64,000 nucleotides of DNA. Origin: an uncultured Lachnospiraceae bacterium (GTDB lineage: Bacteria > Bacillota > Clostridia > Lachnospirales > Lachnospiraceae). The position numbers and the translations under genes were made by a program. The stretch is taken from contig CAMUYQ010000003.1 of NCBI GenBank assembly GCA_947165025.1, positions 54,747 through 118,746 on the forward strand, in the 5' to 3' direction. Positions 1 to 64,000 of the stretch are shown here, one piece after another; the stretch's first letter is position 1, and each line of letters starts with the position of its first letter. The notes under the pieces were generated by a model. The model was given only the letters and a program-made list of their open reading frames with translations, was not told where the DNA came from and did no database searches.

Positions 1-70
1 GTTCATAATGGACCGCATCGAGAGATCGATGGATTATTATTCGTAAACAGGAAAAGGAAGAGGTTTTCAT

Positions 71-832
71 ATGATCCTTGAGATGAAAAATATAGTCAAG
101 CACTTTGATGACTGCAATGTGCTTCATGACATATCGTTATCCGTTGACAGCGGTGAGGTTGTATCGATAATAGGACGATCGGGCTCGGGTAAGTCAACGC
201 TCCTTCGCTGCGCGACTTTTCTCGAGAAGATCGATGGCGGATCGATAAGCTATAAAGGCGAGACGGTCGCACACACACCTGAAGGCGGTCGGGCAGTTTA
301 CGCAAACAAAAAAGACATCGCAAGAGCCAAAAACTATTTCGGGCTTGTGTTCCAGAACTTTAACCTGTTCCCGCACTATTCGGTCATCAAAAATGTATAT
401 GACGCACCCGTGAACGTTCAGAAGACGGACAGAAAGGCCGCTGAAGAAGAGGCGCTTGAGATACTTGATAAGATGGGACTTCGTGATAAGGCGGATGCGT
501 ATCCGTGCCAGCTGTCGGGAGGACAGAAGCAGCGTGTTGCGATAGCGCGTGCACTTGCGATGCATCCCGATATCCTTTTCTTTGACGAGCCGACGAGTGC
601 TCTTGATCCCGAGCTTACCGGAGAGGTATTAAAGATAATCAGAAAGCTCGCTCAGGAAAAGATGACGATGGTCATAGTCACTCACGAGATGAACTTTGCG
701 CGCGCCGTGTCAAACCGCGTGATATTTATGGACGGCGGATACATCGTCGAGGAGGGCGATCCCGAAGAAGTATTCGGCAATCCGAAACAGGAAAGGACCA
801 GACAGTTCCTCAGGAACTATTCGGATGACTGA
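71..832 (+). CDS. ABC transporter ATP-binding subunit (polar amino-acid uptake type)
   Basis: Walker A GRSGSGKST, ABC signature LSGGQKQR, Walker B ILFFDEPTSALD, H-loop VTHEM; complete 253-aa ORF. Confidence 0.9.
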   Translation: MILEMKNIVKHFDDCNVLHDISLSVDSGEVVSIIGRSGSGKSTLLRCATFLEKIDGGSISYKGETVAHTPEGGRAVYANKKDIARAKNYFGLVFQNFNLFPHYSVIKNVYDAPVNVQKTDRKAAEEEALEILDKMGLRDKADAYPCQLSGGQKQRVAIARALAMHPDILFFDEPTSALDPELTGEVLKIIRKLAQEKMTMVIVTHEMNFARAVSNRVIFMDGGYIVEEGDPEEVFGNPKQERTRQFLRNYSDD

Positions 833-1791
833 TGGCTAAGATCACTGATTATTCATTCAGGTCACATGACGACCGGCAGACACCTATCCACGCCGTAAAA
901 TGGGAACCCGACAACGGTGAAGTTACCGCATGTATTCAGATAGTTCACGGAATGAGAGAGTACATCGAAAGATACTCCGGGTTTGCCGAATTCCTGACCG
1001 CAAAGCAGTTTGCCGTATTCGGACACGATCATATAGGACACGGATATTCTGTTGAACGCACAGAGGACAGAGGCATAATGCACTGCAAAAAGCCGGATGT
1101 CGTCATGGTCGAGGATATTTATTCCAACTATGAGATCATGAAACGTGAGTATCCCGGCAGGCCTTGCTTTATCCTCGGACACAGTATGGGATCGTATCTT
1201 TTAAGAGAATTTCTCGCTGAAAAGGCTGAGTCTCTTTCGGCTCTGTCAGGTGCCGTGATCATGGGAACGGGATGCGAGAACAATGCGGCGCTGTTTTTCG
1301 GAAACATCCTTTGTCGCCTGATGATGCTGTTTAAGGGAAGAGACGGACATACGATGCTTCTGCCGGCTCTTATGTTCAGCGGCAGTTACAAAAAGTTTGA
1401 CAGAACGGGGAAGCATCCCGAAAACAGCTGGCTGTCAAAGAATGTCGATAATGTGAAGAAATACTTCGACCCTTCTGATCCGCGAAATCATTGTGTTTTT
1501 TCGGTCAACGGATATAACATTCTTCTTCGTTCGACCTGGTATGACAACAGGAAGAAGAACATAAGGAAGATGAATATGGATATCCCGGTGATTTTTGTCT
1601 CCGGCGATCAGGATCCTGTAGGCGCGATGGGAGAGGGTGTCAGAAAATCATATTCCATGTTTATGGAAGCCGGTGTTAAGGATGTTTCGATCAAACTTTA
1701 CGAGGGTGACCGGCATGAGATACTGAATGAACTCGACCGGGACAGGGTCTATGAAGACCTTTATGAGTGGATGAAAGAGAGAATGCAGTAA
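832..1791 (+). CDS. Alpha/beta hydrolase (lysophospholipase / monoacylglycerol-lipase-like)
   Basis: HG oxyanion region IVHGMREY, nucleophile elbow GHSMGS, C-terminal GDQD...DRHE acid/His; start overlaps the upstream stop (TGATG). Confidence 0.75.
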   Translation: MAKITDYSFRSHDDRQTPIHAVKWEPDNGEVTACIQIVHGMREYIERYSGFAEFLTAKQFAVFGHDHIGHGYSVERTEDRGIMHCKKPDVVMVEDIYSNYEIMKREYPGRPCFILGHSMGSYLLREFLAEKAESLSALSGAVIMGTGCENNAALFFGNILCRLMMLFKGRDGHTMLLPALMFSGSYKKFDRTGKHPENSWLSKNVDNVKKYFDPSDPRNHCVFSVNGYNILLRSTWYDNRKKNIRKMNMDIPVIFVSGDQDPVGAMGEGVRKSYSMFMEAGVKDVSIKLYEGDRHEILNELDRDRVYEDLYEWMKERMQ

Positions 1792-1796
1792 AGACC

Positions 1797-2624
1797 ATGA
1801 AGAAAGAACTTGACGGAATTGTATATGACTTCATTTCACCCACGGGAAATATGACTATACTCGTGGAATCGGATGTTGATAAAAATGATTATGCCGATGT
1901 TGCAAAACGCCTTATGAAAGAGGAGAAGCGATGTGAACAGGTCGGATTCGTGATGAAGTCGGATAAGGCTGATATAAAGCTCTGCATGGCTGCAGGAGAG
2001 TTCTGCGGGAATGCCACGATGTCGGCTGCCGCACTGTTTGCTGATAAAATGGGTTTTGAGAGGGAAGTTGAAGGCTGCGTAAATGTTGAAACCGATGTTT
2101 TTGACGACCCGGTACCGGTTTACATAACTCTTGCGTTTGAGGATGACGGAAAGGTTTTCAGAGGACGGATCAAAATGCCCCTGCCCGGCAGCATCACAGA
2201 GCATTCTTTATCGTACGCCGGCAGGACATACAAACTTCCGGTCGTAAGCTTTGACGGTATATCGCATATAATCGCTTCTTCCGATGAACTCGGACTGGAA
2301 TATGAGCAGATCGAGGAAGCACTCAGGGCGTGGTCCGGTGATATCGGGTCCGCATGCGTCGGTATCATGGTTGTCGAGAAGTTTGAAGACAAGCATAACG
2401 GCGAGATATCAACGGTCATCAGACCGCTCGTTTACGCCCCCGATGTTGAAACGCTTTACTGGGAGAGTTCGTGCGCCAGCGGAACGACGGCTCTTGGCGC
2501 TTATTATAAAAGATCACTTGATATGAAGACACTCAGACTTATGGCCATCCAGCCCGGAGGTTATCTGACGGCCGTTTGCGATGCGGACGGAACGATCAGT
2601 CTTGAGGGAAGGGTCAGGTTATAA
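1797..2624 (+). CDS. DapF-fold (diaminopimelate epimerase-like) protein, function unknown
   Basis: Two pseudo-symmetric halves, each with a Cys motif placed as in DapF (EFCGNATMSAA and ESSCASGTTALGAY), plus a GNxxxLVE N-terminus. Start moved to the ATG at 1797 because the track ORF start at 1767 lies inside the upstream gene. Confidence 0.45.
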   Translation: MKKELDGIVYDFISPTGNMTILVESDVDKNDYADVAKRLMKEEKRCEQVGFVMKSDKADIKLCMAAGEFCGNATMSAAALFADKMGFEREVEGCVNVETDVFDDPVPVYITLAFEDDGKVFRGRIKMPLPGSITEHSLSYAGRTYKLPVVSFDGISHIIASSDELGLEYEQIEEALRAWSGDIGSACVGIMVVEKFEDKHNGEISTVIRPLVYAPDVETLYWESSCASGTTALGAYYKRSLDMKTLRLMAIQPGGYLTAVCDADGTISLEGRVRL

Positions 2625-2653
2625 CAGATATCGGAGGATGATATCGGAAAGAG

Positions 2654-5600
2654 GTGTGTATGGATTTTCAGGCTGTAGTAGACAAAATGACCGCAATGAC
2701 ATGTGTTGTCTCGGTGGAGCATTTTCCGGACGGAAGATACGGCAAATTCCGAATTGTCACGGGAAACCGCGCGTACATCGATTCGATTGAGCATCCTGCA
2801 CCCGGAACTCAGATGCTTACCAGTAAATTTACTCCGAACTCGGAATACACCGATTACCTGACAAGGGATCTGAACTTCGAGGATTTCTGCTACCGCGCAG
2901 CTGTCGGAAAGAAATGCCTTCACTCATACGCACATCCGGACAGGATGAATGTCTGGATCAACATGTCCTTCCTGCCGCTCGATGCTGATGAGGAAAACCT
3001 AAGCTACTGCCTTTACATGATGGAGATAAACTTCGAGGCAGATTCCGAGAACATGTCGGGTGTGGCATCTGATACTGCTGCCTCAGTACTTGAAACCTGT
3101 ATCAAGCTGAGCGGAACGACTGATTTTAAAGCTACGATCAAAGACGTGACTGAGGAAATACGGGATCTGTGTCATGCCGAACACTGCTGTATCCTTGTCA
3201 TGAATGAGTTTGACAGATCATGCTATGTACTCGGGGAGGCTTTTCAGGAGGGAACAAAGCTCCTTCCCATGGAGACATATGTTGACGATGCATTTTATGA
3301 CATTGCCGATTCATGGAAAGGCACGATCGCAGGAAGCAACTGCCTGATCGCAAAGAACGAGCAGGATATGGAGATCGTCAAAGAACGTAATCCGGTATGG
3401 TACGAGTCTCTTACAAGCGCAGGCGCATATAACATAGTCCTCTTCCCGTTAAAATCACGCAACCAGCTTCTCGGTTATATGTGGGCTCTTAATTTTGATT
3501 CGAAGCTTGCGGTTAAGATCAAGGAGACACTGGAGGTCACGACATTCATCGTAGGATCCGAACTTGGTAACTACCTTCTTGTTGACAGACTCCGCCTGAT
3601 GGGATCGATAGATATGCTTACCGGAGTCATGAACCGTAACGAGATGAACAATGTCGTTGACGAACTTGCACACGGTATAAAAGAGGATGTTTCGGTCGGC
3701 GTAATATTTGCGGATCTTAACGGCCTTAAGACCGTCAATGATGTTAACGGACACAATGCCGGCGATACGCTTCTTAAGAACGCATCGGCGGCACTTAGAA
3801 AAGTTTTTTCCGAGAAAGAGATATTCCGTGCCGGAGGCGATGAGTTCTCGATCATCGTTACCGGTATAACCGAAAAGGAACTCGATGAGAAGATAGAAAT
3901 GATCAGAAAGGTGAGTAAAGACTTTGATGATCTTTCATTCGCTCTCGGAGGCAGTGTTGAAAAGAACAGCACAAACGTCAGAATGGCTCTGCGCCGTGCT
4001 GATGAGAGGATGTACGAGGATAAGCAGAAATACTACAGCAAGCATCCGGGCCGCGCAGAGGAAAACAGAAGAAGCCGCGGTAATGTGAACAGTCCCGCAC
4101 CGGCCGGTCCGGAAGATGCCATGATAAGGGAACTGAACTACGATACACTGACGGGTCTTCCGAGTATGGCATACTTCTTCAGGCTTGCCGAGACAGGCAG
4201 AAAGAGCATGCATGATAATGAGGTGGAATCCGCACTTGTATTCATTAATCTTAACGGCCTCAGATTCTTCAACCAGAAGTACGGATTTGCTGAAGGCGAT
4301 CAGCTCATCAAAGAGTTCGGCCGGATCATATCTGAAATGTTCGGAAAGGATAACTGCAGTCACTTCGGCCAGGATCATTTTGCGCTTTTTACGGAAGCAT
4401 CCGGAGTGGAAGATAAACTGAAGAAGATCTTCAGGACAATGAAAAAGGCCAACGGAGGGAAAACGCTTTTTGTGCGTGCCGGGATATATCCGGATTCAAT
4501 GGGCATCGTCGAAACATCCGTTGCGATCGACAGAGCAAGGTATGCATGCGATTCTGTCAGGGATGATAACAGTTCGTATTTCAATTATTATGACAAGACC
4601 ATGCTCCAGCGGGAGATAAACAGGAAATACGTCATTGATAATCTTGACAGGGCGCTGGCTGAAAACTGGATAACCGCATTTTATCAGCCGATCGTCAGGG
4701 CAACGAGCAGAAAGATCTGTGATGAAGAGGCTCTGGCAAGATGGATAGATCCGGATAAGGGTATGTTTTCGCCGGCTGATTTTATCCCGATACTTGAAGA
4801 TTCAAAGCTGATATACAAGGTCGATCTTCATATTGTTGACGTTATCCTGGAGAAGATAAAGAAACAGAAGGCGGCCAATCAGTTTACCGTTCCTGTCAGT
4901 GTCAATCTCTCAAGAACCGACTTTGAGTGCTGTGACATAGTGGAAGAGATCAACAACCGTGTTGAGGCGGCCGGAGTGTCAAAAGATCTGATCACGATCG
5001 AGATAACCGAAAGCGTTGTCGGTGAGAATTTTGATTACATGAAGGAGCAGATCAGCCGTTTCCAGAATCTTGGTTTCAAGGTATGGATGGATGACTTCGG
5101 AAGCGGTTATTCATCACTTGATCTTCTTCAGGAACTTCAGTTTGACCTGATCAAATTTGATATGCGTTTCATGAGACAGTTTGAGACGACACCGAAGTCG
5201 AGAGTCATCCTGACAGAGCTTATGAGAATGGCAGCAAGCCTTAACATAGAAACGGTATGTGAAGGTGTTGAGACAGCCGAACAGGTTGAGTTCCTGTCGG
5301 AGATCGGATGTACGAAGATGCAGGGGTATTACTTCTGCAAACCAATCCCGTATGACCAGATCAAGGAGAGATACAAGAACGGTCTTCAGATCGGATTTGA
5401 GGATCCTGAAGAACATGGTTACCATAAGATGCTCAGTGCGATCAATCTTTATGATCTGGGTGCTATTTCAAGTGAAGAGTGCGAATCCGTAAAACATTAT
5501 TTTAATACGATCCCGATGGCGATCATTGAATCAAACGGCGATGATCTCAGCATATTAAGGTGTAACAAGACTTACCGTGAGTTTTCCGAACGGTATAAAG

Positions 5601-6586
5601 ACATAGAAGATGAGATGATTGATGGTATACGCCAGTGCGAGAATATAGGGCAGAGAACGTTCTTAAGTGAACCTTCGGCGGACGGCGATATGGTTAACAT
5701 CATGATCCGACGTGTCATTGATAATCCGGTCACGAATGTCGGGGCGTTTGCCGTGGCGGTTCTTGACATAACCGGAAAGAATGATCAGTCGCCTACTTAC
5801 ACCGGCGTCGCAAAAGCTCTTTCCGCCGATTTCATAGATATGTACTATGTTGATCTCGACACTGAAAGATTCACGCAGTATTCGTCGTCGGACAAGAATG
5901 GTATATCGGCAGAAAGAAGCGGAGAGGGATTCTTTACGACGAGCCGCAAAGATGCTCTCGAATACATATACTTCGATGACCAGGAGCCGTTCATAAGAGC
6001 CTTTACAAAAGAGAATGTCGAAAGATCTCTCAATGAGAACGGTGTTTTCACGCATATGTACAGGCTTCTTATAGATGGGGAGCCGCAGTATGTGAACATG
6101 AAAGCAGTCCGTATGGATAATGCCGGTAACCGGATCGTAATCGCCGTAAGTAACGTAGACGCTCAGATGAGACAGCAGGAAACACTGGAGCGCCTCAAGG
6201 AAGAGACGATCACATATTCAAGGATCTCCGTACTTATGGGTGACTTCATCGCGATCTATACGGTCGATCCGGAAACGGGCAGCTATATGCAGTACAGTTC
6301 ATCGGATGAATTCTCCAATCTGGGAACATCAAGGGCCGGAGTTGATTTCTTCGGAGATTCGCGCGAAGAGATACGCTCAAGTATCGTACCCGAAGACTAT
6401 GATATGTTCATGAAAGAGTTCACTAAAGAAAATGTTCTCGGCAAGACTCAAAGGGGTGAACTGTTTGTATTGAATTACAGACTTAAGCTCGGCAAAGAGC
6501 CCGTGCAGATAACATTAAGGGCAGGCATTGTCAGGGAGAAAGACGGCCCGCAGCTGATCGTCGGTGTAGCAAAGGGGAATTCTTGA
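2654..6586 (+). CDS. Multidomain c-di-GMP turnover protein: sensor(PAS/GAF-like)-GGDEF-degenerate GGDEF-EAL-2x C-terminal PAS-like repeats
   Basis: Intact RAGGDEFSII. The second cyclase-like domain has GQDHFALF in place of GGDEF. EAL domain motifs EALARW, EITES, DDFGSGYSSL, QGYYFCKP. Two related C-terminal repeats (YYVDLDTERFTQYSSSD / IYTVDPETGSYMQYSSSD). Confidence 0.9.
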   Translation: MCMDFQAVVDKMTAMTCVVSVEHFPDGRYGKFRIVTGNRAYIDSIEHPAPGTQMLTSKFTPNSEYTDYLTRDLNFEDFCYRAAVGKKCLHSYAHPDRMNVWINMSFLPLDADEENLSYCLYMMEINFEADSENMSGVASDTAASVLETCIKLSGTTDFKATIKDVTEEIRDLCHAEHCCILVMNEFDRSCYVLGEAFQEGTKLLPMETYVDDAFYDIADSWKGTIAGSNCLIAKNEQDMEIVKERNPVWYESLTSAGAYNIVLFPLKSRNQLLGYMWALNFDSKLAVKIKETLEVTTFIVGSELGNYLLVDRLRLMGSIDMLTGVMNRNEMNNVVDELAHGIKEDVSVGVIFADLNGLKTVNDVNGHNAGDTLLKNASAALRKVFSEKEIFRAGGDEFSIIVTGITEKELDEKIEMIRKVSKDFDDLSFALGGSVEKNSTNVRMALRRADERMYEDKQKYYSKHPGRAEENRRSRGNVNSPAPAGPEDAMIRELNYDTLTGLPSMAYFFRLAETGRKSMHDNEVESALVFINLNGLRFFNQKYGFAEGDQLIKEFGRIISEMFGKDNCSHFGQDHFALFTEASGVEDKLKKIFRTMKKANGGKTLFVRAGIYPDSMGIVETSVAIDRARYACDSVRDDNSSYFNYYDKTMLQREINRKYVIDNLDRALAENWITAFYQPIVRATSRKICDEEALARWIDPDKGMFSPADFIPILEDSKLIYKVDLHIVDVILEKIKKQKAANQFTVPVSVNLSRTDFECCDIVEEINNRVEAAGVSKDLITIEITESVVGENFDYMKEQISRFQNLGFKVWMDDFGSGYSSLDLLQELQFDLIKFDMRFMRQFETTPKSRVILTELMRMAASLNIETVCEGVETAEQVEFLSEIGCTKMQGYYFCKPIPYDQIKERYKNGLQIGFEDPEEHGYHKMLSAINLYDLGAISSEECESVKHYFNTIPMAIIESNGDDLSILRCNKTYREFSERYKDIEDEMIDGIRQCENIGQRTFLSEPSADGDMVNIMIRRVIDNPVTNVGAFAVAVLDITGKNDQSPTYTGVAKALSADFIDMYYVDLDTERFTQYSSSDKNGISAERSGEGFFTTSRKDALEYIYFDDQEPFIRAFTKENVERSLNENGVFTHMYRLLIDGEPQYVNMKAVRMDNAGNRIVIAVSNVDAQMRQQETLERLKEETITYSRISVLMGDFIAIYTVDPETGSYMQYSSSDEFSNLGTSRAGVDFFGDSREEIRSSIVPEDYDMFMKEFTKENVLGKTQRGELFVLNYRLKLGKEPVQITLRAGIVREKDGPQLIVGVAKGNS

Positions 6587-6617
6587 CAAATCGGTTAGGT
6601 TGATGCAAAATATGAAA

Positions 6618-6712
6618 GGCGTTCGCTGATAAGAATTCGACTGAAGGAGACTCGCGCATGAGGATCACCTTCGGTGATGGGCGCTCGTCGTGCAGGCAGG
6701 GTATCCCCTACC
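6618..6712. repeat. Structured intergenic repeat element, copy 1 (short form)
   Basis: A ~50-nt core (6646-6695) is the reverse complement of 58363-58411. The internal hairpin ATCACC-TTC-GGTGAT corresponds to ATTACC/GGTAAT in the other copy, a compensatory change. Confidence 0.6.
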
Positions 6713-6719
6713 AACATTT

Positions 6720-6803
6720 GCAGAAATGGCGGAATTGGCAGACGCGCACGGTTCAGGTCCGTGTGAGGTAACACTCATGAGGGTTCAAGTCCCTTTTTCT
6801 GCA
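6720..6803 (+). tRNA. tRNA-Leu (anticodon CAG), long variable arm, no encoded CCA
   Basis: Hand-folded cloverleaf. Acceptor GCAGAAA/TTTCTGC; D-stem GCG/CGC with a GG loop; anticodon stem CACGG/CCGTG with loop TTCAGGT; 17-nt variable arm; T-arm GAGGG-TTCAAGT-CCCTT; discriminator A. Confidence 0.85.
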
Positions 6804-6804
6804 C
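6788..6804 (+). repeat. att core copy 1 (AGTCCCTTTTTCTGCAC), 3' end of tRNA-Leu
   Basis: The same 17-mer recurs at 34529-34545 and 46617-46633 (identical) and at 44761-44777 (one mismatch), all in direct orientation. Confidence 0.8.
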
Positions 6805-6808
6805 TTAA

Positions 6809-6840
6809 TAGCATCTGATTTCATCAGGTGCTATTTTGTT
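6809..6840 (+). terminator. Intrinsic terminator after tRNA-Leu (supplied by the inserted element)
   Basis: Stem TAGCATCTGAT / ATCAGGTGCTA (one G-T pair), 3-nt loop, then TTTTGTT. Confidence 0.6.
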
Positions 6841-6924
6841 GCCTAAAAACGCTGTAACGGCGCGGGTTTAAAGGCTATCACTATGTTCGACATACGTCGT
6901 CTCTTTTTGTCTGATTTCGACAGT

Positions 6925-6982
6925 TTTCCCCCATCGATGGGGGAAAAAATGGGGGAAAAATTGGGGGAAAAATTGGGGGATA
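6925..6982 (+). repeat. GGGGGAAAA array (candidate arm-type recombinase sites), left end of segment 1
   Basis: Perfect palindrome TTTTCCCCC-ATCGAT-GGGGGAAAA, followed by three more GGGGGAAAA-like copies at a 12-bp period. A related array lies at 34455-34492. Confidence 0.5.
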
Positions 6983-6994
6983 AGACATGCTTCT

Positions 6995-7064
6995 TGCATT
7001 TCACGTCAAAAAAAGTGCGTTTCACGTATAATATATAATTATAAGTGGCAATCTTTCCGAAAAT
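6995..7064 (+). promoter_or_regulatory. Class-1 LytTR-type operator plus promoter of the RR/HK operon
   Basis: TGCATTTCACG (6995-7005) and TGCGTTTCACG (7016-7026), starting 21 bp apart. A TCCGAAAA box lies 42 bp after the proximal repeat; a TATAAT at 7027 is an alternative -10. Confidence 0.6.
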
Positions 7065-7099
7065 TAGAACGACATATTGGATTTAGAAGGAAGTCATAA

Positions 7100-7852
7100 A
7101 TGGATCATAAAATGAAGATCGCCATATGCGATGATGAAAAGCCCATAAGGGACTATATAGAAAAATGCGTGCGTGAAGTAAAGGCAGATGTTGAAGTTGT
7201 TCAATATCCGGATGCTTCAGAAATGGTTGCGGCAAGTTTTGATGCAGATATACTATTCCTGGATATCCAGATGCCGGGTATGGACGGGATGAAAGCAGCT
7301 CGGATACTTCGGACTATGGGTAACAAAACTATCATAGTTTTTGTTACTGCTGTTGAGGAGTATGTATTCCAAGCGTTTGATGTTGGGGCGGTGCAATACA
7401 TAGTAAAGCCGTTTGACAGAAACAAACTTATAGATACGATCAAAAAGACGATAGCTCTTGCCGAAGAGAGAAACAGCATAGATGCTGCCCTTTCAGATAT
7501 GAATGAGTCAAATGAAGCTAAAAGATCTATAACGATCAAGTCTGATGGCGTTAACAGACGGGTTATATTGACGGAAATAATGTATGCTGAAGTGTTTGAA
7601 CATCGCATAATACTCCATATGAATGATAAGGAGTGTATTAACTATTACGGGAAGATGTCTGATCTTGAAATGGTTGCCGGAAAAGACTTTTATCGGGTGC
7701 ACCGGGCGTATCTGATCAATCTTGCGTATGTTAAGTCATATGATTCGAAGAGCGTTTCGATTTCAGGAGAGGAGATCCCCGTGGCTCGGGGAAAATATCA
7801 GGAACTTGTAAAAGCATACTTGTCATACTACACACGTAAGGAGCATTTATGA
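7100..7852 (+). CDS. LytTR-family response regulator (REC + LytTR DNA-binding domain)
   Basis: REC motifs ICDDE, FLDIQMPGMDG, VTA, VKPF; C-terminal LytTR signature FYRVHRAYLINLAYV. Confidence 0.9.
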   Translation: MDHKMKIAICDDEKPIRDYIEKCVREVKADVEVVQYPDASEMVAASFDADILFLDIQMPGMDGMKAARILRTMGNKTIIVFVTAVEEYVFQAFDVGAVQYIVKPFDRNKLIDTIKKTIALAEERNSIDAALSDMNESNEAKRSITIKSDGVNRRVILTEIMYAEVFEHRIILHMNDKECINYYGKMSDLEMVAGKDFYRVHRAYLINLAYVKSYDSKSVSISGEEIPVARGKYQELVKAYLSYYTRKEHL

Positions 7853-9255
7853 TCGACTATATTGTTGCCAATTTTGCGTCATTCGCTGATGCTTTTACTC
7901 ATTGTCTGGTAGTCATATATATAATCTGTGTGTCTTTTCTGTTATCAGTCTGGATAAAACCGTTTGTTCAAATCCGCAGGGCGTCATCTCTTACCGCGAT
8001 CATATATTTCATTTTCAGATTTATATACTATTTGATACCTGTAGATAGTGATTTTATCAGGGGGATTGCGTTTGGGATCATACCCGTAGTATTCCTTGTT
8101 TCATGGCTTTTGGATAATAAAAGGAATCCGGTCCAGAAACTGTTCCTTTCAATTCTCTATTATCTGATAAGCTGGCTGACATATGAGATTTCAGTGGAGA
8201 TCGGTCTTTTTGAAAGAGATATCATGTACAGATTTGAATGGTATCATTCGGATGCCAATGCCATTGCGATCGAGTTTATCATATGGAATTTGATCGAATA
8301 TGCTTTTGCGGTAGTTATTCTGTATATTTCAGTGCGCCTTATTCAGAAGGCATATATAAGAAAAATGGAAGAATTGTCATGGAAAGAACTGTTGATGCTG
8401 CTAGCCCCGTTCTGGACTATTCTTTTGGTAAAACCAATTATGTTGGCGTATTTCACTCTCTGGATGGATGGTATAGCAAATGGGAGTATAAATGAAAACA
8501 TACCGTCAAGCATTTATCGCCTGGTGTTCTGTGTTCTGTCGCTACTGTCTGTAATTATCATTATTACGCTGTATCAGAGGATCAAAGAGGCCACGGATGA
8601 TAAATATGCAAGACAGTCCCTTGAGAATCAGATCGAGGATATCCGGCGACATATGGGGCAGATAGAGGATATGTATGAAAAGATGAGAGCGATGCGGCAT
8701 GACATGGGCAATCATATGGCTGTGATAGAGGGCCTTGCAGATAAGGGAGAGAAGGATGCCCTGAGTGAGTATATCGGACAGTGGAAAAAGAATTATGATG
8801 AGTCAGGAACACTGGTTAAGACCGGAAATCCGATCATCGATGTTGCAATTTCGGAGTTTGCCGCAAGATTTAAAGAGTCTGACATACCGTTTGAACAGTC
8901 ATTTCAGTATCCCGAACAGCTTACGATCAATCCATTCGATCTGTGTGTTGTGGTAACAAATGCGCTTCAGAATGCATATGAAGCATCTGTAAACACGAAA
9001 ACACCCTCAGTATCACTGACATCTGTTGTCCGTGATCAAACGTTTATCATCAGTCTGAGAAACCATACAGACAACAAAGTGTATATAAATTTCGAAGAAG
9101 ATATACCGGTTTCGTCAAAAAAGGAAGACGGTCATGGGTACGGACTAAAGAATATAAGGACAATCGCCCGTAAGTACAAGGGTGATATCGAAATACGTCA
9201 AGAAGTTGAAAAAGACGGGTATATGTTTGTTCTGAACGTCATGTTTATTGGCTGA
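7849..9255 (+). CDS. AgrC/HPK10-like membrane sensor histidine kinase (GHKL)
   Basis: About six N-terminal hydrophobic helices; H-box MRHDMGNHM; N-box NALQNAYEA; G-box GHGYGLKNI; start overlaps the RR stop (ATGA). Confidence 0.85.
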   Translation: MIDYIVANFASFADAFTHCLVVIYIICVSFLLSVWIKPFVQIRRASSLTAIIYFIFRFIYYLIPVDSDFIRGIAFGIIPVVFLVSWLLDNKRNPVQKLFLSILYYLISWLTYEISVEIGLFERDIMYRFEWYHSDANAIAIEFIIWNLIEYAFAVVILYISVRLIQKAYIRKMEELSWKELLMLLAPFWTILLVKPIMLAYFTLWMDGIANGSINENIPSSIYRLVFCVLSLLSVIIIITLYQRIKEATDDKYARQSLENQIEDIRRHMGQIEDMYEKMRAMRHDMGNHMAVIEGLADKGEKDALSEYIGQWKKNYDESGTLVKTGNPIIDVAISEFAARFKESDIPFEQSFQYPEQLTINPFDLCVVVTNALQNAYEASVNTKTPSVSLTSVVRDQTFIISLRNHTDNKVYINFEEDIPVSSKKEDGHGYGLKNIRTIARKYKGDIEIRQEVEKDGYMFVLNVMFIG

Positions 9256-9257
9256 AC

Positions 9258-9327
9258 CGCAATTCACGACTGAAAAAGTGCGCTTCACGTCGAATCTATT
9301 GTTTATTTCTACAATTTCCCGATACTA
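9258..9327 (+). promoter_or_regulatory. Class-1 LytTR-type operator, copy 2, plus CCCGATAC box
   Basis: CGCAATTCACG (9258-9268) and TGCGCTTCACG (9279-9289), 21 bp apart; CGATA at 9320, 41 bp after the proximal repeat. Confidence 0.55.
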
Positions 9328-9360
9328 AAAGCATAATATGAAATGGTTTTTTCGCGTGGG

Positions 9361-9429
9361 TGCAATTCACGTCGAAAAAAGTGCATTTCAAGTAATGTGG
9401 GTTTATTTGATGCTGTCCTATTACGATAG
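9361..9429 (+). promoter_or_regulatory. Class-1 LytTR-type operator, copy 3, plus TACGATAG box
   Basis: TGCAATTCACG (9361-9371) and TGCATTTCAAG (9382-9392), 21 bp apart; CGATA at 9424, 42 bp after the proximal repeat. Confidence 0.55.
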
Positions 9430-9574
9430 AACGATTAGATACAGCATCAAATGTGTCAAGTTCGCAGAACTTGACATGTAGCGTCGGCTCTTCGACGAAG
9501 TCGAATCAGGATGAGCCGACGTTCTCGGGTTGCAAGGAAACGGATTTCATAAGAAGAACAGGAGGTTCAGGAAG
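9406..9574 (+). promoter_or_regulatory. Inverted repeat around the putative -10, plus a multi-hairpin GGA-rich 5' leader for the first cluster gene
   Basis: 11-bp inverted repeat TTTGATGCTGT/ACAGCATCAAA (9406-9416 / 9441-9451). Hairpin 9454-9476 (10 bp). Nested hairpin 9482-9521 with unpaired TCAGGAT. Further GGA motifs run up to the SD AGGAGG. Confidence 0.5.
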
Positions 9575-10351
9575 ATGTCAACAATAAGACAAACAGCAGG
9601 CAGTAATTATTTTGATGAGACCTATGGCGGAGGTAGTTCAGGCTATTCCAATGATTTTCTGTCAGGGTTAAGTGTAAATACCAACAGTAATGGCGGCGGT
9701 TCATTCGATCTGGCGGATTATGCCATGATCAAGAACGGATCATACGGCAAGCTTATGAAGGCGTACTACGGACAGGAAAAAGCACAGAAGGCCGTAGAAT
9801 CCAAGGAGAGCACTTCCAAGCTTACACAGATGGCCGGTAATGCCGGAGGAATGGCAAATGCAGCAAAAGCCCTGATGGATGATTCATTATGGCAGAAGAA
9901 GACCATAACGGAGAAGGACGAAAAGACCGGAGAGGAAACGACTAAAGAAGATTATGACTGGAAGGCCATCACAAAGGCTGTTAAGGGATTCATCGAAAAC
10001 TATAACAACACAGTGGCTGGTGCAGGTGAATCCGATACAAAGGGTGTGTTGAGGAATGCTTCCTTCATGGTCAAGACAACGGCGGCATACAAGAAAACAC
10101 TTGAAAAGGCCGGCATCACGATCACAAGCGGAAATAAGCTCGAACTTAACGAGGAAGACCTTAAGAATGCGGACATTTCAACGCTTAAGACACTGTTTAC
10201 GGGTTACAACTCTTTTGCCGACAAGATGGCGACAAAGGGTAACACGATAGCAAACGAAGCTGCAAGTGCCGGCGGAACATATACGAGCAATGGAACGTAT
10301 TCCAAAGCACTGTCACAGATAGTATCGACCAAGATCGATACCAAAGAATAA
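9575..10351 (+). CDS. Short FliD (flagellar cap, HAP2)-like protein
   Basis: Start at ATG 9575 behind SD AGGAGG (the track ORF starts at an upstream TTG). By eye, FIENYNNTV, SLWQKK, GVLRNAS and LEKAGITITSGNKLELNEEDLKNADISTLKTLFTG resemble the Firmicute FliD motifs FVDxYN, LWEEKAK, GLLRND and GITT...GKLxxDExKL...LF. No signal peptide. Confidence 0.45.
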   Translation: MSTIRQTAGSNYFDETYGGGSSGYSNDFLSGLSVNTNSNGGGSFDLADYAMIKNGSYGKLMKAYYGQEKAQKAVESKESTSKLTQMAGNAGGMANAAKALMDDSLWQKKTITEKDEKTGEETTKEDYDWKAITKAVKGFIENYNNTVAGAGESDTKGVLRNASFMVKTTAAYKKTLEKAGITITSGNKLELNEEDLKNADISTLKTLFTGYNSFADKMATKGNTIANEAASAGGTYTSNGTYSKALSQIVSTKIDTKE

Positions 10352-10396
10352 CAAGGATGTTAACGATAATCACGGAAGATTAAGGAGGATTAGACC

Positions 10397-11044
10397 ATGT
10401 CAATGAATGTAGGAACAGATTATACGAATTACAAAACCGGATACACTAACACAGAAAATCAGAAAAAGGATGTCGATATTTCCGAAAAGACTGCAGATCA
10501 GGGCAAGACTGCGTATGTCAAGGAAGGTGTTGTTTATGATAAGTCCGGAGAAAAAGTAGACAACTCAACATATTCGATCAATAAGATGAGCGCAACTGAC
10601 AGGGCTGCGATCGTCGATCAGCTGAAGGAAGATGCAAGGCAGAGGGAACAGCAGCTTGTAAGCATCGTGCACAGAACAATAGCTGATCAGGCCGGAGCAT
10701 ATGGAAAAGCTACCGGAAATGATATCTGGACACTCCTTTCTGGCGGAAAGGTTACTGTAACTGCAGCCGAAAAGGCACAGGCACAGAGAGATATCAGTGA
10801 AGACGGGTATTACGGTGTTAAGCAGACATCCCAGAGATTGTTTGACTTTGCCTGTGCGCTTGCCGGGGATGACGTGGATAAGATGAAAGAAATGCAGAAG
10901 GCCATGGAGAAGGGTTTCAAGCTTGCTACAAAATCATGGGGTAAGGAACTTCCGGGCATATGCGGAGAAACATTTGATGCGGCTAACAAACTGTTTGAGG
11001 AATATTACAGGTCAAAAGATCCTGGAGCAGCATTGTCAGAATAG
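10397..11044 (+). CDS. Hypothetical protein (cluster gene 2)
   Basis: SD AAGGAGGA 6 nt upstream; conserved-looking C-terminal helical segment GYYGVKQTSQRLFDFACALAGDD...EKGFKLATKSWGKELPGI; no TM helix or signal peptide. Confidence 0.7.
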   Translation: MSMNVGTDYTNYKTGYTNTENQKKDVDISEKTADQGKTAYVKEGVVYDKSGEKVDNSTYSINKMSATDRAAIVDQLKEDARQREQQLVSIVHRTIADQAGAYGKATGNDIWTLLSGGKVTVTAAEKAQAQRDISEDGYYGVKQTSQRLFDFACALAGDDVDKMKEMQKAMEKGFKLATKSWGKELPGICGETFDAANKLFEEYYRSKDPGAALSE

Positions 11045-11148
11045 GTGGCGTAAAGTTTTCATAGAAAACTTTGCGGCACGTTGGCCACGACTTCCACGCA
11101 GTGGAATTGTTATGTCGTGGCTCTCAAGAGTAGGAGAGGACTAAAGCC

Positions 11149-11736
11149 ATGAACATAACCATGAAAGGTGCCGGCCTTCTCGGAATGGGTAATCCCGGTC
11201 TTAAAAGTACACAGGACCGTCTGGACAGAATGGTCAAAAGGGATAATAAAATAGCGTTCTTTGAGCAGCAGAAAGAGAATCTGAAGACTATGAAGACGGA
11301 TTCGCTTGAAGATATCTCAAGAAAACTGGAAATGCTTCATGGTTATGATGATCAGATCGCGCTTGCAAAGGTTGAGTTCAATAACAGTCAGGTTTTCCAT
11401 ATGCTTGATGAAGCAAGGGAACTTGGCGAGAAGATTGCTGAAGCAGCCGAGAAGAATGCTCCTAAGACTCCAGAAGAAAGACGCGAGGATATGATCGAGG
11501 AGGTTACAGGAGTAGATATGGACGGTGGAATACTTGGAGAAGTGATGGACGAACTCGAGGATATCACGGAAGAGATGACGGAGAAAGCCGCGGAAGAGCT
11601 TGAAGAAATGACAGAGGAGACTCTTTCGGAGCAGGATCTGAAACAGGCATTGTATCAGGAACCTTTAAGCACTGAGGATCCTGTGGAAGATGATCTGTTG
11701 CAGGATAAGTATAAACGGATCGATTACCGGGTATAG
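11149..11736 (+). CDS. Hypothetical acidic coiled-coil-like protein (cluster gene 3)
   Basis: Complete ORF with SD GGAGAGGA; E/D-rich C-terminal half; structured upstream intergenic region (hairpins within 11050-11130). Confidence 0.65.
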   Translation: MNITMKGAGLLGMGNPGLKSTQDRLDRMVKRDNKIAFFEQQKENLKTMKTDSLEDISRKLEMLHGYDDQIALAKVEFNNSQVFHMLDEARELGEKIAEAAEKNAPKTPEERREDMIEEVTGVDMDGGILGEVMDELEDITEEMTEKAAEELEEMTEETLSEQDLKQALYQEPLSTEDPVEDDLLQDKYKRIDYRV

Positions 11737-11778
11737 GAAACGGATTTCCTATCATAATAGTCAAAGGAGGACGAAATC

Positions 11779-12327
11779 ATGGCATTATCAGGTATCATGA
11801 CAACATCGCTGTTGTCGGCAAATAATTCAATGAAGATCGCAAGAGTACAACAGGGCGCCAAGAACCAGATGGACGGACACGCCGGTGTGCTTGATGCAGA
11901 GATAAAGCTAGACAGCGCCCGGGGCGGGGATGTTAAGAAAAAACAGGAAGAGCTTGAGGAGACAAAGAAAAAGGCTTCCGAACTTGAAGAATCCACTATG
12001 AATACGCTTTCGGCTACATCCGATGATCTGAAGAAGGCGGCTAAAGACGATCTTGAAGCCAGAAGGGCAGAGAAGGCTGAAGAGAAGAAGAAAGCCGAAA
12101 AAGCAGCAGAGAAAAAGAGGGTGGAGAAGAAGGCTACCGAAGAGAGGATCGAGAAGATCGGAGAAGCAGCAACATCTGAAACCGCAGAGATATCTGATGG
12201 TGATCATAGTGTATCGGTAGAGGGAACATTGTTTGAAGGCGCCACGATCAATGTCGTTGTTGACGGTGTAACTCCAAGCACAGGCGCAACCGGAACAATA
12301 GGCGTATCGATGGACGAAAAAGCCTGA
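11779..12327 (+). CDS. Hypothetical K/E-rich protein with weak flagellin-N-terminus-like start (cluster gene 4)
   Basis: SD AAGGAGGA. N-terminus SLLSANNSMKIARVQQG...DGHAGVLDAEIK loosely recalls flagellin LSANN...DDAAGLAISEKM; the rest is K/E-rich low complexity. Confidence 0.6.
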   Translation: MALSGIMTTSLLSANNSMKIARVQQGAKNQMDGHAGVLDAEIKLDSARGGDVKKKQEELEETKKKASELEESTMNTLSATSDDLKKAAKDDLEARRAEKAEEKKKAEKAAEKKRVEKKATEERIEKIGEAATSETAEISDGDHSVSVEGTLFEGATINVVVDGVTPSTGATGTIGVSMDEKA

Positions 12328-12341
12328 CAGAGGGTTATAAT

Positions 12342-12923
12342 ATGAAAATCACGGGATCATACAATCAATATGAGCTGAATAATATGGAATCAACAGGCAG
12401 TAAGCCCAAGGCAGAAAAGGAATACGCCAACTATCTGATGAAGAAGTATCCGTGCCTGTCTCCAGGAAAGAATTCTGTTGTATCTGTAACAAGTGGATTA
12501 TTGCGTAAAGCCATGTCCGATGAGAAGACCGGTGAGTGGCTTGAGAGAGAATTATCAAAGGCTCCCGATTATATCAAACAGGCTCAACAGTCTGCGATTG
12601 CCCATGGTTCAACCCTGAAGTTCTGTTCTATAGAGTTCGGAGAGGAGTATTCCACGATGTGTACGCTTACTGTAACAGACGGCGGAGGAACTGATCCGGA
12701 CATTGATGAATGGCTTGAGAAGGTTAAGAAGGAAAGGGCTGAGCGAAAAGCCGAGGAAAAGAAACAGGAAGAAGAACGCGCAGAGGTTCGCCGACAGGAA
12801 ACAGAAACATATAAGATGGAACTAAAGGGCAGGGATCTTGAAGATCTGACAAGACAGTTCGCCATGAATCTGACAACACAAGCCTCAACGCTTTCGAACG
12901 GTTCAATTGATATAAAAGCGTGA
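12342..12923 (+). CDS. Hypothetical protein, member of an in-cluster paralogue family (cluster gene 5)
   Basis: Shares the pattern VS[VIL][ST]xxG...M..D.....W ... [IF]xFGE with the products of 16684-17607 and 17619-18254. Confidence 0.65.
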   Translation: MKITGSYNQYELNNMESTGSKPKAEKEYANYLMKKYPCLSPGKNSVVSVTSGLLRKAMSDEKTGEWLERELSKAPDYIKQAQQSAIAHGSTLKFCSIEFGEEYSTMCTLTVTDGGGTDPDIDEWLEKVKKERAERKAEEKKQEEERAEVRRQETETYKMELKGRDLEDLTRQFAMNLTTQASTLSNGSIDIKA

Positions 12924-12934
12924 TCATTTCAATG

Positions 12935-13035
12935 TAAACAATTATCTTCAAAATGCCGATATATATTTAAGATAAGTGATAATGTCGCCTGATCAGAAAA
13001 GGAGTTCGGATCAGTATTGTCAAGGAGGATGACAC
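12935..13035 (+). promoter_or_regulatory. Sigma-D/sigma-28-type promoter plus hag-like leader (GGA hairpin + GGA-containing SD)
   Basis: TAAA (12935-12938), 16-nt spacer, GCCGATAT (12955-12962). Hairpin 12989-13014 presents AAGGAG in its loop. SD AAGGAGGA at 13023-13030. Confidence 0.6.
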
Positions 13036-13689
13036 ATGAGCGGGATAAATGCGGTTAATAACGGTAAATCCGGTGAATTTCTACAGGGAATTCAGACGAC
13101 AATAAAGGAAAAACTGAATAATGCTATTGAAGAAGGAGCATTCTCCAACGCATTTGATGAAGGAGTAGCTGCAACCCTTTCAATATCGTCATCCGGGATC
13201 GCTCAGGCTAGTCGGGCAGAAAGAGAAGATATCATTCGACAATCTATAGTCCAGCTGGATGGCGGGTATAGAAAGTTTAATCTTACAGATGAAGAAGCCT
13301 GTATTCTCAAGAGTTTCCGGTTGGAAGAATACTATGATATCCGGAATAGAATGAAGAATGAGGATATTAACGCCTATAATGATCTTTTAAAGTCTGAAGA
13401 GATCGCCGACAAGAACTCCGACCCGAGCGCAAAGTTTAAAGTATATTCAAAAGCATATAACTGGGCTTACGGGGACGTTTTTGACAGAATCCATAAGGAA
13501 AATCCGGAAGTTGATATTTATGTAAGATCACCGGGGACGGAGGAAAATCATAACTATCAAATGAGAAATAACAGAACCTCACTTATTATTTCCACGGATG
13601 AAATAAAACTCCTTCAGTCAAGAAATAACAACGATAAGAAAGCACAGGAAGAACTGTGGAATAGGATCCTGGAAAAGATCCGATCATGA
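13036..13689 (+). CDS. Hypothetical protein (cluster gene 6)
   Basis: Complete 217-aa ORF with a strong SD; no recognisable motif. Confidence 0.65.
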   Translation: MSGINAVNNGKSGEFLQGIQTTIKEKLNNAIEEGAFSNAFDEGVAATLSISSSGIAQASRAEREDIIRQSIVQLDGGYRKFNLTDEEACILKSFRLEEYYDIRNRMKNEDINAYNDLLKSEEIADKNSDPSAKFKVYSKAYNWAYGDVFDRIHKENPEVDIYVRSPGTEENHNYQMRNNRTSLIISTDEIKLLQSRNNNDKKAQEELWNRILEKIRS

Positions 13690-13707
13690 GTTTGATGAAA
13701 TGACAAG

Positions 13708-13787
13708 TCGGGATATATTAAAGGAAAGCATTAATATCGCTTGATCCGAAAAGGAGTTCGGATTCATATGATCAAGGAGGATATCAC
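13708..13787 (+). promoter_or_regulatory. Second copy of the hag-like leader (GGA hexaloop hairpin + SD)
   Basis: Hairpin ATCCGAA-AAGGAG-TTCGGAT (13744-13763). SD AAGGAGGA at 13774-13781. A degenerate TCGGGATAT box at 13708 has no convincing -35. Confidence 0.5.
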
Positions 13788-14756
13788 ATGAAGGTCAATA
13801 ACACATCCTTTTTTATGAATGATGGCGTATTTGGAACATCGAATACATCGGAGCGTTCAAACAATAATCCATCCAAATCATCCGGAATATCGATAAACGG
13901 CAGTTCTTTTGCCATGCAGAATGATCCCATTGCGGCCAAGCGGGAGGAAGCCCGTAAGAAAGCAATGAAGGTCATCGGGGATGCGTTTGCTAATGACCGG
14001 AAGATTGATGAAGACCTTGATGCAAGAAGCGAGCATATCCGAAAGCTGAAAACTGTTCAGAATGACGCAAATAAAGTGATCAACGAAATAGAATCAGACC
14101 GTGCTGCTCTTCGAGATGAGTATGGTATTGATACGGACAGTCAGGAAGAGAAAGATCTCCAGCTTCTTGAGAAGGAATTCAGGGCACGCCAAAAAGGTTC
14201 TGATGTTCAACTTACAAAGGAGGATATGGAGGAGATCGCTAAGATTAAGGCAAAGGGCCTTACGGAATATCAGAGCAGGTCGATGGAAATGCTTGATTAT
14301 GAGAAACCATATCTTGATGCAGCATATGAGGCTAAAGCCGGTATAGAAGAGGAAAATCTAACCATTGCAGCAATAAAGCGTGAACTTCCGAAGAATGACG
14401 CAATGTTGAAAGCCCAGGATAAAGCCGATGCCATAGAAGATGCTGCATCAAAAGAGATCATGGGGATGCTTGTCGATGAAGCGAAGGAACAAATCGACGA
14501 AGAGGCAAAGGAGGCCGAAGAAAAGGCCAAGGAGAAACAGGAGAAGGAAGAAGAACTCCAGGAGAAGATCGATGCCGCAAGGGAAAGACGTAAGGAAGAG
14601 GAAGAACTCACTGAAGACATCGTGGAATCTGCCCAGGATCTTAATGTTACAACAGCTAACATAAATGATGCACAGAAGGACATTAAGGATATGATGAACA
14701 AACTGGCACTCGTAGAAGAAGATATGAAGGGTGCCGCTGTGGATCAAAAATCATAA
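13788..14756 (+). CDS. Hypothetical coiled-coil-like protein (cluster gene 7)
   Basis: S/N-rich N-terminus, then a long K/E/D-rich helical-looking region; 322 aa. Confidence 0.65.
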   Translation: MKVNNTSFFMNDGVFGTSNTSERSNNNPSKSSGISINGSSFAMQNDPIAAKREEARKKAMKVIGDAFANDRKIDEDLDARSEHIRKLKTVQNDANKVINEIESDRAALRDEYGIDTDSQEEKDLQLLEKEFRARQKGSDVQLTKEDMEEIAKIKAKGLTEYQSRSMEMLDYEKPYLDAAYEAKAGIEEENLTIAAIKRELPKNDAMLKAQDKADAIEDAASKEIMGMLVDEAKEQIDEEAKEAEEKAKEKQEKEEELQEKIDAARERRKEEEELTEDIVESAQDLNVTTANINDAQKDIKDMMNKLALVEEDMKGAAVDQKS

Positions 14757-14793
14757 AGCATATTGATTGGTACTACCATTCAATATAGATCGG

Positions 14794-14824
14794 TCGGGTC
14801 ACGGAAAACGTGGCCCGATTTTTT
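14794..14824 (+). terminator. Intrinsic terminator ending the first transcription block of the cluster
   Basis: 10-bp stem TCGGGTCACG/CGTGGCCCGA (one G-U pair), loop GAAAA, followed by TTTTTT. Confidence 0.7.
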
Positions 14825-14829
14825 GTTTA

Positions 14830-15010
14830 TAGTCGTTTTATGTCATATGATAGTCGATTTTTGAAATATATATAAATATGGGATTAAATTGGTCGATAGA
14901 TATTTCAGATGATTTATTTCTATAAGTGTATAAAGAATTTGCTAAGGAAAGCACCCCAGAGGATCCATGGAGAGGATCGTAATTATAATGAGGTGCTTTT
15001 ACTTTTTTAA
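14830..15010 (+). promoter_or_regulatory. Regulatory cassette: class-2 LytTR-type operator + TAAA-N15-GTCGATAG promoter + GGA leader with terminator-like hairpin
   Basis: TAGTCGTTTTA (14830) and TAGTCGATTT (14851), 21 bp apart. TAAA at 14873-14876 and GTCGATAG at 14892-14899. GCTAAGGAAAGC at 14941. Hairpin AAAGCACC/GGTGCTTT (14948-14999) followed by a T-run. Confidence 0.55.
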
Positions 15011-15056
15011 CAGGGGGAGTAGTAAGCCGGCAAGGGGAAACCGGAAGAAAAAACTT

Positions 15057-15764
15057 ATGAAAATTTGGATCTGTGACGGAGAGAAAAGTGATATTGATGA
15101 GTTGAAGAGCCTTATCGATTGTTACAAAAAGAAAAAAGATATAGGGAATGTTGAAGTAAGAGTGTTTGGTGATGCTGCTGAACTTATACAGGAAATGATT
15201 GACGGTGATGCTGCAGATATTATTATTTTAGATGCAATGATAGCGGAAAATGGAACTGAGGATCTTCTTAAAAAAATACGAACTAGGAATTCAGATTCAA
15301 AAGTCATTCTGCTTATTTCGGAAATGAGACATGTACTTGACGGATATCAGATGAAAACAGATTGGATTCTTTTGAAAGAAAACCCCTCTGACAGATTTTT
15401 TGAATGTATGGATAGGCTGTGTTCAGACATCCGGGAGAAACGAAAAATCCTTTCCTTGTCGTGTGTAGAGGGAGATTATGTTTTCAGCCGATCGAAAATA
15501 CTGTTTATAGAGAGTGAAGGTCATCGCTGTACAATTCATGAATTGAATGGAGATTATCACATATACCGTCGCCTGGATGAACTCGAAGAGAGAATAGATT
15601 CGCCGTATTTTATACGAATTCATCAAAGCTATCTAGTCAATGTCAAATACATACAACGTATAAGCAATTACGAACTAACAATGGCAGACGGTTGTATCTT
15701 GCCAGTATCTAAGGCGAGATATAAACAGGTTCAGCGTGAATACGCAGAAAATAAAATGAATTGA
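15057..15764 (+). CDS. Orphan LytTR-family regulator with a divergent receiver-like N-terminal domain
   Basis: C-terminal LytTR signature FIRIHQSYLVNVKYI. The N-terminal REC-like fold has ICDGE in place of the DD/DE pocket, and IIILDAMI. Start moved to ATG 15057 because the track start 14967 lies inside the leader hairpin. Confidence 0.75.
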   Translation: MKIWICDGEKSDIDELKSLIDCYKKKKDIGNVEVRVFGDAAELIQEMIDGDAADIIILDAMIAENGTEDLLKKIRTRNSDSKVILLISEMRHVLDGYQMKTDWILLKENPSDRFFECMDRLCSDIREKRKILSLSCVEGDYVFSRSKILFIESEGHRCTIHELNGDYHIYRRLDELEERIDSPYFIRIHQSYLVNVKYIQRISNYELTMADGCILPVSKARYKQVQREYAENKMN

Positions 15765-15766
15765 TA

Positions 15767-15910
15767 TAGTCGTTTTATGCATTATATGATCGATTCAGGA
15801 CATTCCTATAATATGAATTGCGAAATGTGCCGATAACTATATCAGATAATTGTATAAGCTAAGGATAGCAGCTGTGGTCAAAGGAATGAACTTTGATGAC
15901 AGTCTTTTTT
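15767..15910 (+). promoter_or_regulatory. Regulatory cassette, copy 2 (class-2 operator, GCCGATAA box, GGA leader, terminator-like hairpin)
   Basis: TAGTCGTTTTA at 15767 and TGATCGATTCA at 15787. GCCGATAA at 15829-15836. GCTA-AGGA-TAGC at 15858-15869. Hairpin 15872-15902 with GGA at its apex, then TCTTTTTT. Confidence 0.55.
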
Positions 15911-15926
15911 ATAAGTGGGGGGTAGT

Positions 15927-16502
15927 ATGAACATTTTTTTTGAGAAACCTGAAGAACAGAAGATAACCAGCCAAAGGGAGCTGGTGGAGCATTTACTCAA
16001 TAATTCCGGTGATGTTGATGAGATGTCGGAGGAAAATCGCAGAGAGATGGACGCCCGGATAATGGCAAAGCTTAAATCCGGAAAAAAGCTTTCGCAAAAG
16101 GAACTGGATTATCTTAGGAGAACAAACCCCATACTTTATGCTCAGGCAATGAGAGTACAGAGAATGGCGGAGGCGCTCGAAGAACAGCTTAAGCATGCGA
16201 GAAGCAAGGAGGAAGTTAACCAGATCTTTACTACTGCGTTGTCCGGTATATCCAAGAATGATCCTGACCGTGAATACCTTGTGGCTTCTTTCAATCGTAT
16301 TTCTACAGAGTTTCGCAAATCTAAAATGTATAATAAGCTGCTGACCACCACTGAGGAAGCAAGGAAGAAAAAGAAACAGGTAGATCCGGATAAGGATCTG
16401 TTTAAGGAAGATAATGATGACAAAGACGGGTTTGATCTGAGCAGTTGGAGTCCTTTACGTGAGTTGTATGAACAGATGCCATCTTTTGTGGCCGGAGCGT
16501 GA
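15927..16502 (+). CDS. Hypothetical helical protein (cluster gene 9)
   Basis: ATG 15927 behind a GGGGGG SD (the track ORF starts at an upstream GTG inside the SD); K/E-rich, no motif recognised. Confidence 0.65.
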   Translation: MNIFFEKPEEQKITSQRELVEHLLNNSGDVDEMSEENRREMDARIMAKLKSGKKLSQKELDYLRRTNPILYAQAMRVQRMAEALEEQLKHARSKEEVNQIFTTALSGISKNDPDREYLVASFNRISTEFRKSKMYNKLLTTTEEARKKKKQVDPDKDLFKEDNDDKDGFDLSSWSPLRELYEQMPSFVAGA

Positions 16503-16518
16503 CGATTCTTTGCTATTC

Positions 16519-16660
16519 TTGATGATTTATATGGACGATAGTCGTTTCATGGCATTTATATAATACAGACTTATAACATGTCGATAATAGTATCAGACAA
16601 CTGAATAAGCAAGGGATTGCGGCTGTGTTCAAAGGATTGAATTTTGGAGACAGTTTTTTT
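16519..16660 (+). promoter_or_regulatory. Regulatory cassette, copy 3
   Basis: Half-sites TTGATGATTTA (16519, degenerate) and TAGTCGTTTCA (16539). GTCGATAA at 16580-16587. GCAA-GGGA-TTGC at 16609-16620, which covaries with GCTA...TAGC. Hairpin 16623-16653 followed by TTTTTTT. Confidence 0.55.
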
Positions 16661-16683
16661 ATACGAAATAAGGGGGATTAAGT

Positions 16684-17607
16684 ATGACAGGAACAGCAGT
16701 AGCATCATGTTTCAATTACAGCAGTTACGCAAGTTATCAGACTTCAAGTAAGAAGACGGGTGAGGTATTGTTTTCCGATAGTATTGATGTCAATAGTGAC
16801 AAGGTGAAAAAAGAGGAGTCCCAGAGGGGATCTGTTATGGAGGAATACTATGCAAGAAAGCCTCAGTACAAAGAAAGGGCAAAAGAACGAGTTGATGGCG
16901 GTTATGTTGTTCTAAAGTGTGCCGGGATTTCCACCGAGGACATGGAGAACATGTCCATGAATGAGTTTAAAGATGTGATGAGCAAGGTTATTGCCGGGAT
17001 TCCGCATCATGCCACAAGACCATATGATGAAGAAACGGTACTTATTTCCGAAGAAGGTTGGGAAAACATGAAGAAGGATCCTGATTATGCAGCATATGTG
17101 GTGGGTCTGCTTCAGGAAGACAGATCCTTTGCAAATCCGTTCTTTGCGCTGGGGGATAAAGGAAGTTATATTGTGCAGCATTTTGGCGCATCTCCGGAGG
17201 ACTATCATGGAGTCGGATTTAGCAAGATATACGGTGGTACTGCTGCGGGAGCACGTTCGATGTATAACTCGGCGAAGGCAGGAGGAATTGAGACGCGTGG
17301 CCCACAGGCGGATCTTCAGCCTCCGTCAGACTATAATCTTTGGGAAGAGAGAAGAAAAGCAAAGAGGCGTAAAAGAAAAGAGCAGCTTGATGAAGAAATC
17401 ATGTCTCAATATTATCAGAAGAAGCATTTGAACGATCTGTATGAAAAGAAACTTTACGAGAACAAGGAACTTGCACGATCTCGCAGTGTGGCTGAAATGA
17501 TAGGATCACGGAGCAATACATCACATGCGCCGAAGCTTTCTATGGCAAGCGGTACGGCGTTTTATGAAGCGGCGTTTATGACATCTGATATAACTGAAAT
17601 GTTTTAG
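16684..17607 (+). CDS. Hypothetical protein, paralogue family member (cluster gene 10)
   Basis: LISEEGWENMKKDPDYAAYVV ... IVQHFGASPED aligns by eye with the next gene and with 12342-12923; basic KRRKRK segment near the C-terminus. Confidence 0.65.
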   Translation: MTGTAVASCFNYSSYASYQTSSKKTGEVLFSDSIDVNSDKVKKEESQRGSVMEEYYARKPQYKERAKERVDGGYVVLKCAGISTEDMENMSMNEFKDVMSKVIAGIPHHATRPYDEETVLISEEGWENMKKDPDYAAYVVGLLQEDRSFANPFFALGDKGSYIVQHFGASPEDYHGVGFSKIYGGTAAGARSMYNSAKAGGIETRGPQADLQPPSDYNLWEERRKAKRRKRKEQLDEEIMSQYYQKKHLNDLYEKKLYENKELARSRSVAEMIGSRSNTSHAPKLSMASGTAFYEAAFMTSDITEMF

Positions 17608-17618
17608 GAGCATCTTGT

Positions 17619-18254
17619 ATGAACAATATGATCACAATCAGCAGTATGAGTCGCGCATTCCGACAGACACCGGTTCGCAGACCAAGTAAAAATGATGTAA
17701 GAGGAGCATCATTTGCGGACTGCGTTCAAAAAGAAGCGGATAAACAGAACATTCCGAATAACGAAACTATGCGTAGTGTAGACGAATATCGGACATACCT
17801 GAACGATAAGCTTCAGAATCTCTCATTTGATTCATCAAACAGAATGGACACCACGATGGTATCCTTATCGGATGCTGGTATTAATCGTATGATGAAGGAT
17901 CCCGAATATGAGAAATGGGTTATCTGTCAGGTTAGTTCCATGATTTCAACAGATGATCCGTTCAGCGGTATGGCAGGCGGAAAGTTTATCATAATGCGCT
18001 TTGGAGAGAGAGAATCAGATCTTAGTGTAACAATAGAGAGAGCCGGTTTTTCAAACGGACAGGACAGTATGATGCCAAAGACTCATAAAGATGAAGATGA
18101 GAATTTCTGGAACAGACGGCAAAACCGGCTTGAAGAGCAGATTGATGTAAGTGAGGAGATTCGTGAAAGAGAAGCGGAAGGTCTTTCAATAATGATCAAT
18201 CCGTTTTTGGATATAAGCGGGAAAAAAGCCATTGAGGGTAATACCGCCAACTGA
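17619..18254 (+). CDS. Hypothetical protein, paralogue family member (cluster gene 11)
   Basis: SLSDAGINRMMKDPEYEKWVI ... IIMRFGERESD; starts 11 nt after the upstream stop codon. Confidence 0.65.
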   Translation: MNNMITISSMSRAFRQTPVRRPSKNDVRGASFADCVQKEADKQNIPNNETMRSVDEYRTYLNDKLQNLSFDSSNRMDTTMVSLSDAGINRMMKDPEYEKWVICQVSSMISTDDPFSGMAGGKFIIMRFGERESDLSVTIERAGFSNGQDSMMPKTHKDEDENFWNRRQNRLEEQIDVSEEIREREAEGLSIMINPFLDISGKKAIEGNTAN

Positions 18255-18256
18255 AA

Positions 18257-18403
18257 TAGTCGTTTTATGTCATATTATAGTCAGTTTATGCAGAGGGTGT
18301 TTAGTGGTTATACAGACACGACGATAAAACTTTCAGATCAATATAAGAGCTAAGGATAGCGGCTGTGTTCAAAGGAGTGAACCTTGATCACGGTCGTTTT
18401 TTT
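18257..18403 (+). promoter_or_regulatory. Regulatory cassette, copy 4
   Basis: TAGTCGTTTTA (18257) and TAGTCAGTTTA (18278), 21 bp apart. GACGATAA at 18320-18327. GCTAAGGATAGC at 18349-18360. Imperfect hairpin 18359-18395 followed by TTTTTTT. Confidence 0.55.
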
Positions 18404-18488
18404 GTAATCAAAAATAAGATACCGCTCGGACCTTTCCGGAGAGCGGTGCGGCTCTGACTGACAGATGAGTCGCGGAAAGGGGGACAAT

Positions 18489-20678
18489 ATGTCATTTGCA
18501 GTACAAACAAGTTTTAATCAAACGTATCAGTATGGGAGCTTTGGCTCTAAATCTAATCGTGGAGAGGATTCTATAGGAAGAGAATTCATGGGAAGCGCTA
18601 CTTCACGAACCACTTCATCTGATAAGGGTGAAAATATCGGCGTTATGACGATTGGTAACATAGGGTATATTGCCAAATATGCGGACTCATCGACAGAAGA
18701 AGATCCTATCATCAAAGTCGGAGATTATGAGGTCAGGGTAAATGATGTTGATCCGCATAATGCTACTAAGGTAGAGATGTTTGCGCTGATGAGCTATATG
18801 GATGATAAAGGTCTCATCGAGAACACCGGCATGAAATCATTTGGAAAAATGACAGCGTATGGGGCACAGGCGGAATATAACGGATTTTGTAGTGATCTAT
18901 CCGATCCTGAGCTGGCATGGACAAAGAACAGAGACTGGACAGCGATACTGCAAAACGCAAAAGAAACATTTTTTGGTATTCCGCAGGCATATAATCAAGG
19001 GCTTAACTGCGAGAACATTGTTGCCGGACTTGAGCGTTGGGCAGAGACAAGGTGTGATAAAGGCGAGAATATAATTACAGAGGTATCCGGTGAGAGTGAA
19101 GTGTCAAGTGATATGGATGCCACATGTATTCCGGTTGTCGGCAAAGGATATGGCGATCCGGCCGCATACACCAGGTGTATTACAGCTAATATCAAGACCA
19201 AGGAAGCCTATGTACAGCAGAATTCCAACGGAGAAGTGATTTATTCGTACAGGGAGACGGAGCAGTCATTCAATATCATCATCAATTCTGACGGTAAGGA
19301 TAAAACATACACGATAACCGGTATTGACGAAAACGGCGAGGAGTTTGAAAGAGCGTTTGATCCATATGATCTGGATCCTAAAGATATGGATTATCCCGAG
19401 TTCGCTGCGATGTGCATGTACATCAGACAGACGGATGAAACAGCTGATCTGATAGCTAGCAGCTATTTTACGGATACAAGCTATTTCGACGGGATATTTG
19501 ACAGAGGTGATCGTGTCAGCCTGCTGGGACAGTATGCTGAAGAGTATGGTAATTCTGAGCCGTCCCTTGCAAGCCTTGCGAATAAGATATTTGAAGCTAT
19601 AAGTACATTTTTCGACAGAGCAATGAGGGGAAACGGATTCTCTGAAGAAGCATTCTCACTCCTGTTTGCGGACCTTGATGATATCGAGACGCAGGAAAAG
19701 ATCAGTGCGCTCAAAAACGGATATACCTATTCTGACAACACAACCGATCCGGTATCCGAAACAATTGTTTCAAAACACAATCAGTACACGGATCCTGATA
19801 CCGGTGAGATTGTTCCGGTGAATATCAGATATATCACAGCCTATACTGATGAGGGGATCTCCTGTAAGGAAATAAAAGATGAAGGGGGAAAAATATCACA
19901 GAGAGATTTATGGAGTCTATCTTATGATTCTCCGGACAGTTATGAAAAGGTTCAGGAGTTCTTAAAGAGTTTTTCGAAGGATCAGAATCTTACATTTGCT
20001 CCACAGGAGAAGTTTTGGAAGGATTTCATGAAGGATGATTTTGATATTGACGGATTCCGTGCATATTACGATTCCACCGATAACGGAAAGATAAATGTAG
20101 AGAAGGGATTACAGGAGGGCAAGAATCTGGGAGATCTCTTGACCGAGCCTTTTGCCGAATATATCAACAACACTCATTTTATCGGCAAGGTATTTACGGA
20201 GCAGGAAATGTGGGATAACTGGAATGCCCAAATAGAAGCAAACCAGAGGACTTTGGGCTTAAACTGTACAGGAGATATAGCATCCACAGATTCCAGGGAT
20301 AAGGTCCGTGAAATGAGAGAACAGGCATTTTTGGGGATTGGAAAGAATGCTTCGGAGAACGTAAAAAAAGCCTGGCTGGAGGCTGCAGATGAAATTGGAA
20401 TGGACGGACAGGGATTATCGGCTACCGGAACACTTGATCATATCCCGCAGTTTATGATACAGCGATTTATCCGCCAGTATAACGGATATGATCCGGATGA
20501 TGTTCTGGGGAGTACGGTAAGCTCGGCCATCCAGGCGGCTCAGGACGCTATTTATGCTCTTGACCATCCTCTCGAGCCTGATACAACAAGGAGTTCGAAA
20601 GTACTTGCGGCGAGGGAGAAAGAGAGAGCTTTCTATGAGCGTTTTATAGAAAAACTCATGGGAATGAGAGCGCTCTAA
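18489..20678 (+). CDS. Large hypothetical protein (729 aa from ATG 18489; cluster gene 12)
   Basis: ATG 18489 behind SD AAAGGGGGA (the track ORF starts 24 nt upstream); no TM helix, signal peptide or catalytic motif recognised. Confidence 0.65.
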   Translation: MSFAVQTSFNQTYQYGSFGSKSNRGEDSIGREFMGSATSRTTSSDKGENIGVMTIGNIGYIAKYADSSTEEDPIIKVGDYEVRVNDVDPHNATKVEMFALMSYMDDKGLIENTGMKSFGKMTAYGAQAEYNGFCSDLSDPELAWTKNRDWTAILQNAKETFFGIPQAYNQGLNCENIVAGLERWAETRCDKGENIITEVSGESEVSSDMDATCIPVVGKGYGDPAAYTRCITANIKTKEAYVQQNSNGEVIYSYRETEQSFNIIINSDGKDKTYTITGIDENGEEFERAFDPYDLDPKDMDYPEFAAMCMYIRQTDETADLIASSYFTDTSYFDGIFDRGDRVSLLGQYAEEYGNSEPSLASLANKIFEAISTFFDRAMRGNGFSEEAFSLLFADLDDIETQEKISALKNGYTYSDNTTDPVSETIVSKHNQYTDPDTGEIVPVNIRYITAYTDEGISCKEIKDEGGKISQRDLWSLSYDSPDSYEKVQEFLKSFSKDQNLTFAPQEKFWKDFMKDDFDIDGFRAYYDSTDNGKINVEKGLQEGKNLGDLLTEPFAEYINNTHFIGKVFTEQEMWDNWNAQIEANQRTLGLNCTGDIASTDSRDKVREMREQAFLGIGKNASENVKKAWLEAADEIGMDGQGLSATGTLDHIPQFMIQRFIRQYNGYDPDDVLGSTVSSAIQAAQDAIYALDHPLEPDTTRSSKVLAAREKERAFYERFIEKLMGMRAL

Positions 20679-20684
20679 AACTTC

Positions 20685-20766
20685 GCCAATATATTCAAGT
20701 CGAAATTTAATAAGAGTTATGGAAAGTGGCTGTGTTCAAAGGATTGAACTTTGGACACAGCTTTTT
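20685..20766 (+). promoter_or_regulatory. Partial regulatory cassette, copy 5 (GCCAATAT box, GGA-apex terminator-like hairpin)
   Basis: GCCAATAT at 20685-20692 with no TAAA at the proper spacing and no clear LytTR repeats. Hairpin GCTGTGTTCAAAGG/CTTTGGACACAGC (20729-20761) followed by TTTTT. Confidence 0.4.
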
Positions 20767-20821
20767 CGTACCAAACAAAGCATAAACAGACAGGAAAACA
20801 AGGACTGGAGGGTAGTGATTA

Positions 20822-22135
20822 ATGAAAATTGCAGACAGTACAGTAAACATGATGTCGGGGAGAAACTATACTCAGACCGGGATGAAGAACGGGGTGGCCG
20901 GTTATGAAAGCAGCTTCACGGGAATGATCAACAGATATAACACCCATAGGGATAATGCTCTTGCAAAGGACACTTATCAATCCGGCAAGGATAATGGTGG
21001 GATGGGTTCTTACAATATGGATGATATCGGGTATTTCAAGGGACTCGGAAAAATCACATCTGGAAGCCTATTTGGAGCGGGAGCAGGTGCGTCAGCTTTT
21101 CAAAACAACACTCTGGCCGCGATGTTTAAGAGATTCGCATCTTTTGGAATGATAGGCGGCGCGGCTATTGGCGGATACTCCTCGAGTATGGTCACGTATT
21201 CCGAAACCGAAGAGACAGGGTTTCATGCGTGCGGTAAGGCATGTACAGAGGACGGCCGGACGATCGATTTTAATGTAAATATCCTGATGAGCAGGAGCTA
21301 TATGGAATATATGAACGTAAGGATCCCGACTATGGCTGATGCCCTGTTTGATCCGCTTATTGTCAATATAGGATCTGATACAGCGGATGTGCGGGATCAG
21401 ACTTTTAAGTTTGATCTTGATGCCGACGGGTGTGAGGATGAAATATCCATGCTTGGTAAGTGCTCGGGATTTCTTGCTTTGGATAAAGACGGAAACGGAA
21501 AAATCGATGACGGCAATGAATTGTTCGGAACAAAGAGCGGTGACGGATTCGGTGAGCTTCGGGAATATGACAGTGATGGTAATGGATGGATCGATGAGAA
21601 CGACGAGATATTCTCAAAACTTAAGGTATGGTGCAAGGATGAGAACGGTAATGACGTACTCATGGATCTGAAGGAGGCAGACATCGGAGCTATATATCTG
21701 GGAGAACAGCGGACGGAGTTTACACTTGGCGGGGCAGACGGTTACAGAGACGGAGTGATCAGATCCACAGGGGTATTTCTTCGCGAGAGTGGAGGCGCAG
21801 GTACAATACAGCATGTGGACTTGTCCATGAAACAAAACGGTCTGGGTACAAAGGTCAGCGGTGATGATACAGTTATGGATGTAAGTACATCCGACAACCG
21901 AAATCAGAGCAATGCCACCAGGAGACAGGAAGAAAGACGGCGGCAGGAAGCAAAGGCAAGAAGGAGAAAAGCTGATGATAAGGCAGCTGCGGATGCCATG
22001 TACAGAAGACAGATGGAAAATAGGAAATACATGAATAAGCTTCAGGAGAGGCGATTTATGGAGAGAAAGGAATACCATGAGGAACTGAGCGAGGAGCAGA
22101 TGGAGAAACTGCTTGAAGATCAGGAAGCAGTATAA
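20822..22135 (+). CDS. Hypothetical protein with EF-hand-like DxDxDG calcium-binding repeats and a basic C-terminal tail (cluster gene 13)
   Basis: DLDADGCEDEI, LDKDGNGKIDDGNELFG, YDSDGNGWIDENDEIF, CKDENGNDVL; C-terminal RRQEERRRQEAKARRRK; no signal peptide. Confidence 0.7.
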   Translation: MKIADSTVNMMSGRNYTQTGMKNGVAGYESSFTGMINRYNTHRDNALAKDTYQSGKDNGGMGSYNMDDIGYFKGLGKITSGSLFGAGAGASAFQNNTLAAMFKRFASFGMIGGAAIGGYSSSMVTYSETEETGFHACGKACTEDGRTIDFNVNILMSRSYMEYMNVRIPTMADALFDPLIVNIGSDTADVRDQTFKFDLDADGCEDEISMLGKCSGFLALDKDGNGKIDDGNELFGTKSGDGFGELREYDSDGNGWIDENDEIFSKLKVWCKDENGNDVLMDLKEADIGAIYLGEQRTEFTLGGADGYRDGVIRSTGVFLRESGGAGTIQHVDLSMKQNGLGTKVSGDDTVMDVSTSDNRNQSNATRRQEERRRQEAKARRRKADDKAAADAMYRRQMENRKYMNKLQERRFMERKEYHEELSEEQMEKLLEDQEAV

Positions 22136-22231
22136 CAATCCGGTTTTAAATAATCCCTTCTTCATATATGCCGACTTCGTCAAAAGGCGGAGCCGGCATA
22201 GCTTTATATGGGAATAAGGATTATTTCGATA

Positions 22232-24625
22232 TCAATGCCCTATATCGTCAAACAAATCATATACCGGTGTGCGTGTAGGCTCCGGATCGTAATCGTAGTC
22301 ATAATCATAATCAGTACGGTCATCGGCTGAGTGCGAGGCAGTATAATCCCTTTCGGTTATTCCTGCATCAGATCTCGAGAGCGTCTCCTCTTTAACCGGA
22401 GTCTTCGGTTCAAGAGCCTTAAGAGCTGCTATATACGGTTCTTGCGTAAAGCTTCGATCCATTGCAAGTTTAGAGTCACGGTCGATCATTTTGATATTTC
22501 GATATTCGCCTGTAACGCAGTTCAAGTTAACGGAAGCTGCCTTCAACAAGCCTTCCAGAATACGGAGCTGATGCAGATAATCATCGTAATTGTTCTCTGA
22601 CAGCCCAAGATTAAGAGCCTTCTGCTTCAGCTCTTTGTATCTTAGGATCTGCATTGTTGTTTCCATATCGACAGACTGAATTATCTCACTAAGAGCATTT
22701 GTTTTTTCTTCCTCAGTCAGTTGGGGGTCCTGCTCGCTGTCTTTGTTGTGAAGATGTCTGTATTTTGCTTCGAGATAACGTTCCTCTTTATTTTTCTCAT
22801 ATTCAGCATAGGATATAAGAACTTCCGGCCTTTGAAGGTCCTTGTTACTTAAGAATCTGATGATCTGCTCGGCTTCAGCAAACGTAAGCTCATTATACGG
22901 ACAGGTGAGTTTCCATCTGTCAGAGTTAGTGTTTAACAAGTTGTAAAGATCGACTTTCTGCTTGCTTGTCATAGGCTCCAGCAGTGCATGCTCATGGCGT
23001 ATTGTCGACTTATCGGGGTATGTGAGCAGTCGATCGATCTGAGAAAGATCAAAGCCTTTAAGTACACGCTCTAAGCTTTGAAGACCCCTGATCACAGATT
23101 CTTTTTCCTGATAGCACTTTACCGAACCCTCCAGTTTATCGATATACTTCTTAAGATTACTCCAGGTCTTGCCTATTTCCCGGAATCGACTTCTGATATC
23201 AGCATGAGTGTATAAACCAAGAAGGTTTGCCGCATACATGGATCGCTGCATCCTCAGGATCTTCTTGTCTATATCAGAGATCACAGGATGAGATCTGAGG
23301 AGTTCCTCGCGATCTTTATCTTTAAATAGGGACATGATTGTATCAATGATCAGCTCTTTGAAGTATTTAAGAACTTTGATGGCATAAAGAAATACTATCT
23401 CCAGATTCGATCTCCGGCAGCCGTTTTCATTGTATCTGCTTATATTCATGTTGAATTCGTTTGTGCGTGGATCTTTTGATATATAATCGATGCGATCGAT
23501 CCTGTACTGCTGTTCAGCCCTCTTTTCCTCCTGAAGAACCTGTCTTTCAGGAATCGGTTTGCCGCCATTATCAAATCCTATGCCGGAATCCCAGCCCATT
23601 CGCTGGCATATGGCTTTTCTCATATATTTTTCACCAAGTGCTATATCCCTTACCTGGAACGGCAAAATGCTGTCTTTCATATGAAGATCATGGCATATGA
23701 ACAGAACATGATCAGGTGTCTGCGAAATGTCATATCTGCTGATCCCGGTTTTCGGATCCGTGTATTGCTCCGACATGAACTCCATAAATCCCTGCCAGCT
23801 TGTAACACCGTGTTCCTTGCATTCCGCTAGAGCGCTATCAATATCTTGTCTGATGCGGTCTTTATTGCTCGTACCGTCATGACTCTTTGCTCTTACATAT
23901 TCTTCAGCCACATCCGGGACATCCGGCGTATGATTTTTATGATCGATATCCGCATCAAGCAGTATGGGAAGATCATGTGCGAGGCTTATCTCGTCATTGA
24001 GATTGCGGAGCTTACGTCGTAGTGCTTTGTTCATGCATATTTTATGAGTGCCGTCCATAGAGAATGCACAGACAACGATATGGTTATGGACATGATCCGT
24101 ATTCATGTGTGTTGATACAACACATTGAAATCCGGGAAAAGCTCTTTTGGCATATTCAACCCCGATCCTGTGAACAAGAAGCGGATCCGGAGGTGTCCCG
24201 CCATGTTCTTTACCGGGAAATGACTGTATAAAGTGTTCAGCATCTATCGGTTTCTTTTCGACGGTAATGCGTCTGCCAGTCTTCTTGTCTGTATATGTAG
24301 CGTACTTGGCGCTTCCTCTGCGCCTTCTGCCATTACCGTTTTCTTCATACTTATACTTGGACGCTGCAAAGTCAACAGAGGCCATTTCTTCGATACAGTT
24401 GATGCCGGTAACAAGGACTGTCTTATCACCGTCAAGTTCCATAACCGTCTTTTCGAGATTTTTAGCATACTTAAGAACAACATCGAAGTTGTCATCTTCG
24501 ACTACGGTGTCCTTCGCTTCATATGACTTATCCGTCAAAGTGTTCTTCGTTTCATCGTTAACGTAGTTGATGCATGAAGCAACGCCTTTGGAACTATGTA
24601 TTGGGATGTTTTTAAGTATAGCCAT
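22232..24625 (-). CDS. Relaxase/mobilisation nuclease-domain protein (MobA/VirD2 superfamily) with a long C-terminal extension
   Basis: N-terminal relaxase region with His triad HMNTDHVHNHIVV; 797 aa; convergent with the unknown-function cluster. Confidence 0.8.
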   Translation of the reverse strand: MAILKNIPIHSSKGVASCINYVNDETKNTLTDKSYEAKDTVVEDDNFDVVLKYAKNLEKTVMELDGDKTVLVTGINCIEEMASVDFAASKYKYEENGNGRRRRGSAKYATYTDKKTGRRITVEKKPIDAEHFIQSFPGKEHGGTPPDPLLVHRIGVEYAKRAFPGFQCVVSTHMNTDHVHNHIVVCAFSMDGTHKICMNKALRRKLRNLNDEISLAHDLPILLDADIDHKNHTPDVPDVAEEYVRAKSHDGTSNKDRIRQDIDSALAECKEHGVTSWQGFMEFMSEQYTDPKTGISRYDISQTPDHVLFICHDLHMKDSILPFQVRDIALGEKYMRKAICQRMGWDSGIGFDNGGKPIPERQVLQEEKRAEQQYRIDRIDYISKDPRTNEFNMNISRYNENGCRRSNLEIVFLYAIKVLKYFKELIIDTIMSLFKDKDREELLRSHPVISDIDKKILRMQRSMYAANLLGLYTHADIRSRFREIGKTWSNLKKYIDKLEGSVKCYQEKESVIRGLQSLERVLKGFDLSQIDRLLTYPDKSTIRHEHALLEPMTSKQKVDLYNLLNTNSDRWKLTCPYNELTFAEAEQIIRFLSNKDLQRPEVLISYAEYEKNKEERYLEAKYRHLHNKDSEQDPQLTEEEKTNALSEIIQSVDMETTMQILRYKELKQKALNLGLSENNYDDYLHQLRILEGLLKAASVNLNCVTGEYRNIKMIDRDSKLAMDRSFTQEPYIAALKALEPKTPVKEETLSRSDAGITERDYTASHSADDRTDYDYDYDYDPEPTRTPVYDLFDDIGH

Positions 24626-25056
24626 ATCACTTTATCCTCCTTTACAGCCTGATTGTTATTTGTGTCGCAACTTCGGACATATTCAGCCGAAGGCTGCCTA
24701 TTTCACGCCCCGGCGTGAAGGGTACGGGCTTGCCTGTCGGGTGCAGGGTGGTAATCCTGCCAAGCGATAATCTGGGCCCACCAGGGACCGGATTATCTCT
24801 GCTTGCTATGTCTGAGATCAGGCAAGTTCATCTACCTAATACAGATTTTTTGGAAGATTTAAGACATGATCCGTACCCCCGGGAACATAAATAATCAGGC
24901 TAACGTCTCCTGCCCGTTAGCCTGTAAATGCCGTCATTTGAAATGTCCATTTGGGGGCAAATGTCTCGGAATGAAAAAATTTTATGTCTTAAAATCGGCG
25001 AAATCTTTGTATTAGAGAACTAAGCAACAGAAAAACTTCGAAAGGAGCGATGCAAG
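24626..25056. promoter_or_regulatory. Candidate oriT / divergent promoter region
   Basis: Lies directly upstream of the relaxase. Several inverted repeats: CACGCC-CC-GGCGTG (~24706), GATAATCTGG...CCGGATTATC (~24766-24797), AGGCTAACG...CGTTAGCCT (~24897-24923), TTTAAGACAT...ATGTCTTAAA (~24857/24984). Confidence 0.35.
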
Positions 25057-25410
25057 ATGCAAAAACAGTTTACTTTCACCCGAACCGATAACCTGACCGA
25101 GTATCAGGAACTGATCTACAACCTGTTTGAGGCATGGGGTCATATGAGATTTCAGATGCTCACAGCTTTGTTTCAGTGTCTGTTCACTGAAGAAGAACTA
25201 AGGAATCCCACATATGTTACTGCAAAGCTGGCTTCGATGGTGCAGCAGGGTCCTGCGACGATGCAGGCAGACAGGGTAACAAATCAACCGATATCTACGG
25301 TCGAGACAAATCGGTCGGTGCAGGAACCGGAACAGGTGGACGCTCAGGATGAAGAGAAAACTGATTACCTGAGCATTTTTGATAGCGACATGGATAAAGC
25401 AGGTATATAA
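25057..25410 (+). CDS. Hypothetical protein
   Basis: 117-aa ORF with SD AAAGGAG; no motif recognised. Confidence 0.55.
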   Translation: MQKQFTFTRTDNLTEYQELIYNLFEAWGHMRFQMLTALFQCLFTEEELRNPTYVTAKLASMVQQGPATMQADRVTNQPISTVETNRSVQEPEQVDAQDEEKTDYLSIFDSDMDKAGI

Positions 25411-25428
25411 GAAAGGACGGCGATTAAT

Positions 25429-26490
25429 ATGATGAATGTAACAAGTAATATGTCAAAGGATGATCTGAGTAGGATAAGGATTGCGATCGATACCGGAAAG
25501 GCTTATACGAAGTTCTGCTACAGGGATAAGGAAGGTAACGATGTATGCGACAAGTTCGTATCAGCCATCGGGCTGGTATCGAAGAACCCCATGCAGGCCA
25601 CAGATAATAAGGTGTTCAGATGTGATCTGTTAAAGGATCCTTACTATATCGATATTCCGGAACTGTGTGATATAACCACGACAAGCGATAACGAGAAGAA
25701 CGGGACCGGGTTGTCGGTAAGTGATAACAACCATGACAGGGAGATCGTAACACTCGGGGCCTGCCTGTCGATCGTAAAGGTGATGAAAAAACACGGAGTA
25801 AACCGTGCATGCGTTTATGTTGCGATCGGTGCGCCTATCACGGAATATGAAAAGATCCGGAAGGAAAGAAATGCATACTTCAACAGTATCCTTCCGACAG
25901 ACAGGTGGGTGGAATGCAGATATGAAGGCAGGATATATCAGTTCATTGTCAAAAGAAGTGTTGTGTGTCCTGAAACTGTTGCGGCGTTTGTTTATAACAC
26001 CGGCAATGACAAGGGAAACATGCTCCTTGTCGATATCGGAGGGAATAACATCCAGTATGTCTGCTCCACAAACGGTGTGATCAATTTTGACCGTGCAAAG
26101 ACGTTTACGGCAAAAGGCGGAGTTAACACATTTGCCCGTCGGATCCGTATGTTGATGGAACAGAATCAGATCGAACCGGTCGGTACCGTTGTTGAGATCA
26201 CCGAGTGGCTTGCCAATCCCAAATCAATCCCCGGAAAGTACGGAAACAACTGGAAAGAGCGCTTCAAGGAACTTGTTGATGCGGAGAAGAAAACATATTT
26301 TTCGCAGATCACGGGGATATTGGATACAGTGACCGGAAACTTCAGGGAAGAAATGCTACGGGGCTATAAGGTCTGCTATACCGGCGGTGGTTCGGTTCTC
26401 TTTAAGAGTGAGATCAAGGTCAGCGGTGGGATCACGTTTGAAGGGAACGAATACGCAAACGTATTGGGATTTTACAAGATGCTCTCGTAA
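25429..26490 (+). CDS. parM: ParM/StbA-like actin-fold segregation ATPase
   Basis: Actin-fold phosphate and adenosine motifs: IAIDTGKAYTKF, VDIGGNNIQY, YTGGGS. Confidence 0.65.
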   Translation: MMNVTSNMSKDDLSRIRIAIDTGKAYTKFCYRDKEGNDVCDKFVSAIGLVSKNPMQATDNKVFRCDLLKDPYYIDIPELCDITTTSDNEKNGTGLSVSDNNHDREIVTLGACLSIVKVMKKHGVNRACVYVAIGAPITEYEKIRKERNAYFNSILPTDRWVECRYEGRIYQFIVKRSVVCPETVAAFVYNTGNDKGNMLLVDIGGNNIQYVCSTNGVINFDRAKTFTAKGGVNTFARRIRMLMEQNQIEPVGTVVEITEWLANPKSIPGKYGNNWKERFKELVDAEKKTYFSQITGILDTVTGNFREEMLRGYKVCYTGGGSVLFKSEIKVSGGITFEGNEYANVLGFYKMLS

Positions 26491-26547
26491 CTGATGAGCA
26501 GAAGAGTATGCAGTGGGCTGAGTATAAAGAAAGCGAGGTCGGATACT

Positions 26548-26733
26548 ATGAATAAACCGGATAGAAATATAGATGCTAAGTATATACCGATAGATGTAGC
26601 GATCAAGAAATATAACATGTGCCGGAACACTCTTATGAAGATATCGGATGAGGCAAAAGCAACGGTTCGTCTTGGCCGAATTGTTCGGATCAATGCTGAG
26701 AAGTTTGAAGAGTATCTGGATTCATCTTCATAA
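26548..26733 (+). CDS. xis: Excisionase-type helix-turn-helix DNA-binding protein
   Basis: Small protein with YIPIDVAIKKYNMCRNTLMKI...GRIVRINAEKFEEYL, the typical MerR-like excisionase HTH. ATG 26548 has SD GAGGT; located upstream of the integrase. Confidence 0.6.
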   Translation: MNKPDRNIDAKYIPIDVAIKKYNMCRNTLMKISDEAKATVRLGRIVRINAEKFEEYLDSSS

Positions 26734-26851
26734 AAGGGAATACTGTTATGATGAAGGGCAGGGATAGTGACTTGCATGTATTGACACTGATTGAGCGGAC
26801 TTTTATATTATACTTAACGGAACTCAAAAAGTCGAAAGGAGGAAATGATAA

Positions 26852-27025
26852 ATGGGTTCGAAAATGGGAAGACCGTATGCTGAACATCCGTTGAATCATG
26901 ATCTGAAAGTCCGTATTGATGATGATACCTATGTTTTGCTTGAAAGGTATTGTGAAAAGAATCAGACCAACAAGGCGGAGGTCATTCGTAGCCTTCTGAT
27001 GAAGTTTTTAAGTAAACAAAGGTAA
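26852..27025 (+). CDS. Ribbon-helix-helix (CopG-like) small protein (57 aa; below the ORF-track cutoff)
   Basis: SD AAAGGAGGA at 26836. Hand translation MGSKMGRPYAEHPLNHDLKVRIDDDTYVLLERYCEKNQTNKAEVIRSLLMKFLSKQR shows a beta-strand plus two helices, the RHH pattern. Confidence 0.55.
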   Translation: MGSKMGRPYAEHPLNHDLKVRIDDDTYVLLERYCEKNQTNKAEVIRSLLMKFLSKQR

Positions 27026-27151
27026 CAAAAAGGGAGCCCTCCCCGACCAAAGTTTGGACTCCCTTAAGTGCAACAGACACAGAGTGCCTGCATGGTTATA
27101 ATACTCTACCTTGCAGCACTCTGTAAATAGCCGAGATTGAGAGGTGAGAGT

Positions 27152-28270
27152 ATGGCAAAGAAGTATAAAGGAAAGTATGAGCGAACACGTATAACACTGA
27201 AAAGTGGCAAGACTAAAGACATCTACTATAAAAACAAAGATGAGATGGTAGAAAAACTGAAAGAGGCTCGTGAAAAGGATTCGGAAGAGTATCAGCTGCT
27301 TTATAATCCGACATTGAATCAGTATTATCAACATTTTACTGAGATAAGGAGAACAGAAGTAAAGGAGTCTACACTCAGATCGCAAAAATCCCAGTTCAAA
27401 CAGATAACGGATGTCGAAATGGCAAAGGGTATCAAGTTCGGTGATATGCATATCAAAGATATCACGAGACGGAATATTGAAGACGCACGGCAAAAGCTTT
27501 TGGACCAGGGGAAAAGTCCACAGGGGCTTAATATAGCATTTGCACACCTTAATCATGTTCTTAACACGGCTACGATTGATGAAACAATAAAACGGAACCC
27601 CTGCAAGGCGCTTAAACAGTTGAAGAGAGACGATACTCCGGTAGTGTCTGATACAACGCACAGGGCATTATCGGAAGAGGAAACCATAAGGTTCTTTGAA
27701 GCGGCAAAAGAATGCAACAGTTATTACTACAATGTTTTTCGGTTCATGATAAAGACCGGCATGCGTATCGGTGAGGTGGGCGCTTTGTATCCGACAGATA
27801 TAGACCGGCATAAGGGTTTTATTCATGTGAGAAGGACTGTCAGACGCAACGAAGCAGGAAGATTTTATATCGGTGATGATGTAAAGACATCAAGCGGAAA
27901 AAGAGATATACCACTGACCGATGATATTCTTCAGGTGATTAGAGATCAGGAAAAGAATAATCATACAATGTTCGGCCTTTCCAAGGACGGATTGATCTTC
28001 AGATCTGTAGAAGGGAATATCATGAGAGACTACAGCGTTGATCGTGAAATCGCGAGGATATGCAGGAAAGCCGACATTGAGTATTTCTCGAGCCACGCAT
28101 TTCGTAATACGTACGCGACACGCTTTATGGAGCAGCGTCCCCAGGACTTCAAAATCCTTTCGGAGATTCTTGGGCATAAGGATGTATCGATCACGCTGAA
28201 CCTGTATACGCACGTGATGACCGAGAAGAAGGTTAATGCTATGAAGGATGTTGTTATAAGGATTGGATGA
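27152..28270 (+). CDS. int: Tyrosine recombinase / phage-type integrase
   Basis: C-terminal catalytic motifs TGMRIGE (Arg), HAFRNTYATR (His-x-x-Arg), LGHKDVSITLNLYTH (His...Tyr); ATG 27152 behind SD GAGGTGAG. Confidence 0.9.
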   Translation: MAKKYKGKYERTRITLKSGKTKDIYYKNKDEMVEKLKEAREKDSEEYQLLYNPTLNQYYQHFTEIRRTEVKESTLRSQKSQFKQITDVEMAKGIKFGDMHIKDITRRNIEDARQKLLDQGKSPQGLNIAFAHLNHVLNTATIDETIKRNPCKALKQLKRDDTPVVSDTTHRALSEEETIRFFEAAKECNSYYYNVFRFMIKTGMRIGEVGALYPTDIDRHKGFIHVRRTVRRNEAGRFYIGDDVKTSSGKRDIPLTDDILQVIRDQEKNNHTMFGLSKDGLIFRSVEGNIMRDYSVDREIARICRKADIEYFSSHAFRNTYATRFMEQRPQDFKILSEILGHKDVSITLNLYTHVMTEKKVNAMKDVVIRIG

Positions 28271-28342
28271 AGGCAACAGAACAGATCGAGAATTAATTGA
28301 AAAACCTTAATCAATAAGGTATAACGGTATAAGTTAAGCGGG

Positions 28343-29187
28343 GTGAGAGCTATTCCTAATTACATAAAAAATAAACGACAGAAAATCGACAAGTGTAATA
28401 TATGTGGGAACAAAACTGAGTTGACTTGGGATCATATTCCCCCTCGTTCGGTGTGCTTTGAGAGTGATTATATAGCCAATACTGTCATGGAGGGGATTCC
28501 GGAAGATAATAATCATATGATTCGTTACCGAAGTGGAATAAAGTATAGATCAATCTGTCAACGCTGTAATGGGGAGTTACTTGGAACATATGATACTGCG
28601 TATAAGGAATTCGTTCACTCAATTGCCCAGAAACTACACATTCAACGAGATAATCCGGCTGATAGTATAGTTGTTTCGGCTCAAATCAACAGGGTGTGTC
28701 GGGCAATGATAGGTCACGTTTTGGCAGCAAGAAGCAAATTCGAACCTGAACCTATTCCCGAGAACGAGATGAGAGCATATTTTCTAAATGACAAAAAGAA
28801 AATGGAGGGTATACGACTATACACATGGATATACCCATATTCAACCATTCTTATACTTCGAGATTATGTTGCAACGGGATATTCTAATGGGACACACCCA
28901 TATGTGGGGTTATAAGCCATGTTTCATCATATCCACTAGCTTATTTAGTGGCTGCTGAAGAACAGGATTGTTGGTTGGACGATTTAGGGGGTTATACTAC
29001 AGAGAACATAGATGATTTGGTTGAGGTGACTTTACATTCTAAAACTTTGTGTTTGAAAGATACTGGTATTTTTAAAGGCTTTAGTTGGCCGTGTAATATT
29101 GGCGATGAGAATTATGGAGATGCTATGATGATTTTAAGTAACAGCACATCATTGGAAGATTCAAGGTTGGCGATAGGAAAAAGATAA
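28343..29187 (+). pseudogene. HNH/zinc-ribbon-like nuclease gene interrupted by a frameshift near 28890-28900
   Basis: CNICGNK...TWDHIPPRS...CQRCNGE motifs. The reading frame continues in a second frame that is open from 28888 (WDTPICGVISHV...AAEEQDCWLDD) into the track ORF 28948-29187. Confidence 0.5.
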
Positions 29188-29362
29188 TACAGAAATAACG
29201 TGAAAGTGATAGCTCTTGACCGTCATAGAGCAAATGATATACTTGAAGAAAATTGAGTTAGTACTGGAAACGATATGTTCATAAAGGTGTTGAATGAGTA
29301 ATTGCTCAATAATTCAGAATGAATTATGTGTGAAAACATAATAGAGATTGTGATATTAATGA

Positions 29363-30784
29363 GTGATACTCGGAGGAATACAGTTGGAAGTTTTTAACAT
29401 CGGCAAGGAAAACGAACAGGTTGAATATAAAAAGAGTACTGCCGAACTCAAAGAAGGCGTGATCTCTATGGCGGCTATACTCAACAAGCACGGCTCTGGA
29501 GAGCTGTATTTTGGCGTAAAGAACAATGGTGATGTTGTTGGTCAACAGATTACGGATAAGACTCTACGGGATATAAGCCAGGAGATAAGCAATCATATCA
29601 GACCTGTAATATACCCTGAAGTGGTTAAAAAGGACTACGGAGATAAAGAAGTAGCCTACGTTAAGTTTGATGGGAAAAGAAAGCCTTACCTGGCATATCA
29701 CATTCCGCGTATTCGTGTTGCAGATGAAGATAAGGTTATGGACCAGGATACCTATAACGACATGCTAAAGGAGAGGGATTCGTCAAAAGCATGGGAGCTG
29801 CAGGAATCAAAATATACGGTTGAAGATATTATTGGATCTGATTTTCGTACTTATCTTAACAGAGCCAAGGAGGCAAATCGGATCACCTTTGACTCAGATG
29901 AGCCTGCGATAGTTCTTGAAAAACTGGAACTTTTGGCTGAAGATGGAATCCATCTTTTGAATGCTGGGGCTGTACTGTTCTGCAATTCTTCTATGAATGA
30001 TGTTCAGATGGCTAAATTTGCCACAGATGTAAAGGCAACCTTTACCGATATTCGCAGGGAGGATCGTGGGTCTATCATAGGATTGAGCAAAACCTGTGAG
30101 CAGTATATTATTGACGCAATGGATTGGAAGGCGGATATCATAGGACTTAAGCGGGTAGAGACACCGGAAATTCCCGTGGAAGCCGTCCGTGAGGCGATCA
30201 TCAATTCCTACGGACATAGGCTCTATGACAATAATCAATGCAATGAGATAGATGTTTTTAAGAACAGAATTGAAATCCATACGACAGGAGGCTTCCCTAA
30301 AGGGCACACTCCTGAAGAATTCCTAGATGGTAATAAAAAGGCTATTCGGAGAAACAAACTTATCACCGGAGTTTTGTATTATTCTGATGATATGGAGACA
30401 TTTGCAACCGGACTTAAGCGCATAAAGGATCTATGTGATGAAGCCGGGTGTAAAGTTGAGTTCCGTATGGAACAGGATGACTTCGTTGTGGTGTTTTACC
30501 GAAATCTCAGGGAAGAGTGGAATCAGGCAAAGAGCGCTGAGAGTAGCTCCCTTGATAGCACTACCAAGAGACTACCAAGAGACTACCAAGAGACTACCAA
30601 GACAAGCGCAGAGGCTATCAAAGATATTATGCGAAATAATCCGACCATCTCTGCGGCCGAAATAGCAAAATTGGTGGGGTTATCTGTTAGTGGAGTTCAG
30701 TATCATATTAAAAAGTTGAAGGCATCTGGGGAGATTGAAAGAGAAGGCGGAGATTTTGGTGGCAGATGGATAGTAAATACATAA
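29363..30784 (+). CDS. AlbA_2 (Schlafen-like) domain / ATPase-like / C-terminal winged-HTH protein (RecG-like putative regulator family)
   Basis: N-terminal ENEQVEYKKS...LNKHGSGELYFGV (AlbA_2 signature); C-terminal wHTH AAEIAKLVGLSVSGVQYHIKKLKASGEIERE. The true start may be TTG 29384, behind GGAGGA. Confidence 0.7.
   Translation: MILGGIQLEVFNIGKENEQVEYKKSTAELKEGVISMAAILNKHGSGELYFGVKNNGDVVGQQITDKTLRDISQEISNHIRPVIYPEVVKKDYGDKEVAYVKFDGKRKPYLAYHIPRIRVADEDKVMDQDTYNDMLKERDSSKAWELQESKYTVEDIIGSDFRTYLNRAKEANRITFDSDEPAIVLEKLELLAEDGIHLLNAGAVLFCNSSMNDVQMAKFATDVKATFTDIRREDRGSIIGLSKTCEQYIIDAMDWKADIIGLKRVETPEIPVEAVREAIINSYGHRLYDNNQCNEIDVFKNRIEIHTTGGFPKGHTPEEFLDGNKKAIRRNKLITGVLYYSDDMETFATGLKRIKDLCDEAGCKVEFRMEQDDFVVVFYRNLREEWNQAKSAESSSLDSTTKRLPRDYQETTKTSAEAIKDIMRNNPTISAAEIAKLVGLSVSGVQYHIKKLKASGEIEREGGDFGGRWIVNT
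30561..30604 (+). repeat. Four tandem copies of an 11-nt unit (CTACCAAGAGA) inside the coding sequence
   Basis: Copies at 30561, 30572, 30583 and 30594 (the last has one mismatch). The unit length is not a multiple of 3. Confidence 0.9.
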
Positions 30785-31067
30785 TCTGTATTATACATAA
30801 GAGATTTATCTTTCATAGCCATATATTGTTCTGTGGAGATAAAAAATACGGGATACTAGATATGCTGAATTAGAAACATGTTGTAATTCATGTCTAATAG
30901 AATCAATTCTCAATATGTTTTGTTCCGACGGAATGCGAATATGTGTTTTATATGTTCGAAAACAGAAAGATGAGAGAAGCATAAATGTGAATGAAAAGCT
31001 ATAAAATCCTGAGGTTGTGCTTTGAAAACTCAAAGAAACTGAAGGTGGATTGAATAAAGGGGTGGCG

Positions 31068-32702
31068 ATGGGCTCGCTTGGATTATTTGAGATTCGAAAT
31101 TTTTGGGATAAAATGGAGATTCCATACAAAAATAAGAAGGAGATATTTGAGAAATTCTATGGGAAATCAAATCTAAAAATAAATAACGCTGATGAGGCAA
31201 TTTCGTATTTGCGAGTTGTTTTGGACAAGCTTCAAGCAGTGATGGTAAGTATTATTACGACTGGAAATAGCAAAAGGGTTATATTTGAGTTGCTTAAAAT
31301 ACAAGATAAGTGCTTTAATCACTATTGCTTTGAAAAAGAAGAGAGAAGAGAAATAATAGATAGAAAAGTGGATAGTTCACATCTTCAAGAAATATATGGG
31401 GTTAATAGAAATATCGCACTGGATTTATTATATGGAATAAATATATGGTTGGAAAATGCTGTTTTACTGCAACAAAAGCTAGAAGAGAAATACGATGTTC
31501 ATATAATGAACATTGATGTTGAGCTTTGTCTTTTGGTATATGTATATGGAACGGTATCACGGTCCTTATCTTTTCTTACACTAAGCAAAAATCTAAACAG
31601 TACTAAACTGTATTATGGATTAGAAATCACTCCTCAAAGCAATATGCCAATAAATGTATTACGGTATCATCCGGTGATTTATTATAATCCGCTAATGGCT
31701 GGGAACCAAAATGTATTTAACATGAAAACAGAGGATTTTAGGAGTTTAGATAATACAGAATTTGGAAGAGGTTTTGCAAACGAGTATAATATAAGCCTTT
31801 TAGATTCATTGAGAGTGTTAAAAACATTTCAAAAAAATGAATTAGAAGATGGAAGAATTGCATGCATGGCTTATGAGAAAAAATTCTTCATAGCTAGAGT
31901 AAATGAGGTGGTAGCTAAATCGGGAATGGGAGAGAGGTTTTTGGCGGCATTTTCTATTGATAAAGAGAAGATGGTTGCTAATTGCTCAAATAATGATCCT
32001 ATTATATGGAAGGGCGGTGTACATAAATATCGTTTTGAATTAAGGCCTATTGTTTTGATGGAAGATGATACAGTATGCATTTCGTACCAAGCGTTTGAAC
32101 AGACAATTCAAATATGGATGTCATATTATTCTAATGGCGGAGTTGCATATAGTGATATTGAAGATTTGTTTACTGAAGGCGAAGAAAGACGCAATAGAGA
32201 ATTGTCCCATGAGTTGTTGAAAAGTATTGTTCAAATTTTGAAAGAAAAGTATCCAGATTATTATTGTGATACAAATGTGAAATATGAAAGGATTTTCGGC
32301 TCAAAAGACATTGATTATGGAGATTATGACATTGTTTTTTTTGCAAAAGACAAACGGGAATTGTTTTTAATTGAATCCAAGTATTTCTCGGATTCACTTA
32401 ATATTAGTGGTCATATAAATGATTTTGTGAAATTAATTAAAAAAAATGGATATTATGAGCATTGTAGAAAAAGATATGACTTGGTGTTGGAAAATACTTA
32501 TGATATTAAGAGATTTATAGGAGTTAGCGGGAATATAAACATGCATTGCCTTTTTATACCATCTAAGCCTTTAGAGATTGAATTCCAAGATGATGATAAG
32601 GTAGTTACTTTTGTTCCTTTTGGTATTTTGGAACAGTATTTAGATGGAAAGATTGTTTCAGAGGATGGATCTGAAATTATTAGACCAACGATTCTTATCT
32701 GA
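31068..32702 (+). CDS. Large hypothetical protein with a C-terminal PD-(D/E)xK-type nuclease motif
   Basis: GDYDIVFFAKDKRELFLIESKYF (D...ExK spacing typical of restriction-endonuclease-like/NERD folds). The ~420-aa N-terminal region has no recognisable motif. Start uncertain (TTG 31050, ATG 31068 or ATG 31113). Visibly AT-rich. Confidence 0.6.
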   Translation: MGSLGLFEIRNFWDKMEIPYKNKKEIFEKFYGKSNLKINNADEAISYLRVVLDKLQAVMVSIITTGNSKRVIFELLKIQDKCFNHYCFEKEERREIIDRKVDSSHLQEIYGVNRNIALDLLYGINIWLENAVLLQQKLEEKYDVHIMNIDVELCLLVYVYGTVSRSLSFLTLSKNLNSTKLYYGLEITPQSNMPINVLRYHPVIYYNPLMAGNQNVFNMKTEDFRSLDNTEFGRGFANEYNISLLDSLRVLKTFQKNELEDGRIACMAYEKKFFIARVNEVVAKSGMGERFLAAFSIDKEKMVANCSNNDPIIWKGGVHKYRFELRPIVLMEDDTVCISYQAFEQTIQIWMSYYSNGGVAYSDIEDLFTEGEERRNRELSHELLKSIVQILKEKYPDYYCDTNVKYERIFGSKDIDYGDYDIVFFAKDKRELFLIESKYFSDSLNISGHINDFVKLIKKNGYYEHCRKRYDLVLENTYDIKRFIGVSGNINMHCLFIPSKPLEIEFQDDDKVVTFVPFGILEQYLDGKIVSEDGSEIIRPTILI

Positions 32703-32963
32703 AAAAGCTGTTTATTGATCTATTATAAACTATATTACTATTGGGTTTTGTTTTATACTCAACGCGTGTCTACCTTGGGAATGAATGAGACACTATGAAT
32801 GTAGCTTCCTTTTACGTGTATTTTCCGGGCGTGTTATAAATCAATATGCTGATCAATTGTATTCTGGGATGTAGTTAGTAGGTCCTTAGTTTTGATAAAC
32901 GATAGATAACGGGACATAGAAATATGAAAACGGATACCCTGGAGAATTAATCTGGGAGGAAAA

Positions 32964-33746
32964 ATGAATTTTTTATTCTGGAATACACATAAGAATACGG
33001 GGATTAATAAATATGTGGCTGACATAGTTAACGAGAAAAAAGTCGATACTATTATCCTATGTGAATATAAAGCGATCCCGGAGGAGTTGATTTCGTTACT
33101 TCCAAAGAAATACTTGATGGCCGAAGACGTTGGGTGTGGAGACATCCGGGTATTTAGTAATCATAATGATATTGTGCAGGGGGTACAGGAAAGCCATTAT
33201 TCTATTCATATAATTGATCATAGTTTTATACTTTGTGCTATGCATTTGCCAAGCAGACGTCATCACTTTGGATCAAATAATCGTAAGATTATCGCACAAA
33301 GGGCAGTTTCAGAATTGGAGATAATTGAGAAGGAGTTGGGTTGTGTGAACAGTATAGTTGTAGGTGATTTGAATGATAATCCATATGATGAAACTTGTTT
33401 GGCAGCCGAATCGTTACATGGACTATCTTCGATTCGTGAGGCTGAACGAAAATCACGAATAATAGATGGTGTTAAGTTTAATATGTTCTATAATCCGATG
33501 TGGAGTTTGCTTGGAGATAATAAATTTCCGCCTGGAACATATTATTATTCTAGTAATGATGCCATGTGCTCGTTTTGGTATATGTTTGACCAGGTCTTAA
33601 TCAGGCCGCAATTAAAAGAACTATTGTCGTTCGATGATATTGAGATAATGTGTGGTACAGAGAGTTATAGTTTGTTAGATAATAAGGGACATCCCGATAT
33701 AACAATAAGTGATCATTTGCCACTTTTTTTTAGGATAGGAATATAA
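32964..33746 (+). CDS. Endonuclease/exonuclease/phosphatase (EEP) family protein
   Basis: N-terminal FWNT...ILCEY (Asn/Glu), internal VGDLN, C-terminal SDHLPLF, the hallmark EEP catalytic motifs. Confidence 0.75.
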   Translation: MNFLFWNTHKNTGINKYVADIVNEKKVDTIILCEYKAIPEELISLLPKKYLMAEDVGCGDIRVFSNHNDIVQGVQESHYSIHIIDHSFILCAMHLPSRRHHFGSNNRKIIAQRAVSELEIIEKELGCVNSIVVGDLNDNPYDETCLAAESLHGLSSIREAERKSRIIDGVKFNMFYNPMWSLLGDNKFPPGTYYYSSNDAMCSFWYMFDQVLIRPQLKELLSFDDIEIMCGTESYSLLDNKGHPDITISDHLPLFFRIGI

Positions 33747-33760
33747 GGAGGAATAGATGA

Positions 33761-34318
33761 ATGAGAATTCCTACTAAGTTTGATTTTTCAACAAAATCAG
33801 GTGAGTTCCCTATTGATATTATAAAGGAGGAAATCGAGGGGATAAACAAACAGTTAAAAGGAATTGTAAAGATTTCTGTAGAGGAATATGATGGGCCAGT
33901 GGAGTCATATGACAAGATGAATGCGCTAGCTGCTCTTGCGTCAAATCTATATGGGAATACACATGTAGATATTCAAGATGAACTAGGTGAATTAGTAGAA
34001 GAAGATTTCAAGTATGAAATTATTATCACATCAGATTATTTGGAGTTTTACAAATATCGTTTGATGTTTCTCAGAAATGGATTATCAGGGTATCCGGCCG
34101 AAATAATTCTGGATAAAGATGTATCTGATGAGATTAATAAAAACGTTGATGAAGACTACCATTATTTTATAGATTCTGAAAGTGGTTTTAGAGCCGCAAT
34201 AAAGAGTATATTCTTGACAAGAAGAGTATCAGAAGTTATTCAGAATATTATTTATGCTGTCCAGAGAACAGAAGAATACAAGAAGGTTAATACAAAAACG
34301 AAAAATAATGAGACATAA
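33761..34318 (+). CDS. Hypothetical acidic protein, closely following the EEP gene
   Basis: SD AAGGAGGA overlaps the EEP stop codon; 185 aa; no motif recognised. Confidence 0.6.
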   Translation: MRIPTKFDFSTKSGEFPIDIIKEEIEGINKQLKGIVKISVEEYDGPVESYDKMNALAALASNLYGNTHVDIQDELGELVEEDFKYEIIITSDYLEFYKYRLMFLRNGLSGYPAEIILDKDVSDEINKNVDEDYHYFIDSESGFRAAIKSIFLTRRVSEVIQNIIYAVQRTEEYKKVNTKTKNNET

Positions 34319-34454
34319 ATGTGGGAGGATATATTAAGAGACATAAAGAAAATCGATATAAAAGAGGTCCAACAGTTTAATATAATGTTCATTTACTAAA
34401 TAAAAGAAAAAGGCGAAAACAATCTGCAAGGTAATGGAAGATACTAGAAATGAA

Positions 34455-34492
34455 ATGGGGAAATGTGCAAGGGGGAAACCATGGGGGAAAAT
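34455..34492 (+). repeat. GGGG(G)AAA array, right end of segment 1
   Basis: GGGGAAA (34457), GGGGGAAA (34471) and GGGGGAAAA (34483), in the same orientation as the array at 6939-6982, 37-72 bp before att copy 2. Confidence 0.5.
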
Positions 34493-34528
34493 GTTCATAA
34501 ACGTTGAAAAACCGTACCCAGAGGTTTC

Positions 34529-34733
34529 AGTCCCTTTTTCTGCACTATCATTTGTACGTATTTATGGGCAGCCGTCAATGTGGCGGAAATGCTGATGAAT
34601 ACGTACTTTTTTTATCCCACACATCGTTCGTCATATTGCACAACACAAGATATTGATAGATGAATATTATAGTTTTTCTCCCTTTTTACATTTGTGTTGC
34701 TCATGATAGAATAATTCAAATCGGCATTTGCGG
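34529..34733 (+). repeat. att copy 2 plus a ~190-bp duplicate of the native tRNA-downstream region
   Basis: Aligns by eye with 46617-46816. The 17-mer core is identical. The terminator hairpin is partly degenerate here, and the following ~125 nt differ at about 4 positions. Confidence 0.85.
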
Positions 34734-34744
34734 AGGTCTTAAAA

Positions 34745-35440
34745 GTGAAGAATGTGAAATATCCGGATCCAAATGTGATCCATCCAATTGTCGGATATGA
34801 TAAAGAAATCTATGTAAAACCAACAATAACGACCCCGAATATAATTGTTGGGGATTTTACTTATATTGCAGATTCAGAGTTTGAAAGCCATGTGACAAAC
34901 TTTTATCCCTGGAGCAGGGATAAGCTTATAATCGGCAAATTCTGCCAGATTGCAGCCGGAGTTGAGTTTGTAATGAATGATGCAAATCATCAGATGAATA
35001 CAGTGACAACATTTCCTTTTTACACGCTTGAGGGATGGGAAATGAATGCTCCCGCTCCATCTGAAATGCCATTCAAAGGAGATACTGTGATTGGCAATGA
35101 CGTGTGGATCGGGCAAAATGCGGTTATTCTTCCCGGCGTTCATATAGGTGACGGAGCAATCATTGGAGCAAACAGCATTGTAGGAAGTGATGTCGATTCT
35201 TATACGATCGTTGTTGGAAATCCGGCAAAACCTTTGAGGAAACGCTTTGACGAAGAGCTTATCGGTTTGCTGCTAAAAATCAAGTGGTGGGATAAAAGTG
35301 TTGAAGAAATCAACAGTATGATCCCGATACTTACCTGCAACGATTTGTCAAAGGTTAAAGCAGAATTAGAGAAACGACTGAATGCAGACTCAGATGACTA
35401 TGAGGACATACATGATCCGTGCCTGCGTTTCCAGAGGTAA
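34745..35440 (+). CDS. vat: Vat-family streptogramin A / xenobiotic O-acetyltransferase (hexapeptide repeat)
   Basis: GKFCQIAAGVEFVMNDANHQMNTVTTFPF, PFKGDTVIGNDVWIGQNAVILPGVHIGDGAIIGANS and IKWWDK match the Vat/SatA architecture; GTG start with SD GGAGG. Confidence 0.75.
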   Translation: MKNVKYPDPNVIHPIVGYDKEIYVKPTITTPNIIVGDFTYIADSEFESHVTNFYPWSRDKLIIGKFCQIAAGVEFVMNDANHQMNTVTTFPFYTLEGWEMNAPAPSEMPFKGDTVIGNDVWIGQNAVILPGVHIGDGAIIGANSIVGSDVDSYTIVVGNPAKPLRKRFDEELIGLLLKIKWWDKSVEEINSMIPILTCNDLSKVKAELEKRLNADSDDYEDIHDPCLRFQR

Positions 35441-35443
35441 AAA

Positions 35444-35965
35444 ATGGTAATAATTATAACTGGGGCATCCCATGTTGGGAAAACACTTCTGGCACAAAAG
35501 ATGCTGGAGAGATACAAGTTTCCATATCTGTCAATTGACCATCTGAAGATGGGGCTTATTCGCAGTGGAAACACTGATCTTACACCCGAAGACGATGACG
35601 AGCTTACGGAATACTTGTGGCCGATAATCAGAGAAATCATTAAGACAGCCACTGAGAATGAGCAGAACCTTATTGTTGAAGGCTGCTATATACCTTTTGA
35701 TTGGAGGAATAGTTTTGGTGAGCAGTATCTTCAGTCGATAAGATTCATCTGCCTTGCTATGTCAGATGAATATATAGATTCGCATTTTGAAGAAATAAAA
35801 TCACATGGCTCTGATATCGAAACAAGGCTTGATGATTCTAATTGTTCAGCTGAGCAACTGAAACAAGATAACCACCAAATCATAGATGGGTACCAATCTA
35901 ACGGAGAACATATCACTCTAATCACAGAAAGCTTCGATGATTCGATAAGGGGAGTATTGGATTAG
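35444..35965 (+). CDS. P-loop kinase-like protein
   Basis: Walker A GASHVGKT at the N-terminus; 173 aa; substrate unknown. Confidence 0.55.
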   Translation: MVIIITGASHVGKTLLAQKMLERYKFPYLSIDHLKMGLIRSGNTDLTPEDDDELTEYLWPIIREIIKTATENEQNLIVEGCYIPFDWRNSFGEQYLQSIRFICLAMSDEYIDSHFEEIKSHGSDIETRLDDSNCSAEQLKQDNHQIIDGYQSNGEHITLITESFDDSIRGVLD

Positions 35966-36022
35966 CAAATTCAGATTTGTAGAGAAGCGAAAAACTTTTG
36001 AGGGACGTTTACACGAATAGAC

Positions 36023-36883
36023 ATGAAAACAATTTACAGAAGTGAAGAAGGAAAAAACAGAATATTGGAGTTATATGACGCTCAACTTTCCAGATTACCC
36101 ATACCATGGAAAGATGTTTATACTGAGACATCTTTTGGCAGAACACATATAGTTGAGACCGGTAACTTCGATGGTGAGCCATTGCTTGTTTTTCACGGGG
36201 GCAATGCCACAAGTGCTTATAACCTCCTTGACTGCGGTTTTCTTTTTAAGGATTTCCATATATACGCGGTAGATACAATCGGACATCCGGGCAAAAGCGC
36301 GGAGAGGAGCTTGTCAGCGATCAATTATGATTATGGAAAATGGACCGGCGAGGTAATAGATGCGCTTGGATTTGAAAAGATCAGTTTGTTTGGCGGTTCC
36401 TTTGGTGGTGGCATAATAGCAAAGACCATGTGTGAAGTGCCTGATAAGATAAAGCGCGTTGTGATTTATATCCCGTCAGGAATTAAGAATGCTTTTCAGC
36501 TTAAAAACGCCACCATGATGTTCCCCATGATCTTGTATTGGGTTACGGGAAAGGATGAGTGGCTTAAAAAGACCATGATGCCCATGGCAATAACTGAAGA
36601 AAATATTACACAGGATATATATGAGACTGCGAAACTCAGCATAGATCATGTGAAGGTTAAAACAGCCATGCCCACAAATGTTGCCGCTTCAAGAATGGCA
36701 AAATGCAAAGCGCCGACGCTTGTTATGGGTGCTGAAAAAGATTGTCTCTTTCCGGGGGCAAAAGTTCTTGAGAGAGCAAAACGGATTATTCCGAATTGTC
36801 AAACCTATCTTCTGCGAGACCGGGGACATATGCATTTTCTGACTGAGGAAGAAAAGAAAATGATTGTCGATTTTCTGAAATAA
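36023..36883 (+). CDS. Alpha/beta hydrolase
   Basis: HGG oxyanion motif (VFHGGNA), nucleophile elbow GGSFGG, C-terminal DRGHM. Confidence 0.7.
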   Translation: MKTIYRSEEGKNRILELYDAQLSRLPIPWKDVYTETSFGRTHIVETGNFDGEPLLVFHGGNATSAYNLLDCGFLFKDFHIYAVDTIGHPGKSAERSLSAINYDYGKWTGEVIDALGFEKISLFGGSFGGGIIAKTMCEVPDKIKRVVIYIPSGIKNAFQLKNATMMFPMILYWVTGKDEWLKKTMMPMAITEENITQDIYETAKLSIDHVKVKTAMPTNVAASRMAKCKAPTLVMGAEKDCLFPGAKVLERAKRIIPNCQTYLLRDRGHMHFLTEEEKKMIVDFLK

Positions 36884-36990
36884 CTTAAATAATAAATGAA
36901 AGAGATAAATTCGAGTTTGTCGGCATGAACGTTGGAACATAAAATTGGAAGATAACTTTTTGATTTAATATACATGGAAATGGATCAACT

Positions 36991-37815
36991 ATGGGACAAG
37001 AATTACATCATAATGGGGAATATGTTATCGTAAAAAATCATAGGATTCATATTTTCCGCGCCGGGAACGGGAATGGACCTAAACTCGTTTTTTTGTCAGG
37101 CTCAGGCACAGTGGCCCCGGTATATGATTTCAAAATTTTATATCAGAAACTTCTTAATGATTTTGAGATAATTGTTATCGAGAAATTCGGATATGGTTAC
37201 TCGGATTTATACGACGCACCAACCGACATTGATTCATTGATTTTTTATCATAGAGAAGCGTTATCGAAAATAGGCGAGGAGGGACCATTTATTCTCCTGC
37301 CGCATTCAATGTCCGGGCTTGAGGCAATACGCTGGAAACAGACATATCCGGAGGAGATTAAAGCTATTATAGGACTTGATATGGCAGTTCCTGTGCAGTA
37401 CTTAAGCTGGGGACAGGAAGATCTTGATAAGCGGACCGACCGGATAATTAAACTGCAGAAGCTCCATAAGAAAGGTCTATTATTCTGGTATCCTTTGAAT
37501 AAGCGAGGACTTAGTAAAGATGACATTAAACAACAAAAACTTCTGTGGAAAAGAAACGGAATGAATGACTGTTATATCGGTGAAGCAAAAACTGTGTTGG
37601 CCAATGCAAAGCTTGTTGACAAAACCGGCGAAATAGATTGTCCGATTCTGATGTTTGTTTCTGATGGTAAGCAGGTATCCGCGAATTGGATTCAGTATCA
37701 GAACGAGTTCGCAAAACGTAACAATGCAAAGATCATTCAATTAAACTGCGGACACTATGTGCATTATTATGAGAGTGATCGCATCAGTGAAGAAATCAAG
37801 AGGTTTATTGAATAA
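36991..37815 (+). CDS. Alpha/beta hydrolase
   Basis: LSGSGT oxyanion region, nucleophile elbow HSMSG, C-terminal CGHYVH. Confidence 0.7.
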   Translation: MGQELHHNGEYVIVKNHRIHIFRAGNGNGPKLVFLSGSGTVAPVYDFKILYQKLLNDFEIIVIEKFGYGYSDLYDAPTDIDSLIFYHREALSKIGEEGPFILLPHSMSGLEAIRWKQTYPEEIKAIIGLDMAVPVQYLSWGQEDLDKRTDRIIKLQKLHKKGLLFWYPLNKRGLSKDDIKQQKLLWKRNGMNDCYIGEAKTVLANAKLVDKTGEIDCPILMFVSDGKQVSANWIQYQNEFAKRNNAKIIQLNCGHYVHYYESDRISEEIKRFIE

Positions 37816-38061
37816 AATCGGAAGATAAAGCTGTATGAGATTGGAATGCATGTGAGATATGGATATGCGTGGTCATTGACTTCCATATGGTTCTCTGATA
37901 GTATGAAGAAGTCAAAGGGAGTAGCTTGCATATCAAGGTATATGTAACATGCTTTCGTCAGTACGGGAAAGCTTTTCCCCGGAACGTGTTGTTAAAAGCG
38001 AGACTTTGCCACGATCACTTTCGTGGTGAAGTTTTTTATTTTCTATGAACGGAGGACTATT

Positions 38062-38517
38062 ATGATCGTTGTTTTTGAAGGACTAATCCTTAGTTTTTGG
38101 CTCTTGCTCATATGTGTGGTCGGCATGGCGAAAGAAGGTCCGGTTGGGCTTGTTCTTTTCTATGAGCAGGAAGTACAGGATCGGGTTATTGAATTGGGGC
38201 TGACTTCGAAAGAAAGGATAAAGAAGACCAGCATCATTTCAGGTCTGGCGATGTGGATTCCAATGCTGATAGTGATTCCTACAATCGTACATTTTTATAA
38301 TGGCGCAAGCGGATTCCTTGATCATTTCATTCAACTGACGATCATTTATCTGATAGAGGGATTGTTTGACCGTCTGTTTATCGACTGGTGGTGGGTAGGA
38401 CAGACCAAGGCATGGATCATTCCCGGGACTGAAGAGTTTATCCCTTATATATACGGAAAAACGCTTGTGACAAAATGGGTTGGAACACTTGTCGGTTTCC
38501 GGTATTGGCAGCAATAG
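38062..38517 (+). CDS. Small integral membrane protein
   Basis: Three to four hydrophobic helices; ATG 38062 behind SD CGGAGGA. Confidence 0.55.
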   Translation: MIVVFEGLILSFWLLLICVVGMAKEGPVGLVLFYEQEVQDRVIELGLTSKERIKKTSIISGLAMWIPMLIVIPTIVHFYNGASGFLDHFIQLTIIYLIEGLFDRLFIDWWWVGQTKAWIIPGTEEFIPYIYGKTLVTKWVGTLVGFRYWQQ

Positions 38518-38564
38518 TTTCCGGTGTTATAACTCTTTTGACGTAGCAGGGTTTTTATGGGTAT

Positions 38565-39446
38565 ATGAAAATGAATGGAACAATTTCAACAACTGTAGCC
38601 GTGAACGGATTTGAAGGAGTTTTGTACTCAGGTGACGGAACAAAGAATAGAGTGATGATCGTCATGTCGGGATCTAACGGAGGGATGAAGCTTACAAAAG
38701 CTGAGGCCTTGTTCTATCATAAAAACGGCATTCCTGCACTGGCGCTTGCCTTATTCAAGACGAAGCAGACTGGTAAATTTCTTGATCGAGTTCCTGTTGA
38801 ATATGTTGAAAATGCCATAAAGTGGCTTAAAGAACAAGGTTATCAAAACATCGGAATAGATGGCATGTCAAAAGGAAGCGAAATGGCATTACTGTCGGCA
38901 TCCATGTTTTCCGAAATATCCTGTGTGATAGCAAGAGTGCCTTCATACTTTGTAAGTGAAGGGTTGTCCGGGAAGGGCAAGAGCAAAGGTCCGTCAGGAA
39001 CATCGTGCTGGAGCTATAAGGGAGAAGAGATCCCGTATGCTCCGTATAATAAAAGGTCCTTCGATATTCTTAAGATGTTCCGGGAGGAAAAGGAACTGCA
39101 TATTATCAGGTTTAACCGGGATAAAAATGTCACACCTGAGACAGTCATCCCGGTGGAAAAGATCAAAGCCCCTATACTTTTGCTGTCTTCAAAAAGGGAT
39201 GAGGTATGGCCGTCATATGACAGCTCGTTATATATAGAAAAAAGACTGCGCGAGAGTGGCTTTAACTATCCTGTAAAACATATATCATATGAATCAATGA
39301 GTCATGCAATGATAACCAGGATCCCGTTTGGGATCAGGCTTGTCTTTAAAACGGAACGTCAGAATGCAAAAGTATGTGAACTTGAACGTAAAAAAATGGG
39401 CAAGGAACTGATTGAATGGGTAGATACATGTTTTCAGCAAAGCTGA
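38565..39446 (+). CDS. BAAT/acyl-CoA thioesterase C-terminal-like (dienelactone hydrolase fold) protein
   Basis: GIDGMSKGSEMAL nucleophile region, later D and H (SMSHAM); 293 aa. Confidence 0.6.
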   Translation: MKMNGTISTTVAVNGFEGVLYSGDGTKNRVMIVMSGSNGGMKLTKAEALFYHKNGIPALALALFKTKQTGKFLDRVPVEYVENAIKWLKEQGYQNIGIDGMSKGSEMALLSASMFSEISCVIARVPSYFVSEGLSGKGKSKGPSGTSCWSYKGEEIPYAPYNKRSFDILKMFREEKELHIIRFNRDKNVTPETVIPVEKIKAPILLLSSKRDEVWPSYDSSLYIEKRLRESGFNYPVKHISYESMSHAMITRIPFGIRLVFKTERQNAKVCELERKKMGKELIEWVDTCFQQS

Positions 39447-39590
39447 TGGTGTATTATATTGGAAGATAAATTGCCACGGAGGAGACAGAGTTTTAAAAGC
39501 CCTGTCTCCTTTTTGAAATAATACATTGACGAATATCTATGTATATGCTATTATCAACACATAGATAAACATCTATATAAGGAGGAGATT

Positions 39591-39893
39591 ATGGCCAAAT
39601 TAGACGAAGTGCTGATATGTAAGGCTCTTGGAGATCCCAACAGAATGGAAATCGTTAAGATGCTTTCTGATCAGGAGAAGTGCGGATGCAAGCTTCTTGA
39701 AAAGTTCGATATTACACAGCCGACTCTTTCTCATCACATGAAGATACTGGTAGATTCGGGACTGGTTAACGACAGAAAAGAAGGCAAGTGGCACTACTAT
39801 TCAATAAACACGGACATCATGAAAGAATTCTGTGGATTTATTAAAACTCTCTGTAATGAAACCACCGGCAAATGCTGTAAGGGGAAAGCATGA
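39591..39893 (+). CDS. ArsR/SmtB-family metalloregulator
   Basis: wHTH ITQPTLSHHMKILVDSGLV, Cys pair EKCGCKLL at the ELCVCDL position, Cys-rich tail CNETTGKCCKG. Confidence 0.85.
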   Translation: MAKLDEVLICKALGDPNRMEIVKMLSDQEKCGCKLLEKFDITQPTLSHHMKILVDSGLVNDRKEGKWHYYSINTDIMKEFCGFIKTLCNETTGKCCKGKA

Positions 39894-40891
39894 TGTGGGA
39901 CTTTATTCAGACACAGATCCTGGGGATGAAGTGGCTGAACATTTTGATCGGGGAACTCCTGTCTGCATTAGGATTGGATATAGATAGCAGGATAGGCTCC
40001 GGCATACACTTTTTTATCTATGATGTTATAAAGATCACGATCCTTCTTTGTTTGCTGATCTTTGTGATCTCATATATCCAGAGTTTCTTTCCACCGGAGC
40101 GTAGCAGGAAGATAATGGGCAGATTTCACGGAATCGGAGCAAATATCGTAGGAGCCTTGCTTGGAACCGTGACACCATTCTGCTCGTGCTCATCCATCCC
40201 GATATTTATGGGATTTACGAGTGCCGGATTACCGCTTGGAGTAACATTCTCTTTTTTGATCTCATCACCGATGGTGGATCTGGGGAGCCTCGTACTGCTT
40301 ATGAGCATCTTTGGGGCAAGGATAGCCATCGTTTATGTTGTGATGGGACTTATGATCGCTGTTGCAGGTGGTACATTGATCGAGAGACTTCATATGGAAG
40401 ATCAGGTCGCGGATTTTATCAGGAATGCAAACAGCAGCGTTGAAATAGAAACTCCGAGCCTCCCTGTTAAAGAGCGTTTAATATACGCAAAGGACCAAGT
40501 AGTATCTACATTTAAGAAAGTGTTTCCATACATTCTGATAGGAGTCGGGATTGGGGCTGTGATACATAACTGGATTCCGGAAAGCTGGATCAGGGCAGTG
40601 CTTGGGGGAAGAAATCCCTTTGGAGTGATACTTGCAACAATCCTGGGTATTCCGATGTATGCTGATATCTTTGGTGTGATCCCTATAGCCGAGGCACTCT
40701 TGTCCAAAGGAGCTTTGCTTGGTACGATCTTAAGCTTTATGATGGCAGTGACTACACTCAGTCTTCCGTCGCTCATTATGCTGAAGAAAGCTATCAAGCC
40801 AAAACTGTTAGGAACATTTATAGCCATCTGTACAGTGGGTATCATCATTGTCGGGTATGGTTTCAACTTATTTCAATATTTATTCATCTGA
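39890..40891 (+). CDS. Permease of the DUF318/ArsP-like family
   Basis: About 8-10 TM helices; conserved TPFCSCSSIP motif; start overlaps the arsR-like stop (ATGA). Confidence 0.7.
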   Translation: MMWDFIQTQILGMKWLNILIGELLSALGLDIDSRIGSGIHFFIYDVIKITILLCLLIFVISYIQSFFPPERSRKIMGRFHGIGANIVGALLGTVTPFCSCSSIPIFMGFTSAGLPLGVTFSFLISSPMVDLGSLVLLMSIFGARIAIVYVVMGLMIAVAGGTLIERLHMEDQVADFIRNANSSVEIETPSLPVKERLIYAKDQVVSTFKKVFPYILIGVGIGAVIHNWIPESWIRAVLGGRNPFGVILATILGIPMYADIFGVIPIAEALLSKGALLGTILSFMMAVTTLSLPSLIMLKKAIKPKLLGTFIAICTVGIIIVGYGFNLFQYLFI

Positions 40892-40905
40892 AGGAGGATA
40901 TGGTC

Positions 40906-41133
40906 ATGAATATCAAGGTATTAGGCGGAGGATGCAAAAGCTGTGAGGCTCTCCTTGCATCTGCAAAAGAAGCAGTAGCGAAAAAAGGGATCGATGCGGA
41001 GATAGAGTATATCACGGATATGGAAAAGATCATGGGTTTCGGAGTGATGAGTATGCCGGCTCTTATGATCGACGGAAAAGTTGTTTCAGCCGGAAAGGTT
41101 CTTAAGGCTAAGGAAGTTGAAAAATTCTTATAG
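40906..41133 (+). CDS. Thioredoxin-fold redox-active disulfide protein (CxxC)
   Basis: MNIKVLGGGCKSCE N-terminal CxxC; ~76 aa. This small protein commonly follows such permeases. Confidence 0.7.
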   Translation: MNIKVLGGGCKSCEALLASAKEAVAKKGIDAEIEYITDMEKIMGFGVMSMPALMIDGKVVSAGKVLKAKEVEKFL

Positions 41134-41147
41134 GAGATGTCAGGGAT

Positions 41148-41675
41148 ATGGATAATATGGAAAGAGAACTGTTTATAAGGGACGCTGATCCCGAAGATGC
41201 TAAAAAACTGGTGGAGATATATTCATATTATGTTCTGAATACCGCTGTTTCTTTTGAATATGAAGTTCCGTCAGTTGCAGATTTTGAAAACAGGATCAAG
41301 ACAACAAAAGAAAAATATCCATATATGGTGTGCTTATTAAAAGACAGGATCGTCGGCTATGCGTATGCGGGACCATATAGTTCTAGAGAAGCTTATAACT
41401 GGACAGCAACAACATCTATCTATGTTGATAAGGATTATCGCAGACAGGGTATCGGTTCGTTGCTGTACAAAGAGCTGGAAAAAAGGCTTAAAGAACAGGG
41501 CATAGTCAACCTGCTTGCAGGAGCCGCCTATAGTGATGAAGAGGATGAATATCTCACACATGACAGCTATAAGTTTCATATACGATCGGGATATACAAAA
41601 GCAGCTCACATGAAGACTATAGGTAAGAAATTTGACAGATGGTATGATCTGTTATGGATGCAGAAAAAACTATAG
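41148..41675 (+). CDS. GNAT N-acetyltransferase of the phosphinothricin-acetyltransferase (PAT/ArsN1-like) type
   Basis: IRDADPEDA...SFEYEVPS...RRQGIGSLLYKELE acetyl-CoA motif; 175 aa. Confidence 0.7.
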   Translation: MDNMERELFIRDADPEDAKKLVEIYSYYVLNTAVSFEYEVPSVADFENRIKTTKEKYPYMVCLLKDRIVGYAYAGPYSSREAYNWTATTSIYVDKDYRRQGIGSLLYKELEKRLKEQGIVNLLAGAAYSDEEDEYLTHDSYKFHIRSGYTKAAHMKTIGKKFDRWYDLLWMQKKL

Positions 41676-41693
41676 TAAGCGGAGGGAAGATCT

Positions 41694-42116
41694 ATGACAC
41701 ACAAAGAAAAAGCAATGAAGATATTTTATGAAAAATTCAATTGCTCGCAGGCAGTTCTTGGAGCATACGCGGATGATTATGGGCTGACGGTAGATCAGGC
41801 TATGAAAGTGGCAGCATGTTTCAGCGGGGGCGTGAGAAAAGGTGAAGTGTGTGGTGCTGTATCCGGGGCAATCATGGTGATCGGGTTGAAATACGGAGAC
41901 GGCCCCGACTATAAAGCAACTGCTTATCCCAAGGCTGCTGAGTTTATGGAAAGATTCAAAGAAAAGAATGCTTCATATATCTGCAAGGATATACTTGGCT
42001 GTGACATATCCTCCGAAGCGGGGATGCTCTATGCCCGGGAGAATGGACTTTTTAAGGATATTTGTCCGAGAATGGTAGAATCCGCGGTTGATATTCTGGA
42101 AGATATGGAAATATAA
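41694..42116 (+). CDS. C_GCAxxG_C_C family redox-like protein
   Basis: FNCSQAVLGAY, GEVCGAVSGA, ICKDILGC, CPRMV, the eponymous Cys pattern. Confidence 0.75.
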   Translation: MTHKEKAMKIFYEKFNCSQAVLGAYADDYGLTVDQAMKVAACFSGGVRKGEVCGAVSGAIMVIGLKYGDGPDYKATAYPKAAEFMERFKEKNASYICKDILGCDISSEAGMLYARENGLFKDICPRMVESAVDILEDMEI

Positions 42117-42165
42117 GCAATTGGTACAGAGGAGAAATACGGAATTTTGATGGAGGAAAAGCAAG

Positions 42166-42291
42166 GTGAATGAATTTAATGAATGTGTTCATGAAGTTTT
42201 TTCTGCAGCCGGTGATATTATCATAAAATCAATGATGGGCGGATATCTTGTATACCTCAATGGTAAACTGATCGAAGTTACTTGCGGGTAG
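42166..42291 (+). pseudogene. Possible truncated TfoX-N-like gene remnant
   Basis: 41-aa GTG ORF ending ...KSMMGGYLVYLNGKLIEVTCG recalls the MFGGYGLYxxGKxF core of the TfoX N-terminal domain. Too short to be intact. Confidence 0.25.
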
Positions 42292-42335
42292 GATAAGATT
42301 AGCCGTGGGAAGATTATCTTGTATAATGCACATTT

Positions 42336-42367
42336 AAGCTTCGGTTAAATCCCGAAGCTTTTTCTTT
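42336..42367 (+). terminator. Intrinsic terminator
   Basis: AAGCTTCGG / CCGAAGCTT 9-bp stem, 7-nt loop, T-rich tail. Confidence 0.7.
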
Positions 42368-42376
42368 GGAATTGTG

Positions 42377-42430
42377 TTGACAAAAAATATGTAATATATT
42401 ACATTGTTTCGTGTAGGTAATATATTACAT
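42377..42430 (+). promoter_or_regulatory. Promoter with two palindromic MarR-type operator sites
   Basis: TTGACA at 42377-42382. Perfect palindrome TGTAATATATTACA at 42390-42403 overlaps the -10 region. Second palindrome GTAATATATTAC at 42417-42428. Confidence 0.6.
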
Positions 42431-42449
42431 AATATAAAAAGGAGCTCAC

Positions 42450-42929
42450 ATGAATTACGATGAAGTAATGAATATCGAAAAAGTAACGTTTGGAGATATG
42501 CCACCACAGCCTTTTTTACTCGGATTACTCAGTGCATTTGATAACAGATATCAGGCTGCAGCCGATGCATATTTCAAGGAGATTACCTGGAAACAATTCT
42601 TTGCAATAATCTGTATCAACCTATGCAAGAAACCTCCGACGTTAAATGAGCTTTCTGATGTAATGGGAAGTTCTCATCAGAATGTGAAGCAGATTTTACT
42701 TAAGCTTGAGAAAAAGGGGTTTGTCTCTGCAGTTCCTGATGATAAAGACAAGCGAAAGCAACGGATCTTTGTCACAGATAAATGCAGGACTTTTTTGGAA
42801 CAGAATGACAATAACGGCCAACAGAGCCAATATGTCATCGGAAGAATATTTGATGGAATCGATGAAAAGAGCCTTCAAACTACCATACAAACTATCATGA
42901 AAATGGAAAGGAATTTGAGCGAGTTATGA
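42450..42929 (+). CDS. MarR-family transcriptional regulator
   Basis: wHTH LNELSDVMGSSHQNVKQILLKLEKKGFV...DKRKQRIFVT. Confidence 0.8.
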   Translation: MNYDEVMNIEKVTFGDMPPQPFLLGLLSAFDNRYQAAADAYFKEITWKQFFAIICINLCKKPPTLNELSDVMGSSHQNVKQILLKLEKKGFVSAVPDDKDKRKQRIFVTDKCRTFLEQNDNNGQQSQYVIGRIFDGIDEKSLQTTIQTIMKMERNLSEL

Positions 42930-43477
42930 AAACACTGATCATTTACACATCACAGACAGGATTTACTAAAAGATATGCAGAGTGGATTGCAGAGAAAACG
43001 GGCGGAGATTTACTTGAACTTAAGGATGCTCAGAAGAAGAGTGATGATTACTTCAAGGATTTTGATGCAATCTGCTATGGCGGTTGGCTTATGGCAGCGA
43101 ATGTTGTTAAGGTTAAATGGTTCTTTGAAAAGGCCAATAACTGGAAGAATAAACGTCTTGTTTTGTTCTGTGTAGGAGGCAGCCCTAATGACAATCCTGA
43201 TATAGATACTTTTCTTCAGAATGCCCTTACTAAGGAGCAGCATAAGTATATTAAAATATTCTACTGTCAGGGCGGTTTTAACTATGAAAAGATGAAGACA
43301 CCATCCAGACTTGCAATGAAGATGTTTGTATCAACTCTCAGGAATAAAAAAGATGCTACTGAGAAAGAAAAGGTCATGGCCGAGAAGATGGCTTCATCCT
43401 ATGATATTTCTGATGTCAAATATATAGAACCTATAGTGGCTTATCTGTTGGAGAAAGATAATGAAAAGGCTGTTTAA
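42926..43477 (+). CDS. Flavodoxin-domain protein
   Basis: MKTLIIYTSQTGFTKRYAEWI FMN-phosphate loop; overlaps the marR stop. Confidence 0.75.
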   Translation: MKTLIIYTSQTGFTKRYAEWIAEKTGGDLLELKDAQKKSDDYFKDFDAICYGGWLMAANVVKVKWFFEKANNWKNKRLVLFCVGGSPNDNPDIDTFLQNALTKEQHKYIKIFYCQGGFNYEKMKTPSRLAMKMFVSTLRNKKDATEKEKVMAEKMASSYDISDVKYIEPIVAYLLEKDNEKAV

Positions 43478-43853
43478 AACCCTGCTTGCAATAGTAATCG
43501 TAATTGCGGTGATCCTCATATCTGCAGTCGCAATTGTTAGTGTCAGGATGAGTGGACAGGTCAAGGCTTTCGACAAATCAGGAATTGATCTGTCCCATGT
43601 TGCTGATGGTGTATATAATGGTCATAGTGAGACGGATCTGGTCAAGGTTGATGTTCAAGTAACAGTAGCTGATGGGAGAATAGAAGATATTGAAATCCTA
43701 AAGCACGAGTGTGGCAAGGGGCATCCTGCTGATGTGATTATTAGTGATATGATCAAAGATAATACAGTAGAGGTTGATGCGGTTTCGGGTGCAACGATGT
43801 CCAGTGAAGTAATAAAAGACGCAGTCAGGGATGCGTTAAGATCGGGGCTTTAA
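43461..43853 (+). CDS. Membrane-anchored FMN-binding domain protein
   Basis: N-terminal TM helix; C-terminal VDAVSGATMSS motif (the FMN attachment Ser/Thr context). Confidence 0.7.
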   Translation: MKRLFKTLLAIVIVIAVILISAVAIVSVRMSGQVKAFDKSGIDLSHVADGVYNGHSETDLVKVDVQVTVADGRIEDIEILKHECGKGHPADVIISDMIKDNTVEVDAVSGATMSSEVIKDAVRDALRSGL

Positions 43854-44084
43854 CTTCAGTATAAACGGTTAAGCAAATCGCAGTTTGTCGAGATGAAGCG
43901 ATAGTATGTTATCTTGGATAATTACACAAAGGGGATTCAGTCCAAGCAGGACTGAAGTTCATATTTTTATTCTGGAAGTCTTACTTCATACAGTTTTATG
44001 GACGAGCATGAGCACATATTCAAGCAATTGGAGTTGTGATATAATAATCTTGAACAAGTAGTTTATGATTATAGGAGATCCTTC

Positions 44085-44352
44085 ATGCCTGCTTTATCAA
44101 TGTTTTATGGAATAATAAGTGCGTATGCAGAGCGAAAAAGGCGGTAAACACAATAAACCGCACATTCATGCAATTTACGGAGAAAATGAGATTGTAATTG
44201 CATTGGATGGTGAAGTGCTCGAAGGAAACTTTCCGACAAAGCAGTTTAAGATGCTTGAAGGTTGGATGGCGATTCATGAAGATGAGTTAAAAGCAAATTG
44301 GCAAATGCTGAGTGATGGTGAAGGATATTTTAAGATAGAGCCTTTAAAATAG
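44085..44352 (+). pseudogene. DUF4160-family gene with an apparent +1 frameshift near 44117
   Basis: ATG 44085 encodes MPALSMFYGII, the typical DUF4160 N-terminus, then hits a stop. The family continues in the next frame (RMQSEKGGKHNKPHIHAIYG...). Confidence 0.55.
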
Positions 44353-44364
44353 GAGTGATTATTC

Positions 44365-44607
44365 ATGTTAAGACCTACTGCAACAAAGGTTTTACCTCAA
44401 CAGGATTATCAAATCAGTGTGACATTCGATAATGGTGAAAACAGGTTATTTGATGTCAAACCGTACATTAAGGGATCGTGGTACGGGATGTTGAAAGATG
44501 AAAACTATTTCCGCCGTGTCAGTACAGACGGATTTACGGTTGTATGGCCTGAAGGGCAGGATATCTGTCCGGATGAATTGTATGAGTGCTCGCAAATCAT
44601 AGATTAA
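44365..44607 (+). CDS. DUF2442-family protein
   Basis: VTFDNGENRLFDVKPY...VVWPEGQDICPDELY, the typical DUF2442 pattern, paired with the DUF4160 gene. Confidence 0.7.
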   Translation: MLRPTATKVLPQQDYQISVTFDNGENRLFDVKPYIKGSWYGMLKDENYFRRVSTDGFTVVWPEGQDICPDELYECSQIID

Positions 44608-44760
44608 TTATGGCGGAGCAGGTTTATTTACCTCCTTCAAGCCCAATCCCCATTACCTGACAAAAACCCGGTAAGATTCATTATCTGCCGGTTTTTTTGT
44701 TGTAGTCAGACCTGTAGTCAAAACCCCGCAAATGGCGTAAATACAGGGCTTTACAATAAG

Positions 44761-44777
44761 AGTTCCTTTTTCTGCAC
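44761..44777 (+). repeat. att core copy 3 (AGTTCCTTTTTCTGCAC, one mismatch)
   Basis: Direct repeat of the tRNA-Leu 3' end, followed by TATCTATTTGTAG, which resembles the native downstream TAAGATTTGTACG. Confidence 0.7.
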
Positions 44778-44810
44778 TATCTATTTGTAGTCTTAAAAAT
44801 CGTCATTTTC

Positions 44811-44842
44811 GGGGTCAACTGTGGTCAAAAATGTGGTCAAAA
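44811..44842 (+). repeat. G(G/T)GGTCAA(A/C) triple direct repeat next to att copy 3
   Basis: GGTCAA at 44813, 44823 and 44835 (10-12 bp period). Confidence 0.5.
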
Positions 44843-45055
44843 CGTAGAACAAGCAGTATATGGACTGTTCTCCGCGCGAATACAGGAGAAAAGCCGCTGC
44901 CTTGGAATAACTGAGAGAAAACGACCGGGTCAAAAGGCCGCCGTGACAGACTTTTTGGCAGATATGATCAATTTGATTCGAAAAGTGATATAATGCACAT
45001 ATGGTTGTCGATCATATCGAAGAACAAATAATAAAACATACATACAGCGAAAACA

Positions 45056-46516
45056 ATGGAAAAGAATGAAAAAGCAGAAAGCATAGACCATGGTGTAGGA
45101 CAGTTTGCCGCAGAGGCGAGTGCTGCGGTGGATGATGTGTCGCTTTTGTTTGATGTCAAAGATTATCCGGAGGAGATGCATGAACTTATAATCGAGTGCA
45201 ACCGGAGGATCGATGAGGCAAACAGTAAATATCGGATTGCCAAGTTCCGAGAGGATATGTTCGCCAAAGGAATGAAAGCGGGCATGTATTTTTGCACGTT
45301 TGATCGAGATGAGAACATGTTGAGCTTTGAGTTCAATGAAGAGACCAGACAGATGCTTGGCTACGATGGACTTGAGGATCTGCCTAACGAATTTGAAAGT
45401 TGGGTGAAGACTCTTGTCCCGGAAGAGCGCGACGCAATCGTAAAACTGTTCTGGGATTCGGTCCGAATACACCGGGATCTGCCGGATATCACTCATGCCA
45501 CATATCGTATGCAGAAGAAGGACGGCAGCATCATTTGGGTTACGGGAGCAGGAAGATTTATCAGACGTCCCGATGATGGCTCTTTGGAGATATACATGGG
45601 CTGCTATCGCGATATCACTGCACAGCAGGAACGGGAGGAATACTTAAAGATCATTGAGGCTTTAGGCAAGGTCTTCAATTTCTCCTTGTTTATAGATGTA
45701 ACCGATATGAGTTACCGCATGATCAGTACCAATGAGTATGTGGAGACAGTTCCGAAGGATCCGGACGCCATTGTCTTTCTTAGAAATATTGTTGCCGCAT
45801 CAGTGGCTGAGAGCTTCCGCCCAATGTTATATGACTGGCTTGACAAGGATGCCATTCTTGCTTCTATTGAAGAGCATGGATCGACAAGCATGGAGTTTTA
45901 CAGTGAGAGCGCACATAGGTGGTTTGACGGGATCTTTATGGTCGGTGACCGGAACGAAGACGGAAGCATCGCACACATCGTTTACGGCTGCCAGGATACA
46001 ACTGATGCAAAACTCCAGAGTCTGGCGCAGCAGAAAAAGATTTCGGAATTTGAGACTGAGATATATATAGATTCTCTTTCGCAGATCCACAACAGAAAGT
46101 TCCTGGATGAAAAACTCGTATATGAACCATGCCAGGCTGTTGTTATGGCCGATATCGATGTGTTTAAGGATATCAACGACACCGTCGGTCACCAGGGAGG
46201 TGACGAAGCGATCCAAAAAGTAGCCAAGCTGCTTGAACAGTCGGTTCGTAAGGATGATGTGGTAATTCGCTACGGCGGAGATGAGTTCATGATAGTGTTC
46301 TTCGCTATAACAAGAGAAGATCTGGAAGGAAAACTATCATTCTTAAAGTCTGAGCTTGGAAAGATCACCCTGGAAAACAATCCCGAGATCAGAATAACCA
46401 TGAGCTTCGGTGCCGCATTCGGAACGGAGCTTGTTAATAATCTGATAGGAACTGCTGATAAGGCACTTTATGAATCCAAGAAAATAAGGGATACATATAC
46501 AGTGATAGAAATCTGA
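45056..46516 (+). CDS. PAS-domain diguanylate cyclase (GGDEF) with I-site
   Basis: RYGGDEFMIVF active site preceded by RKDD (RxxD) five residues upstream; PAS-like regions in the N-terminal 300 aa. Confidence 0.85.
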   Translation: MEKNEKAESIDHGVGQFAAEASAAVDDVSLLFDVKDYPEEMHELIIECNRRIDEANSKYRIAKFREDMFAKGMKAGMYFCTFDRDENMLSFEFNEETRQMLGYDGLEDLPNEFESWVKTLVPEERDAIVKLFWDSVRIHRDLPDITHATYRMQKKDGSIIWVTGAGRFIRRPDDGSLEIYMGCYRDITAQQEREEYLKIIEALGKVFNFSLFIDVTDMSYRMISTNEYVETVPKDPDAIVFLRNIVAASVAESFRPMLYDWLDKDAILASIEEHGSTSMEFYSESAHRWFDGIFMVGDRNEDGSIAHIVYGCQDTTDAKLQSLAQQKKISEFETEIYIDSLSQIHNRKFLDEKLVYEPCQAVVMADIDVFKDINDTVGHQGGDEAIQKVAKLLEQSVRKDDVVIRYGGDEFMIVFFAITREDLEGKLSFLKSELGKITLENNPEIRITMSFGAAFGTELVNNLIGTADKALYESKKIRDTYTVIEI

Positions 46517-46616
46517 CCGACTTTCGGGAACTGTTTAAATAAGAGGATAGAGATTCAGAAGGGAAAATCGAAGGGAAAAGCTAGTAAGGGATTGCCAGCA
46601 CAATATCACAGGCATC

Positions 46617-46827
46617 AGTCCCTTTTTCTGCACTAAGATTTGTACGTATTTATCAGTAACCGTCAAAAAGAGCGGAAACGCTGATAAATACGTACTTTTT
46701 TTATCCCACACATCGTTCGTCATTTTGCACAACACAAGATATTGATAGATGAATATTATAGTTTTTCTTCCTTTTTACATTTGTGTTGCTCATGATAGAA
46801 TAATTCAAATCGCAATTTGTCGAGATG
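46617..46827 (+). repeat. att core copy 4 plus the native tRNA-downstream region (partner of 34529-34733)
   Basis: See 34529-34733. Also contains the 22-mer CAAATCGCAATTTGTCGAGATG (46806-46827), which recurs at 43874-43895. Confidence 0.85.
46642..46702 (+). terminator. Probable ancestral tRNA-Leu terminator
   Basis: 15-bp stem GTACGTATTTATCAG / CTGATAAATACGTAC followed by TTTTTTT. Confidence 0.65.
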
Positions 46828-46894
46828 TTTGACAGGAATAATGCTCGATAAATTGGCAAGTATCTATTCAAAAGGAAATAACGAGGTGAATAAC

Positions 46895-47374
46895 ATGGAT
46901 ATTATATATGATATAGCGAACCTGAACGATATACCGGAACTTGTACGTCTTAGAATTCTGTATATGATCGATGATTTTGACTCTATAACCGATGAAGAAA
47001 GAGTGGGAATGGAAAAGCAGCTTCCCGGATATTTCGAGAGAGAACTAGGGAAAAAACTGATCGCATTTGTTGCAAGAGCAGAAGGAAGACTTGTTGCAGC
47101 AGCGTATCTCCTTATTATCGAGAAACCTGCGAATCCTTTTTTCCTAAATGGACTTGATTCGGAGGTTTTGAGTGTATATACGGAAGAGGGATATCGTGGA
47201 AAAGGGATTTGTACAAACCTTATGAGGAACATGATTGAATATGCGCAGGAACATAAGATCAGCCGTATTGATCTTATGGCCACAGATGAGGGTTATCCGA
47301 TTTATAAAAAATTAGGATTTGAAGATAAAGTGCAAAAATACAAGGATATGAGATTAGTAATGGTTAATCAATGA
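46895..47374 (+). CDS. GNAT-family N-acetyltransferase
   Basis: EGYRGKGICTNLMRNMIEYA acetyl-CoA motif; ATG 46895 behind SD GAGGTG (the track ORF starts upstream at 46817). Confidence 0.75.
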   Translation: MDIIYDIANLNDIPELVRLRILYMIDDFDSITDEERVGMEKQLPGYFERELGKKLIAFVARAEGRLVAAAYLLIIEKPANPFFLNGLDSEVLSVYTEEGYRGKGICTNLMRNMIEYAQEHKISRIDLMATDEGYPIYKKLGFEDKVQKYKDMRLVMVNQ

Positions 47375-47582
47375 AACTACAGTCGAGACTGTCTGCTTGC
47401 TGACGAAGAAATAGCGTATTTACAGGCTTTATCGGCGTTTTAGAAGGGGATTCCGGAGCATTGAAAAATCGATTTATATTTTGACAGGGTGATTTATGAA
47501 AAAACATCGTCAAAACCGGCAGATAAAGGGATGGTAACGGATTAGAGACAGTGAACCGATACAGGGAAGCGAGGAGGTCCAA

Positions 47583-48431
47583 TTGAAAATACAATGCGAT
47601 TTTTGCCAAAACACATATGAGGATTATCTGGAAAAGTGCCCCTCGTGCGGTGCACCCAATCCCTCTCACCATGATGGCGACAAACAGCCCCGCACCATAG
47701 AAGAACTGAAAAAATGGTACGAAGACAGGCAGCTTCCGCCTCCCGAGACCACGAGGTTTTTTATCGGAGTCGATTATAAAGAGCCAAGGGCTTTTGGTAT
47801 CTATAAAAATGACAATAATGAGTTTGTCATATACAAAAACAAAGCCGACGGCAGCCGTGTGATCAGGTATCAGGGAAAGGATGAGACATATGCCGTTGAC
47901 GAACTGTTTCAAAAGCTCAAGGATGAAATAGTCCATCAGAAAGCAAGAAGCACCTCCCGGGGCAGGCAGACAAAATCGGATAACAGGCTGAAACAGATCA
48001 GATCGATTATTTACATGATCTTTGCTTTGGCATTTATTGTCATATTTGTATTTGAAAGTGTCTCCGGCAAACGCCACAACGGTTATTACAATTATGAAGA
48101 TATAGTCTATTATAACGATGCCGGCAACTGGTATTATTTCGATGATGATGACGATGAGTGGTATACTGTCACAACGCCCACACAGTATGATCCCAACAAT
48201 ACAGACCCGTATTTTATGGGCAGGTCATACGAAGATGTGGACTGGGAATCAACAGATCAGGACCTTAATGAAAATTCTGACGAAGGTTTCAGAACGGTTC
48301 CGGACGTAACAGACAGTTCGGCATACCGGGATAACCATTCATCCGACTCCGATTCCGATTCGGATTATGACTGGGATTCCGGTTCGGATTCATGGGACTC
48401 TGACGACTCGGATTGGGACAGCGACTGGTGA
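47583..48431 (+). CDS. Zinc-ribbon / single-TM protein with an extremely acidic D/S/W-rich tail
   Basis: CDFCQN...CPSCGAP zinc ribbon; hydrophobic helix IIYMIFALAFIVIFVF; tail SDSDSDSDYDWDSGSDSWDSDDSDWDSDW; TTG start behind GAGGAGG. Confidence 0.65.
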   Translation: MKIQCDFCQNTYEDYLEKCPSCGAPNPSHHDGDKQPRTIEELKKWYEDRQLPPPETTRFFIGVDYKEPRAFGIYKNDNNEFVIYKNKADGSRVIRYQGKDETYAVDELFQKLKDEIVHQKARSTSRGRQTKSDNRLKQIRSIIYMIFALAFIVIFVFESVSGKRHNGYYNYEDIVYYNDAGNWYYFDDDDDEWYTVTTPTQYDPNNTDPYFMGRSYEDVDWESTDQDLNENSDEGFRTVPDVTDSSAYRDNHSSDSDSDSDYDWDSGSDSWDSDDSDWDSDW

Positions 48432-48541
48432 ACATAGCCAAGTAGTGTGACATATCTGTGACGGGCTGGGTGCTAAAACATAATTAACAAAAGGAACCGG
48501 ACCCGATCGCCCGGACAGCAACTTGAAAGAAGGCGATTTAA

Positions 48542-48778
48542 ATGTCAGCAATCAGAGAAGAAGAACTGAATATGGTAAACGGTGGGAATGCACTTGAAGA
48601 GCTTTTCAGCGGACCGAAGTTTTCTGTAGGTGACCGGGTAATGTCGTTATCAAGACCGGAACTTGGAGTCGGATTGGTAATAGATACAAAATATGATAAA
48701 GGATGGATCTATTCCGTAGAAATGTATAGCGGAGTAATCTATGCAACCCAGGAAGATCTGGAGTTCGCTATCAAATAA
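48542..48778 (+). CDS. Small protein with a double-glycine-type leader-like N-terminus
   Basis: MSAIREEELNMVNGG resembles the LSxxELxxIxGG leader; 63-aa remainder without Cys. Confidence 0.5.
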   Translation: MSAIREEELNMVNGGNALEELFSGPKFSVGDRVMSLSRPELGVGLVIDTKYDKGWIYSVEMYSGVIYATQEDLEFAIK

Positions 48779-48849
48779 ACAGCAGGTTAACGACAAACTT
48801 TTTCATACAACCTCCCTTGAAGAATCTCTTTTCTCCTTCTCAGCCTGTA

Positions 48850-49392
48850 TTAAAGCTGAGATGACTTCTGGAGACTGCTGTTTTCATGTTCTGTTTCATA
48901 TTCATCAACTATCGTATATATCATACCGTTTTTGCCTCTGTCCGAGCGCATCAGCGAGATCAGCTCAACATCCATTCCGGCTGGAAACGGTGCATCCGTT
49001 GGAAAGCCTTTTTCATATTCGATCTTTCTGACGAGTGTCATATGGGGCATGAATTTCTTTTTGTCAAAAGGTATCCCGTTATCCGCAAGTGCTTTTCTTA
49101 TCCGCTTTACGTTGGTTTGAAGTCCACGGTCTTCTTTTATCCCTATCCAGAACGTATCGCCAAAGCTTCCGAAGCCGTCTATCACAAGTCTCATCGGTTC
49201 AAAAGTCACTTCCCGGAGTATTTCCGAAATGAATCCGGGGTCATTGTACTCGCCGATGAAAGCAAGAGTCAGATGCATGTTCCCGCGTGGGGTGAAATTG
49301 CCTTTCACGCCCTGAAGCTGCAGCCGCTTCTGAACAAAACAGAGTTCATCCAGTATTCCGTTGTCCGGTAATATCGCCAAAAAAAGTCTCAT
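48850..49392 (-). CDS. thpR: RNA 2',3'-cyclic phosphodiesterase (2H phosphoesterase, LigT/ThpR)
   Basis: Two HxT motifs: MHLTLAF and PHMTLVR. Confidence 0.85.
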   Translation of the reverse strand: MRLFLAILPDNGILDELCFVQKRLQLQGVKGNFTPRGNMHLTLAFIGEYNDPGFISEILREVTFEPMRLVIDGFGSFGDTFWIGIKEDRGLQTNVKRIRKALADNGIPFDKKKFMPHMTLVRKIEYEKGFPTDAPFPAGMDVELISLMRSDRGKNGMIYTIVDEYETEHENSSLQKSSQL

Positions 49393-49575
49393 ATCACTGC
49401 CTGTACATATCTTTTACGATAGTTTATCATATATAGCGATATTTCGCGACTTTTCGCTGCATATGTGGTATAATTTTTTCTGTTTTTTCAATTATAATAC
49501 GTCCCGGGATCACATATCGGGTTGACGGTCTTTAGGGGTTTGAAAATGATCATCCTATAAGAAAGAGAGCAAACT

Positions 49576-52500
49576 ATGAGATTGAAAAAGATCTTCACAC
49601 TTGCCATAACTGTCGCACTTTCGTTTTCTGTTCAGGCATTTGCGAACGTTGAGGCGCTGCCTGAAGTGTCAGAGGAGATGCTTTCGCCTGATTACTGGAC
49701 GAAAGGCATGAAGGAAGCGGATAAGGTACTTGCCGATGAGGATGAGATAAAACGGCTCAATGAATCGTATCTGTCATGCAAGGACTGTTGCATGAACGAC
49801 CTTGAGGCTTTTGAGGAAACGTTTGACGGTGAGAAGGAGAACCTGGCCAGGTGGAAAGGTTCGATGACCGATCTGGCAAAGTTCCTTGACGGAAAGCATT
49901 ATGATAAATCCGATAATATCATATCGGGCAGGTATGTAATGGACATACTTAACAACCTTGATGATCCCGATGCGTCAAAAACGCAGCAGGTAAGATATGG
50001 TATCGTCGTACACCGCTCGAACGTGAGAGTATATCCGACTGATCTTATAATAGCCGATGATCCCGGGGACAGTGATTTTGACAACGTTCAGAATTCTTCG
50101 ATTAGGATCGGAGAGCCTGTCGTTATTCATTCATCCTCAACGGATGGAAACTATTATTACTGCTATACGTCATGTGTGTCGGGATGGATACCGGCAGAGG
50201 ATATCGCGGTATGCAGGGACAGGAATGAATGGCTTGCGGCATGGCATATCCCTGACGATGAGGTCATGGTGGTGACAGACTCGAAGATCACACTTGAGGA
50301 TTCAAATACGAATCCGGAGTTTACCGGTCTGATGCTCACCATGGGAACTGTACTTGAAAAGGTTCAGCCGTATGAATACGGCAAAATGATCGCCAACAGG
50401 AGCGCATACTACAATTATCCCGTATGGATCCCCGTAAGGGATGAGAACGGAATGTATGCAAGAAAGCGTGCACTCGTCTCGGTACATCACGGTCTGTCCG
50501 ACGGATATCTCCCGCTCACGAGCGAAAATATCATAAAGCAGGCGTATACAAAGCTCGGTGATACATACGGCTGGGGCGGCATGCTCACGTCCGTTGACTG
50601 TTCGGGCTATGTAAGAGATGTGTATAAATGCTTCGGACTGGAGCTTCCGAGGAATACGACATGGCAGTCGGCAATGCCGGTTGAGAAATATGATCTCTCC
50701 CTTGCGGATGATGATGACAAGAAGGAGCTGTTTGACAGTCTTCCTCCAGGGTCGATACTATTCTTCAAAGGCCATGAGATGCTGTATCTAGGACATGATG
50801 AAGACAGGTATTATGTCATAAGTGCCACAAGCTCGATGATGTACCCGGGAACTCAGGACAAGGCAAGAGTCCGCTCCGTGATCATCAATACGCTTGATGT
50901 AAAACGTGCAAACGGAAATACATGGCTTACTGACCTGTATGAGGCGGCTGTTCCATATGTCGCAAATGAAGATAACATTATGGAGCCGGTGTTCAAGGTT
51001 AAGGAAACGTCCGGCTCATCAAAGAAAGCGCCTGTAACCGAAGGTGAGGAAGAAGAGGATGAAGACGGTCAGCCTTATGAAGAGATAGCATTTGATAAGA
51101 CCTGGGAATTCGCGGATTCCTCAAAGATAAATGACGGTATCGCAAGACTTTACAGATCGGAAGAAGCGGACAGGAAAGATCTTACGATATGCATTAATGC
51201 GGGACACGGAACTAAAGGCGGTGCGGATGTCAAAACACCGTGCCATCCCGACGGAAGTCCGAAGATCGTATCGGGATCGACGGCAGCGGGCGCTACTGAG
51301 GCCACGGCAATAGCCAGGGGATGCATCATGGCAAACGGTGACCTTGAGGCAGATGCAACGCTTAAAGCCGCCATGGTCACGAAAGAGGAGCTTCTTAAGG
51401 CCGGATATGATGTTCTGATGATAAGGGAGACCGATGATGTTCAGCTTGATAACATCGCCCGTACACTTATCGCGAACAACTGTGCCGATGCACATATCGC
51501 CCTTCATTATGATTCGACGGCAACAGGCAAGGGTGTGTTCTTCTGCAGCGTTCCGGATGATGAGAACTATAAGAACATGGAACCCGTAAGATCGTACTGG
51601 GAGCTTCATGACAAGCTCGGAAAGAGTCTTGTATACGGTCTTAACAGTGTGGGATTCCCTAAATGGAATAACGGGGAGCTCGAGATGGATCTGACGCAGA
51701 CATCGTTCTCGACTGTTCCTTCCGTGGATCTTGAGATAGGAGATACATCATCGGATTATTCTTATAAGGAGCTTGTAAGGGTTGCCGAAGGAATAAGGAA
51801 AGGACTGGACTTGTTCTATGACAGGACAGTGTTCAACGAAAAAGATGTCATGGTCAAAGGCGACAACCATGATATCCCTGCGACCGTATGCATTCCGAAA
51901 GGCGACGGACCTTTCGCGGCGGTAGTGATGCTTCACGGCACCGGTTCAGACCGTGATGAGGCAGGCGATACGTATGTTATGGCTGCACACAGTATGGCAG
52001 CCGATCACGGCATAGCAACGATACGTATTGATTTTCCGGGGTGCGGCGACAGTAAAGCCGACAGTACTGAGTACGACTATGGATCGGCTGTTGAAGACGC
52101 TGTCGCGGCAGCAGGCTATCTGGAAAAACTCGGAAACATCGACATGAAAAGGATCGGAGTGATGGGCTGGAGCCAGGGCGGAACGGATGCGCTTCTTGCC
52201 TGCGCAAGACATCCCGGGATATTCAGTTCTGTCGTTACATGGGCCGGGGCTCCTGACCTTGAGGCCGTCGGACTGTTTACGGACGAAGATTATAAAGAGG
52301 CCGAGAAAACAGGCTCGTTTGAAATGAAGTTTGAGTTCAGGGACAGCCTGAAGACAAGCAAACAATGGTGTGATGACGTTAAAAATACGAAAGTACTTGA
52401 GGAATTTGCCGATAACTACACCGGTCCGGTCCTTGCGATCGCGGGAACGAACGATGAAACGGTCGATCCGAAGCAGAGTGAGGATATAACCGCATCAAGC

Positions 52501-52638
52501 AAAAACACGCAGTCGCGGCTGTATCTTATTGATGATATGGATCATACATTTAATGTCTTTTCGGAAAATGACCTGCATTCGATGAAAGATGCGATAAACG
52601 AGACGGGAGAATTCTTTGCCGATACACTGAAAAAATGA
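49576..52638 (+). CDS. Secreted multidomain cell-wall hydrolase: SH3-like + NlpC/P60 + MurNAc-L-Ala amidase (Amidase_3) + alpha/beta hydrolase
   Basis: Signal peptide MRLKKIFTLAITVALSFSVQAFA. NlpC/P60 DCSGYVRDVY...GHEMLYLGH. Amidase ICINAGHGTKGG...HIALHYDS. Hydrolase VMLHGTGSD...GWSQGG...DH. Confidence 0.8.
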   Translation: MRLKKIFTLAITVALSFSVQAFANVEALPEVSEEMLSPDYWTKGMKEADKVLADEDEIKRLNESYLSCKDCCMNDLEAFEETFDGEKENLARWKGSMTDLAKFLDGKHYDKSDNIISGRYVMDILNNLDDPDASKTQQVRYGIVVHRSNVRVYPTDLIIADDPGDSDFDNVQNSSIRIGEPVVIHSSSTDGNYYYCYTSCVSGWIPAEDIAVCRDRNEWLAAWHIPDDEVMVVTDSKITLEDSNTNPEFTGLMLTMGTVLEKVQPYEYGKMIANRSAYYNYPVWIPVRDENGMYARKRALVSVHHGLSDGYLPLTSENIIKQAYTKLGDTYGWGGMLTSVDCSGYVRDVYKCFGLELPRNTTWQSAMPVEKYDLSLADDDDKKELFDSLPPGSILFFKGHEMLYLGHDEDRYYVISATSSMMYPGTQDKARVRSVIINTLDVKRANGNTWLTDLYEAAVPYVANEDNIMEPVFKVKETSGSSKKAPVTEGEEEEDEDGQPYEEIAFDKTWEFADSSKINDGIARLYRSEEADRKDLTICINAGHGTKGGADVKTPCHPDGSPKIVSGSTAAGATEATAIARGCIMANGDLEADATLKAAMVTKEELLKAGYDVLMIRETDDVQLDNIARTLIANNCADAHIALHYDSTATGKGVFFCSVPDDENYKNMEPVRSYWELHDKLGKSLVYGLNSVGFPKWNNGELEMDLTQTSFSTVPSVDLEIGDTSSDYSYKELVRVAEGIRKGLDLFYDRTVFNEKDVMVKGDNHDIPATVCIPKGDGPFAAVVMLHGTGSDRDEAGDTYVMAAHSMAADHGIATIRIDFPGCGDSKADSTEYDYGSAVEDAVAAAGYLEKLGNIDMKRIGVMGWSQGGTDALLACARHPGIFSSVVTWAGAPDLEAVGLFTDEDYKEAEKTGSFEMKFEFRDSLKTSKQWCDDVKNTKVLEEFADNYTGPVLAIAGTNDETVDPKQSEDITASSKNTQSRLYLIDDMDHTFNVFSENDLHSMKDAINETGEFFADTLKK

Positions 52639-52761
52639 ATGAAAAAAAATAAACGTATGCGTGCAAATCAAAAAAAAGTGTGATAAAATCGTTGATGTGA
52701 AACGTTTGTGCTCCGTAAGGAATACCGACGGACTAAATTTTGGAAAGGTGGTACACAACTG

Positions 52762-53727
52762 ATGACAGAGAAGCAGTTTAAGAAGGGTGACGTGATTTTT
52801 CGTGAAGGGGATACAGGAGATACTCTGTATCAGATAAAGGATGGCGTTGTGTCCATATATGCGGCATACGGTGAGAGCGATCAGCAGCTTCTTGTAGAAC
52901 TTGGCAAGGACCAGTTCTTCGGCGAGATGGCAGTTATCGAAGCATATCCCAGAAGTGCAACCGCTGTTGCAAAAGAGGATGTTAATGCGATCGAGATCGG
53001 CTGCGGTCAGATAAGTGATTATTTCAAGAATGAACCCGACAGGATCATAGATATCATGAAGAGCCTCGGCGGACGCCTTCGTGACCTTACCGCTGACTAC
53101 AGCGATGTAAGTGCGACGATCAAAGAACTCGGTGCAAGCGAGGGTCAGGAGAAGAGTGCAGGACTTGTTGATAAGATCAAGAAGTTTGCAGGTGTTTACA
53201 AGAGAAGCAAAGCAGCTGATACGATCAGCCAGGAGACGCTTCGCAAGCTTTCACAGAGCGGACATGCTGACGGTTATACAACGAAGGTTGAGAAGTACAA
53301 AAAGGGAACCGTTATCTTCAAAGAAGGCGAGATCGGTGACTGCATGTACGACATTCACTTCGGAACGATCGGAATATACAAGGGCTACGGAACGGCAGAT
53401 GAGAAGCTTCTTGCCAAGCTTTCTACCGATGAGTTCTTCGGTGAACTCGGAATGATAGATAACGTTAAGAGAAGCGGAACAGCAGTTGTTCTTGATGATG
53501 ATACAACGCTTGAGACCATCACCGTTTCGGATCTTAAGAACCTGTTCACACAGAATCCTCCCAAGGTTGAGATGATCCTTGAGCACGTATCATACAGACT
53601 CAGGAAGCTCACGAAGGAATACATGGCAGCATGCGGTATCGTATCACGCGTTTCAGATGCCGGCGGCAATGTCAGTGATGATCTGAAGAACACTGTAAAG
53701 GGTTACACACAGAATCTTTATGACTGA
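52762..53727 (+). CDS. Tandem cyclic-nucleotide-binding (CAP_ED x2) protein without an output domain
   Basis: FFGEMAVIE..PRSATAVA and FFGELGMID..KRSGTAVV; ATG 52762 behind SD AAAGGTGG. Confidence 0.85.
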   Translation: MTEKQFKKGDVIFREGDTGDTLYQIKDGVVSIYAAYGESDQQLLVELGKDQFFGEMAVIEAYPRSATAVAKEDVNAIEIGCGQISDYFKNEPDRIIDIMKSLGGRLRDLTADYSDVSATIKELGASEGQEKSAGLVDKIKKFAGVYKRSKAADTISQETLRKLSQSGHADGYTTKVEKYKKGTVIFKEGEIGDCMYDIHFGTIGIYKGYGTADEKLLAKLSTDEFFGELGMIDNVKRSGTAVVLDDDTTLETITVSDLKNLFTQNPPKVEMILEHVSYRLRKLTKEYMAACGIVSRVSDAGGNVSDDLKNTVKGYTQNLYD

Positions 53728-54502
53728 TAAGCATAGAACTGTTATACAGGTTCAACCGAGGTATGATTTTCGTGAAGAATGGGAAGTACTTGCGGATAAA
53801 GAGAACCTGAAATATGAAGCATTGGATTTTTCAACACAGCCTGCTCTTAATGAGAGCGGGCTGTTTGAAGAATACAGCAAATGGTACGGCTCATGCAACA
53901 GGACCACGTCTATACACGGATTCTTCATCGATGTCAACCCGGCAAGCGGGGATCCCGATTTCAAAAAGCTGTCGCAGGACAAATGCATAAAAAGCTGTGA
54001 GACGGCAAAGATCATAGGAGCAAAGAATGTCGTGTTCCATTCGAGCTGTTTTCCTTTTCTTCGCGGAGTATATCTTGATGTATGGTCGAAACGCTGCGCG
54101 GATTTTTATCAGGAGATCGCATCAAAGTTTGACCTTAACATTTTTATCGAGAACAGTCCGGATATAGACCCCGGACCGATCGCCGCACTTATGTGCCGGA
54201 TTGAGGACAAGCGGGTCGGAGTATGCCTTGATGTAGGACACGCAAACTATTCATCGGCTCCGATCAGACAGTGGTTTGAAGAACTCGGAGAATGGATAGG
54301 ATATCTGCACCTGTCCGATAATAACGGTACATATGATGATCATCTGCCGCTCGGCGAGGGCAGTGTAAACTGGCAGGAAACCGATGAACTGTGGAGAAAG
54401 CTTGACAGAGACACGTACATAACTCTTGAGATCAACGGACTTGTAGCGGCGGGACGCGCCGTGAACTTCCTTAAAGAGAACGGATATTTCGGATATGAGT
54501 AA
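53720..54502 (+). CDS. Xylose-isomerase-like TIM-barrel (sugar phosphate isomerase/epimerase family) protein
   Basis: VVFHS, IENS, CLDVGHANY and HLSDNNG metal-ligand pattern; overlaps both neighbours. Confidence 0.7.
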   Translation: MTDKHRTVIQVQPRYDFREEWEVLADKENLKYEALDFSTQPALNESGLFEEYSKWYGSCNRTTSIHGFFIDVNPASGDPDFKKLSQDKCIKSCETAKIIGAKNVVFHSSCFPFLRGVYLDVWSKRCADFYQEIASKFDLNIFIENSPDIDPGPIAALMCRIEDKRVGVCLDVGHANYSSAPIRQWFEELGEWIGYLHLSDNNGTYDDHLPLGEGSVNWQETDELWRKLDRDTYITLEINGLVAAGRAVNFLKENGYFGYE

Positions 54503-55913
54503 AGAAGGCAAGGTAAAGACCGACGAATCACTTGAGGTCATCAGAAAAAGAATACTGACTGATATTTCCGAGGGCATCATGCTCATCGGATTTAACGGTT
54601 ACATACTGTACGCAAATACTACTGCTTCAAAGATACTCGGTATTTCCGAGGAAGAGATGGCGGGGCAGAGTTTTGCGTCGCTGTTTTTTGACAAGCCTGA
54701 GAATGACGAATTCTGCCAGGCAGTCATCGACAGTATATATGACAGGAACAGGCAGCACGATACGATACTGACATACAAAAACGGCGAGGATACGCTGACT
54801 CTCAGAGTGATGACTTCATTCTATATCGATGGTGAAGAGAGAAAAGGTATTATCGCGGTATTTTCGGATGTCAGCGAGATGATGGAACTTCGTGATGCCG
54901 TCAAATCGATGAAGAAGATACAGGCGCTCAATGACAAGCTTGAGCTGCGTAATAAACTTCTGTCCGAGACGTTCGGCCGTTTCCTTTCGGATGAGATTGT
55001 AAAGAAGCTTCTTGATACCCCCGACGGATTAAAGCTTGGAGGAGAGAAGCGTACGCTTACGATGATGATGAGCGATATAAGAGGTTTTACGGCTCTTTCG
55101 GAGAGAATGGATGCAGCAGACCTTATAGCGATGTTAAACCACTATCTCGAGGAGATGACAGAGGCCATACAGGATCACGGCGGTACGATCATCGAGTTTA
55201 TCGGTGACGGAATACTTGCTATCTACGGTGCTCCCGACTATTATGACGATCATGCCGCAAGAGCTGTTGCCGCGGCGATAGATATGCAGTCGAGGATGAC
55301 TGCGATCAATAAATGGAACGAAAAGAGAGGATATCCTCCGCTTGAGATGGGTATCGGTATCAATACGGGTGAAGTCATCGTAGGAAACATCGGATCGGAA
55401 AAACGTACGAAGTACGGTGTGGCCGGTCCCGCAGTCAATCTGTGCGGCCGTATCGAGAGCTATACGATAGGCGGACAGATACTGATCCCGCCTTCGACAA
55501 AGGATGCCATAGATGCCGAACTTGAGATCACAAAGGAAATGACCGTATATCCGAAGGGGGCAAAGGGAGAACTGCTTCTGTCCCAGATCACGGGTATCGG
55601 AAAGCCTTATGATGTGCATTTCAGTCAGGAGATCAGGAAACCGCTTCCTCTCACAAAGCCTGCCCCGGTATGCTTCTACCGGCTTGAAGGAAAGCACAAG
55701 CTTGAAGGCATGCTGTTCGGAGGTATCACCGCCGTTACCGATGACCGTGCGATGTTTGCAACCGATACAAAGATGGAGATACTTGACAATATCCAGATAG
55801 ATGCAGGTGGAGACCTGTACTGCAAAGTGCTTGAGGAACAGCCCGAAGGTTACCTTCTTCAGTTCACTGCGATCCCCGCAGGCTACAGCGACTGGATTGA
55901 ACAGTTCAAGTGA
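54495..55913 (+). CDS. PAS-domain class III adenylate/guanylate cyclase
   Basis: TLTMMMSDIRGFTALSE, EFIGDGILAIYGAP, GINTGEVIVGNIGSEKRTKYGVAGPAVNLCGRIES. Confidence 0.85.
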   Translation: MSKEGKVKTDESLEVIRKRILTDISEGIMLIGFNGYILYANTTASKILGISEEEMAGQSFASLFFDKPENDEFCQAVIDSIYDRNRQHDTILTYKNGEDTLTLRVMTSFYIDGEERKGIIAVFSDVSEMMELRDAVKSMKKIQALNDKLELRNKLLSETFGRFLSDEIVKKLLDTPDGLKLGGEKRTLTMMMSDIRGFTALSERMDAADLIAMLNHYLEEMTEAIQDHGGTIIEFIGDGILAIYGAPDYYDDHAARAVAAAIDMQSRMTAINKWNEKRGYPPLEMGIGINTGEVIVGNIGSEKRTKYGVAGPAVNLCGRIESYTIGGQILIPPSTKDAIDAELEITKEMTVYPKGAKGELLLSQITGIGKPYDVHFSQEIRKPLPLTKPAPVCFYRLEGKHKLEGMLFGGITAVTDDRAMFATDTKMEILDNIQIDAGGDLYCKVLEEQPEGYLLQFTAIPAGYSDWIEQFK

Positions 55914-55997
55914 AAACGGGTCATTATCACAACGCCTTCAAACGCCGACCGTTTTCTTGACTATGCATTACGCCGTATAATATAATCTTTTTCGGTT

Positions 55998-57221
55998 ATG
56001 TATGCTATAAGATTGGAACTTGGCCGCGAGCTGGAGGACATGCTTTTCTGCAAAATGCAGGCAAAGCGTGATGAAGAAGAGCTCGCAGTTGCAAGATATA
56101 GAGCAAAGAGGGCATGGTATCTCAAAAAAATAGGGATACTTACGGCGAACACAGGGTTCCTGATAGGGATCCTTGTTTTTGCGTTCATGGATATTTCCAA
56201 GTACCATGAACTCAGTGATCTGAGAGAGATGCTGTCGCACAGGCCTGTTTTCTATGCCGCTCATCCGATAGTTGACGTTACCGAGATAGAGGAAAAGCGT
56301 GAACGGATCCGTATGGAGGAGGAGCTGAAGAGTACAAGCTATTTTGCCGAAGCAAACGAACAGACCGAGCAGTTCCCGCAGTCCGTTGTAAGTGAATACG
56401 GAATAGTCATAGATATAAACAGCAATACGATACTGGCATCGCGTGAAGGCAGGACAAGGATCAATCCGGCATCGATGACGAAGATCATGACCGTTCTCGT
56501 TGCGGCCGAAAACCTTGCCGAGGACAGCCTTGAGGACACTTTCACGGTAACGCCCGAGATCAACTACTACAGCTATCGGCATGGATGCAGCACCGTCGGG
56601 TTTGCCGACAATGAGACGGTTACCGTTAAGGACCTGTTCTACGGGACGATCCTTCCTTCGGGAGGGGATGCCGCTGTGTCACTCGCAACATACATAGCAG
56701 GCGATCAGGATGCGTTTGTCGAGCTTATGAACAAAAAACTTGAGACGCTCGGACTGTCGGATACAGCGCACTTTACGAACTGTGTCGGACTGTTTGACAA
56801 CGACCATTACTGCACGTGCTATGATATGGCTATGATACTGAGAGCTGCGATAGCAAATCCATTATGTAAGGAAGTTCTTTCGACGAGAACATATACGACA
56901 ACGCCGACGGACATACATCCGAACGGTATCGAGATATCAAACTGGTTTTTGAGAAGATCCGAGGATAAGCCGATCGGAGCCGAGATGACATGCGCCAAGA
57001 CCGGTTACGTCAAGGAATCAGGCAACTGTGCAGCCAGCTATGCCACGGACAACAACGGCCGCGACATAATAGTCGTTACCGGAAAGTCAACAAGCAGCTG
57101 GAGATGCATATACGATCATGTTGACCTGTACAGGAAGTATATGCCGTCCTATGATCCTTCAGACACCGATACGGCAGAGGAGTCCCTCGAGGCCGCAAAC
57201 GGCGCAGCCATAGATGAATAA
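55998..57221 (+). CDS. Serine-type D-Ala-D-Ala carboxypeptidase (PBP5-like), membrane-anchored
   Basis: SxxK (PASMTKIMT), LPSGGDAA, KTG (CAKTGYV); N-terminal TM helix. Start uncertain, as several in-frame ATGs precede the helix. Confidence 0.8.
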   Translation: MYAIRLELGRELEDMLFCKMQAKRDEEELAVARYRAKRAWYLKKIGILTANTGFLIGILVFAFMDISKYHELSDLREMLSHRPVFYAAHPIVDVTEIEEKRERIRMEEELKSTSYFAEANEQTEQFPQSVVSEYGIVIDINSNTILASREGRTRINPASMTKIMTVLVAAENLAEDSLEDTFTVTPEINYYSYRHGCSTVGFADNETVTVKDLFYGTILPSGGDAAVSLATYIAGDQDAFVELMNKKLETLGLSDTAHFTNCVGLFDNDHYCTCYDMAMILRAAIANPLCKEVLSTRTYTTTPTDIHPNGIEISNWFLRRSEDKPIGAEMTCAKTGYVKESGNCAASYATDNNGRDIIVVTGKSTSSWRCIYDHVDLYRKYMPSYDPSDTDTAEESLEAANGAAIDE

Positions 57222-57310
57222 TGTGATAAATCACAATTTTTAAAAAAAATCACAAAAAAATAAAGGAAAAGAAAGGTCTTCACGTAATATTACAAGTGGA
57301 GACTTTTTTT

Positions 57311-58321
57311 ATGAGAATCAGGGAAGAAATAGAACAGTGGGAAGATAAGTATCTGTCCCCCTATGCATCCAAGAGCATGAATTCAAAGGGCAGGGATGTC
57401 GCCGAAGAGGAATGCGACATAAGGCCCGTATATCAGAGAGACAGGGACAGGATCCTTCACAGCAATTCCTTCAGAAGACTCAAGGACAAGACTCAGGTTT
57501 TTCTGGCACCCGAAGGTGATCATTACAGGACACGTCTGACACATACCCTGGAAGTATCACAAAACGCAAGAACGATAGCCAAGGCCCTTCGCCTTAATGA
57601 GGACCTTACGGAGGCGATCGCGCTCGGACATGACATAGGACACACACCGTTCGGTCATGCAGGTGAAAGGGCGCTTGCGCGTGTCTGCCCCGGGGGTTTT
57701 GAACATAACGTCCAGTCGGTCCGTGTCGTTGAAGTGCTCGAAAAGCGCGGAGCAGGCCTCAATCTGACCTGGGAAGTGCGTGACGGTATCAGGAACCACA
57801 AGACAAAAGGTATGCCGTCAACACTCGAAGGCAGGATAGTCAGATATTCCGACAAGATCGCCTATATACACCACGACATGGATGATGCCATAAGAGGCAG
57901 GATCCTGTGCGAGGAAGATATCCCCAAAGAGCTCAGGAATACGCTCGGTGACACGACAACAAAGCGTTTTGACTGTTTTACGCATGATATTATCAGGAAC
58001 TCGGCCGATAAGAACGATATCTGCATGTCGGATGAGATTTCACAGGCGATGAGCGAACTTCGGCAGTTCATGTTTGACAACGTATATACGAATCCGAAGG
58101 TCAAGAGTGAGGAAGTAAAGGCGGAGCGCCTTGTGGAGTTTCTGTACGAGCATTTCCTTCACAATCACGAGAAGCTTCCGGAAGAGTACATGGTGCTCGT
58201 AAATGAGCGCGGTACGAGCCTTGAAAGAGCTGTTTGTGACTACGTTTCTTCAATGTCTGACAGATATGCGGTCGCAGTGTTCAATGATATGTTCCTGCCA
58301 AGCTCCTGGAAGGAGATGTGA
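57311..58321 (+). CDS. dgt: dGTP triphosphohydrolase-like HD-domain protein
   Basis: RTRLTHTLEVSQ, GHDIGHTPFGHAGE, DKIAYIHHDMDD; positioned upstream of dnaG, as is common in Clostridia. Confidence 0.85.
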   Translation: MRIREEIEQWEDKYLSPYASKSMNSKGRDVAEEECDIRPVYQRDRDRILHSNSFRRLKDKTQVFLAPEGDHYRTRLTHTLEVSQNARTIAKALRLNEDLTEAIALGHDIGHTPFGHAGERALARVCPGGFEHNVQSVRVVEVLEKRGAGLNLTWEVRDGIRNHKTKGMPSTLEGRIVRYSDKIAYIHHDMDDAIRGRILCEEDIPKELRNTLGDTTTKRFDCFTHDIIRNSADKNDICMSDEISQAMSELRQFMFDNVYTNPKVKSEEVKAERLVEFLYEHFLHNHEKLPEEYMVLVNERGTSLERAVCDYVSSMSDRYAVAVFNDMFLPSSWKEM

Positions 58322-58330
58322 ACGGCAGAA

Positions 58331-58469
58331 AGGAGGGACCCGCGAAGCGGGAGGATTCCTTACTGCACGACGAGCGCCATTACCGAAGGTAATTCTCATG
58401 CGCGAGTCTCCGATACCGCGAGCCCCATTCTGCGAAGCAGAATTTAAATGGCGAGCGTCCGATAAGAGG
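58331..58469. repeat. Structured intergenic repeat element, copy 2 (long form, inverted relative to copy 1)
   Basis: Three short hairpins with CGAAG-type loops (CCCGC-GAA-GCGGG, ATTACC-GAA-GGTAAT, TTCTGC-GAA-GCAGAA). The core 58363-58411 is the reverse complement of 6646-6695. Confidence 0.6.
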
Positions 58470-58474
58470 TTAAT

Positions 58475-60277
58475 ATGTACTACCCCGACGAAATTGTGGA
58501 AGAAGTCCGACAGCGCAACGATATAGTCGATGTTATTTCTTCTTACGTACGTTTAAATAAAAAGGGCAGCAATTATTTCGGATTGTGCCCGTTTCATAAC
58601 GAAAAGACCGGATCGTTCTCGGTAACGCCCTCAAAGCAGATGTACTACTGCTTCGGATGCGGTAAGGGCGGTAACGTCATAACGTTCATTCAGGATTATG
58701 AGAACATGACATTTACCGAGGCCGTCAGGATGCTTGCTGACCGCGCAGGGATGACACTTCCCGAGACCCGCTCCGATGAAGCCCGTGAGCGTGAGAACAA
58801 AAGGGCACAGCTGCTTGCCGTCAACAGGGAAGCAGGCAAGTATTATTACGCACAGCTTCGCAGTCCTGCCGGAGAGAGAGGACTTGAATATTTCAGGAAG
58901 AGAGGCCTCTCGGATGAGACGATGCAGCGTTTCGGTCTCGGATTTGCCAGATCCTCAAGGGATGAGACGTTCAGATATCTGAAGAGTAAAGGCTTTTCGG
59001 ATGAGGTATTAAGAGAGAGCGGTCTGTTCAACCACAGAGAAAATCAAGGGATGACGGACAAATTCTGGAACCGTGTCATCTTCCCGATAATGGATACGGG
59101 TCAGAGGATCATCGGATTCGGCGGAAGAGTGATGGGTGACGGAGAACCGAAATACCTGAACTCCCCGGAGACACCGGTATTTGACAAGAGTCGGAACCTT
59201 TACGGACTTAACATCGCAAAGTCCACGAAGGCTAAAAATATGATCATCTGCGAAGGATACATGGATGTCATCGCACTGCATCAGGCAGGATTCGATCAGG
59301 CGGTTGCTTCACTCGGAACCGCATTTACTTCCGGACACGCAAACCTGATAGCCAGATACGCAAAAGAGAATGTAAGGCCCGGTGAGATAGCAAGATACAA
59401 AGATATCCTTCTTTGCTATGACTCTGACGGTGCGGGAGTTGAGGCGGCAAAAAGGGCGCTTACGACACTTCGAACGGCAGGTCTTTCGGCAAAGGTCATC
59501 GACATGAAACCGTACAAGGATCCCGACGAGTTCATCAAAAACCTCGGAGCCGAAGAGTTTGCAAAGCGTATCGAAAACGCCGAAAACGGATTCATGTATG
59601 AGATAAGGCAGCTCGAGAGTGAGTATGACCTTAAGGATCCTTCAAAAAAAAGCCGTTTTATCACGGATGTGGCGACAAGGCTGCTCCGTTTTGAAGACCC
59701 CGTCGAACGCGACGGATATGCCGGAAATATCGCATACAAATATGACGTTTCGCCTGACTCGTTAAACGAGGTCATCAGGAAGCAGGCGGTAGAGATGGGT
59801 GGCATCACCATCGCACCAAAACCGATGCCGACAAGAGGCGAAAAGGGAAGCCTTGACGATGCGACCCGGCTCCCTCAGTCACGACTTCTGTCATGGATAT
59901 GTGACGCCCCTGAAGTTTACGGGATCGTCAGCCGATATATAAGCGCGGATGATTTTTCCGATCCGCTGTACCGTAAGGTAGCCACGATACTGTTCGACCA
60001 GCTCGATAATGACCGGTTTGATCCGGCGAACGTTGTAAGCATGTTCACTGAAGAGGAGGAGCAGCGGCAGATCGCGGAGGCTTTTCACCAGAATATCGGA
60101 CATCTGGAAAGCGTTCAGATGAGAGAAAATGCACTGAAGGATCTGATGCTGAACGTAAAAAGGCTCTCACTCATGAGAGATGACCGCAAGGACAATGATT
60201 TTAACAGGATCATCACGATCCGCAAAGAGCTCGAAGAGCTTGAACGCGCCCATATCAGCCTGGGTGATAATGAATAG
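58475..60277 (+). CDS. dnaG: DNA primase
   Basis: Zinc-ribbon CPFHNEKTGSFSV...YCFGCG, TOPRIM EGYMDV...DSDGAG; 600 aa. Confidence 0.95.
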   Translation: MYYPDEIVEEVRQRNDIVDVISSYVRLNKKGSNYFGLCPFHNEKTGSFSVTPSKQMYYCFGCGKGGNVITFIQDYENMTFTEAVRMLADRAGMTLPETRSDEARERENKRAQLLAVNREAGKYYYAQLRSPAGERGLEYFRKRGLSDETMQRFGLGFARSSRDETFRYLKSKGFSDEVLRESGLFNHRENQGMTDKFWNRVIFPIMDTGQRIIGFGGRVMGDGEPKYLNSPETPVFDKSRNLYGLNIAKSTKAKNMIICEGYMDVIALHQAGFDQAVASLGTAFTSGHANLIARYAKENVRPGEIARYKDILLCYDSDGAGVEAAKRALTTLRTAGLSAKVIDMKPYKDPDEFIKNLGAEEFAKRIENAENGFMYEIRQLESEYDLKDPSKKSRFITDVATRLLRFEDPVERDGYAGNIAYKYDVSPDSLNEVIRKQAVEMGGITIAPKPMPTRGEKGSLDDATRLPQSRLLSWICDAPEVYGIVSRYISADDFSDPLYRKVATILFDQLDNDRFDPANVVSMFTEEEEQRQIAEAFHQNIGHLESVQMRENALKDLMLNVKRLSLMRDDRKDNDFNRIITIRKELEELERAHISLGDNE

Positions 60278-60286
60278 CAGAGGAGA

Positions 60287-61411
60287 ATGAAAATGGAAGA
60301 CGAAATGCAGAAAAAATTTGAGGAACGGCTGCTCGAACTCAAAGCTTTTGCGAAGAAGAAAAAGAATGTGCTCGAGCCGGGTGAGATCGCTGATTTCTTC
60401 AGTGAATTCGAACTCGACGACGACAACTTCGACAGGATCTATGAGTTTATGGAGCAGAACAGCATCGATCTTCTCCGTATCGTTGAAGAGGAGGAAGAAG
60501 ATGTTCCCGATGATGAGATCGACCTTTCCGAAGAGGAAGAGGTTGATGTCGAGAATATCGATCTGTCGGTTCCCGACGGTGTGTCCATCGAAGACCCTGT
60601 CAGAATGTATCTGAAGGAGATAGGTAAGGTACCGCTCCTTAGCGCGGAAGAGGAGATCGAACTTGCAAAGCGAATGGAAGAGGGCGACGAGGAAGCCAAG
60701 AAGAGACTGGCAGAGGCCAATCTGAGACTCGTCGTTTCGATCGCCAAGCGTTATGTGGGCCGCGGAATGCTGTTCCTTGATCTGATCCAGGAAGGCAATC
60801 TCGGACTTATCAAAGCCGTTGAAAAGTTTGATTACACAAAGGGATACAAGTTCAGTACATATGCAACATGGTGGATCCGTCAGGCCATCACGCGCGCCAT
60901 CGCGGATCAGGCAAGGACTATCAGGATCCCGGTACATATGGTCGAGACGATCAATAAGCTCATCAGAGTGAGCCGTCAGCTCCTTCAGGAGCTCGGAAGG
61001 GAACCAACCCCTGAGGAGATCGCTGCGGAGATGAACCTTCCGGTTGAGCGTGTCAGGGAGATACTCAAGATATCACAGGAGCCTGTTTCGCTCGAGACTC
61101 CGATCGGTGAGGAAGAAGACAGTCATCTCGGTGATTTTATACAGGACGATAATGTTCCGGTGCCTGCAGAGGCCGCTGCGTTCACGCTTCTTAAAGAGCA
61201 GCTCGTCGAGGTTCTCGAAACGCTCACCGACAGAGAGCAGAAGGTGCTTCGTCTCCGCTTCGGACTTGATGACGGAAGAGCACGCACACTCGAGGAAGTA
61301 GGTAAGGAGTTTAAGGTAACACGTGAGCGTATCAGACAGATCGAGGCAAAGGCTTTAAGAAAGCTTCGTCATCCGTCGCGCTCCAAGAAGCTTAAGGATT
61401 ATCTGGATTAA
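60287..61411 (+). CDS. sigA: Primary RNA polymerase sigma factor (sigma-70/SigA)
   Basis: Region 2 [37 protein letters not shown], region 4 [29 protein letters not shown]. The start could be the third codon, ATG 60293. Confidence 0.95.
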
Positions 61412-61414
61412 TAT

Positions 61415-62149
61415 ATGGCAGTACTGTCCGACAGGTTAAAAGCCGTTGCAAAAATGATCACGCCGGGAATACCGGTCGCAGACATAGGATGCGATCATGC
61501 GTACCTGCCGATCCGGCTTATAGAAGAGGACATAAGCCCGCGCGTTATCGCGTGCGACATCAACTCCGGGCCGGTCAGAACGGCTAAGGAAAATATCAGC
61601 GATGCCGAGCTTTCCTCAAAGATCGAGGTGCGTCAGGGTGACGGACTGTCTGTACTGTCGCCGGGAGAGGTCGGATGCATCGTGATGGCCGGCATGGGCG
61701 GAAGGCTGATGATAAAGATACTCAGTGAAGGCACGGATGTGCTTGAGAGCGTATCGGAGATCATCATGGAGCCGCAGTCGGAGGTCGCTGAACTCAGACA
61801 TTTTCTTCAGGACTCCGGCTACAGGATAATCAGCGAGAACATGGTCTGTGATAACAACAAGTTCTATCCGCTTATCAAGGCCGTTCATGGCAGCATGAAC
61901 TGGGACAAGGAAGTATATTTCAGGTATGGCAAGATACTTCTTCGGGAAGAAAATCCTGTGCTGCATGAATTTCTGCTGATCGAAAAAGAGTACTGCTCCG
62001 ATCTTTTAAAGGAACTGGCGCAGAATGAAGATGTACCGCATATTTTTGTGCGGATGGAAGAGGTAAAAACGGACCTGGCGCTCAATGCGGATGCGCTTCA
62101 GCTCGTATCCGAGCCGGGACTGTTTGAGGATACAAGAATACTATCCTAA
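61415..62149 (+). CDS. trmK: tRNA (adenine22-N1)-methyltransferase
   Basis: DIGCDHAYLPI, ACDINSGP, GMGG; conserved position after sigA. Confidence 0.8.
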   Translation: MAVLSDRLKAVAKMITPGIPVADIGCDHAYLPIRLIEEDISPRVIACDINSGPVRTAKENISDAELSSKIEVRQGDGLSVLSPGEVGCIVMAGMGGRLMIKILSEGTDVLESVSEIIMEPQSEVAELRHFLQDSGYRIISENMVCDNNKFYPLIKAVHGSMNWDKEVYFRYGKILLREENPVLHEFLLIEKEYCSDLLKELAQNEDVPHIFVRMEEVKTDLALNADALQLVSEPGLFEDTRILS

Positions 62150-62163
62150 GGAGGGGAAGTTAC

Positions 62164-63822
62164 ATGAGAAAGGTTACAGTCACTGTCCAGAACAAAGAGT
62201 ATCAGTATGATGCGGGTACGAGCTATGAGCAGATAGCGAAGGACTTCGCCGACAAGTATGACGCGAAGATCGTTCTCGTATCGGCTGACGGCCGTCTTCG
62301 TGAACTTCACAAGATACTGTCAAACGACTGCACGCTTGAATTTATCACTCTTTCCGAAAAGATAGGAATGGAGACTTACAGAAGAAGTGCTACTTTCCTT
62401 CTTGTCAAGGCAGTGCATGATGTTATCGGAGACGACAGGAAAAATCATGTTGTCGCGCAGTACACTGTAGGAAGAGGCCTTCTTTGCAAGATAATAGGCA
62501 CACAGATCACGGACCAGTTTGTCAGAAGCGTCCATGCAAGGATGGATGAACTTATCTCACAGAACATACCGATATGGAAGACTTCGTATTCCGTTGAAGA
62601 AGCAAGACGTATATTTGCCGAGGCCGGTATGGAAGATAAGGTCAAGCTCTTCAAGTTCAGAAGAGCATCAAAGGTCAATGTTTATTCGATCGGTGAATAC
62701 AGGGATTACTATTACGGCTACATGGTACCGTCAACGGGTTATATCACTCACTATGATCTGTTCCCGTATGACGAGGGACTTATCCTTCAGCTTCCTTCGA
62801 GGCATTCACCGAATGTCGTTCCCCCGAGGAGTGATTCACCGAAGCTTCAGAAGACTCTCGAAGAGACGAGCAACTGGGGCGAGAGCATAGGCATCAAGGA
62901 TGTCGGTGATCTTAACGAGATGATATGTAACGAAGGCGTACAGGATGTTGTACTTCTCCAGGAAGCATACATGGAGAGCAGGATCGCGGAGATAGCAAAG
63001 GATATCGTTAAGCGCGGCGGACGTAAGTTCATTATGATAGCCGGCCCGTCATCTTCGGGTAAGACATCGTTTTCATACAGACTGTCGATACAGCTGAGGG
63101 CTCTCGGAATGCGTCCTCATCCGATCGCACTTGATAATTATTTCAAGAACAGGGAAGATACACCGAAGGATGAGAACGGTGATTATGATTTTGAATGTCT
63201 TGAAGCTATCGATGTTGAGCAGTTCAACAAGGATATGTTAAACCTCCTGTCCGGTGAGACCGTTGAGATACCGTCGTTCAATTTCAAGACCGGACAGCGT
63301 GAATATAAAGGTGATTATAAGAGACTCAACGAAAATGACATACTCGTTATAGAAGGTATCCACGGTCTGAATGAGAAGATGTCACACGCCCTTCCGGCTG
63401 AGAGCAAATACAAGATATACATTTCGGCCCTTACAGCGCTCAACGTTGACGAGCATAACAGGATCGCAACGACCGATGTCCGTCTGATCAGAAGAATGGT
63501 CAGGGACAACAGGACGCGAGGAACATCTGCGTCGGGTACGCTTAATATGTGGCACAGTGTAAGGCGCGGAGAAGAGAAGAATATATTCCCGTTCCAGGAA
63601 AGTGCGGATGCGGTGTTCAATTCGGCACTCATTTATGAACTGTCGGTATTAAAGCTTTATGCCGAGCCGCTTCTGTTTGGTATCAGCAAAGAAGATCCGC
63701 AGTATTACGAGGCAAAGAGACTTCTCAAGTTCCTCGATTATTTCCTCGGCTTTACGAGCGAGGGACTGCCGAACAATTCGCTTATCAGGGAATTTGTCGG
63801 TGGAAGCATATTTAACGTGTGA
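62164..63822 (+). CDS. TGS-like domain / uridine-kinase-family nucleoside kinase fusion
   Basis: P-loop IAGPSSSGKTS, VIEGIHGLN; the N-terminal ~250 aa resemble a ThrRS-type TGS/second-additional-domain region. Confidence 0.7.
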   Translation: MRKVTVTVQNKEYQYDAGTSYEQIAKDFADKYDAKIVLVSADGRLRELHKILSNDCTLEFITLSEKIGMETYRRSATFLLVKAVHDVIGDDRKNHVVAQYTVGRGLLCKIIGTQITDQFVRSVHARMDELISQNIPIWKTSYSVEEARRIFAEAGMEDKVKLFKFRRASKVNVYSIGEYRDYYYGYMVPSTGYITHYDLFPYDEGLILQLPSRHSPNVVPPRSDSPKLQKTLEETSNWGESIGIKDVGDLNEMICNEGVQDVVLLQEAYMESRIAEIAKDIVKRGGRKFIMIAGPSSSGKTSFSYRLSIQLRALGMRPHPIALDNYFKNREDTPKDENGDYDFECLEAIDVEQFNKDMLNLLSGETVEIPSFNFKTGQREYKGDYKRLNENDILVIEGIHGLNEKMSHALPAESKYKIYISALTALNVDEHNRIATTDVRLIRRMVRDNRTRGTSASGTLNMWHSVRRGEEKNIFPFQESADAVFNSALIYELSVLKLYAEPLLFGISKEDPQYYEAKRLLKFLDYFLGFTSEGLPNNSLIREFVGGSIFNV

Positions 63823-63825
63823 TCA

Positions 63826-64000
63826 AACAGTTCCCGGAACATCAGGGAGTCGAACAGACAATCGCTTGAAATACAGAGGAAAGTCCGGGCTTCACAGGGC
63901 AGGATGCCGGATAACGTCCGGTGGAGGCAACTCTAAGGAAAGTGCAACAGAAAATATACCGCTGAATGAAGATAGGAGGGGCCCACGAAGTGGGAGGAAC
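63826..64000 (+). ncRNA. rnpB: RNase P RNA, 5' portion (runs off the window)
   Basis: Universally conserved P4 segment GAGGAAAGTCCGGGC (63876), then ACAGGGCAGGATGCCGGATAACGTCCGG and GGAAAGTGCAACAGAAAATATACCGC. The exact 5' end was not determined. Confidence 0.85.

Follow-up and report, generated by a model that had tools for sequence, protein, structure and literature searches.

The closest described systems are flagellin leaders controlled by CsrA. The Bacillus subtilis hag leader, part of the Hag-FliW-CsrA partner switch, holds two sites, BS1 in a hairpin (A51-A55) and BS2 at the SD (Shine-Dalgarno sequence; C75-G82), spaced by about 24 nt (PMC8523840), and this two-site design is bridgeable by a CsrA dimer (PMC8523840; PMC13443453). 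For C. difficile fliC, a clostridial flagellin gene under FliW-CsrA control, a comparable leader has been predicted, with BS1 TGACAAGGATGT and BS2 CTAAGGAGGG (PMC8523840). All six motile Roseburia/Eubacterium genomes examined in one study carry csrA in the flagellar locus, and a sigma-28 consensus of TAAA / MCGATAa has been described for Butyrivibrio fibrisolvens (PMC3720852). CsrA proteins of R. inulinivorans, A. rectalis, Oribacterium and an uncharacterised Lachnospiraceae inhibit the swarming motility of a B. subtilis chassis in which CsrA repression of hag is read out as swarming (PMC13443453).

Here we analyzed a window of 64,000 nucleotides (the whole stretch of DNA, from an uncultured Lachnospiraceae bacterium), in which an earlier note had described two GGA-hairpin leader families at 9535-13787 and likened one pair of leaders to that of hag. 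The window contains an integrated mobile element of a rumen Lachnospiraceae bacterium. It runs from a tRNA (6720-6803), continues with a LytTR two-component system and 13 unknown genes, and extends to a relaxase and an integrase. Many island proteins have no family assignment. Searches of Pfam and NCBIfam detected no flagellin domain in genes 9575, 11779, 13036 and 13788 (named by their start positions), the sole matches being weak and sub-threshold, to FliD_C and FapA. Protein 13036 has a disordered N-terminus and a fold without a match in the PDB, and the cargo proteins carry no signal peptide. The features of the block are as follows (SD, Shine-Dalgarno).

9535-9548, + strand: family (b) motif, copy 1, AGGAAACGGATTTC; CGGA at 9541-9544
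9558-9574, + strand: SD region of gene 9575, ACAGGAGGTTCAGGAAG; GGA at 9561-9563 and 9570-9572; ATG at 9575
10349-10393, + strand: leader of gene 10397, two more GGA-loop hairpins, then SD TTAAGGAGGATTAG
11733-11752, + strand: family (b) hairpin, copy 2, 8-bp stem ATAGGAAA/TTTCCTAT, loop CGGA; loop GGA at 11742-11744
11762-11772, + strand: SD of gene 11779, CAAAGGAGGAC; GGA at 11766-11768 and 11769-11771; ATG at 11779
12935-12962, + strand: predicted sigma-28/SigD-type promoter of gene 13036, TAAA-N16-GCCGATAT
12989-13014, + strand: family (a) hairpin, copy 1, CTGATC-A-GAA / AAGGAG / TTC-G-GATCAG; loop GGA at 13001-13003
13018-13034, + strand: SD of gene 13036, in the loop of a 5-bp hairpin TGTCA-AGGAGGA-TGACA; GGA at 13024-13026 and 13027-13029; ATG at 13036
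13709-13716, + strand: decayed copy of a -10 box ahead of gene 13788, CGGGATAT
13743-13764, + strand: family (a) hairpin, copy 2, GATCCGAA / AAGGAG / TTCGGATT; loop GGA at 13753-13755
13771-13785, + strand: SD region of gene 13788, ATCAAGGAGGATATC; GGA at 13776-13778 and 13779-13781; ATG at 13788
14792-14820, + strand: intrinsic terminator, 12-bp stem and then a T-run, at the end of transcription unit 13036-13788

An exact-match search recovered both repeats of the earlier note: for family (a), GAAAAGGAGTTCGGAT at 12996 and 13748 and TCAAGGAGGAT at 13020 and 13772; for family (b), the 14-mer AGGAAACGGATTTC at 9535 and 11735. Folding likewise reproduced the 7-bp stem reported at 13744-13763 (ATCCGAA/TTCGGAT, hexaloop AAGGAG), which a G-U pair lengthens to 13743-13764, and the similar hairpin at 12989-13014, whose loop is identical and whose stem contains a single A-G mismatch. 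The family (b) hairpin described at 11735-11750 forms with loop CGGA, on a stem of 8 bp (11733-11752) and not 6 bp, and overlaps the stop codon of gene 11149. The other copy of the 14-mer is present as claimed but gives merely a weak hairpin, since at 9535-9548 just the 4 bp GAAA/TTTC can pair and the minimum-energy fold lacks it. The leader of gene 10397, which was not in the earlier note, bears TAACA-AGGA-TGTTA (10349-10362) and TAATC-ACGGAA-GATTA (10367-10382). No U-tract follows the module's hairpins, and we therefore rejected them as terminators.

A second GGA overlaps the SD in every leader (AAGGAGGA or CAGGAGG, 9-14 nt before the ATG). Loop GGA and SD GGA are 23 and 26 nt apart for both 13036 and 13788, 24 and 27 nt for 11779, and 19 and 28 nt for 9575. 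This range of 19-28 nt resembles that of hag and lies within reach of one CsrA dimer by the hag measure (~24 nt). The two-site anatomy proposed earlier, a loop GGA plus an SD GGA, is real and conserved.

Families (a) and (b), previously treated as separate, are by their sequence variants of one module: a stem, GAAA-NGGA-TTTC, the returning stem, 7-12 nt and (T)CAA(A)GGAGGA, with the outer stem variable. At the position of the 9535 motif, which recurs in L002, L013 and L145, locus L001 has instead a family (a)-type hairpin, GCGCCGAAAAGGATTTCGGATTGCGC. In relatives, the loop of the hairpin at 12989-13014 reads AAGGAG, AAGGAT, AAGGAA, ATGGAA or ACGGAA, GGA being constant; the hairpin at 13743-13764 is kept in L001 and L002, and the second hairpin of the 10397 leader has in L001 the loop AGGA on stem AATCA/TGATT. 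The hairpin at 11733-11752 persists at the distant homologue loci L146, L148, L149 (loop TGGA) and L150 (stem ATGAAA/TTTCAT), and in L002 its equivalent stays with gene 11779 despite a different gene inserted upstream. Besides homologues of 9575, 11779, 13036 and 13788, the module precedes DUF6033 genes and another two genes that are unrelated (L016:7956 and L013:16353). Among homologues sampled by protein homology and not by motif, a GGA hairpin was found before every 13036 homologue with its own CGATA-box leader (window, L001, L002, L003, L005, L013, L014 and L018). Of six newly fetched loci with an 11779 homologue, four retain the hairpin, in one an insert interrupts it and the sixth is without it. 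Operon-internal homologues in L004, L006-L009, L016 and L147 have no GGA hairpin, so the element is dispensable for the genes themselves.

The same hairpin, CCGAAAAGGATTTCGG, together with its SD context, occurs in bona fide flagellin leaders, a class in which the earlier note had suggested looking for it, within this genome; the leaders found come from gut metagenome contigs and one metagenome-assembled genome (MAG), of organisms other than this one. There, CTTCCGAAA-AGGA-TTTCGGGAG stands 11 nt upstream of TTCAAGGAGGAAAAC-ATG, with 21/24 nt from loop GGA to SD GGA, and the genes encode Flagellin_N (1.6e-44) and Flagellin_C (9e-29). They sit behind TAAA-N16-GCCGATAT, whose boxes and spacing match 12935-12962, and they are chromosomal, far from any such island. 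A covariance model (R2) built from island leaders only finds these flagellin leaders at full length with 33.5-35.1 bits, while control loci with the same 16-mer hairpin reach at most 21 bits. Neither the window nor the flagellin leader had a relevant hit at or near the gathering score of any Rfam family.

In its sequence design the module matches the ribosome-binding region of a Lachnospiraceae-type flagellin mRNA. We consider it probable (roughly 0.6) that the cargo genes of the mobile element have received copies of two-site CsrA operators of the hag/fliC type, CsrA itself being the predicted binder. Since the leader is shared with a real flagellin gene, the unrelated island genes are probably switched by CsrA. 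In the proposed mechanism, copies of the module came to stand ahead of unrelated cargo genes on the integrated element; a CsrA dimer would bridge the loop GGA and the SD GGA, blocking ribosome binding as on hag; and FliW would capture CsrA during filament export and lift the repression. Translation of each cistron, also of the operon-internal 11779 and 13788, would then follow that of flagellin.

The predicted promoter at 12935-12962 fits the B. fibrisolvens sigma-28 consensus and is identical in kind, in boxes and 16-nt spacer, to that of the L085 flagellin gene; relatives have GCCGATAT, GTCGATAT, GACGATAT or AGCGATAT at the corresponding place. Island promoters also bear LytTR-type direct repeats, which makes sigma-28 dependence uncertain. 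The leaders of 13036 and 13788 are 80% identical over ~85 nt. The promoter copy of 13788 has decayed: in the leader alignment its spacer is 11 nt short and CGATA is absent. An RNA contig (13408-13769) spans it, and such read-through into 13788 makes this leader operon-internal and not a separate hag-like transcript. We found no promoter for gene 11779. Long RNA contigs from four bovine rumen metatranscriptomes cover the block, in which 14792-14820 is the only strong intrinsic terminator.

Island genes are strongly represented in rumen RNA, which could also mean that the hairpins act in cis without CsrA, as mRNA stabilisers or ribosome stand-by sites that raise the yield of highly expressed genes, flagellin included. 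They would then resemble the STAB-SD of Bacillus thuringiensis cry genes, with an SD-like sequence placed in a leader hairpin. The family (a) loop AAGGAG in the window is a perfect SD-like sequence, and flagellin, which also carries the module, is very highly expressed. However, the loops conserve only GGA, and for CGGA, TGGA, GGGA, ATGGAA and ACGGAA pairing to the anti-SD is poor; moreover, the copies at 11733 and 13743 lie inside polycistronic RNA and not at a 5' end. We regard this explanation as unlikely.

The predicted folds do not sequester the SD, so control needs a trans-acting factor, in line with the CsrA reading. This factor might instead be another RNA-binding protein, of the island or the host, that reads GGA hairpins, the likeness to CsrA sites being coincidental. 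Such a protein would agree with our tblastn search, which found no csrA in the window or the fetched loci (nor was fliW found in the window or any fetched locus), and with the wealth of island proteins lacking a family, 13036 with its unmatched fold among them. Against it, the same module on chromosomal flagellin genes far from islands points to a host factor tied to flagella, and Lachnospiraceae CsrAs inhibit swarming that depends on hag, which has such sites (PMC13443453). Overall, we judge a different reader of the hairpins to be quite improbable. Apart from CsrA, no factor is known to use sites of this design.

Taken by itself, the window offers weak evidence against chance: in 18/100 shuffles a 14-mer, with up to 2 mismatches allowed, was matched twice or more, leader folding z-scores are unremarkable (-0.1 to -1.0), and a Fisher test on naively counted GGA-loop hairpins, island against other leaders, gives p = 0.15. 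The case beyond chance comes from shared leaders on non-homologous genes, conservation in relatives, the flagellin leaders and covariation. In a set of 22 distinct hairpins from Lachnospiraceae of the rumen or gut, 10 have CG and 7 have AU at pair 5-20, and at pair 6-19 there are 7 with CG, 4 with GC, 4 with UA and 1 with UG; the stem covariation score exceeds 500/500 shuffles and all slid controls. GGA is present in 22/22, preceded by A, C, T or G, an apparent invariance that is inflated because all hairpins were chosen and aligned by that motif and the alignment was partly built by eye around the conserved core.

Duplication of the genes, which the earlier note had named as a refuting explanation, does not account for the leader pairs: neither 13036/13788 nor 9575/11779 shows protein similarity, the genes are not paralogues, and the leader similarity ends at the ATG. 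The shared leaders might still be neutral junction copies from cassette shuffling that supply only an SD. The leaders are indeed mosaic, with pieces such as CAGGATGAGCCGAYGTTC recurring in different ones, inserts of 80-90 nt come and go, and islands differ in their gene order. Selection is instead indicated by stem changes that compensate each other while the loop GGA stays invariant, over a range of 60-98% protein identity; the promoter part of 13788 decayed while its hairpin and SD were retained, and the module is conserved on flagellin genes too, so that we give neutral copying little credence. Near-perfect palindromes downstream of promoter-like boxes (ATCCGAA-N6-TTCGGAT and ATAGGAAA-N4-TTTCCTAT) could suggest DNA operators for a dimeric repressor, but this is highly improbable, as the centre (GGA) is invariant whereas half-sites differ between copies in one genome, the G-U pairs that fit an RNA on the mRNA strand are A-C mismatches on the other strand, and copies 11733 and 13743 are not beside a working promoter.

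Under the CsrA-operator reading, a wider and more doubtful proposal is that the element copied the host flagellin operator onto a battery of cargo genes, plugging them into the flagellar assembly checkpoint of sigma-28 plus FliW-CsrA. Cargo proteins would then be produced only when the flagellar export gate stands open and might be exported through it, and many highly transcribed GGA leaders could soak up CsrA, altering host flagellin output. We consider this combination, with export and CsrA titration included, unlikely as a whole.

Compared with known systems, the island's other leader family (14941-20766) likewise has CGATA-box promoters and presents GGA in the loops of hairpins upstream of unknown genes. 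It consists of an AGGA mini-hairpin and a GGA-tipped terminator, and its terminator-like end with a U-tract suggests attenuation, whereas the module at 9535-13787, with no terminator and a hairpin paired directly with the SD, suggests translational control. In common with hag, the island has a predicted SigD/sigma-28-type promoter, a loop GGA ~24 nt upstream of the SD GGA and no terminator. Unlike hag, its genes encode unrelated non-flagellin proteins on a mobile element, with several copies inside operons; its leaders have no sequence homology to the hag leader, and the link to CsrA and FliW is here a predicted one. C. difficile fliC has a two-site design like that of the island (PMC8523840), and ACAAGGATGT in a hairpin loop of the 10397 leader matches the predicted fliC BS1, although the fliC sites are themselves predictions, the stem sequences differ and the island targets are not flagellin. 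The flagellin leader of uncultured Lachnospiraceae-type organisms is absent from Rfam, its host differs from that of the island, and it is longer (~185 nt), with four further hairpins upstream, where island leaders keep only the module's last 50 nt. In this leader (L085, L027, L131 and L140-L144), the 16-mer core CCGAAAAGGATTTCGG is identical to that of the L001 homologue of 9575, the SD context TCAAGGAGGA is that of the island, and the promoter TAAA-N16-GCCGATAT is that at 12935-12962.

The GGA-hairpin leaders lie among the cargo genes of a mobile element that has integrated here, as indicated by the order of a tRNA, unassigned genes, a relaxase and an integrase, followed by the chromosome. 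The features of the window (G+C content 43%) are as follows, with genes named by their start coordinates:

6720-6803, tRNA
7100-9255, LytTR-type response regulator and histidine kinase
9575-22135, thirteen genes without family assignment
10349-10393, leader of gene 10397, with the GGA-loop hairpins TAACA-AGGA-TGTTA and TAATC-ACGGAA-GATTA and a GGA-rich SD
22232-24625, minus strand, relaxase
after the relaxase, ParM-like protein
27137-28270, tyrosine integrase
after the integrase, chromosomal genes, including dnaG and rpoD at 58475-61411

Homologues of gene 13036 are confined to rumen and gut Lachnospiraceae MAGs and Butyrivibrio sp. CB08. In one related island, a BrnT/BrnA toxin-antitoxin pair is located directly 3' of the 11779 homologue (L146:3804-4317).

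An earlier note described two leader families in this block, namely family (a) ahead of genes 13036 and 13788 and family (b), a 14-mer ahead of genes 9575 and 11779, and as an observation this is borne out. All three repeats are exact and lie where that note placed them. RNA folding forms the hairpins at 12989-13014 (a stem of 6 + 3 bp with one A-G mismatch), 13743-13764 and 11733-11752 (an 8-bp stem, longer than described), but the copy at 9535-9548, in which a stem of at most 4 bp is possible, is unfolded in the minimum-energy structure. The 10397 leader, which falls inside the same range and had not been listed, adds two GGA-loop hairpins, one of which carries ACAAGGATGT, a match to the predicted BS1 of Clostridioides difficile fliC. 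In the comparison locus L001, the counterpart of the second of these hairpins has the loop AGGA on a matching stem. By themselves, hairpins and repeats are within chance: folding z-scores of the window leaders are non-significant (-0.1 to -1.0), two matches to the 14-mer with up to two mismatches were reached in 18 of 100 shuffles (non-significant), and a rough comparison of GGA-loop hairpin numbers between island and other leaders gave p = 0.15 (Fisher test, non-significant). These within-window statistics were excluded from support, and the argument is carried by comparative data.

Aligned on their loops, families (a) and (b) have a common core, GAAA-NGGA-TTTC, and a common SD context, (T)CAA(A)GGAGGA, which together we term the module. 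The 9575 homologue in L001 has a family (a)-type hairpin, GCGCCGAAAAGGATTTCGGATTGCGC, in place of the family (b) motif of the window, and in L002 an extra gene is inserted ahead of 11779 with the hairpin still attached to 11779. Matches to a covariance model revealed further copies ahead of two unrelated genes (L016:7956 and L013:16353), and the same hairpin and SD precede DUF6033 genes in loci obtained via 11779 homologues. Families of uncharacterised genes that bear this putative operator design, and are unrelated to one another, number at least six. Two samples of loci were chosen by protein homology, to 13036 and to 11779, with the motif not a criterion. The GGA hairpin is present in every 13036 homologue with its own CGATA-box leader and absent from operon-internal 13036 homologues (L004, L006-L009 and L016); at newly fetched 11779-homologue loci it is kept in four of six, split by an insert in one and absent from one. 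Among 22 distinct hairpins, GGA is invariant and preceded by A, C, T or G, an invariance of the core that is partly by construction because the set was partly collected around it. Stem pairs in these hairpins are compensatory (fifth pair CG 10, AU 7; sixth pair CG 7, GC 4, UA 4, UG 1), with a covariation score that none of 500 shuffles and none of the slid controls reached. What the loop variants (AAGGAG, AAGGAT, AAGGAA, ATGGAA, ACGGAA, CGGA, TGGA and GGGA) preserve is GGA rather than the ability to pair with the anti-SD.

Between the -10 box and the ATG, a stretch of approximately 85 nt, the leaders of 13036 and 13788 are 80% identical; right past the ATG the sequences diverge. Gene duplication, which the earlier note had named as an explanation that would count against its reading of the motifs, is ruled out as their source because the proteins behind them are unrelated: when the twelve block proteins were compared all against all by BLASTP, neither the pair 13036 and 13788 nor the pair 9575 and 11779 showed similarity. 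The promoter part of the 13788 leader has decayed, with 11 nt gone from the spacer and the box CGGGATAT versus CCGATAT, and hairpin and SD are intact. Given this decay, an RNA contig spanning 13408-13769 and the position of the sole strong terminator of the block at 14792-14820, gene 13788 is most likely the second cistron of a 13036-13788 transcript.

The protein encoded by 13036 (13036-13689, family A1) has no family in Pfam or NCBIfam, and its AlphaFold model (pLDDT 67 overall) comprises a disordered N terminus of 80 residues and a confidently predicted helical/beta domain at the C terminus (residues 80-217, pLDDT 70-94) for which a fold comparison with the PDB gave no match with E < 0.8. 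No signal peptide was evident by eye in 13036 and neighbouring proteins. Some leaders contain inserts of 80-90 nt, in the window at 9449-9528 and 11037-11126. Further copies are present in the 9575-homologue leader of L146 and, in L145, within the family (b) hairpin that precedes the 11779 homologue, and a remnant lies ahead of the 11779 homologue in L001. In each, a hairpin of 9-10 bp precedes a nested one, which is built from an outer stem of 8 bp, an inner stem (for example TTCGAC-GAA-GTCGAA) and a 3' bulge of 7-8 nt. All copies have this architecture, and their sequences differ; the region 9440-9586, which includes one window copy, folds with z = -4.8. L002 and L013 have neither insert, and both are missing from rumen metatranscriptome RNA contigs (joints 9448>9529 and 11028/11037>11127). 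The inserts may represent either a small mobile repeat or a structure with a regulatory role.

Four bovine rumen metatranscriptomes cover 9200-15000 with RNA contigs 200-800 nt long, whose word depths add up to hundreds to thousands, and the dnaG-rpoD region (55900-63900) with short conserved fragments only. The island genes are clearly transcribed in vivo. Logan RNA contigs are fragmented and derive from mixed strains, and contig depth is a poor measure; the coverage reflects either very strong expression of the cargo genes or an island shared by many hosts. Tandem promoter-like units occur at 9279-9440, and also upstream of the 9575 homologue in L002 and L013. Direct repeats of the type CATTTCAAGT ... 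GCGTTTCACGT, with a spacing like that of LytTR sites, precede the CGATA boxes at 9318-9326 and 9422-9430. Given these repeats, sigma-28 is only a putative sigma factor for the island promoters, and the LytTR regulators of the island may drive promoters of this type, alongside or in place of sigma-28.

The earlier note had proposed searching bona fide flagellin leaders of this organism for the same hairpin; it does occur in such leaders in a related setting, in metagenome-derived loci of organisms other than that of the window. A metagenome pattern scan for the 16-mer CCGAAAWGGADTTCGG, an unspecific pattern, returned at least 120 loci, of which approximately 117 chance matches in unrelated metagenomes served as negative controls. 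In three of the loci, 11 nt separate the hairpin CTTCCGAAA-AGGA-TTTCGGGAG from TTCAAGGAGGAAAAC-ATG downstream of it, and the gene product begins MAGMVVQHNLNA and contains Flagellin_N (1.6e-44) and Flagellin_C (9e-29). We take the organisms to be of Lachnospiraceae type from the flagellin N terminus, MVVQHNL, alone. Five further loci, found via flagellins of 73-74% identity, have the same leader. It starts with TAAA-N16-GCCGATAT, with boxes and spacer length as at 12935-12962, the predicted promoter ahead of 13036, and both sets of boxes agree with the sigma-28 consensus of Butyrivibrio fibrisolvens, TAAA / MCGATAa (PMC3720852). This flagellin leader folds well (z = -3.4), and its 10-bp AGGA hairpin adjoins the SD. 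The entire leader (L085:10795-10990; also L027, L131 and L140-L144) is approximately 185 nt long with five predicted hairpins, has a second GGA-containing loop, TGCGGA-GGCGGAGATAAC-TTCCGCA, and is highly conserved although the flagellins are only 73% identical. Rfam gave no relevant match to the window or the flagellin leader at gathering or permissive thresholds. As a fair test of flagellin likeness, the covariance model R2 was trained on island leaders only. It matched all flagellin leaders over its full length (33.5-35.1 bits, E about 1e-9), whereas the control loci, which by construction have the same 16-mer hairpin, scored at most 21 bits, mostly with hairpin-only matches. The likeness therefore spans spacer, SD and start codon. 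On an unrelated metagenome contig of 41% G+C (L125:8620-8670), the same hairpin, TTTTTCCGAAATGGATTTCGGAAAA, lies 5 nt after a CCGATAAC box; this copy scores 21 bits with R2, has neither an evident SD nor an evident flagellar gene, and is possibly another relative of the module.

Loop GGA and SD GGA are separated by 19-28 nt in each of the four window copies and by 21/24 nt in the flagellin leader. In Bacillus subtilis hag, the CsrA sites are BS1 (A51-A55) and BS2 (C75-G82), and those predicted for C. difficile fliC are TGACAAGGATGT and CTAAGGAGGG (PMC8523840). No match to csrA was found by tblastn in the window or any fetched locus; all six genomes of motile Roseburia and Eubacterium examined earlier carry csrA in their flagellar locus (PMC3720852). 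In a B. subtilis chassis in which swarming reports CsrA repression of hag, swarming was inhibited by CsrAs of Roseburia inulinivorans, Agathobacter rectalis, Oribacterium and one uncharacterised member of the Lachnospiraceae (PMC13443453). A role of the hairpins as terminators or attenuators is ruled out, as no U-tract follows them. Since termination is ruled out and predicted folds of the window leaders do not sequester the SD, a trans-acting factor would be needed. To our knowledge, CsrA is the only such factor with this site design, and we therefore read the module as a candidate CsrA operator. In the earlier note's comparison with flagellin control by CsrA, the two-site design proves real, conserved and present on flagellin leaders; all steps from CsrA binding onward we infer. 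The module would act as a two-site CsrA operator of the hag/fliC type on individual island cistrons, with relief depending on FliW. Overall, sequence comparison partly supports a CsrA-type two-site leader.

We know FliW-CsrA in Gram-positive bacteria almost only as a flagellin-specific switch. The gene families bearing the module are carried by integrative elements of Lachnospiraceae that are abundant in rumen and gut, and their representation in rumen metatranscriptomes is strong. Should CsrA bind these leaders, the Gram-positive CsrA regulon would be wider than thought, the flagellar checkpoint would be open to mobile elements, and the uncharacterised island proteins would be candidate flagellum-associated or flagellum-exported factors. 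The idea is directly testable, given a short, well-defined module and Lachnospiraceae CsrAs that are functional in a B. subtilis strain. Compared with the flagellin leader, the island module is nearly letter-for-letter alike, and it is located on non-flagellin cargo of a mobile element.

Follow-up and report, generated by a model that had tools for sequence, protein, structure and literature searches.

What thirteen consecutive genes, carried on a mobile element and arranged like the late genes of a flagellum, might encode, and where their products might act, is the question raised by this locus. The window analysed is a stretch of 64,000 nucleotides from an uncultured Lachnospiraceae bacterium, in which thirteen ORFs (g1 to g13) fill positions 9575-22135 of the plus strand; the ORF calls thus agree with the same-strand run described in the original prediction. 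The cluster is carried as cargo by a mobilisable island at a tRNA-Leu gene in a rumen/gut Lachnospiraceae chromosome, and the borders and gene content of this island were observed directly, as listed below.

6720..6805, plus strand: tRNA-Leu(CAG) (ARAGORN, Rfam), whose 3′ end (6782-6805) forms the island's left att-like repeat (repeat family D3)
22232-24625, minus strand: MobA/VirD2 relaxase, mobility core (Pfam)
25429-26490, plus strand: ParM/ALP-like protein (ALP_N), mobility core (Pfam)
27137-28270, plus strand: tyrosine integrase, mobility core (Pfam)
34523..34546, plus strand: first right-side copy of the tRNA 3′ end, 92% identical (repeat family D3)
46611-46634: second right-side copy of the tRNA 3′ end (repeat family D3)

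The tRNA insertion, relaxase and integrase of the predicted mobile element were all recovered, and Pfam also places the cluster between a quorum-type two-component system (7100-9255) and the relaxase/integrase core, as had been proposed. What the prediction had missed is that no conjugation apparatus or T4SS gene was found on the island by Pfam and ORF scans, and the island is therefore mobilisable, not conjugative. The gene system is modular and widespread among rumen and gut Lachnospiraceae, with a modular synteny kept across 43 loci, wiring shared by some 40 related loci of Lachnospiraceae, and a module content that differs widely between loci, including duplicated g12 paralogues. The related clusters were found in defence or variable islands, and their named hosts include the motile genera Agathobacter, Pseudobutyrivibrio, Roseburia and Oribacterium. 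One related locus was assigned to Faecalimonas, a genus that may or may not be motile, which is counted against a flagellar reading.

The thirteen genes, all on the plus strand, are as follows.

9575..10351, plus strand: g1, FliD C-terminal-domain protein, 258 aa (FliD_C profile, Foldseek of AF2 model)
10397-11044, plus strand: g2, polar N-terminus (Pfam/NCBIfam/PHROGs without assignment)
11149-11736, plus strand: g3, very acidic (Pfam/NCBIfam/PHROGs without assignment)
11779..12327, plus strand: g4, FlxA-like (homology to L044:9203-9988)
12342..12923, plus strand: g5, DUF6033 protein (Pfam E=1.2e-8, over gathering score)
13036-13689, plus strand: g6 CDS
13788-14756, plus strand: g7 CDS, N-terminus MKVNNTSFF
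14967..15764, plus strand: g8, orphan REC+LytTR regulator, likely true start 15057 (Pfam)
15927..16502, plus strand: g9, basic helical protein (synteny)
16684-17607, plus strand: g10 (ORF call)
17619-18254, plus strand: g11 (ORF call)
18489..20678, plus strand: g12, DUF8329, 729 aa (PF27009 on homologues)
20822..22135, plus strand: g13, Gly-rich N-fragment, SPM and basic tail (FrpC SPM 6sjw, E=4e-6; PF26745 on homologues)

Start codons likely need to be changed to ATG 15927 in g9, to ATG 18489 in g12, where homologues of 728-729 aa are the basis, and possibly to 15057 in g8. Matches in Pfam, NCBIfam and PHROGs were limited to LytTR/REC in g8, DUF6033 in g5, and sub-threshold matches to FliD_C in g1 and FapA in g4, and five of the thirteen proteins could be assigned in all (g1 FliD C-terminal-domain, g4 FlxA-like, g5 DUF6033, g12 DUF8329 and g13 SPM). 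The pair g10-g11 is accessory, being missing from L001 and L008, whereas g9 is by synteny the conserved partner of the g8-type regulator; residues 1-222 of g12 are predicted to be disordered, and its AF2 model gave no fold match in Foldseek. None of the thirteen proteins carries a signal peptide. The predicted lack of TM helices held in all of them, since every hydrophobic 19-residue Kyte-Doolittle window stayed at or below 1.24, whereas the neighbouring kinase peaks at 2.52. The proteins are of low complexity and rich in Lys and Tyr, with disordered, polar N-termini in most cases. About a quarter of the cluster-family proteins begin like flagellin, FlgL and FlgM, an N-terminal motif enriched 8.5-fold in the family (p=4e-11), and the MKVNNTSFF start of g7 resembles flagellin and FlgL.

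Kinship with flagellar proteins is seen in g1 and g4. The short FliD-like protein of the original prediction was borne out at the family level: g1 itself scores only 18.8 bits against FliD_C (sub-threshold), in comparison with 36.9 bits in its homologue in locus L029, most of the listed g1 homologues are annotated PF07195, and the family profile matches the FliD structure 5fhy. As modelled by AF2, the g1 family folds like FliD (HAP2), the filament cap; the best Foldseek matches of the g1 model are FliD, with weak E-values (0.2-0.35), its core superposes on the FliD D1 region, and the family motifs Vk.FV..YN and GIt...g.L.lDe.kL align to P. aeruginosa FliD. Unlike FliD, however, g1 is only 258 aa long, lacks a FliD_N match and the D2/D3 head domains, and lies outside any flagellar operon; its residues 1-76 and 234-258 are predicted to be disordered. 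The g4 protein of the window remains under the Pfam threshold, while it shares 55% identity over 75 aa with L044:9203-9988, annotated PF14282 (FlxA), and the best FlxA E-value among g4 family members is 3.8e-15. E. coli FlxA is encoded by the Qin prophage, depends on FliA and is not needed for motility (partly from the Pfam description). FlxA, like g4, is horizontally acquired, and it is read by the flagellar sigma factor; it is, however, a single small gene, whereas the FlxA-like g4 belongs to a co-regulated set of at least 13.

The control elements, which were observed directly together with their conservation, are arranged along the plus strand as follows.

7000..7026, plus strand: type-A LytTR element, direct repeat TTCACG-N15-TTCACG with a 21-nt period, ahead of the two-component operon (motif search)
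7100-7852, plus strand: REC+LytTR regulator of the two-component system (Pfam)
7849-9255, plus strand: multi-TM GHKL (HATPase_c_5) kinase of the two-component system (Pfam, hydropathy)
9263-9289 and 9366-9392, plus strand: two type-A LytTR repeats in front of g1 (motif search)
12935..12962, plus strand: canonical sigma-D/sigma-28-type promoter TAAA-N16-GCCGATAT before g6 (motif search)
From 12985, plus strand: g6 leader, GGA-loop hairpin followed by Shine-Dalgarno CAAGGAGGA (sequence; repeat D4)
From 13735, plus strand: g7 leader, near-copy of the g6 leader with 8-bp stem and GGA loop (repeat analysis)
14792..14820, plus strand: intrinsic terminator closing the g1-g7 block
14830..14899, plus strand: type-B LytTR repeats, TAGTCGTTTTATG twice, 21-nt period, abutting the g8 promoter (motif search)
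Within 14830..14899, plus strand: sigma-D-like promoter of g8, TAAA-N15-GTCGATAG
14939-15012, plus strand: variant GGA/terminator leader before g8 (weak CM hit; sequence)
Within 15767..15836, plus strand: type-B LytTR box and, by motif search, GCCGATAA -10 box before g9
15856..15915, plus strand: leader RNA copy 1 before g9 (CM 73.6 bits; fold z-score -3.8)
Within 16539..16666, plus strand: type-B LytTR box before g10
16580-16587, plus strand: GTCGATAA box before g10
16607-16666, plus strand: leader RNA copy 2 before g10 (CM hit)
Within 18257..18406, plus strand: two type-B LytTR boxes and GACGATAA box before g12
18347-18406, plus strand: leader RNA copy 3 before g12 (CM hit; fold z-score -4.9)
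20714..20773, plus strand: leader RNA copy 4 between g12 and g13, without its own promoter (CM 74.1 bits; z-score -7.7)

The expected sigma-D boxes, including the canonical one before g6, were found, and such promoters precede 30 of the 264 cluster-family genes in divergent Lachnospiraceae and only one of 354 neighbouring or other genes. The g6 promoter is identical in L008 and has equivalents ahead of other family genes, with perfect consensus copies in Agathobacter-type and other distant loci. Exact GCCGATAW occurs 12 times over the whole window (4 expected), of which two plus-strand copies, at 12955 and 15829, are the only ones in the cluster intergenic regions; degenerate xCGATAR -10-like boxes could be read before g1, g8, g10 and g12. 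No sporulation-type promoter was seen in the cluster. That the promoters other than the two exact boxes are degenerate is counted against a flagellar regulon, as is the fact that activator-dependent sigma-28 promoters are unusual. The LytTR-type repeats also proved real, falling into two classes conserved upstream of homologous genes in divergent Lachnospiraceae and confined to the expected intergenic regions: TTCACG-N15-TTCAMG lies at 7000, 9263 and 9366 (0.67 expected), and TAGTCRNTTYAYG has six matches (1.95 expected), all intergenic on the plus strand before g8, g9, g10 and g12. Like agr-, com- and blp-type circuits, the locus pairs an HPK10-type kinase with a LytTR regulator and sets direct repeats of 21-nt period beside promoters; unlike them, its target promoters look sigma-D type instead of sigma-A type, and no pheromone or processing gene was found at the cluster.

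The predicted GGA hairpins and GGA-containing Shine-Dalgarno sequences were recovered, with GGA-loop hairpins in 33% of cluster leaders and 8% of others (p=7.5e-8) and AAGGAGG sequences in the cluster leaders. The earlier reading had missed that leader hairpins are shaped like intrinsic terminators. The leader of about 60 nt before g9, g10, g12 and g13 carries two GGA motifs, spaced by about 20 nt, together with a terminator hairpin; in copy 1 a GCUAAGGAUAGC hairpin comes first, then a terminator hairpin whose apex carries UCAAAGGAAUGA, then a U-run, the last being present in every copy. The leader has no Rfam match, lies upstream of 48 of 264 cluster genes and none of 354 others, and was found in 94 further copies by a covariance model. 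Its structure is backed by compensatory changes in 13 of 16 pairs, a covariation score reached by none of 500 shuffles, and fold z-scores of -2.7 to -7.7. The GGA-loop hairpins are similar to the CsrA sites predicted in C. difficile fliC (PMC8523840). The flagellin-FliW-CsrA checkpoint of B. subtilis and C. difficile likewise joins a sigma-D promoter to a leader hairpin with GGA and a Shine-Dalgarno that contains GGA, an arrangement repeated in the g6 and g7 leaders. The main leader class differs in having both GGAs in or before the terminator hairpin, and because they lie 30-60 nt upstream of the Shine-Dalgarno, classical CsrA occlusion is inapplicable, a placement that suggests attenuation or sequestration instead of ribosome occlusion. 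The same leader stands ahead of a giant LRR surface protein with a Sec signal as well, which speaks against its being limited to non-Sec proteins.

The predicted EF-hand-like repeats are indeed Ca-binding-type loops, though not plain EF-hands but the three Ca loops of an SPM in g13. This protein comprises a Gly-rich N-fragment of 177 aa with GxxxG-rich hydrophobic stretches, the predicted scissile bond Asp177-Pro178 (nt 21350-21355), the SPM up to about residue 345 and a K/R/E tail. The DP site and Ca loops are invariant across 20 g13 homologues, and in six of nine records the Gram-negative plasmid matches to g13 begin at residue 177 or within 2 residues of it. As in the FrpC/ApxIVA module (clip-and-link; NeissLock), Asp-Pro opens the module in g13 and three EF-hand-like loops are present; with a sequence match to PDB 6sjw and a match to Pfam PF26745, g13 is a candidate Ca2+-dependent self-cleaving "clip-and-link" protein. 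The SPM has been described only from large type-I-secreted RTX proteins of Gram-negative bacteria; in FrpC it is active solely outside the cell and binds Ca with an affinity of about 150 uM (PMC7078468), and by analogy the g13 module argues for an extracellular destination. In contrast to those proteins, g13 has 437 aa and comes from a Gram-positive lineage; inspection by eye and the Pfam matches showed neither RTX repeats nor components of type I secretion, and of the fourth Ca site (FrpC D419/D421), which reads N and G here, only part is kept.

Taken together, the cluster is perhaps best explained, at somewhat below even confidence, as a modular, mobile accessory regulon that belongs to the late flagellar class and whose products are exported with the flagellar type III route as the leading candidate. 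The original hypothesis of a transferable, flagellum-co-expressed set was supported and extended in its regulatory part by the conserved promoters, repeats and hairpins. We infer that the AgrC/AgrA-type kinase and LytTR regulator (7100-9255) would act on the TTCACG repeats to switch on g1-g5, that host sigma-D RNA polymerase would read g6-g7, and that the orphan regulator g8 would bind the TAGTCGTTTTATG repeats set against the weak sigma-D-like promoters of g8, g9, g10-11 and g12. These four transcripts and the g12-g13 junction would begin with the GGA/terminator leader; since it folds into an intrinsic terminator, expression would require a post-initiation signal. The likeliest source of that signal is the flagellin-FliW-CsrA checkpoint, given the match between the leader's GGA motifs and CsrA sites. 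The Sec-signal-free proteins would most likely be late substrates that exit through the host's flagellar type III apparatus, whose export signals are not recognisable from sequence, a point counted against this route. Outside the cell, Ca2+ would fold the SPM of g13, which would cut Asp177-Pro178, and the resulting aspartic anhydride could attach the N-fragment of 177 residues to lysines on partner or target proteins, with headless, D1-like g1 and g4 as flagellum-derived parts of the same set. Flagellar-late-type wiring and a clip-and-link protein thus probably mark a transferable set exported when flagella are built.

An unlikely but serious alternative is that the proteins, co-made with flagella under sigma-D and LytTR, exit by regulated lysis, a holin-like path or a distant exporter and form a surface or matrix structure unrelated to the filament. 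The extracellular site implied by the SPM, the lack of an export gene in any of the related loci, the leader ahead of a Sec-dependent protein and the autolysins that the B. subtilis sigma-D regulon also holds would all suit it, whereas the absence of signal peptides and TM segments from all thirteen proteins, the enriched flagellin/FlgM-like N-termini and the FliD_C and FlxA kinship favour the flagellar pathway. It is more doubtful that the products stay in the cytoplasm, where headless FliD and FlxA-like decoys would occupy flagellar chaperones or FliW and the GGA leaders would serve as CsrA sponges by which the island manipulates host motility. A g1 without head domains, the four to five terminator-ended GGA leaders of each island and a dispensable, prophage-borne, FliA-dependent FlxA fit such a role, but an SPM with an invariant site would idle at cytosolic Ca2+, a large varied repertoire including the 729-aa DUF8329 protein is poorly explained as decoys, and every leader leads into a CDS that has a good Shine-Dalgarno.

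Bacteriocins are typically under the control of LytTR/HPK10 systems, and a quorum-regulated polymorphic toxin or bacteriocin-like arsenal, with modules swapped between strains and g13 delivering its glycine-zipper N-fragment, would account for the variable modules, duplicated g12 paralogues, GxxxG-rich stretches and island locations. It is nevertheless improbable, as profile searches recognised neither a toxin domain nor a pheromone gene, an immunity gene pattern or a leader-peptide/ABC exporter, and sigma-D promoters and flagellar homologues would be left unexplained. Hardly credible is a set of structural proteins of a phage, conjugation apparatus or spore coat: the mobile element, the low-complexity Lys-/Tyr-rich proteins and the cross-linking chemistry would agree with it, while none of the PHROGs matches was significant, viral contigs lacked relatives, T4SS genes are absent and the promoters are sigma-D type and not sporulation-type.

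The preferred reading, an exported flagellar-late regulon, has a close parallel in Campylobacter jejuni, where Cia, FlaC, FspA and Fed lack a Sec signal, are sigma-28-dependent and carry an N-terminal flagellar export signal (PMC2764114, PMC5223770). Those proteins are likewise non-flagellar, Sec-signal-free and co-expressed with flagella; unlike the present cluster, they are encoded by scattered chromosomal genes of a Gram-negative pathogen with no mobile island, LytTR activators, leader RNA or SPM, and their export has been demonstrated, whereas here it is a proposal. As predicted, no flagellar structural or export gene was detected among the window ORFs scanned, and flagellar, sigD, csrA and fliW genes were found neither in the window nor beside most related loci, which counts against the preferred reading. 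In locus L017 the cluster lies about 4.3 kb downstream of a flagellin 3′ end and fliS, and on metagenome contig L156 a cluster-type promoter and leader head a DUF6240-flagellin-FliS operon.

The thirteen cluster genes (g1 to g13) are consecutive on the + strand in the ORF listing, and the elements that surround them are as follows.

Features of the cluster and its surroundings (window positions)
6720-6804, tRNA-Leu(CAG), upstream of the cluster
7100-7852, REC and LytTR response regulator (Pfam)
7849-9255, multi-TM GHKL kinase (Pfam)
9575-22135, + strand, the thirteen genes g1 to g13
Downstream of the cluster, opposite strand, MobA/VirD2 relaxase (Pfam)
Downstream of the cluster, ParM/ALP-like protein and tyrosine integrase (Pfam)

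The terminal 24 nt of the tRNA-Leu are repeated at 34523-34546 (92% identical) and at 46611-46634 (83%). A tyrosine integrase, a relaxase and insertion at a tRNA gene between direct repeats, the hallmarks of an integrative mobilisable element, were thus all observed, and no type IV secretion or coupling protein gene was detected among the scanned island ORFs, indicating that the cluster is the cargo of a tRNA-integrated mobilisable island which is not self-conjugative. The location on a tRNA-integrated mobile element that had been proposed was therefore borne out by the relaxase, the integrase and the repeats of the tRNA 3' end. Where the island ends on the right is ambiguous. Both att-like copies of the tRNA 3' end continue into about 230 nt of homologous sequence (34519-34754 and 46607-46843, 85-91% identical), which suggests tandem island accretion at tRNA-Leu; the ORFs scanned between 34.5 and 46.6 kb include hexapeptide transferase, hydrolase, ArsP permease and GGDEF genes but no integrase gene. 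At its right end, the window has passed into ordinary chromosome, with dnaG and sigA.

A total of 43 related loci were fetched and their ORFs clustered, and these served for comparison of the upstream regions. Two exact sigma-D-type elements were detected in the cluster.

Sigma-D-type elements in the cluster (window positions)
12935-12962, promoter TAAA-N16-GCCGATAT, before g6
15829, GCCGATAA box, before g9

Degenerate xCGATAR boxes were also found before g1, g8, g10 and g12, and the TAAA-N15/16-GCCGATAT-type promoter at 12935-12962 stands at the proper distance from its gene, with degenerate forms before g8, g9, g10 and g12. Across the 43 related loci, this promoter pattern lies before 30 of 264 cluster-family genes vs 1 of 354 others, and perfect copies of the sigma-D consensus are present in distant lineages, while sigma-70-type promoters are not enriched in the region (29 matches vs 35 expected). 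The LytTR-type direct repeats fall into two classes, each with a 21-nt period: TTCACG-N15-TTCAMG was observed once ahead of the two-component operon and in two copies ahead of g1, and TAGTCGTTTTATG repeats precede g8, g9, g10 and g12, where they abut the -35 position. As is typical of LytTR-controlled promoters, the predicted ones carry two imperfect, promoter-adjacent direct repeats with this period. The sigma-D boxes and LytTR repeats of the original prediction recur ahead of homologous genes in divergent Lachnospiraceae. Agathobacter-type loci (L029, L030, L031, L033, L026 and L038) harbor tandem AAGTAGGATAA repeats with an 11-nt period ahead of sigma-D-like promoters; these replace the LytTR boxes there, which suggests a different activator.

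GGA-presenting hairpins (stem ≥5 bp) were obtained in 33% of the non-redundant cluster leaders vs 8% of the remaining leaders (p=7.5e-8). In the leaders of g6 and g7, a hairpin of this kind is combined with the Shine-Dalgarno sequence CAAGGAGGA, the same layout as in CsrA-controlled flagellin leaders, so that the claimed pairing of GGA hairpins with GGA-containing Shine-Dalgarno sequences held for these two genes, with the hairpins enriched family-wide. The GGA motifs are similar to the fliC sites predicted in C. difficile, TGACAAGGATGT and CTAAGGAGGG (PMC8523840). A csrA gene was not found in the fetched DNA by tblastn with an approximate query sequence.

Beyond these hairpins, an element of about 60 nt was discovered ahead of g9, g10, g12 and g13, and a variant of it precedes g8.

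Parts of the leader RNA, 5' to 3'
Part 1, GCUAAGGAUAGC, a 3-bp stem presenting AAGGAU
Part 2, a 13-bp hairpin with the apex UCAAAGGAUUGA
Part 3, a U-run

Judged from its sequence, the leader is a predicted intrinsic terminator sited between promoter and CDS. The related loci contain 62 copies of its apical motif, every one in sense orientation, and the motif lies before 48 of 264 cluster-family genes vs 0 of 354 others in a tally of intergenic regions. When searched against Rfam 15, at the gathering threshold and at E<=1, only the tRNA was found. A pattern scan of metagenomes returned 132 matches, 114 of them with the U-run, and the genes that follow are mostly DUF8329, LytTR, g9 and self-processing module (SPM) genes. 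A covariance model built on 20 length-matched copies recovered the four window copies at 71-76 bits, plus 94 further copies. In the alignment fitted to this model, compensatory changes were observed in 13 of 16 pairs, the covariation score was 0.447 vs 0.184 for shuffled alignments (0 of 500 shuffles reached 0.447), and the pairing collapsed once the partners were slid; fold z-scores ranged from -2.7 to -7.7. From a plain MAFFT alignment, in which the 3' arms were misaligned, RNAalifold did not recover the long stem, and per-sequence MFE folds gave 77 distinct stem sequences, a count that is circular as a test of covariation. The GGA motifs of the leader are about 20 nt apart, a spacing that suits a CsrA dimer, and lie 30-60 nt from the Shine-Dalgarno sequence, a distance which would make an effect on termination or CsrA availability likely rather than one on ribosome binding. 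The leader was also located before a giant protein of 2100-2400 aa with a Sec signal peptide and an LRR/BspA-type surface look (L067, L100, L102, L106, L110, L128 and L144), so it is not restricted to genes for proteins without signal peptides.

The thirteen proteins received almost no assignments from Pfam, NCBIfam and PHROGs, with no meaningful match for any of them in the latter two. The profile searches that had been proposed placed a few proteins in families and left the remainder without a match. Pfam assigned g5 to DUF6033 and recognised a LytTR and a weak REC domain in g8; FapA, T2SSF, MLLE and similar weak Pfam matches were rejected, being sub-threshold and located in coiled-coil or low-complexity regions. 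No segment hydrophobic enough for a signal peptide or TM helix was detected in the cluster proteins by Kyte-Doolittle analysis (maximum 1.24 vs 2.52 for the kinase), in agreement with what had been seen by eye. Lysine makes up 7-13% of most cluster proteins other than g13. The N-terminal pattern M[KRNSI][IV][NTGQ] is present in 38 of 165 cluster-family proteins vs 11 of 325 neighbours (p=4e-11), and extreme N-termini such as MKVNNTSFF, MNINLNTTF, MSINLY and MKITGSYNQY resemble the starts of flagellin, FlgL and FlgM.

Two of the proteins belong to families with flagellar relatives. The FliD-like protein of the original prediction, g1, scores 18.8 bits against FliD_C (PF07195), below the Pfam cut-off of 25.4, whereas its Agathobacter-type homologue in locus L029 exceeds it (36.9 bits). 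This family exceeds 1000 proteins of about 250 aa, FliD_C is found in most of the 120 listed, and the family profile matches P. aeruginosa FliD (5fhy) through the conserved motifs FV..YN and GIt..dG.LeiDe.kL. In the AF2 model of g1, the ends are disordered and residues 80-233 form a confident compact core; the top three PDB matches of the model are all FliD (probability 0.95-0.97, with weak E-values). However, FliD reaches about 400-800 aa with an N-terminal FliD_N coiled coil and D2/D3 head domains, while g1 has only 258 aa and neither part, with no FliD_N match in Pfam; FliD is also encoded in the flagellar operon beside fliS/flaG, whereas g1-type genes neighbour DUF6033, FlxA-like and LytTR two-component genes. 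The second protein, g4, shares 55% identity over 75 residues with a protein annotated as FlxA (PF14282), with a best E of 3.8e-15 for FlxA among members of its family. The g12 protein is DUF8329 (PF27009), and every named one of the 454 relatives in the homologue search is from Lachnospiraceae. Its AF2 model, of low to moderate confidence, gave no PDB fold match, and its weak Pur-alpha-like beta4-alpha repeats were left uninterpreted. The motif (V/I)DPxNxxxxExxALxxY follows beta strands at about 75-110 and 285-315 of g12 and in the two accessory families c6 and c15 (L030, L031), which hints at a common small domain.

The EF-hand-like repeats noticed earlier correspond to the three Ca2+ loops of an SPM like that of the RTX protein FrpC. 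Residues 196-277 of g13 align to the Neisseria FrpC module (PDB 6sjw, E=4e-6), PF26745 'SPM' is annotated on its homologues, and D177-P178, the sole DP in the protein, matches the scissile bond of FrpC in position. The DP and all three EF-hand-like loops are unchanged in 20 homologues of 41% identity or more, and the residues preceding the DP are variable; matches to SPMs of Gram-negative plasmids start at residue 175-177 in six of nine cases and further upstream in the other three. In the SPM, the Asp-Pro bond is cut upon Ca2+ binding (affinity ~150 uM), and the resulting anhydride goes on to form an isopeptide with a lysine close by, with activity confined to the outside of the cell, and the module had been seen only in large Gram-negative RTX proteins (Kuban et al., PMC7078468). 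Like these, g13 has an Asp-Pro at the module N-terminus and three EF-hand-like Ca2+ loops; unlike these large, type I-secreted proteins with nonapeptide repeats, it is a 437-aa protein of a Gram-positive lineage, the Lachnospiraceae, with no RTX repeats among its Pfam matches or by eye, and its N-fragment (residues 1-177) is Gly/Ala-rich. Thus, g13 is a predicted clip-and-link protein, and its module supports a probable extracellular destination.

The related loci are modular: recurrent members are DUF8329, SPM, g1, g7, g9 and LytTR regulators, some of these with kinases; g10/g11 and about ten other unassigned families are present in some loci and absent from others, and the usual setting is a variable or defence island. 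An operon on the metagenome contig L156 is headed by a TAAA-N16-GCCGATAG promoter and the leader RNA (5030-5260, - strand); its products are DUF6240 (972 aa), a bona fide flagellin with Flagellin_N and Flagellin_C domains, and FliS, and DUF6240 may thus be another member of the regulon. In L017 a flagellin 3' end and fliS are found about 4.3 kb upstream of the cluster, and L001 has a chemoreceptor gene nearby; tblastn with approximate query sequences found flagellin in the fetched DNA in L156 and L017 alone. Among the named hosts of homologues are Agathobacter, Pseudobutyrivibrio, Roseburia and Oribacterium, which are motile genera. A minimal system (L044:5952-10753 and L045:148-1721) consists of a LytTR regulator and kinase followed by DUF6033, FlxA-like and FliD_C-only genes, and may be the core from which larger clusters were built.

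Overall, the regulatory half of the original prediction is well supported at the sequence level, namely a transferable gene set tied by predicted sigma-D promoters and CsrA-type leaders to the late flagellar class and also LytTR-gated. Phage, conjugation and sporulation systems, which had been set against it, were dropped, no supporting match having been found, and no relatives were detected in viral contigs or PLSDB plasmids, save SPM domains of Gram-negative plasmids. For the proteins themselves, a dozen products without signal peptides, with polar disordered N-termini and with two from flagellar-regulon families, point to flagellar type III export, which would be the most economical explanation. 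Export by some other route is an alternative that would also agree with the extracellular activity of the SPM. Alternatively, the proteins might stay in the cytoplasm and manipulate host motility, including CsrA sponging by prematurely terminated leaders; the terminator shape and GGA spacing of the leader are compatible with this; the SPM of g13 speaks against it. A quorum-controlled antagonism arsenal would go with the LytTR circuit and the defence-island setting, but it would leave the sigma-D-type promoters and the FliD_C and FlxA kinships unexplained. Under flagellar export, a fuller scheme is a mobile extension of the Gram-positive flagellar system, whose modular type III-exported proteins would undergo extracellular assembly or covalent attachment via Ca2+-triggered Asp-Pro clip-and-link, with the GGA terminator leader, as a new class of cis-regulatory RNA, joining LytTR quorum input to the flagellin-FliW-CsrA export checkpoint; we hold this to be possible but rather improbable.

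Precedents exist for the separate ingredients: sigma-28-dependent secreted non-flagellar proteins in Campylobacter, prophage-borne FlxA in E. coli, the FrpC SPM for g13, the Hag-FliW-CsrA checkpoint for the GGA leader wiring and agr-like LytTR circuits for the gating. The full-text literature returned no paper naming DUF6033, DUF8329, PF27009 or PF26745, nor any on this cluster, and the combination of ingredients, the mobility of the cluster, a Gram-positive non-RTX SPM and a terminator-shaped GGA leader RNA appear to be undescribed. Lachnospiraceae flagella are major immune-active gut structures, and transferable flagellum-co-expressed, perhaps flagellum-secreted proteins would, if real, alter the exposure of host tissues and neighbouring microbes. 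The cluster would also be the first Gram-positive, non-RTX setting for SPM anhydride chemistry, which is used in protein engineering, would assign functions to four orphan families (DUF6033, DUF8329, FlxA-like and FliD_C-only proteins), and would establish a new structured leader RNA, of which 94 or more further copies were obtained beyond the seed loci, and which could be the first CsrA attenuator or sponge in Firmicutes. Several of the hosts, namely Lachnospiraceae NK4A179, Pseudobutyrivibrio and Agathobacter, are cultivable relatives, making the hypotheses directly testable.

Other features of the window were also observed. Second-messenger genes are dense (2654-6586, 45056-46516 and 52708-55913), comprising a GAF-GGDEF-EAL protein beside the tRNA, a PAS-GGDEF protein, and a cNMP-binding protein with a PAS-adenylate/guanylate cyclase. 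A 1020-aa protein (49576-52638) combines SH3b, NlpC/P60, Amidase_3 and S9/alpha-beta-hydrolase domains, with no sigma-D box seen upstream. An odd run of G5A5-6 units (GGGGGAAAAAATGGGGGAAAAATTGGGGGAAAAATTGGGGGATAAG) is located at 6925-6985, just within the island beside the tRNA/att site, and the 11-nt unit ACTACCAAGAG occurs in four tandem copies (30560-30602) within an SLFN/AlbA_2-HATPase_c_4-HTH gene (29363-30784).

Follow-up and report, generated by a model that had tools for sequence, protein, structure and literature searches.

A GGA-loop 5' leader RNA with a terminator-like hairpin in a mobile-element gene cluster of Lachnospiraceae

Five genes within a 64,000-nucleotide stretch of DNA from an uncultured Lachnospiraceae bacterium (the window) are preceded by what seems to be one and the same leader. 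What kind of element is it, and what might read it? The preliminary description proposed five copies of a conserved RNA, each with a GGA-loop mini-hairpin (hairpin 1) followed by a longer, terminator-like hairpin with a GGA at its apex (hairpin 2), and with a variant copy at 14948-15008. A covariance model of 94 relatives, run with filters off, finds exactly five matches in the window, all on the + strand. Four are strong (beginning at 18343, 15852, 16603 and 20710; E = 1e-14 to 1e-17), and the weakest (14935-15002, 20.5 bits, E = 0.005) identifies copy A as a true but divergent family member. This copy retains hairpin 1, a base helix that shares the 3' arm of hairpin 1, an apical hairpin at 14962-14978 with the loop AUGGAGA, and a U-tract at 14997-15008. 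A repeat search of the window returns a single 80-nt family with four copies at 63-80% identity, and a search for the apex motif gives four matches with 0-1 mismatch and none in the rest of the 64 kb. All of the sequences quoted in the preliminary description were located where it had placed them, and folding recovers hairpin 2 in copies B to E as it had claimed (Table 1). The terminal pair of this hairpin in copy D, C18360-G18396, takes the final base of hairpin 1. T-runs of 6, 7, 7 and 5 follow hairpin 2 in copies B, C, D and E, and behind them come G-rich Shine-Dalgarno sequences (SDs) and then ATGs at 15927, 16684, 18489 and 20822.

Table 1. Leader copies and associated elements in the window
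Feature	Position	Strand	Sequence or description	Basis
Second leader type, first copy	12961-13039		GCCGATAT; AAGGAG hexaloop hairpin; SD AAGGAGGA 23 nt later	
Second leader type, second copy	13713-13791		GCCGATAT; AAGGAG hexaloop hairpin; SD AAGGAGGA 23 nt later	
Copy A direct repeats, LytTR-type	14829-14863	+	ATAGTCGTTTTATG / ATAGTCGATTTTTG, 21 bp apart	
Copy A -10 element, sigma-28-like	14892-14899	+	GTCGATAG	
Copy A hairpin 1	14941-14952	+	GCTAAGGAAAGC = GCUA-AGGA-AAGC; 3 bp, ANGGAN loop	sequence, covariance model
Copy A divergent hairpin 2	14948-15008	+	base helix AAAGCACC/GGUGCUUU	covariance model, 20.5 bits
Orphan response regulator gene, LytTR DNA-binding domain	15057-15764	+	behind leader copy A	domain match, 4e-21
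Copy B direct repeats	15766-15800	+	ATAGTCGTTTTATG / degenerate ATGATCGATTCAGG, 21 bp apart	
Copy B -10 element, sigma-28-type	15829-15836	+	GCCGATAA	
Copy B hairpin 1	15858-15869	+	GCTAAGGATAGC = GCUA-AGGA-UAGC	sequence, fold, alignment
Copy B hairpin 2	15871-15903; U-tract 15905-15910	+	apex GGUCAAAGGAAUGAAC	fold, 67.7 bits
Copy C repeat	16538-16551	+	ATAGTCGTTTCATG; degenerate partner ~20 bp upstream, 16518-16531	
Copy C -10 element	16580-16587	+	GTCGATAA	
Copy C hairpin 1	16609-16620	+	GCAAGGGATTGC = GCAA-GGGA-UUGC	sequence, fold
Copy C hairpin 2	16621-16655; U-tract 16654-16660	+		fold, 64.4 bits
Copy D direct repeats	18256-18290	+	ATAGTCGTTTTATG / ATAGTCAGTTTATG, 21 bp apart	
Copy D -10 element	18320-18327	+	GACGATAA	
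Copy D hairpin 1	18349-18360	+	GCTAAGGATAGC = GCUA-AGGA-UAGC	sequence, fold
Copy D hairpin 2	18360-18396; U-tract 18397-18403	+		fold, 73.5 bits
Copy E degenerate -10-like element	20699-20706	+	GTCGAAAT; usual family distance from hairpin 1, without good -35	
Copy E hairpin 1, weak	20716-20727	+	GTTATGGAAAGT = GUUA-UGGA-AAGU; G-U, U-G and U-A pairs	
Copy E hairpin 2	20728-20762; U-tract 20762-20766	+	14 uninterrupted bp	fold, 64.4 bits

Relatives of the leader occur at 12 Lachnospiraceae genome loci and about 85 metagenome loci, with up to three copies per related locus and five in the window island. The family amounts to about 95 distinct versions in gut and rumen metagenomes, and 86 distinct sequences enter the alignment, where 91% of cells are paired. 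The number of double-change cells is 241, compared with 86 ± 7 in shuffles, and none of 500 shuffles reaches the observed value. Single pair positions take up to six pair types, and G-U pairs are common (at one pair, 48 U-A and 33 U-G). This strong covariation with frequent G-U pairs fits a strand-specific RNA. The same pattern does not fit a DNA palindrome. Hairpin 1 reads GCU-AWGGAN-RGC across the 86 distinct sequences, a conservation that is inflated at the bases of GCTAWGGA and TCAAWGGANTGA because most relatives were retrieved by patterns that fix them and only about 20 copies are unbiased; its 3' arm varies solely by transitions that preserve pairing. The preliminary description had pointed to compensatory TA-to-AT swaps among the window copies. 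The change from U-A to A-U in copy C is real, but a single exchange among the window copies carries little weight, and the covariation rests on the roughly 90 relatives.

The preliminary description did not recognise the leader as a named RNA family, and Rfam offers no match. At Rfam 15 gathering thresholds, the sole match in the whole window is a tRNA at 6720-6803, and searching region 14700-20900 with E up to 10 yields only chance-level matches of 12-23 bits (eukaryotic RNAs and PhrS). We found no description of the family in the literature. The leader is very probably a genuine structured RNA with a terminator-like hairpin, and judged by its sequence it is best classed as an unnamed cis-regulatory family, a variant of protein-controlled leaders and attenuators.

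The five leader-bearing genes sit on an integrated mobile element of this rumen or gut bacterium. Across its relatives the leader is found solely before homologues of the same gene cluster, which in Lachnospiraceae is carried by integrative elements that are mobilisable or conjugative. Homologues of window island genes make up 65 of the 82 ORFs downstream of leaders, and since some have only 25-50% identity, the leader has been retained through the divergence of the proteins. For most cluster proteins no function is known. They lack recognised domains, and one carries an FrpC-like self-processing module. A few N-termini of island proteins were read by eye and have no obvious signal peptide.

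The module had been placed between a putative promoter and the SD. A promoter-like element is indeed present, but by consensus it is of the sigma-28/SigD type rather than generic. An exact CGATA occurs 13-33 nt upstream of 61 of the 87 leaders, and the commonest -10 octamer is GCCGATAT (16 times), followed by GACGATAA (6) and GTCGATAA (5). TTAA(G) lies 16 nt upstream of the octamer, with T-T-A-A at -22 to -19 when counted from the C of CGATA. The resulting family-wide pattern, TAAA/TTAAG-N16-GCCGATAW, conforms to the sigma-28 form TAAA-N15/16-GCCGATAW and agrees with the Butyrivibrio fibrisolvens sigma-28 consensus TAAA / MCGATAa (PMC3720852). The leader promoters are probably of this type. 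Their -35 elements are weak in the window copies. A conserved TATCAGA behind the -10 of copy B, at 15840-15846, is the probable transcription start region of that copy, and for copy E, given its degenerate promoter, read-through out of the gene before it may supply most of the transcription. The orphan LytTR response regulator encoded behind copy A probably recognises the ATAGTCG repeats upstream of the promoters.

The terminator-like character of hairpin 2, first noted in the window, extends to intrinsic-terminator anatomy in every relative. The hairpin has a median of 13 bp and -14.6 kcal/mol family-wide, and all 87 leaders have at least four U among the 8 nt past its stem. With this U-tract directly behind it, hairpin 2 is shaped like an intrinsic terminator within the leader, and a G+C-based stem of this kind 3' of a consensus-inferred promoter and 5' of an ORF is the layout of an attenuator. 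Hairpin 2 might instead do no more than terminate transcription of the gene before it, situated just past the next promoter and leaky for transcripts that start there. No dedicated regulator would then be needed, and GGA/AAGGA would serve as SD-like standby or stabiliser sites for the 30S subunit or pair with the U-tract. Such an arrangement would fit the lack of a separate terminator between the stop codons and the next promoters (except at 14792-14820), the degenerate promoter of copy E, and the independence of hairpin 1 and terminator in three of the window copies (B, C and E). It would also fit the predicted lowest-energy folds, in which AAGGA is often paired with the U-tract. However, a plain terminator needs no invariant loop, and here the apex UUCAA-WGGA-UUGA has been preserved, as has hairpin 1, at 25-50% protein identity while the lower stem varies freely. 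The position of the module is also fixed relative to the sigma-28 -10 element, and the two GGAs hold a spacing of 18-20 nt (79 of 87 leaders). We consider an unregulated terminator unlikely.

The apex of hairpin 2 can adopt two alternative folds. In 80 of 87 leaders the apex can form a mini-hairpin with 3 bp or more, and the 5' arm of this apical mini-hairpin (UUCAA) doubles as the top of the terminator 5' strand. At the other end, 62 of 87 leaders prolong the terminator helix by at least 3 bp with bases from the hairpin 1 3' arm, and pairing at the two variable positions there scores 121, compared with 105 ± 3.8 with shuffled tails. In most relatives the terminator helix is thus in competition with both mini-hairpins, an arrangement that copies B, C and E of the window lack. 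The overlap between hairpin 1 and terminator is 0-2 nt in the window copies and absent from these three, in which a 6-bp stem beside the U-tract can still form when both mini-hairpins are forced. The antitermination logic is weak there. Elsewhere the apical mini-hairpin is preserved through sequence change, either symmetrically from UCAA-UGGA-UUGA to UCA-UGGA-UGA (loci L204, L171 and L129) or from UCAA/UUGA to AUUA/UAAU (L141). The linker between the two mini-hairpins is about 7-9 nt. Termination is a tentative candidate for the regulated step, somewhat less likely than not.

If the leader is controlled through its GGA loops, CsrA is a candidate: GGA motifs in loops are its recognition feature, as the preliminary description had remarked. 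Both GGAs can indeed be presented in A-N-GGA-N loops on stems of 3-6 bp. ANGGAN loops at such a spacing are the reported geometry of CsrA/RsmE sites, and one CsrA dimer can bridge two GGA sites about 10-63 nt apart, a range into which the leader falls. Its hairpins also resemble C. difficile fliC BS1 (TGACAAGGATGT; PMC8523840) and the pair of GGA stem-loops in B. subtilis hag (PMC13443453). The CsrA-regulated flagellin leaders (these two and C. jejuni flaA) share with it a sigma-28/SigD-type promoter and two GGAs about 20 nt apart, the upstream one in a short A(N)GGA(N) hairpin loop. The second leader type of the island, which is terminator-less, has exactly their hairpin-plus-SD layout, as in hag. 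In contrast, the second GGA of the leader described here is on the tip of a terminator-like hairpin rather than in the SD, a U-tract follows, the SD is 10-110 nt further, the genes encode unknown mobile-element proteins rather than flagellins, and CsrA binding is putative. In motile Lachnospiraceae, csrA adjoins flagellar genes (PMC3720852). Against a role for CsrA, csrA, fliW and fliA are absent from the window and from 203 fetched loci, as is any flagellin gene from the window and every fetched locus. Confinement to one mobile cluster would also be no less expected for a dedicated factor encoded by the element than for a global regulator of the host. From these sequence comparisons, we would put CsrA as the ligand at somewhat less than even odds.

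The same RNA might be bound by another antiterminator, either an ANTAR-type protein or an uncharacterised product of the island, that stabilises the hexaloop mini-hairpins and blocks the terminator. ANTAR targets are dual hexaloops that carry A as their first and G as their fourth base, and their second hairpin overlaps a terminator (PMC8934654). The A-W-G-G-A-N loops have these bases at these positions. As in the targets of EutV, NasR and AmiR, the second hairpin forms part of an intrinsic terminator, and the mini-hairpins and terminator are mutually exclusive, here in most family members. Restriction of the leader to this gene cluster is expected for a dedicated regulator, and an island-encoded ligand could be among the many cluster proteins of no known function. 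However, the GGA is invariant here and is not required by ANTAR sites, and hairpin 1 also overlaps the terminator base (not in copies B, C and E). No ANTAR protein is encoded nearby, and neither an ANTAR nor another known RNA-binding domain was found in the scanned island proteins, where the only regulators found were of the LytTR type. The terminator-less, hag-type leaders at 12961 and 13713 likewise suit CsrA better. We therefore doubt that such a protein is the ligand.

The best explanation overall, with a probability of roughly 45%, is a cis-acting 5' leader RNA of one mobile-element gene cluster that would be controlled by a GGA-loop binder, most likely CsrA. Each copy would be transcribed from its sigma-28/SigD-type promoter, probably with the cluster's own LytTR regulator on the paired repeats upstream. 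The RNA would start about 0-15 nt before hairpin 1 (3-4 bp, ANGGAN loop) and present its second GGA 18-20 nt later, in the apex of a G+C-based hairpin (12-14 bp) that is followed by the U-tract and, 10-110 nt beyond, the SD. A dimeric RNA-binding protein, for which host CsrA of the flagellar FliW-CsrA circuit is the likeliest candidate, would grip both GGA loops while the RNA emerges. Binding would favour the two mini-hairpins over the full terminator helix and shift the balance between termination and read-through. The bound protein could also reach a GGA-containing SD and affect translation; copies C, D and E have a GGA in their SD regions. Overlap of a site with the SD would allow translational repression, but in copy B no GGA overlaps the SD, and the distance to the start codon ranges from 14 to 135 nt across leaders. 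Cluster expression would as a result be tied to the late flagellar regulon of the host.

A parallel exists in E. coli pgaA, where CsrA promotes Rho-dependent termination: a GGA-binding protein remodels leader structure to alter termination, as is proposed here. However, pgaA depends on Rho and on exposure of a rut site, whereas this leader has a hairpin-plus-U-tract terminator. We know of no case of CsrA control of an intrinsic terminator, and our literature search found no precedent. An unlikely, more specific form of the CsrA explanation makes CsrA or an equivalent GGA-loop binder an antiterminator that clamps the two ANGGAN mini-hairpins at both ends of the terminator 5' strand, by which the mobile element would wire its unknown proteins into the host FliA-FliW-CsrA checkpoint. 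The cluster proteins might be exported via the flagellar type III apparatus.

Alternatively, the short terminated transcript (about 65 nt) could be the main product. It would act as a two-GGA decoy that titrates CsrA, a miniature CsrB/RsmZ of the mobile element, and read-through into the gene would be secondary. Decoy RNAs of the CsrB/RsmZ type similarly have GGA-loop hairpins and end in an intrinsic terminator, the island and its relatives carry multiple copies that each combine a promoter, two GGA hairpins and a terminator, and titration of CsrA has been reported for C. jejuni flaA mRNA (PMC4894983). Unlike those decoys, the leader has just two sites per RNA and no free-standing gene, and an SD and conserved ORF always stand behind it. 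The lowest-energy fold of the terminated RNA would also often sequester GGA-1 in the U-tail and GGA-2 partly in the stem. A decoy function is accordingly quite improbable.

These results add a well-supported, unnamed cis-regulatory RNA family that is abundant in rumen and gut metagenomes, and the leader offers a handle on a large cluster of function-unknown proteins, among them one leader-associated protein with more than 4,000 relatives. They raise the testable question of whether a GGA-loop binder such as CsrA controls an intrinsic terminator. The mobile element would appear to build a layered circuit from a LytTR activator, a sigma-28-type promoter and a GGA leader, and it may borrow the flagellar checkpoint of its host. 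If true, the reading of CsrA as an antiterminator would represent both a new mode of action for this protein and a new class of flagellum-coupled cargo.

A repeat search of the window finds an 80-nt block common to the intergenic regions before genes 15927, 16684, 18489 and 20822 (leader copies B to E; 63-80% identity), to which the region before gene 15057 (copy A) aligns more loosely. Read from its 5' end, the block has a CGATAA-type element and then a conserved TATCAGA, which some 12 bases rich in A/U separate from hairpin 1 (GCUA-AGGA-UAGC or variants of it). Next come hairpin 2, with 12-14 bp and apex GUUCAAAGGANUGAAC, 5-7 U residues and a G-rich SD followed by ATG. Allowing at most one mismatch, the apex motif has four occurrences in the 64 kb and no others. 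With filters off, a search of the whole window with R2, a second, family-wide covariance model built from 94 aligned hits, returns exactly five plus strand matches (73.5, 67.7, 64.4, 64.4 and 20.5 bits). These two results rule out a chance repeat. Because R2 yields copy A (14935-15002) as the fifth match, this copy is a true but divergent family member. A canonical leader precedes the orthologous LytTR gene in related islands (L045:6743, L047:5869 and L144:4125). A simple terminator scanner detects copy E alone among the window copies, since the stems of the others contain a mismatch. The coordinates in the preliminary description are all correct against the window sequence, and RNAfold reproduces both hairpins as drawn there.

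Features of the leader array and its surroundings in the window
Feature	Position	Strand	Remark
tRNA	6720-6803		start of element
Four 12-nt tandem units	6938-6983		TGGGGGAAAAAW
LytTR response regulator and GHKL kinase	7100-9255		
Direct-repeat pairs GCAWTTCACGTC ... GTGCRYTTCACGT	6996-7036, 9259-9299, 9362-9402		21 bp apart
Leader of gene 9530	9400-9545		follows ACGATAG element
Plain hag-type leaders	12961-13039, 13713-13791		
Paired repeats ATAGTCGTTTTATG	14829-14863, 15766-15800, 16518-16551, 18256-18290		begin right after preceding gene's stop codon
Copy A -10 element	14892	+	GTCGATAG
Copy B -10 element	15829	+	GCCGATAA
Copy C -10 element	16580	+	GTCGATAA
Copy D -10 element	18320	+	GACGATAA
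Copy E -10-like element	20699	+	GTCGAAAT
T(A/T)TCAGA, copies A-D	14902-14908, 15840-15846, 16591-16597, 18331-18337		
Orphan LytTR regulator	15057-15764	+	
437-aa protein	20822-22135	+	behind copy E
MobA/VirD2 relaxase	22232-24625	minus	
Weakly actin-like protein	25429-26490		
Tyrosine integrase	27137-28270		end of element
Second-messenger genes	2654-6586, 45056-46516, 52708-55913		chromosomal flanks

Scanning 185,579 species genomes with the apex-motif pattern gave 83 loci, about 65 of which were dismissed as coding-sequence coincidences (for example, in hisF) by context inspection and the covariance model. The whole module is present in only 12 of the 83, all from rumen or gut Lachnospiraceae MAGs, and a first covariance model (R1), made from 15 distinct copies, recovered additional, more diverged copies within the genome-scan loci. 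A looser two-hairpin pattern matched at least 120 metagenome loci. About 20 of the first 100 proved to be chance matches by context and covariance model (16 of the 100 lack an R2 match). Relatives are thereby placed in 12 Lachnospiraceae genome loci. Among the metagenome matches listed, about 85 loci, chiefly of rumen, caecum and human-gut origin, hold a copy that the covariance model confirms. In all, 87 distinct leaders were collected, plus about 10 via R2. The invariance of GCTAWGGA and TCAAWGGANTGA is partly built in because the retrieval patterns fix both; about 20 copies found by models or protein homology alone retain the GGAs and, in most cases, their flanks. Rfam has no match to the leader at gathering or permissive thresholds, and a literature search returned no description of this leader, of DUF6033 or of CsrA-controlled intrinsic terminators.

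Covariation, which the preliminary description had proposed to check, extends beyond the window copies. Across 86 distinct sequences, 91% of cells are paired and both-side changes affect 241 cells, far above the 86 ± 7 in shuffles (0 of 500 reach 241). Pairing falls to about 40% when the partners are slid. Pairs of the outer stem occur in up to six types with frequent G-U pairs, and the covariance model scores the minus strand no higher than noise, so the helix acts in the plus strand transcript. A DNA palindrome or operator was rejected on the same grounds. The 5' arm of hairpin 1 is fixed by the search pattern, and its free 3' arm undergoes only changes that preserve pairing (R opposite U, G opposite C and Y opposite G). 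Rare variants of this hairpin are compensated (GCAA/UUGC, GUUA/AAAC and GCC/GGC).

All 87 leaders have at least four U residues in the 8 nt after hairpin 2, whose stem has a median of 13 bp and -14.6 kcal/mol. As the relatives show, its apex can fold in two ways, either within the long stem, as its inner part, or as a mini-hairpin UUCAA-[WGGA]-UUGAA that shares the design of hairpin 1. The 3' partner of this mini-hairpin is doubled in many relatives (UUGAA-AG-UUGAA), and the mini-hairpin is retained both when symmetrically altered to UCA-UGGA-UGA and in the altered form AUUA-ACGGAA-UAAU. In 62 of the 87 leaders, the long helix also gains three or more base pairs by running on into hairpin 1's 3' arm, with YRGC pairing to GCYR before the U-tract (121 pairings at the two variable positions versus 105 ± 3.8 with shuffled tails). 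Together, the two mini-hairpins take up both ends of the terminator 5' strand. In the window, the overlap of hairpin 1 with the terminator is clear only in copy A and in copy D, where it amounts to one or two bases; forcing both mini-hairpins in copies B, C and E still leaves a 6-bp stem beside the U-tract. The same mini-hairpin/terminator logic is found in the targets of ANTAR antiterminator proteins (PMC8934654).

The predicted leader promoters have a sigma-28/SigD pattern and match the Butyrivibrio fibrisolvens sigma-28 consensus, TAAA / MCGATAa (PMC3720852). An exact CGATA lies 13-33 nt upstream of hairpin 1 in 61 of the 87 leaders, the commonest -10 octamers are GCCGATAT, GACGATAA and GTCGATAA, and T-T-A-A(G) occurs 16 nt further upstream. 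Transcription of copy E may depend on read-through from 18489-20678, since only a -10-like element without a good -35 precedes it. The T(A/T)TCAGA motif, 3-4 nt past the -10 in copies A-D, probably marks the transcription start region; TATCAG is enriched family-wide as well.

Upstream of copies A-D, at 39-40 bp from the -10, are direct repeats ATAGTCGTTTTATG in pairs with a spacing of 21 bp, and the box recurs in related loci L045, L047 and L136. This layout is typical of LytTR-regulator sites, such as those of the AgrA type. The orphan LytTR gene belongs to the same array, and the LytTR protein that the cluster encodes probably binds the repeats. A second type of direct-repeat pair occurs once upstream of the LytTR-kinase operon and twice upstream of gene 9530. 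Through it, the first LytTR regulator may control both itself and its targets; this would point to a LytTR cascade of two tiers. At related locus L204 (9795-9989), a publicly called 64-aa gene spans LytTR-box, promoter and leader (model match 9911-9972) and is probably a miscalled ORF.

The leader region is an integrated mobile element flanked by ordinary chromosomal genes; the tRNA, tandem units, relaxase, actin-like protein and integrase are signs of a mobilisable one. Every gene between 9.5 and 22.1 kb is carried on the plus strand. In scans of the island proteins against Pfam, NCBIfam and PHROGs, the sole matches were to LytTR and DUF6033 and, weakly, to FliD_C and FapA, and about a dozen element proteins lack an informative match. 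The 437-aa protein, which has more than 4,000 metagenome relatives, is assigned PF26745 'SPM' by precomputed annotation and also matches the Neisseria FrpC self-processing module (6sjw; E 4e-6, residues 196-277), hinting that it may be exported and self-cleaving. Related loci adjoin polyvalent proteins with YodL, LPD16 and DUF4316 domains, a kind typical of conjugative elements. Megablast of 14700-22200 found no match in plasmid and phage collections, and the covariance model confirmed neither of two pattern matches in IMG/VR; the element is not viral.

Several likenesses make CsrA, the RNA-binding protein of the flagellar FliW-CsrA circuit, the first candidate for the leader's binder. The leader GGAs can sit in A-N-GGA-N loops on short stems, a geometry also described for CsrA/RsmE sites, and are spaced 18-20 nt apart in 79 of the 87 leaders. 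The hairpins resemble C. difficile fliC BS1, TGACAAGGATGT (PMC8523840), and the pair resembles the two GGA stem-loops of B. subtilis hag (PMC13443453). The same island carries two plain hag-type leaders without a terminator, which combine a sigma-28 -10 GCCGATAT (a perfect one at 12955), an AAGGAG hexaloop hairpin and an AAGGAGGA SD 23 nt downstream, a layout identical to that of the CsrA-repressed hag leader; others occur at L025:214, L025:966 and L109:2470. In Firmicutes, csrA is one of the late flagellar genes linked to sigma-28, and those Lachnospiraceae that are motile possess it (PMC3720852). The leader of gene 9530 has several hairpins, one displaying AUCAGGAUGA, and may be a third GGA-bearing type.

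No csrA, fliW, sigma-28 or flagellin gene lies in the window, tblastn for CsrA and flagellin found no match there or in any related locus, and a 'SigD' fragment used as query matched only the housekeeping sigma gene (60287-61411). The leader occurs with this gene cluster alone (of 82 downstream ORFs, 65 are homologous to island genes, some at 25-50% identity), and a dedicated, element-encoded binder therefore stays a serious rival to CsrA. The leader is a candidate rather than a proven member of the CsrA-target and ANTAR-target families. Second-messenger genes abound in the chromosomal flanks (GGDEF-EAL, PAS-GGDEF, a cNMP-binding protein and a PAS-adenylate cyclase), which is compatible with, and no proof of, a motile or lifestyle-switching host.

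The leader, terminator-like hairpin and CsrA-type GGA loops of the preliminary description fit the comparative evidence as an unproven reading. The five copies that it observed are confirmed, as part of a sizeable and unnamed RNA family whose members would work like protein-controlled attenuators or leaders.
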